DNA of 64,000 nt from Kudoa neothunni (GCA_964304625.1 OZ199840.1:4949200-5013199); one strand, 5' to 3'; shown: positions 1 to 64,000, counted from the first letter of the stretch. The notes: generated by a model from the letters alone, not told the origin. Program-made: numbers and translations.

Positions 1-888
1 ATGAACGTTACAAGAATCGTGAGCTTCAAATACTGAAATCCCTCAGCCATCGTAACGTAATCAAACTGCAGTATTATTTTAAAATGGAAGAAAAGGTACG
101 TATTTCGAATTTTCACACACACACACACACCAGTGTTTATCCATTCACAATATTGATATCTATATAAGTTGATGTGTATATTTGAGTAGGGGGGTAAATC
201 ATTTGTGTCTTATTTTCGATTACTTCCCATTGACAATCGCACAATTCTATCGTGAAGCTCACCAACGCAATCAATGCTCACCCGAACGAATCAAAGCCAT
301 TGTGTACCAAATTTTTCTCGGTCTACAATACGTACATTCATTGAGCATATGCCATCGAGATATTAAACCCCAAAATCTGCTGTACAATCCACTAAAAGGG
401 CTGGTTCAAATCGCCGATTTCGGCAGTGCCAAACAACTGATTCCAGGACAGAAAAGCGTGTCTACATCTGTTCGAGACACTACCGAGCCCCCGAACTCAT
501 CTTTGGGTTGACCAACTACAGCTGTAGTATCGATATATGGGCTGTGGGTTGTGTGATGGCGGAGATTATCATTTGTAGACCGATTTTTCCTGGAGATAGT
601 AATGTCGGCCAACTCACTGAAATCATTCGCATAATTGGTAATCCTTCTGATACCGATCTCATGGAAATGAACCCTGATCACCAACCCAATATCAATCTTC
701 AAGTGAAACCTGTCACCCTCGCCAAACTCATCCCACAACCTCAATGGCATTCCGCTGTTGATTTTCTCAACGACCTCCTTGTGTACAGTCCCTACAAGAG
801 AATCACCAGTGATTCTGCTGTGTCGCACCCCTATTTTGCTGATGTCAACGAAAAAGCTGCATTTGGCACTCTATCACCCATACATTAG
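1..888 (+). CDS. GSK3: Glycogen synthase kinase-3 family Ser/Thr kinase, 5'-truncated by the window edge; two apparent frameshifts (possible pseudogene or assembly error)
   Basis: Exon 3-95 reads [26 protein letters not shown]; intron 96-189; then [22 protein letters not shown], (S)[28 protein letters not shown] and [16 protein letters not shown], all GSK3 hallmarks. Frame breaks at the G-run 189-194 and at 461-463. Confidence 0.9.
114..130. repeat. (CA)n microsatellite in GSK3 intron
   Basis: cacacacacacacacac read directly. Confidence 0.9.
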
Positions 889-2119
889 TGCGCGCTTTTT
901 TTGCCATAATTTAATCGATGGCATCATTGTCACACTTTGTATATTGATGTATTGGTTGTTACAATTACACGAACAATAACCCTCCAATTCAGACTACAAT
1001 CATTCCCTCATTCAAAATATAACGTTTACTACTCTTGACAAGTATTTTCTCTAATTATTCTGGTTGGTCTCGCAAAATTTAATTGGTTTTCCATTAGATT
1101 TACTTTTTATTGATATGGTTAGATCTACTTTGATTATTTTGTATAGATATTTTTAATTATTATACCTATTTGCGTTTCTATCATTATTTTTCTTCACACC
1201 TTGTGATATTGATATTTATTAGCTGGTGTTTTTGCTGGGGTGCAAATTTATAATGACTCTCTTGCTATTCTAATCTATAAATATTCTGTGTACACCAGTC
1301 ACCAGTGTTTACCAACCCCCCAATCGTGGGTTTTGTGTGGATCATGGAAAATTTATTGCTAACTAGAGAGAGCATAAACTCCACCTCACGTAGGCGTCCT
1401 TGCACGGCCAAGTTGACTAGAGCCTTGAAAAGGCAGGTAGGTAGGTAGGTCATTTTGAGTTTAAAGTTAATTAACAGTATTTGGACAAATAGAACAAGGA
1501 TTACACAAAAAATGATTTATTTATTTAACTAACATAAAAATAAACATTTATTAATTAGTTTTTGGTTATAAATTGTAATATTACAACATATATTTATAAT
1601 CTACTGAAATACCTAACTTTGATATGTGAATATATGATCGAATATGTGATCTACCTAGGTTTCTTGACCGTTAATTGTTACGTTTTACGTAGTACGTTTA
1701 AAGAAAGTAAACACAAATATCACTTGAGTTTGCTTTAATCTATTTTAATTTTGTAACTCATTAATATATAAAACGCGGCAACCAATGAGTTATCTGATTG
1801 GTCTCTGTTAGTCATTATAGACAGATTGTGGTGTAATCAATGTAAATAACTATGTTTAACACAAAACGTTAAAGGATTTTAAACTTTTTCTAAATAAAAT
1901 GGAAAACTACACGTGAATCCGAATATGAATACGCGTGGCTTAGGATTTTAAAGTTATTTTTTGATATAAAGAAATATGATAAAATTTTGAAGAGAAATCA
2001 GTTAGTAGGACAAATTGTAAGGAACGGCTTTGATCCAATTGTAGGTCGATGCCGCACTAAGTTCGTATACAGTTACTGTGGTTAGTCCTAAATTGTGCTT
2101 TAATTAACTTACCTTAAAT

Positions 2120-2670
2120 AATTAATAATTAGACGCATGATGCTTATTTAATATTTTTAAGAATGAATAAACATTACTGAGCGTTTAGAATTTCCACTTT
2201 AGAACTCCTAAAAAATCGATTTTCTCCTTGTTGTTCACAGTGTAATCTCTAAATCATACCATATGAATATGAATGATCTTGTTAAACATCAATAAATGAA
2301 TTTCATATTAATGTTCGGCTACATAACCTAATATTACCTTACTTATTTGAATTAATTCAATTATTAAATTACGTTTCAATAATGTTAAAGTAAAATAAAC
2401 ACTATGGTACGTTTAAAATCAAATTTTTAAAACTTTAACGAAATGATCTATATGTTTGCATAAAGCCTCAAATCATATGAATCTTACCACGTGAAAATGT
2501 TTTTAGTCATTTTGTAGGATGCAAATCTTTAATAATTTTTTACATTTTTTCTGTATTAACGTAAAATTTTATCTTTCCATATGTGTGAGCTCAAATGAGG
2601 AGATATGTCTCTCTATAAATAATCAAAAATGCGTACACACTGGGATTTCCGGTTTGCTTTATATAGGAGA
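2120..2670 (-). mobile_element. Non-autonomous Helitron, 3'-truncated copy
   Basis: Colinear with 56300-56862 and with the reverse complement of 18217-19010; 5' end on minus strand A|TCTCCTATATAAAGCAAACCGG. Left boundary approximate. Confidence 0.75.
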
Positions 2671-5277
2671 TTTTTGACGAGACGTGAGAACGTGGGCCTA
2701 TGTTTTGCAACTTGGGAGGTGAATATTTTTGTATACAGTCGGTGATCGATTATGCACTGTTGATCAATATGGCATTATTCCCAGAAAAATTAGAAATTAA
2801 GCGATAAACGAAGGTAAAGACGTAAGAAAATATGATGAAAAATATAAAATCATAAAATACCACCAAAATCTATCATTAATACACGTTTAGATAGTTCCTC
2901 GGAGACATTTCAACATATCAAATATTACAACCCTAAATGGCCTATCCGATGAAAGATTTAAATTTTTTCGCCGATTTAAAAATGTTTATATTATTCGATT
3001 ATTGTTAAAATTTGTGTCAGCGGGTCAAAATATAACGAACCAAAATAAGCGATTTTTCCAAAAATTGCAACTAAATGTTATTTGGTTCTTTTGTCTATTC
3101 TAAGATTTTAAAAACTTTTTTCACGGTTCGGAAGAAATTGTACAAAATCGATTACCTGCTGTATCAGATGGTTGAATTTTTGAAATAGATTACAAAATAA
3201 TGGATTATTATTACAGCTTCTACAGGGAAGCGCGATAACAATCATCTTTAGATCTTTAACAGTGTCTAATGTGGCTAAATTAAATAATAAGGGTTTTTTT
3301 AATTTTTGAGATATTTCAGAAATAAAAGTTGGATAACATTGGAAATAATAATAATAATAATAATTATTTATCAGTTGTTAGTTACATTGGTATTAGGAAT
3401 GAATATATTTCCGTTCATAATCCGCTTGTGTTAATACAAATTCAGATAAAAAATCCTTCACCCAAGTTGTAAACTTGTTCGAACGTTTCCCTTAATATTT
3501 TTATCTATTAAGACATCATTGTCTTAATAGATCAGAAGTGATGTGAATAATTTTAATCGTGAATAAATGATTTTGTAGATAAAACCATGTTTTATACTAA
3601 ATTTAATCTAAAGTGAGAGAATTAAAGAATGCGATTATGACTACGGGTTAATATAAAAAACCTGCCCGAATTTAAAATTTTCAAACTGATTCGTTCTTAT
3701 AAGCATGATTTAAGAATTTATTAATAGAATGAGGAAGATTTTTGAGATATATAACAAAAAGTAATCACTTACATACAAATAAAAATAGAATAGATTATAT
3801 TTCTAGACAATGTTAGTTGCCAATTAAAAAATAGTTTTATAAATACGTAATAAAAAATAATTGAGAATAAAATAAGATGTATTTTTATTTCATAAAGCGC
3901 TAAAAAGTTTATAAGAAGAAATATTATTTACGCAAATAATTTAAATTACTTTTCAATCCGATAAGAAGAAGAATATATTTTTAATTATGCTTATTTGGAA
4001 AGAAGTTTTATTACCCACGTTGAGTACTAACAAAAATACACCGCAGTGTTGCGCGCGCACTGTATTGTGTTCTTTGGGTTGCTATTTAGGGCGCGAATTT
4101 TTGCGGTTCTCAGTAAATTATGTATTATCGGTTTTTTATTATATATATACAAAATAACACGAAACTCTCAGTTACGTGTCGTATTGGGAAGGTCCTGCTT
4201 TATAAAATCTCATAAACATTCCAAACGGCATTATCCTGTCAACGAACCCATATAACTATATATATGCCTTACATACGATAAAATAAAAAAATTTAAAAGT
4301 ATTAATTATTAATAAAAAGATAAAACCAAATTTACTGAGCATTATTTTCTGCAACACATAATAAACGTGTGCTGTTTACCAAACAGTATATTTTAAAAAT
4401 CCTAATTTGATTGCGTCTATTTACTGGATAAAATGTGCTATAATCCAAAACGATCATTGAAAAAATTAAAAATGGAAATGTTTTGCTATAAATTATAAAT
4501 GTAATAAAGTAGGAAACGCAACAACATTATAATTATAAAAATTTAATGATAAAATGATTATAACTTTTTTTATAATTCGAATAAATGGATCAAAAAAATA
4601 TATAAACTAAGTAATTATTAGTTGATTACATTGCTCTTTTAAAAAATTCATAGTCGATATAAAAAATATGATAGAGAAAATATTCTATAATAAGACACTT
4701 GTAGGCTTACTTTATTTAAATGGTTGGGTCATATAATTTCAGAAACAGAATATTATAAAAAATGATTTTAATCCGTAAAATTAACTTAAAAGTTAATATA
4801 TATGAAATAATGTGAGTTTTTATTGGTTTGGGAAATTTGACGAAGAATTCGCACATGCTGACGACATTGTATTCGGGATTTACAGTGTCTTATGAATTTG
4901 TGGCGATGATTTTGATTTCTTTTAGAGAATGAAAACTACTTAAGTCACAGTAAAATAAAATTAGGAGTTATAATAATTAACTGTATCTATGCTCTAGTTA
5001 TTCTTATATTTTATTATAAACATTTGCGGATATAAATTTCTCTAGTTTCAAAAATAACCAACTATTTTTAGATAATTTAATTTAAATATTCACCAGTTAT
5101 CAAGTAGAATTAAAGTTGACGGAATCCTAGGATTGATACAACTCAACAATCCATTTTTTATATTCTTCTGAACAACACTCAAAATTAATTTTAGTTCAGT
5201 TAAGAAAGCACAGAAAAATCACGTTCAATATACAACAGAAAATAATTACAAAAGAGTATCACTTAAAATTATTAAGA

Positions 5278-8200
5278 TTATTGGAAAGCGTATTTCACTT
5301 GAACCAAATATTTATTAACTTGATCGAGGAGTTCTTTTTTCTGTTGCAAAGTGAAAAAAGTAGGATATCCAGATATTTGAGTAGGTGCTTTATTGGTGAG
5401 TTTATTGTGGATAATATCCAAGCACACAAGCAGATCACTTCTTTTGGATTTTTCAAACAAAAGATTTGATTTGTAGATTTTCAAGGAGATGTACAAATAT
5501 TTAGTGGCAGTTGACACATCGAAACAATTTGCTTCCTCCCCCACAAGAGAGTTTTTATAATCAACAATGTGATTAATCAAGTGGAATAGGATGTTTTTGA
5601 TCACAGTTACACCTTTGAAAGGTAAGAGATAGGATTTGACTGTATTGGAGTCGATCTTAAGTGCCAAACGGGCGTAGGTGTCTTCTTTGGAGGGTAGTTG
5701 ATCGGCCAACTTCACGTAAAGTATGAACACGCTAGTAACGGAATGTTGAAAGTCGTCCAACGACTCGATCTCTTCAATACCGGTTCTCCAAGCGTGTTTG
5801 AACAGATGGCCTTTGCCAAACAAATTTATTAACCCAGAGTATGATGGTTTTAGGTATTTGATAATTTTAGCAAAACCAAACAACCCATTACACATATCGA
5901 GTGTCACTTTATTGGAGAATATTTTCTCAAAGTAGGTGACACTTCCAGTAATAATAAATTGCAGAAATAAGTGCACAAGGCGACAACCTCCATTCATGTT
6001 ATATATAGATCTGACAATAAGTTTCACATAGTCATAGTTGGAGTAGAAACGTTTCAAAATAACCACCATATAGATCATGGTCTTGTCAAAGATGCTCACG
6101 AGGAAGTGATCACACGCTTTAATATTAACATTCTCCCCATGAACGGGGCAACAATAGTTGATACTGCTGAAAGATTGAACAACATTATTCCACTTTACAT
6201 TTGGCAATGCGGAATTTGCGTTTAACTGTAGAAAACTGCTAACAAACTGAAGACACTCCTGGTTTTTATCGATTCGCATAATACACTGCATCAACAACTC
6301 CAATAATGATCGCAAATCAACACAAAAACACGAAATAAGGCGCGATGATGGTTGATCACCACTGACAAAAATATTTTTAGTTCCACAATGACTTCCATGT
6401 GCACACAGAAATTCAAATAATGAACTCAACAACTGGTAGAAACATTTCGTGGAATCAGACAGATGTTGCTGCATTAGAAATTTGTCCAATTGTTCAACAG
6501 TACAATTCACATGATTCATATATTCGGTGATTGTGGATATGAGTAGTTGGGCAGACTTGGCCGTATTGATGTTTGCATTGTCGGTCAATACATTACTCTT
6601 ATATGTCATGTAGTAGATGTACCATAGCAACCACGACACATCACTAGAGCAATTGGCAACACTATCCGAATCATCAACATTGTTGCAAACATTAGTGACA
6701 GCAGTTTCAAGTTTGCTGAATTTATTGAAGGAGAATGACTGCAAACGTTTTCGCACGTTATAAATAGAACACATGTTGCAACTGGCATTTTCCCCATGGA
6801 TAGATGAATTAAACAAATCAATACGATCATCCAAACAATCTTCCATAACTTTCAAATGAGAGGTGAAATGAGAGGTGAAATGAGCGGCAACATGAGTGTC
6901 TATTGGGCGTGTCTCAATGAGGTTTGATGGATGCTGTTGAGAGGTTCCAAAAATGCAAATGCAATACTCGTAGGAGGATAGCAGTAGCGATGCTCTGGCG
7001 AGATCCATCTGCATGATCAATTTATAGTTGGTGTCATCGCACAAACTAATGCCCAACTCGAGTGCATTCAACGCTAGATTTCCTAAACGATGGAGTTTAA
7101 GTTGTTTTTTGCAATCCAGCGTAACAATGGGTTTGTAATCGGTGGTGATATTGATTGTGGTCTGCAGTTCGTAAAAGTCCAGCACTTCAAAGTTCACATA
7201 GTAAATAGTGTGGCAGAATGTGGCCCACCATCCGAAATAATCGTTAGGCGCCAGAAACAAATAAATGGATATAATTTTTTTGGCTTCATTCAAATGTTTG
7301 GAACCTTGCACTAACGCCATTCGTAAATGGTACTCAATTACAAATTGTAGTATCAATCTCGAGTTGTACAAATGTGTTGGAATTTTGGAGTTTGAATTGG
7401 CGCGCTTTTTAAAAAACACAGATGCAGACAATTGTTTGCGGCATTTTATAAAATTGGAAATATGTTTGCATTGCGCTCGAAAGTTGTCAAAGACCAATTC
7501 CAACTCGGATACGATAATATTGGTTAGGATTTGGAACAACTTGAAGAGGTCATTAGTCAACGATGGTCGGCTATTGCCGATAATCGATGTGGAGACTTTG
7601 AAGAGATACGGGCCAAGAGTGACACTCTCGGCGGGTTTAAAAAATTCAAACGCAGCCATTACAACAGGAAATGGAAGCGATTCCGCGCAGGCTGAGTTGT
7701 TAGCAGTTGTTGTCATGGTGTTGTTAAAAGTGGCACGTTCATTAGAATGATGCACAACTACATTTCTAGTGAGATTTTTTATTTTGTTGGCGGGTGGATA
7801 GCCAATAAGGCAGCTATAGCATAGCAACATAGTATTCCGGCAAAATTCATCACTAAACGAGGTTTCCAAATTGGAGGAGCTGAGTGGGGTGTCTGTTATC
7901 GAAACAGCACCACTGATCAAATTATTATCAGCTGGAAACGACAAACGTTTAAAGGTGTTGTTGGTGTAGAGATCATTCAGATCCAACAAAATATCACTCA
8001 ACACACTTTTACACAACGCCACACGGCAGCACATTTGGCCATTCACCATGAGAATGGTGATTAATTCGTCTGCCATGTGGAAAATTATTGGTTTGATTTT
8101 GTTGCTACTGGTGTATAATGCTAGGTGTTTGGCGAGGAGCCAAAGCAGCTTAACACAACGCACACACATGAGATCTACCCAAGTGTCACCATGTTGGTCC

Positions 8201-10905
8201 AACAAAATACCAAGAAGATTGGTTAGTTGCGCAAGTGCGTCAGTGAAAAGATTAATGTCCGTTGATGGAGGTTGTTGTTTAAGTTGGTTGTGGTTGGTGA
8301 CACAACACCAATCACTGTGTTTGAAACAAGCGTCTAATTGAGCGAATCCCGTTTCGATATTCCACCAACTGAACAATTCTTTCAATTTGGATACTTTATC
8401 GGTGGGATCAACGCTCGCGCAACTACGGCGGAAATCATTCAAACAAAACCAAATCGATGATAACACACATTTGGTGACGTTGGCTGATTGCTCTAATCCG
8501 GAGTAACACGTAACCAACAGTGACAATTGTTTTTGCATGTTGCCATGGAAAACGCTATTATAAGAACTGCCGCGTCTATCAACCGAAGATAAATCCATAG
8601 CATTGCAGGTTGCATTACAGCTGCTCTCAGATTCGACCAACAGTTTTCGCTCAACACCGCCACGCTCAGGAATTCTAATATCACATGATTCCAATATAGC
8701 TAATGCGTGTGAGTAGTTTTTCGATTGTATCACACACTGAAAACCATCGATCTTTTTCCTCACGCACAACCTCTCCATTAGGTTTTCAATTTGAGCCGCG
8801 CTTATATTACATGTTTCGCGGGGAAACAAACCCACACTCTCAATCCCATAAGTCTCCAAATATCTTTTGCAATTGGTCAATTGAGTTTCAATAGCGTCGT
8901 AGTTGTTCGGGTCGGTTACCATGTGATAATGGGCCAATAACCATAATTGTCTAATTACCATTAACAATAGAGGAATGGCAGGAGGTCGTGTGAATTCGTT
9001 CAATGTCACCTTACAAAAAACCACCACAGTATCAATGTATTCGAGAATAGTATCGATTTTCTGTAACCAATGAGGAGTAGGAGGTGGTGTGTCTGCTTTA
9101 TCATCGTAGCACTCCGCCAACAAAATATATTCTATCTCCAATACACGTAGCATAACAAACGCATTAAGTACATAATCTTCGGGAGGCAACTCATTACTGC
9201 TATTCAAATACACGGGAATCACATCTCTTTGGTTGTAGAACAGTTTACCCAATGTTACATAGTTGCGACACATATCCAATGACCAACAATCCAACTCAAG
9301 ATTGCAATCAAATTTCACAAATAATTTCAGATATCGGTAAACAATATCGTGGTAGAGAACAATAGTGCAATTAGCAGATATAAATTCGTCAATATTATCA
9401 TTAAATTGGAGTGACGCAGACAATAGTTCATTATTGTTAGAACTGTCGGAGTTGAGAGGTTTGCGTGTCGGTTGTCGTTGTTGTTGTTGTTGCTGCTGCT
9501 GCTGCTGCTGATCTTCGAAATTGGCGGTGCTAGGGGAGTGAGAATTAGGCGGCGGAGCAGTTTGTGAATCCAAGTGGGAGATTAATTCTCGGAGAATACC
9601 ATAAAATTTCTCATACAAACTAATAGTAGCCACAGTCTCCAAAGTGCGGGTTTGACGACGAGTGAAACGTTTCGCCGCCTCATTAATATTATTATTATTA
9701 GTATTGTCGCTTTCCGAATCATTATCGGAAATAATTTCAACCACAATTTTGTTGTTATCATCATTGTTGTTATCATTTTCGGTTGGAGTGTTATGAGGGG
9801 TTGATTCTGCCTGAGCATGTGTGGGAGATTGACCAGTTTCATCAAATTCCAAGTCACTCATCTTAATCTAACACACGAAAATTCGTATTAAACATTAATA
9901 ACGGAAAATAACTACTGAAAAATTCATATAGCAACTGTAGCTAGAATTAGTCAATATGTGTCGATGTAAATCCAACAAAAATTGACCAACATAAATATAA
10001 GATTTTCGAGGGTATTTCCATTGAATTGCAAGGCTGTTCTGAGTGGTGAATTGATGATCGATGCATAGAATTTCGATCTTTACATCAATTTTTGAAAATG
10101 CGCGAGCCATCGCTTCTTTGTATTGTTTGATTTTGGCGAAAATTGAACCTTTGGCGGATTCAAACATCGAACCATAATCAGTATTAACCGCTTTTATTGA
10201 ATCTTCATCGTAATAAAGTCTCTTCTGATCAACTGCATCCTCCGTTATCAACAAATGACTGATGACGTAAGATGGCATAAACAGATCAATACGCTGAGCA
10301 ACCCTCCGAATAATCAGATTGCACATCTCAATATCTTTTATCAAATAGAAGCACACCAACAAATACTCATAACTTTTCCAATGATTTGGAACCAACTGAA
10401 CACATTCCATAAACAATTTGTATGATGGAATCAACTGACCGCAGTTGAACAGTGTAACCGCGTAACTGTAGCTAACTACAATATCGCCACTGTCTAAGGA
10501 ATACAACAGCGAATAACAATTAAGTGAATCCTCGGCTCGACCCACTTGCTCATAGAGAGATGCCAAATTTAGAAGCACACACTTTCTGAGCTGTGATGCA
10601 AACTCTCTACTACGTTGAGAGAGTTTGGTTGGGCTGTGGTACTCCATACAGCCTTCCGAAATAATACATTTATCACTGTTGGAACTGGGATTGCTTTCCA
10701 GTTTCTTCTCATGTACATTTAATAACTGATGTTGAATTAATTTCTCCAAAATCTCAATTGCTTCCATATCGGAATTTTGAGAAGCATATTTTAATGCTTG
10801 CGTATATTGTGCTTCCAATGAAAACACATCCGGATGGTTGTTCGTTTGACGTTCCGCTTTCAGTGTCTTTTTTTCATAGTATTCGTTCAGCGACTGCAAA
10901 CGCAT
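5278..10905 (-). CDS. CABIN1: Calcineurin-binding protein Cabin1 / HIR3-type TPR subunit of the HIRA histone chaperone, about 1859 aa, 2 exons
   Basis: ATG at 10905 (MRLQSLNE, cf. Cabin1 MIRIAALN); N-terminal TPRs (YTQALKY..., NLASLYEQ...YSLDSGDIVV...ECVQLVPNHW); phase-0 48-nt GT-AG intron 9868-9915 joins the two ORFs; C-terminal LFKHAWRTGIEEIESLDDF resembles Cabin1 FFNGIWRIPVDEIDRPGSF. PolyQ at about 9472-9510. Confidence 0.8.
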
Positions 10906-11757
10906 TACACTGCAATCACGCAACGCGCACACTCGAAATTTTGCTTTGTAAATAAGGAATTGGAAGGGGCGGCGGCACAGTGCCAATTATTGTTTCCGTC
11001 GGCTCCAACTGTTTTCCCTCATATAACATTAACTGGTGCTGAAATAATACCTATAAGTTGAATATGACATAAATGCACCATTATTTTATAGGCTGTGGCT
11101 ATTGTAAAAAATAAATTTAATCTTAAAGTTTGACGTACGCCTGCGCAAGACTCATTTACTCCTACGAACTACAGGAATGGATCCGTCGTACGTAATCCCC
11201 TCGGGGATGAGGAAATTGTATGTAATTTTTTGCGCGAGCGCACAAAAAATATTAAAACTTAAATATTAATGAAAAGACGATTTTTTTGCTTAAAATTACG
11301 ATTTAAAAATGAATAAACATCTGGAATAGAATCAGACATTAACTTACATTTATTTGAACCATGATGTTTAATTTTCAAAGTCGCACTCGCTAAAAAACAA
11401 TCTTCGGAAGTCTTTTGAGGTCAATTTCCTGGTATTTTCGATTTTTATCGACTAGTTTTTCAGGGAAACAATGTGAAATATGACAATCAATCCCGTTAAA
11501 TCTTTCACGTAATTATTCGTAGGCTATTAGCGAATGATCGTAAAATGTAAGCCACTGTTTAATAGCTAATTTATTGTTTATAATAATGATAATAATTTGA
11601 GATATTTTTATTTCAATTTTCTATAAACAATAATCTAATACATAACCGAAAATAACTTTAAAGATACACTTATACTCTCAATGAATCCATTGAAAGGACG
11701 AAACTAAAATAGTTTTAAAGGAAACCGCACAAGTTCTCTATCAACCATCAACCTCTC

Positions 11758-11950
11758 ATGAGCCGATATCTAGGGAAAGGGAAAATTGTCAAAGCAAAAT
11801 CATCCTATCTAGGGACCCAGACTAATAATTTTCTAATAGCCGAAAGACGTCGATGTGAATGCTGTCCTCGAAGAACTGATAAAAAAATCAAACCACATGC
11901 TAATATTAATATTGCAATAATCACTATTTCTCAGCGCATTCATCGAAGAA
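11758..11950 (+). mobile_element. piggyBac transposase C-terminal Cys-rich domain relic
   Basis: RRRCECCPRRTDKK...H resembles the piggyBac CRD and the C-terminus of the relic at about 29550 (RLKCEFYPRQHDKK). Confidence 0.45.
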
Positions 11951-13099
11951 ATGTAAGAATTGTTCAAATAATTAGATAATTCGGAACAAATTTTTAAAAA
12001 TTTATATAATATTTTTGTTGCGTGAAGAGTATATAGTGTTCAACTTATCAACTAAAACAATGAACACGAAGTAACATTCTTCGTACGATTATTTGCGAAC
12101 AGGATCCGAGATTATTAGTAAGGTATTAACACAGATTAAATGATATATTAATCATCATTTTACCAAAGAATGAGTCGATAGAATTAAAAAAAATCTTTTC
12201 TCTAATTTTTAAAAAATTTTTATAGTATAATCGTAAAATCAAAACTTGGGGTCAATTTTTGATAAATAAAATTATCATCCGTTTATGAATTTTTGGGAGG
12301 GATTGTCATTGCGTCATTGTTATTTCTATGAATTAGAGAGGACATCATTATAAACCACATTGCGATGTATCTACCACATTGATCTAATTATAAAAACTTA
12401 TTAATTGTTTAATCGTGGTAAAAAAATAACGAAAACGCTTAATTTAATCACGCGGTCAAAGCAAAAATGTACGTACGACCAATCCTTACGTGACTTCTTA
12501 TTTTTCGTTTTTTCGTACTACTTATGCTTATAAATTATCTATGCGAGTAATAATAACATCAAACCATTTTTGAAATCATATTAAATACGAGAGAACCTTT
12601 TAATATGTAAAATAATTAAATACTTTATATGTTGTCGATGTAAACATTTTAGCCAGCTAAAATTTATTTTCATTAAATCAGAATAAACATGACTGTTAAA
12701 ATTATTTCTTTAAATTTTTAAAATATTTTTAAAAAGTGACATGGAGGTATATCTCATGTTATTTGACATCATCCAATAAATTGTTCTTTCACAGATCTGA
12801 TCACGAGTTGATTACACCGCAAGTGAAAAGTATTTGAATATAATAATTTTGATTCAACGTAATTTTATATTTTAAATGACTTTTATAAATTCTTACGTAT
12901 ATATTTAAATTCAAAACTTGAATTAAGAATGATTTAACATTTTGGTCGATTAATTTAATACGATCCGCATCAGAGTTAGGGTATGTTTGTTCGGCCCGTC
13001 ACTCAATAAGGTTGCTGATCACTGTGTTAGACTCACGATAACCTTATGAGGTTTTCTCTATTTCGTTGGTTAATTAATTTCTTAATGTACCATTGTATT

Positions 13100-13900
13100 C
13101 GTTTGTTGCAAAAGATTCGGTTTGGTGACACCCACATAACTAGCGGCTGCATCTTGTACGATGAAATGGCGGAATCAATTTAATGGTATATTTGTCAACT
13201 AGTAAAAATGATGCCGAACAATCATTACTGACAAACACCACACTCTAAGGGGAGATGCTTGAAAGAATTATTTCCTAATTCCAGTCTAATGATCTGTATA
13301 TTTCATGTTTCTCAAAGTTTTAGACGTGAATTAACTATGTCGAAATATAGTATCACTCGAGTGAAAAGGTAAAAATTGCTTGAAACTCTTAATAAAATTA
13401 TCTGATTGACAAATAAAAATGAAATCGATAAACTATGAAGTAATCTTTTTCAACAAGGCGACGATAAGTTTTTTAATCATTTAAATCCATTTGCCTTCAA
13501 TATAATCCACAAAAAAATTCAAAATTTTGACGAAAATACGAATACAGATAATTTAACTACATCCATGAGATGCAATTGTTATATTTACAGATAGTATCTG
13601 CTTCCAATGTTCGATGCAAATCTATGCCACCCCGGATGATCAAAAGATTACATGAGCTGATTCTTGGAAACTATAAATATCACTCTAAAAAAGAGTATTT
13701 CAACAAAACCCAAAGGAAGTTTAATTCTTATGGAAAACGCTTAAAAAATTCTGTGATTTACACAAATAAGTTACCAGCGTTTTCCGCTGCATATTGTGGG
13801 GAGTTTTATGATAGTTGCCTATCACTATTCAAAACAATGGAAAAAACTATCAAGAACCACGACATCAAATTAATAAACAAATAAATCACTTAGGTATTTT
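13100..13900 (+). mobile_element. Decayed MULE (ZSWIM3-like) transposase fragment
   Basis: Broken frames give IITDK and LKELFPNSSLMICIFHVSQSFRREL, the MULE TD...CxFH motif. Boundaries approximate. Confidence 0.5.
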
Positions 13901-15129
13901 AAGATAACTTAATTTTATTGATTTATTTTCAGTAAATCGCACTATTGAAAACTCCGGGGCTATAGACGAAGATGGAGATATTACTGGGGGAAGAGGTATA
14001 CGACGCTTTACTTAAATACTTTACTCATATCTAAATTACAAAAAATAGGTGTTTTTGTGAATATTTTTAATTCTGAAATAATTTTTTAGGGTGTTACTTT
14101 AAATATGATCGAGTTTGATGGTATTTTCACTCCCTTTCTTTTTAAAATTATTATAACCTTAAAAATTCACTGTCTAGTAAAGTCTGTTGGGAGACCAAAG
14201 GGATACACGTTAACCACTATTGGATACAAAAAGAAAACTAAATTTTCTTAGATCTCGAATTATTTATTTGACTAGGATAGACATTTTTCATTGTGTTACA
14301 CTCATTTAATTTCCGAAAAATGACCTAATTATGATTAGTTTTTTCAAAAATCTAGTCTATATTGAAATCTAAAGAAGTGAATTCACATCATTTCTGTGAA
14401 ATATAATGAGCATATTTTATCTTGAAGTTCATAATTTATGAATAGAATACAATAAATCATATAATCTAGATATTGTAAAGATTGGAAATGAATTAAATTA
14501 CATGTGTTTGAATACATCATGTGTAAGCTCCCGCTTTTAAAGTAATCTCAGACTTATACAAAAACACATAAAATTCTTCAATATTAACCTTATTATTGGC
14601 ATAAAATGATATAATGCAATTTTGATCGTGTTTTAAACTAAGATTAAGAAATTATTCATTTAAGTATGGAAAACAATCAATAAAATAAACAATATAAATA
14701 TTAATAACGTGAAATTAGTTACATTGCAACAGGGCTCGTTGGTAACAGGTGTCGTACGTAATCGCCACTTTTTTACACTAAACTGAATTTGAATGATCTA
14801 ATTCTTAATTATAACAAAGAAAATACTTTTAGCTGTCAAATAAGTATAAATCAAAAACATGGCTCGTACGTAATGAGACTCCATTCTCCAACTCATTACG
14901 TTGGAACCCTGTTGAACTGTGTTTAATAGGGATAATAATTGCAGAGTAGTTGATTCCTGTGGTAATAAACAATGTCTATATTTAACATCATTAGACTTTT
15001 TTGTAAAATTTTTTATTAAAGTAATTAAATAAATAACTCATTAATATTTTCGTAAACTTTTTCATATATTTTCAAAAATTTATCTTTTGCAATAAAATTT
15101 TAAATAGGAAGATAGATAATGATTTATAA

Positions 15130-18125
15130 ATTATTTGAGCATAGAGAAAAACGTTTAAATACTATGTATAAAAGTTTTAATGATGGATTCGTTGCAAATT
15201 CCAAAATGCGCCGAAAATTATTTCCAGAAAAATTTATAAACTAAAAAACAATGTATACAGTCCACTATATAATCATATGAATAGATTTATTAATTAAAAA
15301 AGTAAAAGTACGGCCTAGTATAAAATTTTTCGATTAACGAGTTCATGCGCACAAAATTAGAAGAGAGTACGAAAATATGCATTAACTCAAATAATTCACA
15401 TAATTGGCATCAAAATTTTCCAATAAATCTTGAAAACAAACTTTTATAGTTCAAAATATATAAACATTATCTCGTTTCATGATAAATTCTAATCTATAAA
15501 TGATATAAGTACAAAAATTAAGCAGCGTAATGTTTAATAAGTAAATAAATTAATTTTTAGAACATTTTCACAATTGTTATAAATTTGAAAAAGCACTAAA
15601 AGTAGGCTCACGAAAAGGAACAACCTAAAACCACTCAAAGAAAAAACTATTTGTTATTATCGATAACAGTTGGAACTCGAAAAAATATGACAAACGAAAC
15701 AATAATTATATCGGTCGACTAAACTATTAGTTGGGTACAGGGAATGGACGAAAATGATCTTTGTCAAATTCTCTTAATCTAATTTTGTCATGTTTTTTGG
15801 CGAATCTGAACAGAGAATAAATTAAAAAATAAGAGGGAAATGGATAGTTTTACTCATCAAGTTTCATAAATCCGAGACTATCACATCCACCAGATTTGAC
15901 AATCTAATTTTAATAAACAGTAGATTAATAAGAACAGAAACGCAATCTAAATTACATCTCCATTAAATATCACTCTTACATAATAGTTGTTATCCTAAAC
16001 AATAATCAAAAATGATAAAAAACAAAAATCACATTGGAATCAATGTAGAGTTCAAAAGCGATATATGATGAAAGTGGAGGCCATTTTTCGTTGAAACCAC
16101 CCATAGCAGTTAACAATGTGAGAATGGTAGTATCATGACAGGAGGTTAGCCATAATTTAAGGTAATTTTTATCGAAGCCATCAGTTTGACTGTGATGCTT
16201 AACTGCATTTTCCATATGATTAATGATATCATCGACAACTTTCCCAAACAACACTTGGGTTAATTCGGGCCTATCATAAAATGAACCGTGGTCGTTTCAA
16301 TCCGGTTAATCATTGTATTTTTATATTACGAATCGCTAGCAACAGCATATTTTTCAGCATGTGCAGCACATTTTTCAACTAGATAGTAGATTTCTTCGTA
16401 TTCCTGGGGGATACTGAAGCCATTGTTCTATTAGCAATATGTAAAATGTCTTCCACATTAAACAAACAACTTTCATAGACGTTAAACTATCCCACAAAGC
16501 TATCGGTTGTGGGATATCGGATGAGTTATTGAAGAGTTGTGTAAGTTTCTCTCTCAAAGTATCACAAACTCTATGCGAATATTGCGCCGAATACGCATGG
16601 CTCATCCATTGATCAACTTTCTCACAAAATTGACTGTTTGGAAAATTGTAATCAACTTCGTTTGGTCTGGTATGGATAACAGCCATATTTTCTATGCAAC
16701 AAAAATCAGTACAAAAATGAACTGGAAAGGTAGAAATCACTGCAAACCAATTTCTACACTAACCCTACCTTTATTGATACTCTCGCCAAAAAAACCCTTT
16801 AACACAGCTTGTATAGAGTCAAACGTTCTATCCATATTAGTGGAGTATGCACTATATTGGCACAGATGTAATTTATGGATCAGAATTGACCGATATATTA
16901 CCCAACTACATCAGAACAGTATGCACTATCTAATAAATTGAGTTGATTCACATAACGCTCTTTCAATATTTGGCCTAGATTGTGGGAAAGTTGTTGGCCT
17001 TTTCGAGTCAATTGGCCGGTAGCACATCCACCCTGTGAACAAATGAAAATTGATGTTCATTTAACATTCATTCATAATTACTGGCAATTTCACAGATTTG
17101 TATATACCATCAAAGTATGATGGCGGACGTCCCTCACTTCCATCGTACTGATTAATCACTCTGTAAGGAAGATACTCCTGAGTGGTATCCACCTCACACA
17201 TCTCCTTATCCCACAATACATCTGGAAAATGTTTTAGTTTAGCTAAGGGAGTTCTTGTTCCATGTCTGAAATAGACTGTCGAAAATATAAGCTTTTTGTT
17301 GCTATCCATCGGGGGGTTGGCGAGGGTCTCACAAAGAGATGACGAGTGTAAATAATCTAATCCGAGCTGTGAATTAATATACGGTGTAGTTAGGGGGAAA
17401 TTTTTGAGAGTTAAAAAAGCGGCTGATCCAACTGCAATCAGCCTTCCACAAAATTTCATATTCAATTTTAAACTACGGTGAAAAACTGGTACTAATGCTA
17501 TTAGAGAGTTGTTGTGTGTATATCCACGTGATAGTAAATCTGCTGATTTTCTAAAAAGATTTACAAGTGTCAGTTATATTTTAAAATAAAAATTTGTTCC
17601 ATTAGTTCAGTGGAGTAAATAAAATTATGGATAAACTGTATTAATATTGGTATTAAATTTAATGAGTGCTTTTGAATAATATTTATAAGGATTATCGAAG
17701 TAGAAAAGCGATTATTTGTGAGTACTTAGTTTTACGATAAGTTGTCGGTTGTACCCGAGATTTTTTTATTTGGTATACGTTGAAAGATATTAGAACAAAT
17801 ATGAATTTTCCAAGAAAATGATTATTGGCTTGGTAAATTTTAAGCCTAACAATCATGCACGCTTGCGCGATGAGAATTTTTAATCCCGACAAATCTTAAT
17901 TATAAGCTGTACACAGATTTAATTTGTCAGAATCTGTTATATCCAATCATTTCTGAACTGAGAAAAGTGAAGAAACATTTAAGAAATAATTAAATATAAC
18001 GATAACTAATGACACCTGTATATTGTTTACGATGTCAAAAATCACTTTATTTCCTACAACCCTTATTGTAATATAACGCGCAACCGCTCATTGAGTGAGT
18101 ACGAAATTATTTCGTTTACAGTAAC
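15130..18125. repeat. Segmental duplication unit A1 (ACP6 locus), direct repeat of about 23598-26300
   Basis: Long identical tracts including non-coding flanks, e.g. tgtatacagtccactatataatcatatg at about 15252 and about 23633. Confidence 0.9.
15727..17459 (-). CDS. ACP6: Lysophosphatidic acid phosphatase type 6-like histidine acid phosphatase, copy 1 (intact, 9 exons)
   Basis: RHGTRTP catalytic motif, GGCATGQLTRKG, YSTNMDRTFDS, SCHDTTILTLL and KWPPLSSYIAFELY follow the ACP6 motif order; all introns GT-AG and frame-consistent; N-terminal leader MKFCGRLIAVGSAAFL. Confidence 0.85.
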
Positions 18126-18216
18126 ATATAATAGGCTATAGGGCTGTTTTACAGTAAATGTGACGAACTCCAATACTAAAACATAACGTTCGGGAAAAAT
18201 CGGCACTATATCAAAT

Positions 18217-19165
18217 TCTACCATTAAAGCAAACGGGTAATCCGTGTGTGTCAGTGTGTACGCATTTTTCATTTTTGATAGAGAGACATATCGATCCATT
18301 TGAGTACACGTATGGAAAGATAAAATTTTATTTTAACACAGAAAAATACGCAAAAAATTATAAAAGGTTTGCATCCAACAAAATGACTAAAAACATTTTC
18401 ACGTGATACGATTGGTATGATTAGAGGATTTATGCAAACATATGGATCATTTTATTAAAGTTATAAAAGTTAATTCTAAACGTATCATAGTGTTTATTTT
18501 ACTTTAAAATTATTAAAAAGTAATTAATTACTGAATTAGTTCAAATAAGGAAGGTAATATTAGGTATGTAGTCAGGCATCAACCCTCAAAGGATAACCTT
18601 GGGCTCCACGCGCCCACCTTTATATTCTTTTGTTTAAAAATTTTGTTGTTAAGCATGTTATATTTTGTGCATATTCGTTAGGATTTCATCTACATTAAAA
18701 AATAGCATTGTCTACCGACCGACGTAATGAAGTTAGATAGAGGTTTGGCGAAATTACACAAAATATTCCAGGTTTTATAACAAAATAATAGGAAGATGGA
18801 TGCGCGAATCCAATGGTTAGCTGGTAAGGGTTAATATGAAATTCATGTGTTGATGTTTAACAAGATTAGTTCTTTTCATGTGGTACGATATAGAGATTAC
18901 TGCAATCAACAAGGACAAATCGATTTTTAGGTGCTATAAAGAGGAAGTTTTAAACGCTCAGTAGTGTTTATTCGTTTTCAAAAATATTAAATAAGGTTCA
19001 TGCGTCCAATTTATTAAACAAATCATCCATTAATTGGGTAATCTTTGTATTATTTATTTAAATACTCTTAATTTACTTTGAACTTTATATGACCTTGGCC
19101 TACTCAAGGCTTTAGTCTGCGTGGCCGGGCAAGGAAGCCCATTCGAAGCGGGGATTTTGCGCTAG
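18217..19165 (+). mobile_element. Non-autonomous Helitron, full length, with nested TTAA MITE
   Basis: 5' TCTACCATTAAAGCAAACGGG; 3' GC-rich hairpin AAGCCCATTCGAAGCGGGGATTTT followed by CTAG|T (19162-19166); homologous to 56157-56862 and 2120-2670. Confidence 0.8.
18583..18830. mobile_element. piggyBac-type MITE nested in the Helitron
   Basis: CCCT...AGGG ends with about 38-nt imperfect TIRs; flanks TCAA/TTAA; the empty site in the 56 kb Helitron copy has a single TTAA. Confidence 0.75.
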
Positions 19166-19169
19166 TTGA

Positions 19170-20043
19170 CTATAAAACCGTTATATATTTACAGAGAGTG
19201 CTAAATTCTTTATTCTTATATTTACGCCTAATAAGAAAATCGGATATATATCCAGGCAACCTTTCCGGATTTTTGTTGGTCGCGTTTCTATATTTGCATT
19301 TGAAAGCTTCCAAGTAGTTTCGATTCGATTCGATTCGATTAGTATGGACATCTTCGTTCGACACAAATCTCCTTTTATGGATCACTTTTCCATAAAAAAA
19401 ACCTAAATCTGCCAATCGAATATATCCGGCCCAACCATCTGTCCACATTGTAGAACCGTCTTCACCATTCTCGGTGGTTATTCCTTCGAGAAATTTTGAT
19501 TTCTAAGGCAGGAAATTTTTAAGAAGCAATTTCCATCTTCATCTATCCCGTCTATCATCCAATACTGTTGGTTCTTCAATATTCTACCACGTTGTATTTT
19601 CTTGTTGAGATAGCGTTTTCATCGATCTGTACAACAACTCCTATTCCATCAATTTTTTCGGATTCTTCATCAAGCTTTGAAGCCATTAAATCATGAATAA
19701 TACTCTTCCATTCAAAAATGGTAGCATATGCTTCTATTTTGAAATAAAATTGTAGTATTTAGTAAATAGCTGTTGGATTTTGAATGACGTAAACCATAAG
19801 AAGGAAACTCTTCCACAGAGGAAGTTTGGATAATTTGAAAACACTATTTTTTCTTATTGAGAATCGTTTTTGGCAATTTGTACATCTAAATTGGTAGTCA
19901 TCACCGGTGTGGTTTCTTGATGATATCTTCATTAACTCGCCACACGAACATTTCATGTAACATTGTAGGAGTCCAAGATTCTGCAGAACTTTAATTGTAT
20001 ATGCATTATCTTCACGAAAATATGCAAAATCGAAAACTGTCAT
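19170..20043 (-). mobile_element. Merlin / IS1595-family transposase pseudogene
   Basis: Zn-ribbon CSCG...FRCTNC.KRFSIRKNS; VVQIDE, WTDGWAGY and VHTNRIES DDE motifs; in-frame stop at 19759-19761 and frameshifts. Confidence 0.85.
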
Positions 20044-20179
20044 ATCGACGATATAATATCGTCGATGTCATCTCAGGTGAATAATTTCCTAAAACTTCCC
20101 ATCACACGCAGTTATTTGACAATTTACGAAACATGCTGAAGTTAATCACATATATTGTAAAACAGCCAAAGATGTTCTC

Positions 20180-21691
20180 CGAATAAAATTAGGTCCAAAA
20201 CTTTCAACGACCATGCATCATAATTTATTACCAATTAAAATTTACGTGAAGAACCCACCCAAATTTTAGGAAAGAGTTGAGTCCTATAATGTTTTTCAAC
20301 AACATTTTGACGAAAACGTCATAATGATGATTTTAAAGCGATCACACTTATACATACAACAGATAAACGACCACATTTTTAATCTGACAGTTGAACAACT
20401 CAAAACTTTTAATGGTATACTGTTACTTACCGGCTACCATACGTTAACCTGGATATATATGTGTTGGGAAGACGCTGTTGATTCTGGAGTAATGCTAGTG
20501 AATAAAACGATGAACTATAAACATTTCTAATCCATTAAGAGATATCTACACCTTAATGATAACACGAGAATAGACAAGGGAGACAAATTGTTTAAATTAA
20601 AACCATTAATTGAAAAACTGAACGTAAACTTCAGAAAGTATGGAATTTTTAACAGGAACATCACAATTGTGCAAATGGTATCATATTAAGGACCTCATTC
20701 CTGTATGATGTTTAAGAGAGGCAAACCTTTACGCTTTGGGTTTAAAAATTACATAATAAGATCTTCATATGGTTACGCGTATAGCTTTTCTATTTACAAT
20801 AGAAAGTCAACATCTGAGATTGTGAGTAGGTGTTGTGAAACGTTTCATTGATAACTTGGGGGATGTATCTAACTTTAGGTTGTTTTTTGATAATTTCTTT
20901 TTTCGTCCTAAACAATTTTTCGCTATGTTAACCGTAACACCAGAACGTCTAATGAAGAAAAACGATTCGAACTACAAACGAAAATATCTTTGATAATTCC
21001 ACAAAAATTTTATGCTCTAATTGACACAATACTATATTAGTTTTATTGATGTCTCATTGTTTTGACCCAGGCCCAATTACAAAAGTTAATAGATATTGTT
21101 AAATTAAAAAGTCTTTGTGACAGGTTAAACAGTCACACAACATGTATATGTAAAATAAGCATATGGGTAGAGATGATTTTGCTGAACATTCAATAGCCTG
21201 CTTTAAAATAAAGATAAGATCAAAAAATGGTAGTGACGACTATTCATCAACGCGCGCTCTATGGCCCTGGTGAATTTATGGAGACTAATAAATGTAGGGA
21301 ATTCCTCGAAAATTTACCCTCTTACACATACGCGGGTCATCATAAAAAAATCTAATATCATTTACAACGAAATGTGCTATAGTAGGTCATAGAACTGTAT
21401 TGAGCAACTTTCAGAAGATTTCCATGTGCCAAAAACCAAATATAACATTCTCTACGAACACACCACGGAAAAGATGCGTCATACGTAAGAAAACTACCAT
21501 CCGGTATTGCAATAATTACCTACGTACGTACGAACACGTAGAGTGTTCTGAATAATTAAATTATTAATATTCATAACTAATAAATTCACTTTTATTCACA
21601 GTGAAAATTCATACTTTTTTCTACAAATAATTATTATATTCTATCATTATATAAATTTTGGCTTAATTTAAAAAATAGAACCTTGAATGGG
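20180..21691 (+). mobile_element. PGBD-type piggyBac-like transposase relic, copy 1 (inverted copy at 61722-63560)
   Basis: FNGILLLTGYH, RYLHLNDN..IDKGDKLFKLKPL, GKPLRFGFK, FFDNFF; right end CCTTGAATGGG|TTAA at 21681-21695. Left boundary approximate. Confidence 0.8.
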
Positions 21692-22589
21692 TTAAAGAAT
21701 TTTTGATAAACCCGATTCTTGATTCAGAATATAAACTTAATATATTTAATTTAAAATTGGTACATGAAATTTTAAAATAAATTTAATGCTTTATTTTAAC
21801 AATTTTATCATTATCAATTTGACAAAACATAAAATATAATAAATATTAACTTAACATTTTTGATATTTAGAGATAATTAAATTTTACGTTGTTAATATTT
21901 TTTTATCATAGAAAACTAAACTACATCGATAAAAAAAATTAGTTCATTAGAACGGTTTTAAGCAAATTAAATACTTATATTCTTTTTCGGGGAATTACTA
22001 TTTTATAAATTAAATTTATAAGGAAAAAATACGATTGAATCTATATAACTTTATGAATATATTCACCTGACGAGAACTCTATTAGTATATCACTTTAGAG
22101 TACGTTAATCGTTCTAAGATATACAAAATAGACAGTTTGTTTGTTTGCTAGGAATTAACATCATTATCACCAATGACTGGCATTAGTATTACATAAAATT
22201 ATTACACTACTATTGCTACCTTCGTAATGCAGTAGAAAAAACAGTTAATAAACAAGAAAAAAATGTACATAAAAGAGTACCCTTAAAAATAACAAATTTT
22301 TTGGATTATTTTAATCGGTTATGGGATAAAAGGATGCAATATAGAAAAGGATATCCTCCAAAAGTTTCATTATCGTTGCATTTTGACGGAATGAAGATGT
22401 AAAGATGTTAGATCTTAAAGTTAATCGATAAAATAAATTAGACCTGATCGAATACATTTTAATTCTAACCAGAAAAGAAATATATATTGATCACTTTCAA
22501 ATTTTAATGTGACCTGAAGCTTGATTAAGAATTATGAAGTTTAAATTAAAAAATCAATAAATTTGACAAAGGTGGAGCACGGAACCTAT

Positions 22590-22635
22590 TTTCAAGAAAA
22601 AGTGGGCGCGGTAGAAAAATGGTTGGGAACCACTG
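22590..22635. mobile_element. hAT-like element terminus (orphan)
   Basis: AAAAATGGTTGGGAACCACTG resembles hAT/Charlie right ends; matching left end not found. Confidence 0.35.
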
Positions 22636-23597
22636 CGTTAGAGTGTTAATCAACGTGAAAAAATCACGAATTTTAATGTTTTGACTTAATAAATCAAGTA
22701 AATTGAATATACATAAGAAAATACGAAAAATTTCATTAAATATAGTAAAAATACACAGTTATGTAAGAAAAAACAATCATGCGTAATATGCTATTAGCAT
22801 CGCTGACGACCTCCGACTCGTGATGATTGTGATTCTTTAATTTAGCTTTTTTGACATTGGATGCATATCACTCATTATTTAAAAAATGTATTAAGTTAAA
22901 TTAAATTAAAATCAGAAATATAGAGCACGCGCAATATTGCTAATTTTTGGATTCTTCTGCTCCTAGATTATCAACACAATCTATATTTTGAGGAATACCT
23001 TGTTTAAACTCGCTTTTTTTCTTAAAAATAACGACTACGAATTTCTCGAATTTTTTTCCTAGCTGGCTAAAAATTTTTACACATTAAGTGGTTACTTTTA
23101 TTTTAAATTAAGCAATAACCAAATAAGACACAATTTCGTCCCCCCGAGCGAATTAAATTGAAACCCCTTCGGCACACGCGTAAGTTTTTTGAGTTTCGTC
23201 ATCCAAAGGTTAAACAATATAAAATATACTTTTAACTTATTTAAAAATTGTAATATAGTTTATTATATTTGAATGTTACTAAGGTATGCGTTGTATGTTC
23301 AAATAAACAAGGCTGGCTCACATAAATTAAATAAATCCACTTTTTTTAAAATCTTTGTTTTTATTTTCGCTAACAATATCATATATAAATTTAAAAGCAA
23401 GGGTTTATAACTATTTACGCAATAATATTTTACTATACAACGTAATAAACACTTAAAGTTTTTCTTTCAAAATGCTACTTTAATAATATAATTTAACTTG
23501 TAACATTTGAATGTGATCATAAATTGTTTAAATATTCATAAAAAAATTTGTTAAGTACGATAGAAATTGTTTACTGGAGCTAAATAGAAAATTCTAA

Positions 23598-26300
23598 ATT
23601 ATTGGAGCACACAGAAAAACGCTTAAATATGATGTATACAGTCCACTATATAATCATATGAATAGATTTATTAATTAAAAAAGTAAAAGTACGGCCTAGT
23701 ATAAAATTTTTCGATTAACGAGTTCATGCGCACAAAATTAGAAGAGAGTACGAAAATATGCATTAACTCAAATAATTCACATAATTGGCATCAAAATTTT
23801 CCAATAAATCTTGAAAACAAACTTTTATAGTTCAAAATATATAAACATTATCTCGTTTCATGATAAATTCTAATCTATAAATGATATAAGTACAAAAATT
23901 AAGCAGCGTAATGTTTAATAAGTAAATAAATTAATTTTTAGAACATTTTCACAATTGTTATAAATTTGAAAAAGCACTAAAAGTAGGCTCACGAAAAGGA
24001 ACAACCTAAAACCACTCAAAGAAAAAACTATTTGTTATTATCGATAACAGTTGGAACTCGAAAAAATATGACAAACGAAACAATAATTATATCGGTCGAC
24101 TAAACTATTAGTTGGGTACAGGGAATGGACGAAAATGATCTTTGTCAAATTCTCTTAATCTAATTTTGTCATGTTTTTTGGCGAATCTGAACAGAGAATA
24201 AATTAAAAAATAAGAGGGAAATGGATAGTTTTACTCATCAAGTTTCATAAATCCGAGACTATCACATCCACCAGATTTGACAATCTAATTTTAATAAACA
24301 GTAGATTAATAAGAACAGAAACTCAATCTAAATTACATCTCCATTAAATATCACTCTTACATAATAGTTTTTATCCTAAACAATAATCAAAAATGATAAA
24401 AAACAAAAATCACATTGGAATCAATGTAGAGTTCAAAAGCGATATATGATGAAAGTGGAGGCCATTTTTCGTTGAAACCACCCATAGCAGTTAACAATGT
24501 GAGAATGGTAGTATCATGACAGGAGGTTAGCCATAATTTAAGGTAATTTTTATCGAAGCTATTACTTTGAGTGTGACGCTTAGCTGCATTTTCCATATGA
24601 TTAATGATATCATCGAAAACTTTCCCAAACAACACTTTGGTCATTTCGGGCCTAACACAAAAACGAACAGTAATTGTTTCAATTCAGTTAATCATTTTTA
24701 TTTTCTTTACGAATCGCTAGTAACAGCATATTTTTCAGCATGTGCAGCACATTTTTCAACTAGATCATAGATTTCTTCGTATTCCTGGGGGATACTGATG
24801 CCATTGTTCTATAAGCAGAATGCAAAATGTCTTCCACACTAAAAAAACAACCTTCATAGACGCTAAACTATCCCACAAGGCTATCGGTTGTGGGATATCG
24901 GATGAGTTATTGAAGAGTTGTGTAAGTTTCTCTCTCAAAGTATCACAAACTCTATGCGAATATTGCATCGAATATGCATAGCTCACCCATTGATCAACAT
25001 TCTCACGAAATTGACTGTTTAGAAGATTGTAATCAACTTCGTTTGGTCTGGTATGGATAACAGCCATATTTTCTATGCAACAAAAATTCGTACAAAAATG
25101 AACTGGAAATGTAGAAACCACTGCAAACCAATGTCTACACTAACCCTACCTTTATTGATACTCTCGCCAAAAAAACCCTTTAACACAGCTTGTATAGAGT
25201 CAAACGTTCTATCCATATTAGTGGAGTATGCACTATATTGGCACAGATGTAATTTATGGATCAGAATTGACCGATATATTACCCAACTACATCAGAACAG
25301 TATGCACTATCTAATAAATTGAGTTGATTCACATAACGCTCTTTCAATATTTGGCCTAGATTGTGGGAAAGTTGTTGGCCTTTTCGAGTCAATTGGCCGG
25401 TAGCACATCCACCCTGTGAACAAATGAAAATTGATGTTCATTTAACATTCCTTCATAATTACTGGCAATTTTATAGATTTGTGCATACCATCAAAGTATG
25501 ATGACGGACGTCCCTCACTTCCATCGCACTGATTAATCACTCTATAAGGAAGATACTCCTGAGTGGTATCCACCTCACATATCTCCTTATCCCACAATAC
25601 ATCTGGAAAATATTTTAGTTTAGCTAAGGGAGTTCTTGTTCCATGTCTGAAATAGACTGTCGAAAATATAAGTTTTTTGTCGCTATCCATCTGGGGGTTG
25701 GCGGGGGTCTCACAGAAAGATGACGAGTGTAAATAATTTAATCCGAGCTGTTAATTAATATACGGTGTAGTTAGGGGGAAATTTTTGGGAGTTAAAAAAG
25801 CGGCTGATCCAACTGCAATCAGCCTTCCACAAAATTTCATATTCAATTTTAAACTACGGTGAAAAACTGGTACTAATGCTATTAGAGAGTTGTTGTGTGT
25901 ATATCCACGTGATAGTAAATCTGCTGATTTTCTAAAAAGATTTACAAGTGTCAGTTATATTTTAAAATAAAAATTTGTTCCATTAGTTCAATGGAATAAA
26001 TAAAATTATGGATAAACTGTATTAATATTGGTATTAAATTTAATGAGTGCTTTTGAATATAATTTAAAGGATTCTTAATTATACGCTGTATACAGATTTA
26101 ATTTGTCAGAATCTGTTATATCTAATCATCTCTGACTGAAAAGTGTGAATAAGCATATAAGAAATAATGAAATATAACGATAATTAATGGTACCTGTATA
26201 TTGTTTACGATGTCAAAAATCACTTTATTTCCTAAAACCCTTATTGTAATGTTACGCGCAACCGCTCATTTGAGTGAGTTCGAAATGTTTTCGTCTATAG
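23598..26300. repeat. Segmental duplication unit A2 (ACP6 locus)
   Basis: Direct repeat of about 15130-18125; lacks two insertions present in A1 (about 15168-15253 and about 17694-17893). Confidence 0.9.
24108..25840 (-). pseudogene. ACP6: ACP6-like copy 2 with premature TAA in the leader; otherwise open (possible leaderless isoform from ATG 25690)
   Basis: TCA(Ser) in copy 1 is TAA at 25751-25753; downstream exons, splice sites, RHG and HD motifs are intact. Confidence 0.7.
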
Positions 26301-26453
26301 TAAAATTCACTAGATACCAAAAACAATGCCGAAAATGTTATAATTGGGTACAATGAGTAACCAATTTCACATGGTTCTCTCGGGAGCAAGAAAAGTACGC
26401 GTCCTTTTTGACGCTCTCACGTGCGCAAGTAGGTGGGGAAAAGTCAGGTTTAA

Positions 26454-26697
26454 TCCTCAAAGGATAATCTTGGACTTCACGAGCCATCTTTCTAATATTT
26501 TGTTTCAAAACTTGTTTATTGTGTGTATTTTCGACAGGAGTTTAACCAATTATATTATATTAGTCGAAAGATAATAATTGTTCGAAAAATTATGTGAAAT
26601 TCTGGCGAAAATACAGAAAAAATAAAGTTTCACAACAATATTTCCAGACAAAATTTAAAAAAAGTGGATTGTGGATCCAAAGATGATTCTTTGAGTA
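26454..26697. mobile_element. piggyBac-type MITE, related to 18583-18830
   Basis: TTAA|TCCTCAAAGGATAATCTTGG ... CCAAAGATGATTCTTTGAGTA|TTAA; similar length and left end to the 18583 element. Confidence 0.65.
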
Positions 26698-28259
26698 TTA
26701 ATCATGGTTAGGATGCTCTTATAAAAGCTATACATTATCTTTTTAATAATGATCCAAATACGAGAACAATGTTAGTAGCAAAAATAACTACAGCCGGCCA
26801 CCGATTTTACACACGATCGGTTTTGCACACTTTTTGGGGAATTTTGTTGATCAAGGTGTCATTATTCCCATAAAATCAGAAATATATCCATAAGAAAAAT
26901 TAAAAAAATAATAGCATAATTATAAAAATATTAAATTACTAGCCGTAATATCCGGCCACGCTCAGGGTGTTGGAGTATCTACTTCAGGAAAAAAATTGAA
27001 ATAAAAATATTTTCAATTATATTTTTTAATATAATAAACGTTTCAATATTTTAATAGCATAAACATCTGCTGAAAATTTACTGCACGAAATAAACAGTCA
27101 GAAGAAACAGAAAACACCTAATATAAATAAACTAAAAAAACTATAATACAAACGAATGAATCTCATCATCATTATTTAATGCATTCGTGGTTTTAAGAAA
27201 CGAAGAAAAGCAAATAAAAATCGACATTACGTGAGACATTACAACGGAACACAACTATACAGACAACGCAACGCAACGCATAAAGGGATATAGAATCCGA
27301 AATTGAATTTTCAATTGAATTCTTTTATAGGCCCGTTCAGTTGAATCATACCTATAACAATGTGGTAGATTAAATTTCTAACATGAAATCTTATAAACGC
27401 TTAGCAAAGAAATGTCGTCACATGCAAAATATTGAAAATGCAGACAAAAAATTCAAAATACTTCCACAAGAATATCCAAATATATAACAACAATACAAAG
27501 CCACATTTAAGACTAACGCATTCATTTAATCAGGATTTGTGGTTACTTTAAGATTTGGGGTCAAATTGGTCTTGGAATTGGATCGTAGTAGTAGCTTTAA
27601 GACGATGGCGAACCGACATTTTACAAAATGTATTTCTTGAAAGATTTGCATATGCAAGCATAGAATTGATCAGAAACACGTTTTCAGAACAGGTTCGTAT
27701 TATTCTAACACCCAAGATATGTTTAACAGTCAAAATAGCTATACTTTCAATTTTAAGCATGTTTTAGAAATATATCCAACTTCTGATCTTATTACAATGA
27801 TAGATACTGACGGCATTCTTAAGAAGAAAATAGAAGTTGATATAACACTCCAACTCACGATTAATGGTCCCCCATAAAGTTAGATCAGCAGCATGAAATA
27901 TTAGATTTTTTGGTGAAATTAACACAACACACTTCAAACAGTAAACGAGGCACATAACCTACTGCAACATCCAAAAATAAACGTCGGGGATGAAGATTGT
28001 TATTAGTTTCGCACTCCAAAAATTGACAAACAAAAGTGTTTCCATTCTTATCTCTAATGATAATAGAATAATGTTCCACATAATATTGTAGATATATTCC
28101 CAAAAATAGAATCAGAAGCATTGTTACATATAAATAAATTTGAATGAAATTTATATAAACACTGAATTTAAATAAGCGAATAAGATCCATAAATCTAAGA
28201 AAATGTTATCATAGTCAGTCACTGTAATACCTCCCTATTGTAAACTATATTTTTGGTCG

Positions 28260-29821
28260 GACCATTTGGAGGAAACCCGTATAAATTGTGGTTGGAACCT
28301 ACCCTGGACCTACTAATTATTGTTTGAACATGTGAAAAATATTTCTGACTGTTTTACGGTATTTTTTACACAGGATATCTGCAATGAAGTTATAAAAAAT
28401 ACAAATATTTTTGGAAAATAATGTTTCAAAGAAAACTGGAAGGACTTGGATTATGTTGAATTTCTAGGGTATTTGGAAACACTCATCTTAATGACTATTC
28501 ACAAAGAAAGAGGTGAGCTTTTATCTGAGCTCTTCAGCTTGAGTGAAGACAGGGAAATCTACCGGAAACTTTTCTCTCATCAGTGATTCCAACATATATC
28601 AAGGTGCCTCCATTTCGATGATCTTAGGTACCATAGAATCAAGGATTGACGATAAGTTTGGTTTGATTCGTGAAATTGAGACAACCTGGGCTAACATTTT
28701 GTCATTTTGTTTTGTTCCTAATGAGGATATCCCAGCGGATGAACAACTAGTTGCATTTAAAGGGGGAGTTTTATTTCGGCAATATATGCCCTTAAAACCA
28801 GCAAAGTACGGATTAAAGTTTTTCGTTTTAGCTGATCCTAAAGATAAGTATATCCTGAATGTTCTACCCTATCTTGGAAAGAACGCAAATGGACTAACTC
28901 GAAACTCAAGTGTTGTGCTAGAGCTAATTACCCCTCTTTTTAATTCAGGTAGGAATATTGTTGCGGACAATTTTTTCTTCAGTTGACTTGGCATCCAAAC
29001 TACTCGAAAAAAACTAGCCTATCTAGGTACCATGTGCCACAATAAAATAGATATTCCTCCATGTGTTCTGCCGTCGAAAAAAAGAACATTGTACAGCTCG
29101 ACATTTATGATTTAAAAAAATGCCTACCTCCTATGTGAATAAAAATGGAAAATCTGTGATTCTCTTATCCACAGGATCTACCAGTGATGCTATATCGGAT
29201 GAATCTTTAAGAACAAACCAGAGATTATACCATGTTACAATAAGACAAAAGGTGACGTTGATACAATAGACAGGATGCTATCCTCACATTCAGTTAGAAG
29301 ATTATGCAGGAGTTGGCCAATGGTGTTATTTTTTAACATGATAGATCTATCATTGATTAATGCTTTTGCGATATACAAAAACGTGTTCGACGCTTAAGAC
29401 TTGCAAAGGAGAAAATTCTTAAAGTATCTTTCAGAAGCATTACACACCACGCTTTTGGAGAGGAACTTAAACGTTAAGAAAATTGTAAAAAGGCCTCATC
29501 TAATAGTGAATGAAAGTTTAGCAACTACATCTGAGAATACTATCAGATTGAAATGTGAATTTTATCCTCGGCAGCATGATAAAAAACCTCATTGAAATAT
29601 GCAAGTTGCAACAGTTTTTACTGCCGCCTTCATCCATCTAAAAAATGTTTAAACTCTTATACATATAGGATCATAGTTGATAATTTCAATATTTTTTATT
29701 TGCTTAAATGCGAATTTTTGTATTTAGTCTAATTTTCTCACTCGAAATGCTTTAAAAAAATCTGGGGTCTTTTTTACTCCAAAGATCGTTCGAGGTAGTT
29801 TTTTTGATGATTGTTAGGGGG
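28260..29821 (+). mobile_element. piggyBac transposase pseudogene with right TIR
   Basis: PADEQLVAFKG..FRQYMPLKPAKYGLKFFVLAD, GRNIVADNFF and YNKTKGDVDTIDRM (DDD triad regions), CRD relic; ends TTAGGGGG|TTAA at 29822-29825. Left boundary approximate. Confidence 0.9.
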
Positions 29822-30316
29822 TTAATAAATCATGACGATACAGTCAATATTAATGAGTTCCTTGGCGAATTCCAATAGACACAGGAAACAAAAGATTTAC
29901 GGGCCAATTTTATAGATTCGTTACAAACGTTTGTTATCAAAACGATTTAGTTTAATTTTTTGTAAATATTTTAGCGAATTGATATACGCCGAGTAAATGT
30001 GCCAACAATAAAACCCAGACTATCAAGGTTATTAGCGGTTAGTCATGGTCATCGCTCTCCTCTTTAATGTACGTTCATTAATGTTACACATATTTTGTAA
30101 ATAATATTTTTTTTATTTGGGGATTAGTAGGTTTATATCAGATTTCAGTATTTAATAGATTAGTAGTCGTTTTATTAAACAATTCCAATAAATGCTAAGA
30201 TTAAGTTACACAATAGCAAGCTAAGCTAAGCGGACGTGGATAATAATCACACATGCGTAGTAGCAAATAAAAAAATATTTTTTGGATTAACACTAAGATT
30301 AGTTTTACAAAAGAGA

Positions 30317-32615
30317 TTAGTCTTTAATCCGGTTGAACAACATCTTTGGTGGAATCTACATAATAATAAATCAAATAAAGCTATAGAAGTATTCAATTCA
30401 GTTACTTTCTTAAAAATCGTCAAATTAAGTAGCTGCTCAATTGACGTTCTAGAATCACCAAATCAACAAGAAATCCTAAACAAAACCAAAACAATACCTC
30501 TTGGTAGGATCGCTTAACATCATACTTGAAACCACCTAAAATAAAAAATATTAAAATTAAAAAATTATTAAAAATATTAAAATTAAAAAATTATTAAAAA
30601 TATTAAAATTAAAAAATATAAAAATATTAAAATTATTAAAAAAATATTAAAAATATTAATATTAGAAATATAATAGGCGAGTTATTCACCTTATATAATT
30701 TGTATTTAAAAGATTTGGGTTTGCGTGAATATTTATAAAAAATTTTCGCATATCCGTAGTCAATATTATCTTCGTTTGGTTGAAATGGGTTTGAGCATTC
30801 GCGAACATCATCATCATCATCGTCCGAATACAATTGGTCGTATAATCGTTGGAAAAATAGAACCGCGTTCTTTTTCGAAAAATATTTGTTAGTAAATATA
30901 CAGATGGCTTTGGCTGCGAGTGAATTTTCTTTGCAGATTTTTGCTTTAAACGCCTAGATTAGTATATTTTATTAAATGAAATAAAAAAATCGCAAATTTG
31001 ACCCTTACTTTTAAAGGGTGAATATTAGAATAAGGCGCAACACCAAATATTAGCTCCAAAAACGTGACACCAACACTATAGATATCCGACTCGAATGAAT
31101 ATCCATGAATATTCTAATATTAATAATGGATAATTAAAATATATTCGGTAATCAACGTGAAATGTTAATTAAATCATCAACCTGCCTAAGAATTTCTGGG
31201 GCTGCCCATGGCATGGAATGGTGAATATTATCTGGAACTGAAAACACAGTATTCGAATGAAATCCACTGTAGGTCGGTTTTATTGGATCACGGTAATCTA
31301 AAAAATCCTCAATATTGCTGTGGCCATCGAATTAATCCGGATTAAATGTCGCGTTAATTGACCATATTTGATTATTAGGACTCTCTATTATTCTCTTATA
31401 ATTCTCTTGGTTATATTTTGGTTAGTTTTGATGTGAGTGTGTTAAAAACTAATACTAACAAAATAATATATTTTATAAAATTTTAAGGGCTGTACAATTG
31501 ATAAGATGGCGACTGATTAATCAATTTCACACAGATCCTATAAGCGCTAGCAAACTAATCCGGATTAAAATTACACCAAGTAAATATTGGCCACGAAAGT
31601 GTTACCATCGCATGTGCAATATAGCGAATTGAAATCGCTGAGAACAACACGACCATCATCAGACAATAAAATGTGTCGACCTCTAATAGATCTAAATTAA
31701 ACAGGTGTGATTGGCGCGATCCTCCACATCCAACTTCCTACCTATGAATAATGTTGTACCGATGAAGATATTTGAGGGCCTCCAGCACACACTTGATAAT
31801 GTAGACTGAGGTGGAGTAATCCATTCCAGTCTTGTAGACATATTTTAAGGCGGATTCACAAGTTCCCAACGAATAAAATGGAGTGAACACAAGAAGCATA
31901 GATTTTAATGTGATTATTTCATGGATTTTTAAAATATGCTCATGGTTGAGGGTACGAATTAGAATCAATTCTCTCTAATAAACAAGCCATCAATATAAAA
32001 CCCCGCCATTAATCACACCAAATATTACTATTAAATTTTCCAGTTGTTCCATGTATATGGCATCACAATCGTACCTCCAACAAATGTATTTTCTACCAGT
32101 GGTCACAAGTTTGTCTTTTGACATTACAGACGCAGAAGATGAATGTTTCCCGCTGAAAAATGTCGATCGACCAACGATCGAATCTCTCAAACTATCTTTT
32201 TCAGTCATTGTGATTTGTTTCGGTCGCAAAGTGAACCCACTTTGTGGAGATTGAGATCTCATTTGATTATTGCACTGATTATTGCACTGATTATTGTTTG
32301 TGTTGTTGCCACTGGTTGGTGTTGATTGTGGTGGATCATCGTTATCAGCCATCATCAAGGTTGTTTGGTTATCTCGAATTATATCCTCCAATATATCAAA
32401 TGGAATCGGATCGTAGAACGATACCACACTCACACTTTTATGATTCTCAAATGTACCTATTAGATTTGTTGTTAAGTCAATCGGTCACTATTCTAGCATC
32501 TCAAATGACCATTTATATAGTTGATCATGTTGCTTTCGGAGCCGATGTGTGATGGTTGGATGATATTCACCTCGGCTGTAGCTATAGTGTCAACGATGAA
32601 ATCATTATTAGCCAT
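30317..32615 (-). CDS. STRAD: STE20-related adaptor (STRAD/STLK)-like pseudokinase
   Basis: Spliced frame gives HEHILKI, FTPFYSLGTC, ALKYLHRYNIIHRSIRGRHILLSDDG (HRS instead of HRD), SDFNS instead of DFG, [39 protein letters not shown]; GT-AG introns frame-consistent. Start and end exons inferred. Confidence 0.8.
30543..30663. repeat. Pure A/T 26-nt minisatellite in a STRAD intron
   Basis: Unit AAAAATATTAAAATTAAAAAATTATT, two perfect copies then decaying copies. Confidence 0.85.
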
Positions 32616-33574
32616 CAATCTTTTAGATTGAACCAACCAAATTTATTTCGATTCTGCGCACCAATTAGTTAAATTTTAGTTTTCATTCTAAGTTGGATTA
32701 AATGAAGAATTATTTGGAATTTTTTAATAGTTATTGCACCTTTGATTATTCTAATAGTAACAGGGGGAAATTTTGGTTGAAGTATGTTTTATGTCTGCTA
32801 ACTGATTTGACTAAAAAATTGTTTACATCGAGATGTTTCTATCACTTTGAATATATTGAAGTGATATTTTAAATAATGAAGAAGTTTAAAATTTCATGTG
32901 GATCTATTTGTTAACTTAATAATTTGCATCTAATTAATCCTTCTTCAGATTACGCCTGCGGAATGTACAACTGCTACATTATTAATAACAATTTGGAGTG
33001 TATATAAAAATTACATAACTTATTGTTTCTATACCATAGAGAGATTAGGTTTGAAGCTATTAGGTTGTGAGATAATAAATAAAAATATTAAATGTAACTT
33101 CAATGGTTGATTTAAAGTTTATAAAAATGGAAGAATATTGGAGGTAATGTAATTAATCCTATTAAAACTATTGTTAATATTTCGTCCTCTACTTCAACAT
33201 TGGTGGGGCTTATTCGCATGGAAAAATCTAATCCATAACGACATGTACATGTACATGTACACGTACGCATACGCATACTCAATGACGACGCTTAATCACA
33301 ATAACTCGTTGTCACTAGGTGTGTACAGATTAAATTCTAGTGAATCTGCTACATAATTTACAATGGAAATAGTTATTTGCTTCAACGTAACAAATTAATT
33401 AGCACTGAAAACCAACTGAAAGATGTACACTGTAAAATACCCTCGTACAAAATAGTATTTTATGAGTTATATAATTCTTTGGTAATCGTGTAATAAGTTG
33501 AATATTTCAAAGTATTTATTTCGAATGTCGAAATCATCTTTACACGAATATTTTAGTTTTGAATTCAATATTAA

Positions 33575-34733
33575 CCCTCTAAGGTCAGCAAAAATGACCT
33601 CCCTCCATTGACTTTTGGTTTTGGGGCCCAAAAGACCCCAGTTTTTTATTGGATGAATTAACTTAATAAATATAGATATATCAGTTTATTCAGTTTAAAC
33701 AATTTCTGTTGGCTAAACTTGAAGGAAACAACCGAACATTTGTGTTATTAATCCGTTTTAATCTCCTCGGTACTATAGCGGGCTGGATCGCAAGTAATCG
33801 CTATATAAAACCGCTGCTGAATAATCTTCAATTTTTGAGAAATAAATAATTCAAGTGAATCGACTAATTGATTAAGATTTGTTGGTAAATATATTCAAGT
33901 TAATATTCTTAACTATTGTCCGAGAGCATATTGTTACTCTGTACAAATAATACCACGCGACCGTCTGTGCCTGCACAAAACATGAGTGAAACTGATTAGT
34001 GTCTTATCGAATTTCAATCTTTAGAAAGTGGATTTGAAGGGAATCATCTGAAACGTCCACTGAATTATTGGAATATGGAAATACTGAAGAGCCAATAATC
34101 AGTAAAATTGGCATTATTCTGTGGATTTTTAGTGAACCGATAACATCCAAGATCGGTGAAGAAAATACCATGAAAACCTGTCTGGCGCTATTTCCTATTG
34201 TGCTCAGCATGGTAAAAGCATGTTACATTGCTTTTCACCTTTTCCACAAACATAATTTGTGATTTGTGATTTGTGAATAGATAATATAATATGCATATTT
34301 TTTGGAGATTTCAATTCAAAAAGGAATGAATTTAATTATTAACTGTACTCAAATAGATTATATCCACTTTATATGATTCAATAAATTTATTTTTTAAGTG
34401 TACCTTATTTTAATTAAAGGTCACGCGCGAATAATGAAATCCTTACAACAAATATGCATTGATTTATTAATTTTATTACATATTTCTAAATCTTTATGTG
34501 ACTAAATACAATAATACTCGGATAGTTACATTTTTATTTATTTTAAAGCATACTGACCAAAAGACCTTAGAGGATAATTTTCCTTATTCACTCCGTCTAA
34601 GATTTTAAAAGAATGGACAATATTGAAAGTTAGGAGATTCGATAGAACTCTACGAATTTCTGATTATTACATACACAATACTGGGTAAATTAATTATGGT
34701 TTGGGTCAAAACAACCCCAAAATCCTTAGTGGG
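33575..34733. mobile_element. Non-autonomous piggyBac-type element
   Basis: TTAA|CCCTCTAAGG ... CCTTAGTGGG|TTAA; subterminal GGGGCCCCAAAAGACCCC and GGGTCAAAACAACCCC motifs. Confidence 0.75.
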
Positions 34734-36647
34734 TTAACTTATTTGAGGTTTGTGTGCCGGTTTTGTCGCGAAAAAATTCGAATAACTTTTTTGAACAGAA
34801 TTAGTTTTTAAAATATATTACCTTTAGAAATATTTGTTGTCTAATTAATGTTGTAAATTGTTTTTAACATTCGTAAATCCTACAATTTATGAAAGGGGAA
34901 TTACTTGAGTTTTAAATTGAAAATTCCTTTTGTTAATTCTCATATTTATAGGTCATTTTATTTTACGCACAAATAACAATAAATCGTAATTCTAAACTTT
35001 CGAGATACATTAAAGACAATTTTATTACATCGTCACATTTGAAGTATTAGCTCACATAATGTGCTTCTAATCATGATTTAATGATGTATTTGCATTAAGA
35101 TTGTTGGTTTCTATGTACTAGACTTAAAATCCTACCGTGAAAATAATAATAATAATAATAATACAATTAATCTATTTTTAAACTATCCACATATTTATCT
35201 GAGTTTTTATTATAATTAAAGAGTGTTTTAGACAAATTAATTTGAAATAATGGAATATTAGATCAATAATGTATTAAATATGCCATCTTTGTTGTAATTT
35301 GTAATATCAACAAACAATTGAAAAAATAATTACAATTGTTAAAAAAATATTTTTCACAATTAAAATAAATTTACAATAGTGTTAATTTATTTAAATTTTA
35401 ATTCATATAACAACTCAATGAATGTGTAATACTCTATGATTCCAAGTAGAATTAAACACACAGAGATATGATGTAAATGGTAATAAATTAAAAATTAATA
35501 AACATTTGCTACTTCGGATGCTTAAGAATAATAAACCGATTTTTTAGGTGTTAATCTAATGTGTTAAATTTCCAGCTTCTCATTTACTTAGCATAAATGT
35601 AATTTATATTTTATTTTAAACTTATAAAACAATTCTGGGGCCACATGGAAATAACTACTCATTAAATGTCCGATTTGAGTCGAAAATCGGACTCACTCCC
35701 TTGTATGTACGATAAGTTGTGGCTCACTCAAAATTTTCCTCCGTAATTCACTTGACGTGTAATATAGAACTTGCGCCAAGAATTACATAAGGATAATTTT
35801 GTTATATCGTTCCAGCGTAATTTTAATATTTTAAAATTACTCGATAAAGGAATATTATTTTTTATTGTTTTTCCACTTGCTGTATAAATAATTCTACAAA
35901 ATTTTGAATTTAATTCAAATAAAAACTGATTAAATTAAGAAAAATAACGATGTATTTATTAATTTTTTACGATTTATATATTTAAAAACCGATAATTCAC
36001 TTAAAAAATTTCTCAAAAATTATTTCCAACTGTGATCCAATCTCACTCTCACATCTTCCAATTGGGACGCGCTAAACTGAATTATGAGGGTATGAGTGAT
36101 TATATAGAGTTAACAAATTTATATTGATAGTTCACTGAGTTAAATAATACAAATATTTAGCGAATAACAGAATAATTTCGATTAAATTAATTTTTTTATA
36201 AATTTTTTAAAATTACGGAGACATTTGGGACAACCGATCGAAGTCGGTAATTTTCCTAAGCTACTTAAGATTAACTCTATAGTAATATTAATCCCTCTTT
36301 ATATATTTATTATACTTTAGGTTATTTTGGTTTAATTAAAAAATGTATTTTCAAATTAATTTATTTAAATGAATAATATTTCTTACGAATAACACCTTCA
36401 TTGTAAATAATTACCATTCCTTTGTTTTAGATTAATTTAGAATTTTTTGAATAAACAAAATTATAAAATATCGAATTTGTAATTACATCTAAAATTCGAA
36501 ATGACAACATAAGATAAGATAAAAGATAGAATTTTCGTTGACTTAGCGGAATTTTCAATTTGTGACCCATTGAGTATAGATGAGTATCTTATATGATGAC
36601 ATCCGAATTGCATAATCCAACATACGAAAATCGGTTTGTAGTTGTTA

Positions 36648-39302
36648 ATGACAGGGTTGTCGGATAATGACAACAGTGGTTTGAGAAATAATGCCGCCAG
36701 TTTGTCATATTTTCACAGTATAAACAATCCAATTAGTTGACATTGTTTGATTCGCGTTGTTAGTTGGTGATAACCGATCTGCACCAAACACTCAAAATGT
36801 TGACCTTACGTCCAATGATTATTGTGGAAATAGTCATTCATCACAAACAGCGATTGACAATCATCACAGCTCAATGTGTGATAATGAAGAAGCAGAAATA
36901 CGAATGAAATTGAGATGGTTTTTTACCGACCCCTTTGAGAAATATCGAAAAAGAAAACTCCATCCATGGAAATTATTTTTTCAAATTTTTAAAATGATCC
37001 TTATCACCACACAAATACTTTATTTTTCAATGAGCCAAACCAAGTTAATAACATCTCGTGAAAGTTTGTACAAATTATCCTACGAAACTTTTGTCTCGAA
37101 TGATGGCATCTCGAAGCAGCTTTATTTTTACACAGCAGACGATTTGAAAGATCACATCACTTATGTTTATCAACAGGTGAGTAAAAAAATATATTTATTA
37201 ATCGATTAAATAATAAAAATGAATTATAATTTATCTGATATAAATTGTAGTATTCGGACGTGGATAAATATTTGTTTTCTCCATTTATGTTTCCGAGAAA
37301 GGAGAATTTTTCGGTGTGTATAAGATTGAAGGAATCAAGTAAAAAATTTAATTAATTTTTTTCTTCAATAAATACGACTAAAATTAGATCAATCATTTAA
37401 GCCCAAAATACCCAATTTAGCTAGTATAACTTTTTATCCGTGAAAAAATATTAAATGGTCAAAAAATAGATTGCCAACAAATATCCAATAAAGACTCATT
37501 GAATAGTTATTTGAATGAGACACTGGTGAGTCCCTTATTACGCAAGTAAATAATTCACCTAAATAATCTCAGAATTTTGATTTTGCTTAGATTGCGTGGC
37601 ATAGAGGTGCGTTTCCTTCTTTTGACTGAAGTATTTGGAGAGAAACTCAAGATCCCCAAAAAATACTGTTACGTAACGAACGTGAAAGTATGTGTTCGAC
37701 TATGGAGGATTAAAAACTGATCCCTCAAACAAAATCTCCTAGGTTGCTTACGAAAACACCTTTAATAATGGAGAATTGAGACTTTTGTTTGATTCAACTC
37801 ATTCCAAATACAACTGCGGATTTTCTTCTCCTCATAAAAGTTTTCATCTGATTTTTAACACAAAATCTGTTACGACTTTTACTAGACGTAATACCCACAG
37901 TCCTCTCTACGCTGCTCAATATCGCTATTGTAATATTATCAATGGTATCATTGGTCGCCTGTATTAAATCATTTCTATCTCATTTCAATTTGATGAAAGT
38001 ATATTTTGAAAAAAAGGAGTCATTTTGAGTGTTATTGTTTTCATCCCTATTGAAAATGAAATATAATTTTCTATTTTTAGAAAGTCACTCATTATTTCCA
38101 ACATGTGAAACACATTGAACTAAACTTATCCGAGAAACTAATATTTATCAACAGCTGGATTGTATTTATTGTGGTTGGTGATATTTTGGCGATATGTGGG
38201 TCCATTTTGAAGATAATAATCGACCACACGGTAATCCAATAGAAAGCACCAATAATATATCAAAAATATTGAATAGGATGTTGATCTCTACCAAGAAACA
38301 ATAATATTGATCGGAATCTCCTGTATAGTGGTATGGATAGGTGCGCTTCGTTATCTCACCTATTTTCATTCGTACAACGTAATCAACATGAATGATTTAC
38401 ATATTAAAAACATATTCTTAAATTAGTAGATTCTAATATTTGAAAAAAGTATTATTTTCATTCAATTATACATTAAAAATGAACCTATTTAATTCATAAA
38501 TATCAAATTAAACAATAATATTTAATTATATATTAAAAATAAATTCTTAAATTAATAAATATCAAATTTAAATGTTAGAAGAAATTAATATTGATTCAAA
38601 AATTACAGATAATCTATTTAATTAATAAATATTAGAAATAACATATTTTATAAATAAATATTCAAATAAAATGTTGGAAAGGAATTAATTTTCAATTTCT
38701 AGGACCTTCTTGTGATTATAAAGCTTTCATTTCCAACTCTATTCCGATTTCTTATATGCGTCTTGTTTCTTTTTATCGGGTTCACTTTTTCCGGCTATAT
38801 TCTACTTGCTCCCTACCACGAAAAAGTAACACTTCCTGTTTGTTCAGCTTTTTCATTGTTTTTCAAAATTCTAGTTCCGCACGTTGTCTCTAGCAACGGA
38901 ATGTCTCTTTTCGTTGATGATTGGTGATGAAATATTTGTCACCTTTCAAAGCACCAAGACACGCAGTAAACTTATCCTATTTGCCAGTCAAATCTATTTG
39001 GCACTATTCAACATTATATTTTTGTATTTGGTGGTTACTATATTCATATCGATAGTTTGTCACTATCACGAATATCACATAGTATGCGTATTTATTATTT
39101 AAGTTAGTGATTAATTGTATAGGAAACAAGAAACTCCAGAGTGATCAGATCATTTATTGACGAGTTCTTGGACCAATGTAACTGTACAAATTGTGAGATT
39201 AGCACTGGTGTTAGGGGATGCTCACAATTTCAATCTCATACCAAACAACACACAAAACGTCTATCCCCCTCACTTACATCCTCATCATTCTCCACCTCTT
39301 AG
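36648..39302 (+). CDS. MCOLN: Mucolipin / TRPML cation channel
   Basis: [96 protein letters not shown] and a hydrophobic S6; many short GT-AG introns, frame-consistent. Confidence 0.92.
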
Positions 39303-39427
39303 ATTTATTAATAAAAAATTATTAGTGCTGAATAATCCACTGACTATAATGTACAAATTAATCAACATTGCGATTTATTAATTTTGCGCACGAAATCACA
39401 TTTTATAAAAACTCTTGGGGCAGTCAA

Positions 39428-40718
39428 CTAAAATCCATAAAAATCATCATCATTTTGCACCCGAAATAATTCAGGCAAGCGAAATTTTTCATGCGAAGAA
39501 TTTTGTGGGTTATTCATTGTTGATGGGGATGATTTCGTGGCAAATATTTCATTGCAAAATGTTTCTAACTCCAGTTTTGGGTTCGCGAATAAATCTCGGT
39601 GAAATTGGCTGGTTTCCATGGGCATACTATAGAAACTGTCGCCCTCAATAATTCTTCCAACAATATCTTCGATACCTAAAAAAGCATTAATCAATCATGA
39701 CAAAACATAATAAATACATACATACATACATACTTTTATGAGTATGTGGATTAGTAGATTGTTCAGCGAGAGAAGCAGACGTAAAATGTGAGTCGGATGC
39801 TGTACCCGCTAAAACAAACTCGTTATTGTTGTCCAAATCCAAAACCAAAGCATTTGTGGGTTTTTCGCGCCGTTCCTCATCTGCTTGATCCAATTCCTGT
39901 TGTTCTTCCAAAAACTCTCTCGCATCCTGAGACAACCATCTGTTTGTAGGCGTAAAATAGTCATTTTGATCATCAATAACTTTGTTGGTTGTGGTTTTGC
40001 TGTATGATAAATCGAGATGAGATTTAATAGCTACACAAAAAATGTACAATTCTCGATCTTGATTAATTAGAATATTTTTGTGGTCGATTGCTTGTTGAAA
40101 AGACTTTTATAAATATTAGTTGGTTTGAATGCTAGATAGTTTACTACTCGTTTATCATCAGCCGAAGTCAAGCGTTGCATAAGAGCCACACTTTTCTGTG
40201 TGTTGGCATTTAGGATTGCTCGCTCTCCAGTAGTGCACACAATCTCCCCACAGGTGAAACAACTACCCGAGCCTTCCTGTGCACACACTATTCTCCCACA
40301 ATTGGAACAGTTGTTTACCAACTGGTGACGTTGCGCCAAACATGTGCATTCCATTCTTACACCCTGTAAATCTAAAGGATGGTTTTTCTGAGGGGGGTCA
40401 TTTACAATTTCAGGGGGTTTTTGATGTGCGCGATTTTTAGTCTTATTTTTTTCTAATAGAGTTTCATCACTAGCCCGCTTAGACTCGTCTAATCGCTCCA
40501 ATCTATCTAAAAGTTTTCTATGATAGTCATTATTCAAATCAAGCAGATTTGATAGTTCTGAATGGGCTCGATGTGTTGGCAATTTTTGAAGGTAACTGCA
40601 TGTTTTAATATACTTATCTGCATGAAAAATTATAATAAAACTTTATATAAGGTTTGCATTGATCAGAACCAATTATAGATGAAAGTTGTTCATACAACAC
40701 TTCCCACAACTGATCCAT
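39428..40718 (-). CDS. TRIP4: Activating signal cointegrator 1 (TRIP4/ASC-1, Rqt4-like) with C2HC5 zinc finger, no ASCH domain
   Basis: CTCLAQRHQLVNNCSNCGRIVCAQEGSGSCFTCG; QQAIDHKNIL..DR; KVIDDQNDYF; RWLS; ends FRVQNDDDFYGF*. Alternative in-frame ATG at 40733. Confidence 0.9.
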
Positions 40719-40768
40719 AATAAGTATATACATGCGCACGCAGACCTAAAAACAGCAGAATTAAAGTC
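40719..40768. promoter_or_regulatory. Putative minimal bidirectional promoter between TRIP4 and GPKOW
   Basis: Head-to-head start codons only 35-50 nt apart; contains CATGCGCACGCAG (NRF1-like). Confidence 0.5.
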
Positions 40769-43555
40769 ATGTCTCAGTCCCAAGCTGATAACAACAACCA
40801 ACAAAAATCATCGTCAAGCATGGGATTTTCTCTAAAGTTTTCAAAAGTGTACAAAAATCCAGTCAAAATTGCCAAAACAACCTTAGAAACTAAAAATCAG
40901 CCCCAACAGCAGTTTGAGGGCACCAACAAAAATCAACGAATTGAGAAGATTTGTGTGACAGAATTTGATGGAAAACAACTTAAAAAAACCACTCAAGATG
41001 AATTTGAAAAATCCGTTGTTATCATCGAATCCCAACCGAATAGCAATAAACTTTATGAAAAGTTACGTCATCTAGAAGATGGAGTCAGTGAATTAAACAC
41101 GAATGTGACATTAACATCCAGTAAAAATTACACACGCGAGGACTATCTCAATGAAGTTAAATTATTACCGCCAACTGTATAAGGATTTAGGTGTGAATGT
41201 TGATTGTTATATGGTTTCTAGAGCGAAATGTCCGATTATCAACACATGCCTATTAACGATTTTGGCAAAGCAATGCTACGTGGAATGGGCTGGCAAGAAG
41301 GAAAACCCATAGGACTCACAAATAAGGGGTGAGTGTAATGATGTTATAAAGAAATATTAATATTTTAAAAGATTGGTTGAGCCGATAGAATACATTCCTA
41401 GAACTAAAGGATTGGGGTTAGGCGCACAATCTCGCTCAGACTTTTTAAATAGCTCCACACAATCAACACCCACTAAATCTGATGTATTATATGCTTTAGT
41501 AGATTTTTTGGTGATTGATTGCTTATAGGACTCCAAAAAATCCACATATCGTTATATTAGTGAATCCGCTAATAAGAAAAGTAATTGATGTTATGTGTGG
41601 TGAATAGTTTCGCAATTTTTTGAAGATAAACAACCTCCTTTGGAGCATGGCTTAATCAAACTTGGCGAATGGCAAGGCTCCTATGTTCGCATTGTTAAAA
41701 ATGTTACCGAATCCAATAGCTGTATTGTTCAATTTTTAAACGACCGTAATAAAGTATTGTAGATATTATTTTCTTTGTTGAAGTATTGGCGAGGTGTTTG
41801 TTAATTGCCACTATAGGTCGAAACTATTAACTCCAAATATCTTATCAAAGTTAGCAAGGATGAAGCTTTGGCCAGTAACACAGTTTCAATTATTGAATAT
41901 CTCGTTAAAAAGTTTTCATTTTAGATTCAACTGCTGATAAACAATCTCGAAATGATGATAATTTAAAAAACTGGCTCGTTCCTGGGCTCTACGTTAGAAT
42001 TGTGAGCAAATCTTTCAAAGGTGGAAAATATTATCGAGATAAGGTAGTTATTTGTGTTTTCGTTTCACAATGTTAACATATTAATATTGGATTTAATTGA
42101 AGATTATAATATATTTTCAAATTAATATTTTAATTGTGTTAAATCCATTTTTAAACCGTTAATATTATTATATATTTTTAAATTAAATTTGAAAATGTTC
42201 GTATTGAAAGAATTTATTAAAACTGTATATTTTTATTGTTCATATATTATTATTATTATTATTATTTGGAGATTAAAATTGATGACTTGATTATCAGCAT
42301 TCAATAATAGATTAATTGGAGATTAAAATATTAGATATTTTAGTCTTTGATTAATTAATATCTTAATTATGTGCTATAATTATCAATATAACTTTTTGAA
42401 TTGGGGATTAAAATTTGATTTTTTTCGTTTTAATTCAAATATTTATATCTTAATTAAAATATTAATTTTAATTGTTAATATTGCAAGAATTTATTAAATT
42501 TATGTATTCTTATTATTCAAATAATGTTACAATCGAACCTGGATCATACGAAAAGTTTGGGACTAGCGATTCCCTTTCTGGATTGCGATGTGAGGTTCAG
42601 GTTAATCGAACATTTATCCATAAGTTATTTCAATAAAATCCCAATAAAATTGAAAAACCTACCGGATAATCGCGATAAAAGACCGTTTATTGTTATTGTT
42701 TCATTATTATCGTCTCAATAATGTGTTTGATTGGAGCTTTTTGTTTTGAATAATATACTTAATTAGGGAATTAATTTTCAAATTAATATGTATTAATTGT
42801 TTTAATAAAATTATTTGAAACTGGGATTAAAATAATTATTTTCTATCGTTAGATTTAATGGACTGTGATTGTTGACCTATTCATATTTAATCCTAATGCT
42901 ACGCATGACCGCGTAATATTTATTTTTAATATTTGTCGCAGCTATTTATACGTTATGTGTATACTTAATTTTAATCGGTATATTATTTATTGATTTTTCT
43001 GTAATTATAAGAGAGTCAAAAGGTGTCGAAAATTAATAGATATTGCGAGATTAATGTGCAGAGCATTTAATTTTTATAGGATAATATTGTTCAATTAATT
43101 AATTAATTGATTAACCATTGTATTAGTTAATTTTCCGTATTAATAATGGAATATATTTTGAATAACTCCTTATTCTCTATTTAGGCTCGAATACTTAGGG
43201 TTGATTGCGGAAACAAATGCGACCTGATTACTGATAATTCAATTAAGCTCAGAGGTTGTCTTTCAACATTTTTCTAATGTCAAAAATAACATTGTTAACT
43301 ATTTTAATGTGCAGATGTACCGGAAACTTATCTTCAAACTGTTATTCCTAAAAGTGAAGATGAACTTGTAGTTGTACTTTGCGGAGAACATCAACATAAG
43401 GTAGATTCCTATATGTGTTAAATATAATGGATTTCTGTTTTTAGAAAGGTCATGTAATGTCGAAACAGAATGATGTAGCCAGTGTTCATTTTCAAGACGA
43501 TGATTCCATGGGAGTGTTGCCTTTGGATCACATATGCCAAATTTTTTCCCAATGA
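40769..43555 (+). CDS. GPKOW: G-patch and KOW domain protein (Spp2/MOS2 homolog)
   Basis: DYQHMPINDFGKAMLRGMGWQEGKPIG...PRTKGLGLGA G-patch; NWLVPGLYVRIVSKSFKGGKYY and LQTVIPK..VVVLCGEH KOW regions; about 1.1-kb intron 42043-43184. Confidence 0.92.
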
Positions 43556-44633
43556 TTGTTTATTTTTTTAGTTTTTAAATTTGGAAAATCTCCAGTTGTA
43601 TTTGTATATATTTCTATTATCATTTTTTCATATACATCTGCGCACACATTATTTTATTCAAATTATGTTGCTGTAGTTTGTATCTATGCAATGTGGAACG
43701 ACAAATTTTTTATTATTGGAAAAAATGTTGATTAGCATTTTTGATTTTTGAAGGTTAACAGTTAACAGGGCCGGATTAAAAATTTTAGCTATCATAATTT
43801 TGGGAGTCATTTTCAAGCCTTAAAATTTCCCAAAATGTCTCCGTATTAAGGAAAAATTTTAGGATATGAACTGTAAAATAAAATCTAGGAATTATTTTTT
43901 GTAATCTATAAAATATAACAGTTTATAGTAATTTTTTGTTAAATATTTCACATTTATTGTTATAAAGCTGTTGTGTAGAATATTAATGTTTCTTTTTTAA
44001 TTTATAAATTTTTTATCTCCGTAATGAACTTATATTATTAGATTTTATGTATTTTTAATAATAAGATCTAAATATTAAATTTATAGATAATAATAACATA
44101 TTTATTATAGAATTCTTTTAGGTTGTAAAAATAACCTAAATCAAATGTTTTGCTAAATAGCGGAAAATTATTTTTAATTTTGTTTTACCTTGAAATGAAA
44201 AAATGAATTAATATTTTTTTGTTTTATCATTTTAAAATATTTCACTTTAATGTATTAGAAAAATTTACTTATTTGTGCTGTTTCATATTTGTTTATAATA
44301 CTATAAATTATTATGAGTATTATAATTAACAAGCAGATATATTTTTTTGTTTATCTGTTAAGTTTTGCAAGAAAAATAATTCTTTGTTATAAATTTTTAT
44401 TTGGAGATTTATTTTCTTTGTCAAATTACACCAAGACAATAATTATAATTAAAGAGTTGACTATCAACAAACAGCATAGACAGCCATTTTAACAACCTCG
44501 TAATCTATAATCACGCGGAAGTTTACATTGAAAGTCAGCTGGTTTTTAATTATCACATCGTAAATATCATTTATGATAGATAAAAAATTTAATTTTAAAA
44601 CTTGTTCTGTGCGCAGTTTCCAGCTACTTTTAA

Positions 44634-45625
44634 CCCTCTAATGAACGTGAGGTCCTTTGGACCACAAAGTAGTTTTAAATTGATTATATGTTACTCATTC
44701 TGTCGAAACACTTGAAATTCATGTTATTTCCATGAGACTACGATATTTACAACTTAATAAACTTTGAACAAAAATTAACTATATTTCGAATTGAAATAAA
44801 AAATTACACTCCAACGAACTTGGGGTCTTTATTTTTCGATAGTTAATAAAAAAATTTTTAAAATGCCACACAAAGTTTAGGAAGTTTCTACCGGCTGAAT
44901 TTTGAGAAAAAGACGATTCGTTAGGAAAGTTAATCTTCCCCAAGTAAATTCGGCAAGCTAATATAATAATTCGTACAAACTCCCTGAACGATAAAATCAA
45001 GCGTGATAGATGTTACATGTTTCGAATGCAAATTCTTAGACTTTTAGTCAATTTTGGATGTTTAACGTTAAGCAATATAATATTTTTTAGGTTTCTACTA
45101 ACCATTAATTGTTAACAATCAAAGGATCAGAATGTAACTAAAACATCCAATTCATATTGATCTCAAAAAATCAAAATAATTGAACCAAACTGTTAAGAAG
45201 TATTCTCAAAATGTTTAATAGCCTAAATGATAAATAATAAACACTCGATGCATTAGTTTCGAGGATATTTTGGTCGATTTCATTATTCGAGTAATTATAA
45301 TCAGTGTTCAAAATACAAATCTGTTAGCTGCGATATTCAAAATTTTTTTGTTCCTTTGATGTTTATTTCACAATCTATAGTATAAAATTGCTTTTCTTTT
45401 TTTTAACGAAAAATTACGAATCGTTCTATAAGCCTACCAAATGGGATTTTGTAGGATTAATTGGCTCAATCAATCACATTTCCTCAAAATTCTGTTGGTA
45501 GAAATTTCTTAAAGTTCGTATGACATTTTGAAATATTTTTTTACTGACCATCGTAAAATAAAAATCTGGGATCCGAAAGACCTCAAGTTCGAAGGAGTGT
45601 AATAGTTTTTGTGTACCTTAGAGGG
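44634..45625. mobile_element. Non-autonomous piggyBac-type element
   Basis: TTAA|CCCTCTAA ... TTAGAGGG|TTAA; right subterminal region resembles that of the 28-29.8 kb piggyBac. Confidence 0.8.
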
Positions 45626-46403
45626 TTAACTAGCTATTTAAATTTTTTAGAATATGATGGCTTCGGAATTTATTCATTTTTGGTTTAACAATTAACTCAC
45701 ATATTGGACAAATTTCCTTCTTTTTGTTTTAAGGCTAAGTAATCAATAATCAATTTTTTTTAATGAACGACTTTAACATTCAACACTATTTATACATTTA
45801 ATACACTTTAAATTTAGAACAAACAATTTTTTGGACATGCGAAGCACGATTAACGCATTTTAGATCTAATTGATGATTTAAACACATCGCTAATGTAAAC
45901 AAATTAGCTTATCATAAATTAATGATACTTTTAATCCTTTAACCCCAAATCTTTATTTTCATGTCTAAATTTTTTTAGTCAAATTATGCTTATGCGACTA
46001 AATTTTATGTGGGTTTTTGTATTTTTAAAACTATTACTTATATTTTTCGAAAAAATTATGCTCGTTTAATAAGATTAATATAGGGTATTAGCGCGAACAA
46101 AATTATAACATAAATAACATTTTATTAATATAGTCTAACTTTTTCAAAATAAATAAAAGCAATTTCTACTTTTACTATTCAAAAAGGTGCTTTTCACTTA
46201 ACACGCAATTTGGGAGTTCCGCTCGCTAAGGCCACATATGTTTTTGTGAGAGACAATCTCTGGATAATACTCAATGTCGTCCAATCTTATTAGTTCTGAA
46301 AACTTCTTGTTTTTTTTCCTTAAAAATTAGTTTGAAGGATTTTTTTGGTTAAATCAAATGATAGACGTCCTCACTTTGTTGCAGCATTTGATTTTTTCTA
46401 ATA

Positions 46404-46567
46404 CAGTCGAACCCAGTTAATCCAAAAATCGCGCTGTCCGAATGACTTTTAAAATTTGTTTGAAATTGATGTATAATATATGTAAAAAGATTTCTTTTAA
46501 CCGAGATTCCAATATCCGGTAGGAATGTGTTAGATCGCAACATTTTGGGATAATCGGGGTTCGACTG
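46404..46567. mobile_element. Tc1/pogo-like MITE
   Basis: TA|CAGTCGAACCCAGTTAATCC ... GGATAATCGGGGTTCGACTG|CA; related ends at about 42529, 52184 and 55866. Confidence 0.7.
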
Positions 46568-46946
46568 CACTCAAAAAAGATTATTTTAAAATAGATTTCG
46601 TTAAACATTTTAATTGAGATAAAAACTGGAATTTAAAGCGCACAAAGAAGGTTTTATTAATTTCTTACATTAGATTACATGATTTGTAACGTATAATTTA
46701 CGTTCCAGTAAAAATTAATCAAATCTAGCCTCTAAAGACTTGAAGGATGTATCTTAATAAATTTTAGGTTGCCTGTAAGTTTAAATTAGTCATGTTGGTG
46801 TCCGAATAATAAAAATATTTTTATATTGTCTAATTTTGGTGAGTTTCGGAATATACATCTTCCACTTCATCTACAAAATTAGAATATACTCTTAAAATGC
46901 TCTATCTTGTTATTGTGTAGAAAACTAAAGTTTTATTAGCTTTAAA

Positions 46947-47232
46947 CATTGGTCTTCAACCGGTGATCCACAAAGTTTACCAAAAGTATCCCTAGAAATG
47001 AAAAAATATAGAAACTTGTAGAAGGTATCTATTTACAAATACACGCTATCCTAATCCTTGGCGAAATCGAATAAATTTTAGAGTAATATATTTTAGCTTT
47101 TTTGTAAATAAATCCATACAAAATTTTCATAAATCATTTTTTTCTTGCAATTTCCTAAATATATATGGGGTTCCTCAGGACAATTTGAGTTTGTTAGGGT
47201 ATCTGCAACTCCGGAAAGTTTGAGAACCATTG
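46947..47232. mobile_element. hAT-like MITE
   Basis: CATTGGTCTTCAAC ... GTTTGAGAACCATTG imperfect TIRs; degenerate 8-nt flanks GCTTTAAA/GCTTAGGA. Confidence 0.55.
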
Positions 47233-48457
47233 GCTTAGGAGGATGATAATACATCATTGCTCAAATGTGAAAATTAATTAATTTAGAAAATATATATATA
47301 AAAACTATAAGAATTCTTTTATTTCGGATGAGGGCAGAATCTAAAAAAAGAAGTTTAAATTCAAGAGTATAATATTTATCTCAAATGATAACTCAACTCA
47401 CCAACATGGGCTAAATCGTATTTTTCGTCAGTTATGTTGAGTCGAAAATAATTTTGTTAAATTTAAGAATGATCAGGAAGTAAATACTGAGAAAGATTTT
47501 GTTTGATTAACTAAAAAAATTGTTGGCCTCTATTATTTATTTAAAGACTAAACAAATTATCATAAATATCAGAATTAAAGAATATTTCAAGTTATCTCAT
47601 TCTGTCAACTTAATGTGTACCTTGTAGTAATCCCACAATGAACAGAGGCGGAGCCCCGATCTAACCCATTACATTATTGGGCGGAAATCCTGAAACCATT
47701 AGGACTATCATTGCTATCGCTACTACTGCAATTACTAATACAATTACTATTACAAAAGTTCTACATATATTATTATTAGCAGTGATAGTTTCTTCGCGCA
47801 AATACAACATACCTTTTCTGCAACCTTTTTGCACGATGTTTAGTCAAATATTTCAAATAAGGTGTTATAGTTTTACGTTAATTTTTGAAAGGTTTTGTAT
47901 AGTTTTAATATAGGAACTCTATTATACCATACTGAGTTATGGATTTCAGCTATGTAACCTAACGCAAATTACAGCATTTAAATGAAAGAACCGTTTTTCT
48001 GATTGTTTAAGAGAAAAAAATAAATATTGATTAACTTTGCCATTTATATTTTCAAAATGTTTTCATAGTAAATATCTTTATATTATGATTAATATCTATT
48101 TGAATGTATTAGAAAAATAAAGACGAAATTTTAGTAATAGCATGCGATGAAACGTTTTATTTTACCATTATTTACACGATTTCGTAATAAGTTTAATATA
48201 AAATCAATATGAACAAAAATTGGTAAAAAAATTCATAACAATTCATCATACATTACCAGGTAAATTTAGAGTTTCGTGTTTAAATAAAGTTAAATCCACT
48301 ATTATGATATTCATATTTTGTATCTAATGATATTAAATTTTTAAAATAACGACTCATTGTAGTAAATACTTTAATAATAATGTGCTGATCAGAAAATTAC
48401 GATCTATTAAGAATTGAGGTATTAAATCAATTGTCATTTAAATAATCTATATACCCG

Positions 48458-51400
48458 ATGAAAGTATCGGAAATAATATCGCATCCACATATTCAACTCT
48501 ATTTGTTTTTACCCATTACTGTTAAATATGGTTATATGTAGATTTTTTTGTCAACTCTATTGTATAAAATTTATTTTATTACAGTTAATCAATGTTTAAT
48601 AGTTATACAACTTGCATTATTTTGTATGATAGAGAATGCACCGGCGACTGGCACTCAACCAGCATCTGGTCCATTAGCTACGCTGAAATACCAAATTGAG
48701 TATGGCGGTACTACTGGAGCAGATACAGTAAAACATATACTTGGTGGATCAAATTATGGTTCTGGAAAGTGTCGTATATTGAAATCAAACGATGCAGCAA
48801 ACACTTTCGGTTCAGGTTCTGCAGCTGTATTTGAAGAAATTTCACAATGCCCTGGATTTGATAATGCTAATAGTAACAACCATTGCATAATCGATTGCAA
48901 TAACCAAGATAGCAAAGTCACGTACGATAAACTCTCTCCAAGAGTAAAATACATATATGTATATCATGGAACTGAAACCGATGCTGTTAAAGAAGATTCT
49001 CATAAAAGAGGTGGTAAAGTGTTTGGTTTGGCAACACGTAAGAGAAACAACTATGAATTGATAGATTTATCCGTTGAATTTAGCATTGTTAGTAAATCCT
49101 CAAGTATCGATCTCTATGGAAACCCTAAAATTGAAGATCGTACATAAAACTTGCCCACAAGTCGATTGCCCTGTTTACTACAAAGACGCCAAATTTGCGG
49201 AAGGTTCAAAGGGAAACACGTGTGTGACAAATACCAACGCAAATACTCTAGATTTTAATCTATTGATTCCTCATTATGAGATGAGATGTGAAAAATATCC
49301 AAGTTTCTTTTATTACATGCCAAATGCATATATGAAGAAAAACATTGCTATTTACAAACCTCAATATTATGTAACAAAGAAGACAGGGGACGATAAGCAA
49401 GTTGTTGTTAAATTCACTGATCTAACATTATCGTCAGAGATCTGCGTATTCAATATTAAAGACGCTGAAAGTGTAGCATCTAGTGTTGTGTTTGAATCTA
49501 GGTGTGGAAATACTGCGGAAAAGTGTTACGCACCTTGTAAAAATCTCGAACTTACGGTGACTGAATTAAAAGCTTTCTACCAAATCTTAATTCAAACCAG
49601 ATATCACGACCTTTCTATAACTACTACTGATAATCCAGATGGATTTCTTCAGAAAAAGTTTGGTACTTATTTTACATCATATAGTTTTATATTCAATTTT
49701 ATAGCCATTGCGGAAACTAATGGCGATCTATTGTCCGATTTCAAAAAGGGTGGTGTAAAGCTAAATGCTGCCATATTTAAACCAACGACAGGAGCTTCAT
49801 CCTTTACTTGTACTATAAAACATTATCTTGCTGATACAATTAAGCCAACTTCATCTATTGAAACTATTTGCGAGACGAGTACTAGGGCAGCTGGTGCTAA
49901 TACTTGTAAAACGGATTGCACAAAAGTAGAAATTGAGCAACTATCTCCAGGAAAATCGTACATAATTGAAATTGAATTTGGATTGGCTGAAAATAAAAAT
50001 AATGAACAAATACTTATAAGGACAGGTAATAACTGAAAGTTAAATATCAATAACTAAACATTTTCAAAGATAATGATGATAATAAAGAGTTCCAAACAAC
50101 TGACCCTACCAAAACAGAATCAACCGCTACACTAACAGCTATTGGAGGCACAGCTGAAGGCGAAAAGATAAATGAGCCAAATTGTGAGTATTACATAAGT
50201 CCAGCCGGGAAAAATACATTTTACACTGCTAAATGTACTGAAACTAATCCTTGTAGAGGAAGGTGTAGAGATCCAATAACTATTATTGACCTTGAACCAA
50301 ACACTCTTTACGACGTTAGAGTCGTTGCTGATAAGGATTATAAGGAACATATATATACAAATGTTAAAACGAGTATATTTCTCCATACACTAATTTATTT
50401 CATTCAATCTAGATTTGGCAACGTTGACAATAAATCCAAAATATACGGAGCACGGATTGCGGTTGAATGCACAATTGTCCAAAAAAGTTCCGGAAGCTAT
50501 TTGTCATTATACAATCCAAATTAAGAAGGCTGGCAGGTTCGAAGATGCTTACATCTGTACACCACCACAAACACCAGAAGTTGTCCCACAAGTTCCTGAG
50601 ACTCCACCAAGCACACAAACTGATTCCAATCCTATCCCGGGTCAAGAAATAACTAGTACCAACCAACTTTCTATTCTAAAATCAACAGATACTGAATCGG
50701 AAATTGCAGGAACTGAAACTAACATGGAAACTAACACTGATTCAACTGTTGACTCTACCACCACAACTACTACAACTGCGAGCCCAATCAATTCAAACAC
50801 ATGTTCCTCATTTCCTTTATGCAGTTCTATTGAATTCAACAACTATGATGCAAACGAAGAATATAAAGTGATTATTACCGCAGTGGGAAAATCTAACTCG
50901 AAAGAAATCACGTTAGCAGCCAGTAAAACTATTATTGTTATTATATAAAAATTTAAAATCATCTTAAATAGCTGCTCCAAAAGGAAACCCTACAGAAAAT
51001 GCCAAAACAATATACGTGCAAATTACAAGAGATGGTGAATCATTCACGGTTGAGAATACTCTTCCATCAACTCATAGAGAAAATTCCAAGTGTAAATGGG
51101 AATTACGTAATTCGAGTGTTAAATCGATGGCGATTATTAAAAAATGCATGAGTCGCTATGATCCTGGATGTAAAAGGTTCCCTCCATGTAAATCATTCAC
51201 TATCCGTGGATTAGTTGATGGCAACAACTATCACTTGACTGTCTACAGTTCTACCGATACAACAGTTTACGGGACGGCTACTATTGAGCAAGGTGAGACA
51301 TTATTTATACGACAATAATTTAAAATGTAAATTTTAGGAGCTAAGAGCAGTTCAAGGTTTTTTAATTAATATTTTTAAAATTATTTAATTTTTTATTTAG

Positions 51401-51539
51401 TTCTAAAACCATGGTCATGTATTAATTTATTATTTGCTTATAATTGAATTAATATTATTCTAGAATAATTGTGGTAGTGGTTATTGTTGTTTTGATTTCA
51501 GTTTCTGTTGGATTGGTGGTTTTCAAGAAGAAAAATTAA
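48458..51539 (+). CDS. Uncharacterised type-I membrane protein with about seven Cys-rich FN3-like modules, copy 1 (874 aa, 10 exons)
   Basis: Exons 48458-48530, 48633-49037, 49084-49662, 49705-50025, 50070-50372, 50413-50922, 50972-51292, 51338-51356, 51401-51418, 51464-51539 sum to 2625 nt in one frame; signal-like MKVSEIISHPHIQLYLFLPITVKY; FN3-like LSPGKSY, LEPNTLYDVRVVA, GLVDGNNYHLTV; TM IIIVVVVIVVLISVSVGLVVF then KKKN*. Confidence 0.8.
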
Positions 51540-52699
51540 TCATCAACGTGAAGGAATTATTTTCCAATGACATAACTAGAAACATTTAGAGAATTTAGTT
51601 ATCTATGTGATATTTATGAAAATTTATATATATATATATATATTAATCATTCAAATTTATAATTTCTATAACAAATAAAAAATATTTTCTATCTAAAATT
51701 TATTAAGGTTATATATATATAACTTGATTGAGGTATAGAATTACTTACATACAAATATAAGATTAGGAGTGTCGATTAATTTTTTTTATAATTATAAAAT
51801 ACATGCGCCAAAATATTTTGATGTTACATTTAACTGCTTTTGCAAATTAAACCCAAATAACGGTACTGAAAATAGTGTTAAATAAGAATATCAGACAAAT
51901 TAAACAACAAAACATGATTAACATGCTTCCATTGTTTGTTTAAAAGATGAGCAAGATATCTTTTAAAATGGTACCTTGGATTTTCGATACTCTGTAATAA
52001 TTGCAAATTCAAGACTTTAGGAACTGTTATTTGGGTATTAGTATTTATTTCCTTTTTTTTGTTGTAACGTTTGACTATTTAAAAATTCATGCTGAATGGA
52101 AATATCAATAAATAAATTTATTATAGGATTACTTAATTCTAGAATTTGTTTCTAAAATCTCTCAAAATTATAAGTTTCAACCACAGTCGGATCTCGATAT
52201 AGTGTGATTAGATACAGCGTAGTTTTAAATTTGGACGTCGATTTTATTAATTTTAGAGTTATTTAAATTCACCTTCAATTTTACGATTACACATAATGAG
52301 GAAAAATTTTAATTTGTTTAAACCTAACGATCCCCTATAACGAGATTCTTTCGTACTGCGTGACTCCTTGAGGTTAGTGACTGGTTACGGCGAGGTTTCG
52401 GATGAGCAAAATACAATTCAATATTGACGTAAAATGTGTGACGATAAATATTTTATAATTTTATAAGGAAATAACAAGGAAAAGAGAAAAAAATTAAAAT
52501 TAAAACTTTGCAGTATGTTTTTCTGCGTATAAATATATAAAGATAGCAGAAGGAAAATTCAGCCACGCATGCCCATTAGTAGAAATGACATTGTTTATTT
52601 GTGTCGTAATTTAATCATAAAAACATAGAAATAATAACTCAAAAAATTATCTAATCTTATAACTTCCAAGAATATTGTTTTGCAACGATTCGAAGACAA

Positions 52700-54008
52700 T
52701 TTAGTCCATAATATGAATTATAATTGAGACAAATGGTTTTGATTTGATCCAATTTTCGTTGATCTTTTGAGGAAAAATTATGTTGGAAATTTGTCAAATT
52801 ACATTCAATATCATTTTGGACATTACTCATCACGGTTTTTAGTTTATCGAAGAATGTTTATAATTCCGGATGACTGTTCAAATTTACCATAAAAATGCCG
52901 ATTGAATACCTTAGAAGAATTAGAGGTAAGCAGTATGTTATTCAAGATCCGATCATAGGCATTCCAATTCTTTGCTTGGTGCATTGTTTCTTCCAAATTT
53001 TTTTACTAAATATTGAAAGAAGGAAACTAAATTAATATCTGTAAATTTCAAGGAATGTTTCAATAATTTTTTATATTCTATTTTGATAAATTTTGTAGGA
53101 ACAAACGCTAATGATGTTAGCGATTTCACAAAAAGATGATTCTCAACATTCTTCCAGTATTTATTTTTCAATCCAAGCTCCTGTATTTTTCTCCAGACGC
53201 ACTGGCCAACGTGAAAATGACAAAAATAAATTTCATTTTCGTTGCTATTTTTAAAGAAATAAAATCTGCTAACTCAAAATCTATGATAATGTACTTCGGA
53301 AAACGCATCACATATTTTTAGAGAAGATCACTGAATACTTTAAAATAGTCATCTTTTTTTGTTTTGGATGAATATACACGAAAGGGTAAACCTTGGAAGA
53401 CACTTTTCCATTAATTGCATATAACTGTAAAAATTGTTTAGGACAAACCTTAAATGTTCCATCAGCAATAAGCGTCTCTGCGTTCTTTATGTGAGATAAA
53501 TTGCCCTCTGTTGCAAGCGTAACCATCCTATTGTTAGTCTCAACTCCAGTATCAAGAATGCAAACATTTCCGCTTCCAAGAGTACTTACCTGGAGTTCTT
53601 CAAGATTTCTTGTGGTTTCAATTATTATTTAATTTATTTTTCTTATAATCCGGATATTTTTATATACGTAGTTTTTATTTAAAATCGGGAGCTCGCACAA
53701 TTTAGTTGTACTAGTTGCGACAGAATATATTTGAAGCATTGAGTATGCAGTGTTTTCAGTTAACTCTTTTATTTTTCATTATCACTTTGAACATGCTTAT
53801 GGTTGTCTGTCGATATAACATTTTCAATTTTATCCAGAGGAGTTGTTTTAAGTTTTGTGGAGGAAAACCTATTTTTGCATCTCCAAGATTGGTATTCTTT
53901 TGTAGAGTGGTGTTTTAAATAAAAATAATTCTTATAAAATACCATTTCTGTATTTTGCTGTGTTAAAAGTAATTTAAAATTGAAATCGATAACGTCACCA
54001 CCTGCCAT
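52700..54008 (-). mobile_element. MULE/Mutator transposase pseudogene (FLYWCH-like N-terminus)
   Basis: YFYLKHHSTKEYQSWRC; LIADGTFKVCPKQFLQLYAING; FVKSLTSLAFVP; several frameshifts. Confidence 0.8.
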
Positions 54009-56156
54009 TCAAAAATATAGCCTTTTACATGCGTGTCCGAGTTTTCCCCTTGTCAAGGTCTCTCGTCGTTTAATGCTAAATTTGAAAATGGATCTAAATT
54101 AGATAATTGCAATTAATAGCAACTAAAAAAAGGTTTTTGCAGAGAAAATTTGAATGATTTGATGCTTAAATGGATGATTGGACATTCAAGGCAAGACATT
54201 TATGTAAATCAGTTTTATATTAACTAATTATGGAAGTAGTCGAATTTACGTCGGGTGAATGTGATTTCGATAATTTATATATAAGTATAGGTTGGGTTTG
54301 TGGTATTAAGAAAATTTTATTGACTCCGATAAAAAAGGATCCACGAAAACGCTAACAGCTTTGATATTTGAAATGTTTAAAAATCCACACTGTTTCAAAG
54401 GAATAAATAAACATCCAGTTGACTATCAAATTCAAAATAACTCATGGGCAATTAAAGGGGGTTTCAGAAATTAATGAAACGATTAGAACTTAAAATATAA
54501 TTAACGGTGGTGTTTCCTCACAGAATCCAGTTTCCAGTAATAACTTAGATTCCTATATGGGGATAGAGCGTAATATGTTCTATATCGAAAAAAATGATGT
54601 TCATGTATTAAACATCTAAAAAAATTTATTTTATTTTTAGGAAGAGATACACCATGAACATCAAATCATAAGAGTATAGTTTCCAATATTTGAATTATTC
54701 GTAATAGAGAACAAGTCACAAATGACTGGTCATTGTGTGCAAACGAAGTGTGTTTGAAGATAAAATATTAAATTTATTTATCATTATTTTACTCAAAAAT
54801 AATCGTAATTGCGAAAAAGTTTTTACTTTATGTTGTAATACGGTAAAATCAATAATATTTATTTAACGATTTTTCCACATAAAATATCGGTAACAAATAA
54901 TTTTGAGATGCATAATTAATATGCATTGACCCATTTAAATTACTACAACAAAGGAAGTTTTATAACGGAAGAAAGAAGTTTTTGTCGTAATTATCAAGAC
55001 TCTCACTGTTCTAATTTAATAAAAATAAAAACTATTTATTTTAAACAAAAAAAATTAGGATATGAGTTTCCAAATAAATTTTGAACAGAATTCTTGTATC
55101 ATGAAGAGTTGGCAAAATGATTTTAGCGTATGTTAAGCAGAAAATACAATCATACCATGTTATTTAATTTTTCATACAATATAATAAAGTAAGCACGTCT
55201 TTTTTCTGTATGTTGAATTATTTTAATCTATTATTTTTCAATAATCTTTATGATTGAATAAAATTATTTATTATAAATGTTTTTTAAATACAGATATTTT
55301 AAATATTAAATGAAAATAGATATATTTTTCTACAAAAATTGAGTATAAGATTGATTAAAAATGATAAAATACATTACAACAGTTAATCAGAGTTAAACGT
55401 ATAATTGGATATATCACTCATAATGAGAATTATTAAAATTTATAAATAATCAATTATCAATTTATCCTGTAAAACTAAGGTAACGAATGTACTAGATTTA
55501 ACCAATAAAAGTTTATAAAATACTTGATAATCTACCTACTATTGATAATATAATTTTCGTTCTCATTTTAACTATGGAACTACTTATAGACAAATAATAT
55601 CAATTTAATCAAATTTTAGAAATGTGTAGTATTACAGAGTTTTTAACTGTTTATAATAATAAATCCCATCATCTATAAAAACCCTGATAAAAGTATTTCT
55701 AATATGAAATAATATGATCATATTTTAATTTTTAAGATAAATTTGTTAGTTAATTAATAAATTTACATATTACATACGTATGCATATCTAAAAATAGAAT
55801 TGCTCGTTTATATAGCGTAGTTTTGCGGGACCGGCGAAACACCACGCTATATCCAGGTCCGATTGTATATGTAATTCGCATGAAAAATGTCCCTTAGTTT
55901 TAATATTTATGAAAAATCAAACAGAGACTACTTACAATAAAGTTTTAACTATTGTTACAGGAAATAATGTAGTTTTTCCGGAATATGTAATGATTGATTT
56001 GGGAATCCAATCCACTTATGCGTTTAAAAACATCAAGAAAAAACCTACATAAGATTTTACTTACTTCACTTTGACAAATATATTTGGAGACGAATTTTAA
56101 TAGAAGGATTTTCAGAAGTATTTTCTAATAATATTGGCCTTTATATGTATATGAAA

Positions 56157-56862
56157 TTAGCGCAAAAGCCCCGCTTCGCATGGGCTTCCTGGCCTGGCCA
56201 CGCGGACTCAAGCCTTGAGTAGGGCAAGGCTATTTGAAGTTCAAAGTAAATTCAGAGTATTTAGATAAATAGTACAAAGATTACCCAATATTAACTGATG
56301 GTTTATTTAACTCATTGGGTGCATGAACCTTATTTAATATTTTTAAAAGCTAATAAACACTACTGAGCGTTTGAATTTCCTATTTTAAACTCCTAAAATA
56401 TCGATTTTCTCTTTGTTGTTTGCAGTAATCTCTAAATCATACAATATGAATCCGACTAATCTTGTTAAACATCAACAAATAAATTTCATATTAATGCTTG
56501 GATACATAACCTAATATTACCTTCCTTATTTGAACTAATTCATTTACTAAATCACTTTTCAATAATTTTAAAATAAAATAAACACTATTAGATATTTAAA
56601 ATTAACTTTTAAAACTTTAACGAAATGATCTATATGTTTGCATATATCCTAAAATCATACCACTCATACCACGTGAAAATGTTTTTAGTCATTTTTCAGG
56701 ATGCAAACCTTTTATAATTTTTTACGTATTTTTCTGTGCTAAAATAAAATTTTATCCTCCCATACATGTGCTCAAATAGAGCGATATATCTCTCTATAAT
56801 GAATGAAAAATTCGTACACACTGACACACACGGATTACCGGTTTGCTTTATTATATAGTAGA
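56157..56862 (-). mobile_element. Non-autonomous Helitron, 706 bp
   Basis: On minus strand A|TCTACTATATAATAAAGCAAACC ... AAGCCCATGCGAAGCGGGGCTTTTGCGCTAA|T: TC start, 3' hairpin, CTRR end, A|T insertion, no TSD. Confidence 0.85.
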
Positions 56863-57352
56863 TTACGGAAATTACAACTTTTGGACGAAAAGCCGTTTTT
56901 ATAGTTCATTAAGGTACAAATATAAGTGTTGATTAATTTCATTATTTCTATTTGTAAATATCATTATATTATGATTAATGTCTAATTGAGTGAACTAGAG
57001 AAAATAAAGATTAATACGATAAAATACCATACGAAATAAAAACAACAAAATAGTGAAATTCTTGACATTATTCCGAAATTAAATTTGATAAGATTAATTA
57101 AAATAAAAAATGTTTGCTACTGTAAATAACACATCATACATTACCGGATAAATTTAGAGGTTTCATAGTTACCATAATGACAATTAAATCCTTTCTTGAG
57201 GTTTCTATATTTTGGTTCCAGCAATTTCCAAATTTTCGAATTAACAATTAAGTTTTAGCCTTTTATCTAAATAAAGATAAACTAATCAAAAATTTACGAT
57301 CTATTAAGAATTGAGGTATTAGATCAATTGTCTTCTAAATAATCTGTATCCG

Positions 57353-60300
57353 ATGAAAGTATCGGAAATAACATTGCATCCATATATTCAATTCTATTTG
57401 TTTTTACTCATTATTATTACATATGGTTATGATTAGATCTTTGTGTCAACACTTTTGTACATAAATTTATTTCATTACAGTTTATTAATATTTATTAGTC
57501 ATACAAATTACACTATTTTGTTTGATAGAGAATGCACCAGCGGCTGTGACTCCATCTGCATCTGGTCCATTAGCTACGCTGAAATACCAAAATGAGTATG
57601 ACGGTACTACTGGGGCAGATACAGTAAAATATATACTTGGTGGATCAAATTATGGTTCTGGAAAGTGTCGTATATTGAGATCAAATGAAGCAACAACCTT
57701 ACTCAATGGAAGTACAGCAGCTGTATTTGAAGAAATTCCACAATGCCCTGGATATGATACTGCAGAGAATGATGGAAAATGTATAATTGACTGTATTAAA
57801 AATGATAGTAAAGTTTCATACAACAAACTCTCTCCAAGAACAAAATACATATATGTATATTCTGGAACTGGCACCAGTGCTGTTAAAAACGATGAACATA
57901 AAAAAGGTGGAAAAGTGTTTGGTTTGGCAATACGTAAGAAAAATAGTAATGAATTGATAAATTGATCTATTGTATTTAGCGTTGCTGGTGAATCCTCAAG
58001 TAAAGAACTCTATCGACTCCCAAAAATTGAAGATCGGATATAAAACATGCACACCAGTTGCTTGCCCTGTATACTACAAAGACGCCGAGTTCTCAGTCGG
58101 TACCAAAGGAAGTTCATGTGAAGATAATGACAAAGCAAATACCGTAGATTTTGATAAATTAGTCCCTCATTATGAGATGAGATGTGAAAAATATCCAAGT
58201 TTCTTTTATTATATGCCAAATGCATATATGAAGGAAAACATCGCAATTTACAAACCTCAATATTACGTAACAAAGAAGACAGGGGCCGATAAGCAAGTTG
58301 TTGTTAAATTCACTGATTTAGCACTATCGTCTGAAATTTGCGTTTTCAGCATTAAAGACGCTGAAAGTACAACAGCTAACTCCCTGTATGAATCGAAATG
58401 TGGAAATACTGCGGAAAAGTGTTACGCACCTTGTAAAAATCTCGAACTTACGGTGACCGAAGCGAAAGATTTATACCAAGTCTTAATTCAAACCAGACAT
58501 CACCGCCTTTCTATAACTACTACTGATAATCCAGATGGATTTCTTCAGAAAAAGTTTGGTACTTATTCTACATAATATAGTTGTATATTCAATGTTATAG
58601 CCATTACGGGTCCTGAAGACAATTTATTGTCCGATTTCAAAAAGGATGGTGTCAAATTAGATGTTGCCCTATTTATATCAACATCAGGGGCTTCAACAAA
58701 TACCTGCACGATAAAACATTATCACGCTGATACAATTAAGCCAACTTCGTCTTCTCCAACGAACTGCAAGAATAATAATGAGGAAGGTGGAGCTGTAGCT
58801 TGTACGACAGATTGCACGAAAGTAGAAATTGCACAACTATCTCCAGGAAAATCGTACATAATTGAAATTGAATATGGACCATCAGGTTCAACTAAATTTA
58901 TAGAACAAATCCTTATAAGGACGGGTAATAACTAAATATTAAATATCAATGACTAAAATTTTCAAAAGAGAAAAATGATGGAAAAAATTTCCAAGAAACT
59001 GCTCCTACTCAAACAGAATCAACAACTACACTAACAGCTATAGGCGGCGAAAAAGAAGGCAATCCGAAAAATGAGCCAAATTGTGAGTATTCCATTAGTC
59101 TAACCGGGAAAAATACATATTACACCGCTAAATGTACTGAAACTAATCCTTGCAGAGGGAGGTGTAGAAATCCAATAACTATTATTGATCTTGAACCAAA
59201 CACTCTTTACGACGTTAGAGTCGTTGCTGATAAGGATTATAAGGAACATATATACACAAATATTAAAACGAGTATATTTCTCTTTACACTAATTTATTTA
59301 ATTCGATCTAGATTTGGCAACATTGAAAATAAATCCAAAATATACGGAGCACGGATTGCGGTTGAATGCACAATTGTCCAAGAAAGTTCCAGAAGCTATT
59401 TGTCATTATACAATCCAAATTAAGAAGGCTGACAGTTTCGAAGATGCTTACATCTGTACACCACCACAAACACCAGAAGTTGTCCCACAAGTTCCTGAGA
59501 CTCCACCAACCACACAAACTGATTCCAATTCCAACCCGGAACAAGAAATACCTGGTACCAGCCAACTTTCTATTCTAAAATCAACAGGTACTGAATCGGA
59601 AATTGCAAGAGATGAAACTAACATGGAAACTAACACTGATTCAACTGTTGACTCTACCACCACAACTACTACAATTGCGAGCCCAATCAATTCAAACACA
59701 TGTTCCTCATTTCCTTTATGCAGTTCTATTGAATTCAACAATTATGATGCAAACGAAGAATATAAAGTGATTATTACCGCAGTGGGAAAATCTAACTCGA
59801 AAGAAATCACGTTAGCAGCCAGTAAAACTATTATTGTTATTATATAAAAATTTAAAATCATTTTAAATAGCTGCTCCAAAAGGAAACCCTACAGAAAATG
59901 CCAAAACAATATACGTGCAAATTACAAGAGATGGTGAATCATTCACGGTTGAGAATACTCTTCCATCAACTCTTAGAGAAAATTCCAAGTGTAAATGGGA
60001 ATTACGTAATTCGAGTGTTAAATCGATGGCGATTATTAAAAAATGCATGAGTCGCTATGATCCTGGATGTAAAAGGTTCCCCCCATGTAAATCATTCACT
60101 ATCCGTGGATTAGTTGATGGTAACAACTATCACTTGACTGTCTACAGTTCTACCGATACAACAGTTTACGGGACGGCTACTATTGAGCAAGGTGAGACAT
60201 TATTTATACGACAATAATTTAAAATGTAAATTTTAGGAGCTAAGAGCAGTTCAAGGTTTTTTAATTAATATTTTTAAAATAAATAAATGTTTTATTTAGT

Positions 60301-60438
60301 TCTAAAACCATGGTCATGTATTAATTTATTATTTTCTTATAGTTGAATTGATATTATTTTAGAATAATTGTGGTAGTGGTTATTGTTGTTTTGATTTCAG
60401 TTTCTGTTGGATTAGTGGTTTTCAAGAAGAAAAATTAA
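57353..60438 (+). CDS. Uncharacterised type-I membrane protein with Cys-rich FN3-like modules, copy 2 (intact paralog)
   Basis: Same 10-exon structure as 48458-51539; signal-like MKVSEITLHPYIQFYLFLLIIITY; splice sites GT-AG; identical TM and KKKN* tail. Confidence 0.8.
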
Positions 60439-61721
60439 TCTTCAACGTTCAGGAATTATTTTCTAATGACCTAACTAGAAACATTTAGAGAATTTAGTTA
60501 CCTATGTGATATTTCTGAAAATTTTTTTTGGTATATATTAATCATTCAAATTTATAATTTCTATAGCAAAACAATTTTTGTTATCTAAAATCTCTTAAAA
60601 TTATAGATTTCAGCCACAATGGGACTGGATACAATGTGAATAGATTTAGCGTGATTTTAAATTTTGACGCCGATTTTATTAAAGTTAGAATCGTTTACGT
60701 TTTTACTCAATTTTATTCTATTATAAGAAAAAACATATAAACTAAAAATTTTGGAAATTTTTTCAAACCTAATAACGTTCCCCTATAATGAGGTTCCTTC
60801 GTGTATCGCGGCTTCTTGAGTTTGGTGACTGTTTATCCTAAGGTTTCGGATTACGAAATAACAGTTCAGTACAGACAATGCAATTTCGTGTATTCTTTCG
60901 TTCTCGTGTTTTCATGAATTAAATACCATGCCTAAATTTTGGCACGAAACACGAACGAAATTTATTTGGCTGATGTGGACCTTAGACACTTCTAATATTT
61001 TGTTAATCCCAATAAAGTAAGTCCTAGACATTGTGTGACTTGATACAACATAATTAATGATTTTTTCATTGTTTTCTAACATAAAAAGTTCAACAAATTC
61101 TGTTAATTAGCCTTTAACAAGCCGCAAAATGCTATATTTAATTTTTGGTTTAATCAAATTCAAAATTATAGAAATCGATGGCCTCGCTATCGCGTGGCTT
61201 TTTTGATAAAATTATCCGATTAGTTCTATATGTTTCTTATCAAAAAAATAATGTTAGGAATATCTCAGAGATGCATAGGAGAAAAAAATCCGAATTATCC
61301 AATAATTCGAATAGATTAGAGCAATATCGGGTGTCAATATGGCGATAATGAAGCATGTTAGCCTACCAAGTATTGACTAGATTTTAGTTTTGGAGAAATA
61401 AGAATAGATCATTCCCCTCTCTCTGAATGATATTATCAAAAAAAGCTACTTGATGTGTACAAGCATTTCGATTGATTGAATACTAATTTCTCATGGAAAA
61501 TACATCCAGATTGAGAGCGTGAGTTGTATAATTGGATTGTTAGCTTACGAACAAAAAAGAAGTGTCAAAATTTAAAATTAAAGAAAATCAATTCCTGAGC
61601 AAACATGATTAAAATGAAAAAAATTTCCTTTTAGTATTATGTGGTTTTGTTAATTCAAAAGCGGTTGAGTTTAAATAACAAACTCAATGAACATGCAGCT
61701 GGCGCTGATATTGTCAGTTAA

Positions 61722-63560
61722 CTCATTCAGGGTTCTATTTTTTAAATTAAGCCAAAATTTATATAATGATAGAATAATGTAATATAGTAAGTAATTATGT
61801 TTAAAACGTCCAGAGAATAATTATTTGCAGAGAAAACTTAATTTTACTAAAGTGTTGAAAAAGAAACAGTACTGCTACATGTGAATAATTCTAATAAAGT
61901 TGGTCAAATGCTCTTATAGAAAAAAGTACGAATTTTATTGAGAATAAAAATGAATTTATTAATTATGAGTATTAATAATTTAATTATTCAGAACACTCTA
62001 CGTTCACGTAGGTAGGGAAATTATTGCAATACCGGATGGTAGTTTTCTTGCGTATGACGCATCTTTTCCGTAGTGTGTTCGTAGAGGGTATTATTTTTGG
62101 TTTTTTGCACATGTAAGCCTTCTGAAAATTTTCTCAGTATAGTTCTATGACCTACTATTGAACTTTTCGTTGTGAATGATATTAGATTTTTTACGATGGC
62201 TCGTGTATGTGTATAAGAGTCAATTTTCGAGTAATTCCCTACATTTATCAGTCTCCATAAATTCATCAGGGCCATAGACCGCATGTTGATGAATAGTTAC
62301 CATTACCATTTTTTGATTTTATATTTATTTTATACCAGGCTATTGAATTATCAGCAAAATCATCTCTACAAATATGTTTATTATACATATACATGTTGTG
62401 TGGCTGTTTAACCTGTCAAAAAGATCTTTTAATTTAACAATATCTTAACTTTCGTAATTGGATGCGGTCCAGAACAATTAGTCATCATAAAACTAATTTA
62501 TTATCATGCCAATGAGAGAATAAAATTTTTTTGGAATTATCAACGATATTTTCGTTTGTACCTCGAATCGTTTTCTTCATTAAACACTTAGGTGATACGT
62601 TAATATAGAAAAAAAATAGCTAAGGACGAAAAAAGAAATTATCAACAAACAATCTATGTTTGGATACATCCCACAAGTCATCAATGAAACGTTTCACAAA
62701 ACCTACTCCAAATCTCAGCTGTTGACGTTCTATCATAAATAGAAAAGCAAAACGCCGTAACCATATGAAGACCTTAGTATCCAATTTTTAAACCCCAAGC
62801 GTAAAGGTTTCCCTCTCCTAAACATCTTACAGGAATGATGTCCTTAATATGGTGCCATTTGCACATGTGTGATGTTCCTGTTAAAAATTCCATACTTTCT
62901 TAAGTTTACATTCATTTTTCCAATCAATGTTTTTTTATTTAAATAATTTGTCTCCATTGTCTATTCTCGCGTTATCATTAAGATGGAAATATCTCTTAAT
63001 GGATTTGAAGTGTTTATAGGTCATCGTTCTATTCACTAGCATTATTCCAGAATCTACAGCGTCTTTCCAACACATATATTTCCAGATTAATGTATGGTAG
63101 CTGGTAAGTAACAGTATACCATTAAAAGTTTTGGGTTGTTCGACTGTCAGATTAAAAATGTGGTCAGTTTTCTGTTGAATATATAAGCCTGATCGCTTTA
63201 AAATCATCATTATGATGTTTTAGTCAAAATGTTGTTGACAAACATTATAGGACTCAACTCTTTCTTAAAGTTTATGCAGGTTCTTCACATAAATTTTAAC
63301 TGATTATAAATTATGCATGGTCGCTAAAGTTCGCGACCTAATTTTATTTGTAAAATATTTTCCAAGAAGGAGAAATTTCATCTTAAAAAAAATTTACTAA
63401 TTATTTTCATACCGCACCTCAATCTCTCCGCATATTCGGGTACAATTCTTATACCAGTATCCACTATTAAATTTGCCACCAAATTATCCTCCTCATCCAT
63501 TAAATCCTCAACAGTGATTGGAGAAGGTGATAAAACTTCGAAGCATGTCATCCTTGTCAC
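61722..63560 (-). mobile_element. PGBD-type piggyBac-like transposase relic, copy 2
   Basis: Reverse-complement homolog of 20180-21691 (MMILKRS.LYIQQ..DHIFNLTVEQ.KTFNGILLL); end TTAA|CTCATTCAGGG at 61718; extra acidic N-terminal remnant 63378-63560. Confidence 0.8.
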
Positions 63561-64000
63561 AGAATTTATTAACAGCGTCTAATAAATTTTTGTAACGAAT
63601 TACGTAAATCACGAATTTCAACAATCTATTAATGGATTAATGGAAGATTTCCACGCGGAGGAATTACTGTTCCTTTTAGGCACATGTTTATTTTGTTAAT
63701 ACTTTTCTTAATTCTAAACGAATATGTATGCGACTCAAAATTTTGATTTGCATACATACATAATGTTAAAGGCAGTGTCTATTTTGTCGTACGCGCTTTT
63801 TCCTTTGAAATATTAATCCATTCATTACCATTTTTTCAAAAAATATATTTTATAAATTCATAAGTTTAGTTTCATTAATTTTTTAGTTATCGATTAGACA
63901 TAAAATTACATCGAGGATATTTTAAACTCATTCATAAGTATCAATATAAATGACATTAAATTTTTTATAAATTTATATTATTTTCGTAACTAATCTAAAG

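What the first reader, a model, noticed from the sequence alone, without database searches (positions are those of the whole stretch)
48458..60438. Tandem family of variant surface proteins built from a four-cysteine FN3-like module
Seen: two intact 10-exon genes encoding a signal-like N-terminus, about seven modules, a single TM and a 4-residue tail (KKKN). Six modules share C-x(16-25)-C-x(5-11; about 80 in module 6)-C-x(3-5)-C followed by an FN3-like L-x-P-x3-Y-x-V-x-V strand (KLSPRVKYIYV, QLSPGKSYIIEI, DLEPNTLYDVRV, GLVDGNNYHLTV; the motif is degenerate in modules 3 and 6, and module 2 is atypical). Established: classical FN3 domains usually lack disulfides. Inference: a disulfide-stapled FN3 derivative I cannot match to a named family, with no signalling tail, suited to a coat, adhesin or recognition role; loosely analogous in architecture to parasite variant surface antigens and to Hydractinia Alr allorecognition proteins.
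Basis: partly seen in the sequence, partly recalled or inferred. Interest (0 to 1): 0.8.

Follow-up and report, generated by a model that had tools for sequence, protein, structure and literature searches.

The report
Kudoa disulfide-stapled FN3 membrane-protein genes
The two genes are real members of a very large, unpublished family of single-pass membrane proteins built from seven cysteine-stapled fibronectin-III-like domains in the tuna-muscle parasite Kudoa neothunni; they swap segments with neighbouring copies and are a good candidate for the parasite's surface, but no expression or location data could be obtained.

Summary
Window 48458-51539 (gene A) and 57353-60438 (gene B) are two head-to-tail paralogs with ten exons and 40-72 nt introns. 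Each encodes a signal-like N-terminus, seven modules with exactly four cysteines each, a transmembrane helix and the tail KKKN.

Module 5 is an FN3 fold: AF2 pLDDT 89, VIA Z 8.3-9.4 against FN3 domains only, and a profile hit to titin FN3 at 6e-8. Exon 3 folds as two beta-sandwich domains, the second FN3-like.

The genome matches the published Kudoa neothunni assembly. The family has at least 150 members there, and probably 250-440. All sampled members keep the same exon order, and median dN/dS per exon is 0.24-0.53. Outside this genome only 18 true relatives were found among 1.84 billion representative proteins, all unnamed fragments.

The locus is really a four-copy array; copies C and D lie beyond the window. 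It is mosaic: A and C are identical over about 1.4 kb but 80 % identical in exon 2. D is a pseudogene in its 5' half.

The surface, coat or adhesin role is inferred. This scan had already found the same family elsewhere in this genome.

The parts
48428..48470 (+). Conserved upstream element of gene A: a CAATTG motif (48428-48433) and the inverted repeat CCGAT..ATCGG (48455-48470), which contains the ATG of A
   Evidence: About 60 nt upstream of the ATG are 80-100 % identical between A, B and D. The CAATTG core occurs upstream of 35 of 64 family members. In C, D and L006-L010 the palindrome reads CCGATACANGTATCGG and has no ATG. A promoter role is inferred, not tested.
48458..48530 (+). Gene A exon 1: ATG plus 24 codons, ends in phase 1
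   Evidence: Open frame with donor GTTATA. Shared with B only; close paralogs use other 5' arrangements.
48585..49037 (+). Gene A exon 2: hydrophobic signal-peptide core (..VIQLALFCMIENA) and module M1. The acceptor is at 48585 or 48603.
   Evidence: The hydrophobic core is conserved as coding sequence in A-D and L003-L011. M1 has four invariant Cys in 62 paralogs.
49084..49662 (+). Gene A exon 3: modules M2 (atypical, four Cys) and M3 (typical four Cys). This is the second most constrained exon of the family by dN/dS (0.27, after exon 7 at 0.24).
   Evidence: Eight conserved Cys. AF2 pLDDT 81.7. Foldseek matches two-FN3 tandems at E 1e-4. Residues 91-192 align to FN3 domains at Z 6.3-7.0. Family median dN/dS 0.27.
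49705..50025 (+). Gene A exon 4: module M4
   Evidence: Four-Cys pattern; five paralogs lose Cys1 and Cys4 together. hhalign M4-M5 probability 70-88 %.
50070..50372 (+). Gene A exon 5: module M5, an FN3 fold
   Evidence: AF2 pLDDT 89, pTM 0.79. VIA Z 8.3-9.4 to FN3 domains only. Profile hit to titin FN3 at 5.8e-8. 37 of 54 paralogs hit Pfam fn3.
50413..50922 (+). Gene A exon 6: module M6, with an 81-residue Ser/Thr/Pro-rich insert between Cys2 and Cys3
   Evidence: Invariant C30, C48, C130 and C136; the insert varies in length and sequence among paralogs. The insert is 52 % S/T/P. hhalign M6-M7 probability 84 %.
50972..51292 (+). Gene A exon 7: module M7, next to the membrane
   Evidence: Four invariant Cys. 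Lowest dN/dS of the exons, 0.24. 98-100 % identical among A-D.
51338..51356 (+). Gene A exon 8: 19-nt micro-exon
   Evidence: Conserved island with conserved AG and GT borders in 58 paralogs.
51401..51418 (+). Gene A exon 9: 18-nt micro-exon
   Evidence: Conserved island with conserved AG and GT borders in 58 paralogs.
51464..51539 (+). Gene A exon 10: transmembrane helix, tail KKKN, stop
   Evidence: A transmembrane segment plus a Lys-rich tail sits at the same distance from exon 7 in 54 of 58 paralogs.
57353..57425 (+). Gene B exon 1
   Evidence: 89 % identical to exon 1 of A.
57499..57933 (+). Gene B exon 2: signal-peptide core plus M1. The acceptor at 57481 would leave an in-frame TAA; the acceptor at 57499 does not.
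57980..58558 (+). Gene B exon 3 (M2 + M3)
   Evidence: 84.8 % nt identity to A; dN/dS 0.33.
58601..58924 (+). Gene B exon 4 (M4)
   Evidence: 77 % nt identity to A; dN/dS 0.48.
58969..59271 (+). Gene B exon 5 (M5)
   Evidence: 86.8 % nt identity to A.
59312..59821 (+). Gene B exon 6 (M6 with Ser/Thr/Pro-rich insert)
   Evidence: 95.9 % nt identity to A.
59871..60191 (+). Gene B exon 7 (M7)
   Evidence: 99.1 % nt identity to A.
60237..60255 (+). Gene B exon 8 (micro-exon)
   Evidence: 100 % identical to A.
60300..60317 (+). Gene B exon 9 (micro-exon)
   Evidence: 100 % identical to A.
60363..60438 (+). Gene B exon 10: transmembrane helix, KKKN, stop

Best explanation
SHOWN. A and B are two intact members of a four-copy, head-to-tail array. 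The array belongs to a very large family restricted to Kudoa-like myxozoans. Each protein has:
- a signal-like N-terminus;
- seven beta-sandwich modules, of which M5 and M3 were modelled as FN3 and M1, M4, M6 and M7 are linked to them by the shared four-cysteine register and by profile comparison;
- a Ser/Thr/Pro-rich insert inside module 6, close to the membrane;
- one transmembrane helix;
- a cytoplasmic tail of only four residues.
The copies exchange segments. Membrane-proximal exons and their introns are homogenised, while the distal exons stay 74-91 % identical.

INFERRED.
- The four cysteines form two disulfides, C1-C4 and C2-C3, so the ectodomain folds in the secretory pathway and faces the outside.
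- Having no signalling tail, the proteins work by binding, as a coat or adhesin on the parasite surface.
- Duplication plus segmental gene conversion supplies diversity mainly in modules 1, 4 and 6. Modules 2-3, 5 and 7 form a constrained scaffold.
For: GENE MODELS. Frames and phases are consistent. The micro-exons and the anchor are conserved in 54-58 paralogs.

CYSTEINES. Exactly four conserved Cys per module in 54-62 paralogs, and Cys1 and Cys4 are lost together in five M4 sequences.

FOLD.
- M5: AF2 pLDDT 89; VIA Z 8.3-9.4 with rmsd 2.3-3.8 A over 81-92 residues, all FN3 domains; ESM Atlas TM 0.61-0.69 to fn3 clusters.
- Exon 3 matches two-FN3 tandems.
- Sequence: the M5 profile hits titin, NCAM2 and fibronectin FN3, and 37 of 54 members hit Pfam fn3.
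- Module-to-module profile links: M4-M5, M6-M7, M4-M6 and M1-M4.

SELECTION. Family median dN/dS is 0.24-0.53 per exon, highest in exons 2, 4 and 6.

MOSAICISM. A and C are identical over 49519-50937, and C and D over 50291-51310, introns included. Exon 2 is only 74-85 % identical between copies.

FAMILY SIZE AND RANGE. 150 scored exon-3 matches, all at E <= 3.5e-66, out of 441 candidates, on all three chromosomes. Only 19 hits, one of them a generic bacterial FN3 protein, among 1.84e9 representative proteins.
Against: - There is no transcript, protein or localisation evidence.
- The 5' end is uncertain. The ATG of A and B sits in a regulatory-looking palindrome that lacks an ATG in C, D and close paralogs.
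- No exon has dN/dS above 1, so diversifying selection is not demonstrated.
- Kudoa plasmodia grow inside muscle fibres (my own knowledge, not checked here). A host-facing disulfide-rich coat would then face host cytoplasm.
- 42 of 54 tails also fit a KKXX-type ER-retrieval pattern.
- M1, M4, M6 and M7 were not modelled.
Confidence: 0.6

Rival explanations
1. The proteins mediate contacts among the parasite's own cells (cell-in-cell stages, valve or capsule-forming cells) or are built into the spore surface. They are not a host-facing coat.
For: The architecture is the same as that of animal FN3 adhesion molecules. Exon 3 holds a strongly conserved aromatic segment (P-H-Y-E-M-R-C...Y-P-S-F-F-Y) that points to one conserved partner. 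All exons are under purifying selection.
Against: Several hundred paralogs, with the fastest change in the distal modules and segmental exchange between copies, are more than structural adhesion would seem to need.
Confidence: 0.25
2. This is a true antigenic-variation system. One or a few copies are expressed at a time, and new variants are made by gene conversion from silent or broken copies such as C and D.
For: The array is mosaic, with a copy lacking a start codon (C) and a 5' pseudogene (D) whose 3' halves are identical to the intact genes. Large arrays lie near two scaffold ends of the assembly. A conserved upstream motif is present.
Against: There are no expression data. dN/dS is below 1 everywhere. 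Gene conversion in tandem arrays is common without antigenic variation. It is unclear how much antibody pressure an intramuscular Kudoa stage meets.
Confidence: 0.15
3. These are ER or early-Golgi resident membrane proteins, held back by a C-terminal di-lysine signal.
For: 42 of 54 tails (KKKN, KKKRD, KKKK and others) have Lys at positions -3 and -4.
Against: The tail is only 2-5 residues long and directly follows the helix, which fits a plain positive-inside stop-transfer signal. Hundreds of diversifying ER residents with mucin-like stalks would be unprecedented.
Confidence: 0.05
4. They are non-functional repeated DNA: unexpressed ORFs or cargo of transposons.
For: Transposon remnants lie between the copies. 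About 15-20 % of sampled members show frameshifts or missing exons. The published annotation, based on protein hints, does not mention the family.
Against: dN/dS is 0.24-0.53 in hundreds of pairs. All 28 ectodomain cysteines, the splice sites and the micro-exons are conserved across paralogs of 35-80 % identity. The same exon order appears on contigs from other sources.
Confidence: 0.03

Closest known systems
Classical FN3 domains of animal adhesion molecules (contactins, NCAM, titin, fibronectin; Pfam PF00041)
   Same: M5 has the same seven-strand sandwich: Z 8.3-9.4, and TM up to 0.62 to FN3con. It shares the E-F loop Leu and the F-strand Tyr. The exons encoding the domains are phase 1-1.
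   Different: Each module has four invariant cysteines (two inferred disulfides), which classical FN3 lacks. Six of the seven modules give no Pfam fn3 hit. There are no Ig domains and no cytoplasmic domain. The family numbers in the hundreds in a 40-Mb genome.
Class I cytokine-receptor homology module (gamma-c, gp130, leptin receptor)
   Same: The best Foldseek matches of exon 3 are these two-FN3 tandems (E 1e-4). Their first domain also carries four cysteines (the cysteines are my own knowledge).
   Different: TM is only 0.3-0.4 and Z 6.3-7.0, with rmsd 6-10 A over both domains. The cysteine spacing differs. The translated protein has no WSXWS motif. There is no box1/box2 tail.
Giardia variant-specific surface proteins (and the VSP-like genes reported in Sphaerospora molnari, bioRxiv 10.64898/2026.02.11.705288)
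   Same: Both are large families of Cys-rich type I membrane proteins with a nearly invariant, very short basic cytoplasmic tail (for the definition).
   Different: The fold is different. There are no CXXC repeats, and Cys makes up about 3 % of residues, not more than 10 %. The tail is KKKN or KKKRD, not CRGKA. No switching has been shown.
Hydractinia Alr allorecognition genes and arthropod/chelicerate Dscam arrays
   Same: All are tandem arrays of single-pass proteins with Ig/FN3-type ectodomains whose distal domains vary most (my own knowledge, analogy only).
   Different: No Ig (V-set or I-set) domains were detected, there are no signalling motifs in the tail, and no homology was shown.

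Membership tests
FN3 fold (Pfam fn3, PF00041) | Seven-strand beta-sandwich with FN3 topology | tested here: met
   M5: AF2 pLDDT 89. All 50 top VIA rows are FN3 domains, Z 8.3-9.4. ESM Atlas TM 0.61-0.69. M3: Z 6.3-7.0 to FN3. M1, M4, M6 and M7 were not modelled.
FN3 fold (Pfam fn3, PF00041) | Sequence match to the fn3 model at Pfam's gathering score | tested here: inconclusive
   Window M5 scores 14.1 bits against a cut-off of 25. 37 of 54 paralogous M5 modules hit at E <= 0.01, best 4.5e-6. The M5 profile hits titin FN3 at 5.8e-8. The other modules give no hit; the M7 profile hits titin at 0.0015.
FN3 fold (Pfam fn3, PF00041) | Conserved E-F loop Leu and F-strand Tyr (L-x-P-x-t-x-Y-x-v-x-V) | tested here: met
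   L74 and Y80 are invariant in M5. L100, P102 and Y106 are invariant or nearly invariant in M1. Y86 is invariant in M7.
Class I cytokine receptor homology module | WSXWS motif in the second FN3 domain, and a cytoplasmic box1/box2 | tested here: not met
   The translation of A has no WSXWS, and the tail is four residues long.
Giardia-type VSP | At least five or six CXXC/CXC motifs, more than 5-10 % Cys, and a conserved CRGKA-type C-terminus | tested here: not met
   29 Cys in 884 residues (3.3 %). The short Cys-Cys spacings are C-x3-C and C-x5-C. The tail is KKKN. The criteria are those quoted.
Conserved metazoan receptors (RPTP, usherin, Dscam, contactin) | Full-length collinear match, or the diagnostic extra domains (phosphatase, laminin, Ig) | tested here: not met
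   Pfam finds no other domain in any exon. The exon-3 profile finds only 18 unnamed fragments plus one generic bacterial FN3 protein in 1.84e9 proteins. The spliced full-length protein itself was not submitted to any search.
Variant surface antigen system (functional class) | Surface exposure, exclusive or switching expression, and diversifying selection | not testable with these tools
dN/dS is below 1 for every exon. Segmental exchange among copies is shown.

The most novel reading that the evidence does not exclude
A cnidarian parasite runs a gene-conversion-driven variant surface coat. Hundreds of disulfide-stapled FN3 genes lie in tandem and scaffold-end-proximal arrays. Silent or broken copies (such as C and D here) act as donors, and a shared palindromic upstream element controls which copy is expressed.
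Probability: 0.15. Interest if true: 0.85.

Novelty: new variant of a known kind. Interest (0 to 1): 0.55.

Why it matters
Myxozoans are economically important fish parasites, and their host-facing molecules are almost unknown. The Kudoa neothunni genome paper predicts only 5,316 proteins, from homology hints, and does not mention this family. A family of at least 150 members, and perhaps more than 400, would be several per cent of the gene set and easy to miss.

If these proteins are on the surface, they are the obvious candidates for adhesion, immune evasion, diagnostics or vaccine targets in Kudoa. Their module would also be a new, naturally disulfide-stapled version of the FN3 scaffold. 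The mosaic four-copy array here gives a concrete locus at which to test whether segmental exchange creates new variants.

Tried and rejected
- A nematode origin was considered because of the small genome, three chromosomes and roughly 45-nt introns. A search for the SL1 leader found nothing, and the assembly statistics match Kudoa neothunni instead.
- Rfam found nothing in the window.
- I first proposed an exon-2 acceptor at 48633. I rejected it because the hydrophobic stretch upstream is conserved as coding sequence in close paralogs that have three different 5' arrangements.
- The conserved ATG at 48528 cannot serve A or B: every splice option runs into a stop. This was checked by hand reading of the sequence, not by a script.
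- Pfam scans of M1-M4 and M7 gave nothing meaningful (M6 single window copy only), nor did PDB profile searches with M1 and M4.
- The ESM Atlas feature search with M1 was uninformative, score 0.76.
- Hit P0019 proved to be a generic bacterial FN3 protein, not a family member.
- The source organisms of the outside contigs (SRR31175926, SRR33849685, ERZ795007, ERZ28624939) could not be identified.

Full report
WHAT IS THERE

The window is AT-rich eukaryotic DNA. Positions 48300-51700 and 57195-60600 align along their whole length.

I built exon models from frames, GT/AG borders and the A/B alignment. Gene A has exons at 48458-48530, 48585 (or 48603)-49037, 49084-49662, 49705-50025, 50070-50372, 50413-50922, 50972-51292, 51338-51356, 51401-51418 and 51464-51539. 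Gene B has the matching exons from 57353 to 60438. Introns are 40-72 nt, and the six large exons are all phase 1-1. The products are 884-890 residues (A) and 885 residues (B).

An acceptor 18 nt downstream, present in all copies, keeps both A and B open.

The joined protein was assembled only inside local scripts, to check reading frames. It was not sent to any search or folding tool.

WHOSE GENOME

The window is G000:C3:4949200-5013199. G000 has 40,260,978 bases in four contigs: 17.15, 12.04 and 11.05 Mb, plus about 18 kb. This fits the published Kudoa neothunni assembly recovered from yellowfin tuna data (PMC12239612):
- 40.2 Mb, N50 12.0 Mb;
- three chromosomes plus a circular mitochondrial genome;
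- median intron 49 bp and genomic GC 30.4 %;
- a (TAAACC)n telomere at one chromosome end only.

I found that repeat at exactly one place, the end of C2. The lead to Kudoa came from earlier notes of this scan. I regard the identification as tested and met.

THE MODULES

I fetched 60 paralogs from all three chromosomes. tblastn with the six large exons of A finds the same six exons in the same order in almost all of them, and no exon cross-hits another at E <= 1e-3.

Per-exon alignments of 54-62 sequences show exactly four conserved cysteines in each of M1, M4, M5, M6 and M7, and eight in exon 3 (M2 plus M3). The mean is 4.0 Cys per module, so there are practically no others.

In M4, five paralogs lack Cys1 and Cys4 together and keep Cys2 and Cys3. 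This is the only evidence on pairing.

Profile-profile comparison links the modules as follows:
- M4-M5: probability 70-88 %
- M6-M7: 84 %
- M4-M6: 27 %
- M1-M4: 18 %
- M3 to M6 and M7: weak, E 3e-3 to 8e-3

The reported matches cover the cysteine-bearing part of both modules, and in the alignments I inspected the cysteines fall in register. M2 has no detectable link to the others.

FOLD

M5 was modelled with its 54-sequence alignment and gave pLDDT 89 and pTM 0.79, all-beta.
- Foldseek against the PDB lists almost only FN3 domains, at E 2e-3 to 3e-2 and TM up to 0.62.
- VIA-align gives Z 8.3-9.4 and rmsd 2.3-3.8 A over 81-92 of 100 residues. All 50 top rows are FN3: contactins, monobodies, fibronectin, tenascin, titin, DCC and neogenin.
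- The ESM Atlas search gives TM 0.61-0.69 to fn3 clusters.
- By sequence, the M5 profile hits titin FN3 at 5.8e-8, NCAM2 at 4e-5 and fibronectin at 1.5e-4. 37 of 54 paralogous M5 modules hit Pfam fn3 at E <= 0.01. The window copy itself scores only 14 bits.

Exon 3 gave pLDDT 81.7.
- It matches two-FN3 tandems, mainly cytokine-receptor modules, neogenin and Tie2, at E 1e-4 but TM 0.3-0.4.
- Residues 91-192 (M3) align to single FN3 domains at Z 6.3-7.0.
- Residues 3-90 (M2) align to Ig-like sandwiches at Z 6.7-6.8. These are middling scores.

Their FN3 nature rests on the shared cysteine register and the profile links.

ENDS OF THE PROTEIN

C-terminus. In 54 of 58 paralogs, a 17-30 residue hydrophobic segment (20-21 in most) followed by a 2-5 residue Lys-rich tail and a stop lies 146-188 nt (mostly about 170) after exon 7. 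The commonest tails are KKKN (14), KKKRD (12) and KKKK (5). The two micro-exons in between stand out as conserved islands with conserved AG and GT borders.

N-terminus. The hydrophobic stretch before E/K-N-A is conserved as coding sequence, but close paralogs reach it in three ways:
- an unspliced start (L003, L004, L009, L011);
- an ATG followed directly by a 39-nt intron (L006-L008, L010);
- a 73-nt first exon (A and B).

The ATG of A and B lies inside an inverted repeat, CCGAT..ATCGG. In C, D and L006-L010 this repeat is a near-perfect palindrome without an ATG. About 25 nt upstream lies a CAATTG motif, which is found upstream of 35 of 64 members. One subfamily has two such motifs 19 nt apart in a roughly 60-nt conserved block ending at the ATG. 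I read these as promoter elements; this is not tested.

THE LOCAL ARRAY

The array has four head-to-tail copies. C and D start 4.9 and 10.6 kb beyond the window end.

Identity between copies is mosaic:
- A and C are identical from 49519 to 50937 (about 1.4 kb, introns included), yet 80 % identical in exon 2 and 76 % in intron 1.
- C and D are identical from 50291 to 51310.
- In the 3' part of exon 3, C is closer to B than to A.
- From exon 6 onwards all four copies are 96-100 % identical.

This is the signature of recent segmental gene conversion or unequal exchange. It is not selection on protein, because the introns are identical too.

C has open exons 2-10 but no start codon in the A/B position. 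D has frameshifts in exons 2-3, so it is a pseudogene in its 5' half.

SELECTION

Between A, B and C, dN/dS is 0.5-0.8 in exon 2, 0.3-0.45 in exon 3 and 0.1-0.2 in exon 7.

Over 77-242 family pairs per exon, the medians are as follows:

| Exon | Modules | Median dN/dS |
|---|---|---|
| 2 | M1 | 0.53 |
| 3 | M2 + M3 | 0.27 |
| 4 | M4 | 0.49 |
| 5 | M5 | 0.31 |
| 6 | M6 | 0.46 |
| 7 | M7 | 0.24 |

Almost no pair exceeds 1. The genes are therefore constrained coding sequences, with looser constraint in M1, M4 and M6. Diversifying selection is not demonstrated. Within M5 the most variable stretch is the loop between strands B and C.

FAMILY SIZE AND RANGE

The exon-3 profile gives 150 scored matches in the genome. 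All are at E <= 3.5e-66, and 146 have no stops. There were 441 first-look candidates. Exon 2 gave 258 candidates and exon 5 gave 498.

By my hand count of the list, 24 of the 150 lie in the first 0.46 Mb of C3 and 16 in C1:16.3-16.9 Mb. The rest are in many smaller arrays.

Against 1.84 billion representative proteins, the same profile finds 19 hits. One is a generic bacterial FN3 protein. The other 18 are unnamed singletons from two SRA runs and several ENA metagenome assemblies. Their contigs:
- keep the exon order;
- are 28-46 % identical to A at the protein level;
- have GC contents of 17-39 %;
- in one case are partly syntenic with C3:1.35-1.39 Mb.

They therefore most likely come from other related parasites.

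I found no paper that describes the family. Full-text searches returned none, and the genome paper contains none of the words fibronectin, surface, paralog or gene family.

WHAT IT PROBABLY DOES

Shown: the architecture, the fold of M5 and M3, the conserved cysteines, the family size, the constraint and the segmental exchange.

Inferred: disulfides and a secretory route, surface exposure, and a binding role (coat or adhesin) with diversity concentrated in M1, M4 and M6.

The main rival is a role in contacts among the parasite's own cells or in the spore. The very conserved aromatic segment of M2 would fit one fixed partner.

A strict antigenic-variation system remains possible but unsupported.

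A KKXX-type ER-retrieval reading of the tail fits 42 of 54 tails. I think it unlikely for tails this short.

WITHIN THIS SCAN

Earlier follow-ups on other windows of this genome reached the same family-level conclusion. This report adds:
- the four-copy mosaic array;
- the Cys1/Cys4 co-loss;
- comparative support for the micro-exons and the anchor;
- the variable 5' exon arrangements and the upstream motifs;
- the per-exon selection profile;
- the outside contigs.

Noticed in passing
G000:C3:5018065-5026924 (L001:4865 to L002:3724; 4.9-13.7 kb past the window end): Two further copies of the gene. C has open exons 2-10 but no start codon where A and B have theirs. D has frameshifts in exons 2-3, but its 3' half is identical to C.
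   Followed up: yes
window 52657-54008, minus strand: Short broken ORFs lie between genes A and B. One is a weak FLYWCH zinc-finger match (E 0.006), and another holds a 'DGTFKVCPKQF' stretch that recalls MULE transposases. This looks like a decayed transposon. The MULE resemblance is from memory, not a test.
   Followed up: partly
window 28543-28986, plus strand: A piggyBac-type transposase fragment (Pfam DDE_Tnp_1_7, E 5.9e-20).
   Followed up: partly
window 5278-9861 and 9895-10986, minus strand: A 1,527-codon single open frame with a poly-Gln run and no Pfam match. A 363-codon frame with one weak TPR repeat follows directly. Together they may be one large orphan gene.
   Followed up: no
window 16375-16740 and 24765-25121, minus strand: Two closely similar ORFs of about 120 codons lie 8.4 kb apart, with no Pfam match (only the first was scanned). 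This is a local duplication or a repeated element.
   Followed up: no
upstream of family members, e.g. L021:1-500, L025, L036, L047: In the subfamily whose first exon encodes M-K-I-A-G-F-L-Y-L-V-L-G, a roughly 60-nt block ending at the ATG is nearly invariant. It holds two CAATTG motifs 19 nt apart, the first flanked by TTCGG/CCGAA. It looks like a shared promoter.
   Followed up: partly
window 40067-40582 (minus) and 508-888 (plus): Ordinary genes: a C2HC5 zinc-finger protein (E 3.7e-8) and the C-terminal part of a protein kinase domain (E 1.6e-11).
   Followed up: no
G000:C2:12039536-12040069: The (TAAACC)n telomeric array occurs at one chromosome end only, as the genome paper states.
   Followed up: yes
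L063-L068 (Logan SRR31175926, SRR33849685; ENA ERZ795007, ERZ28624939): Contigs from unidentified public samples carry family members with the same exon order but very different GC content (17-39 %). They are probably other myxozoans hidden in fish or environmental data.
   Followed up: partly
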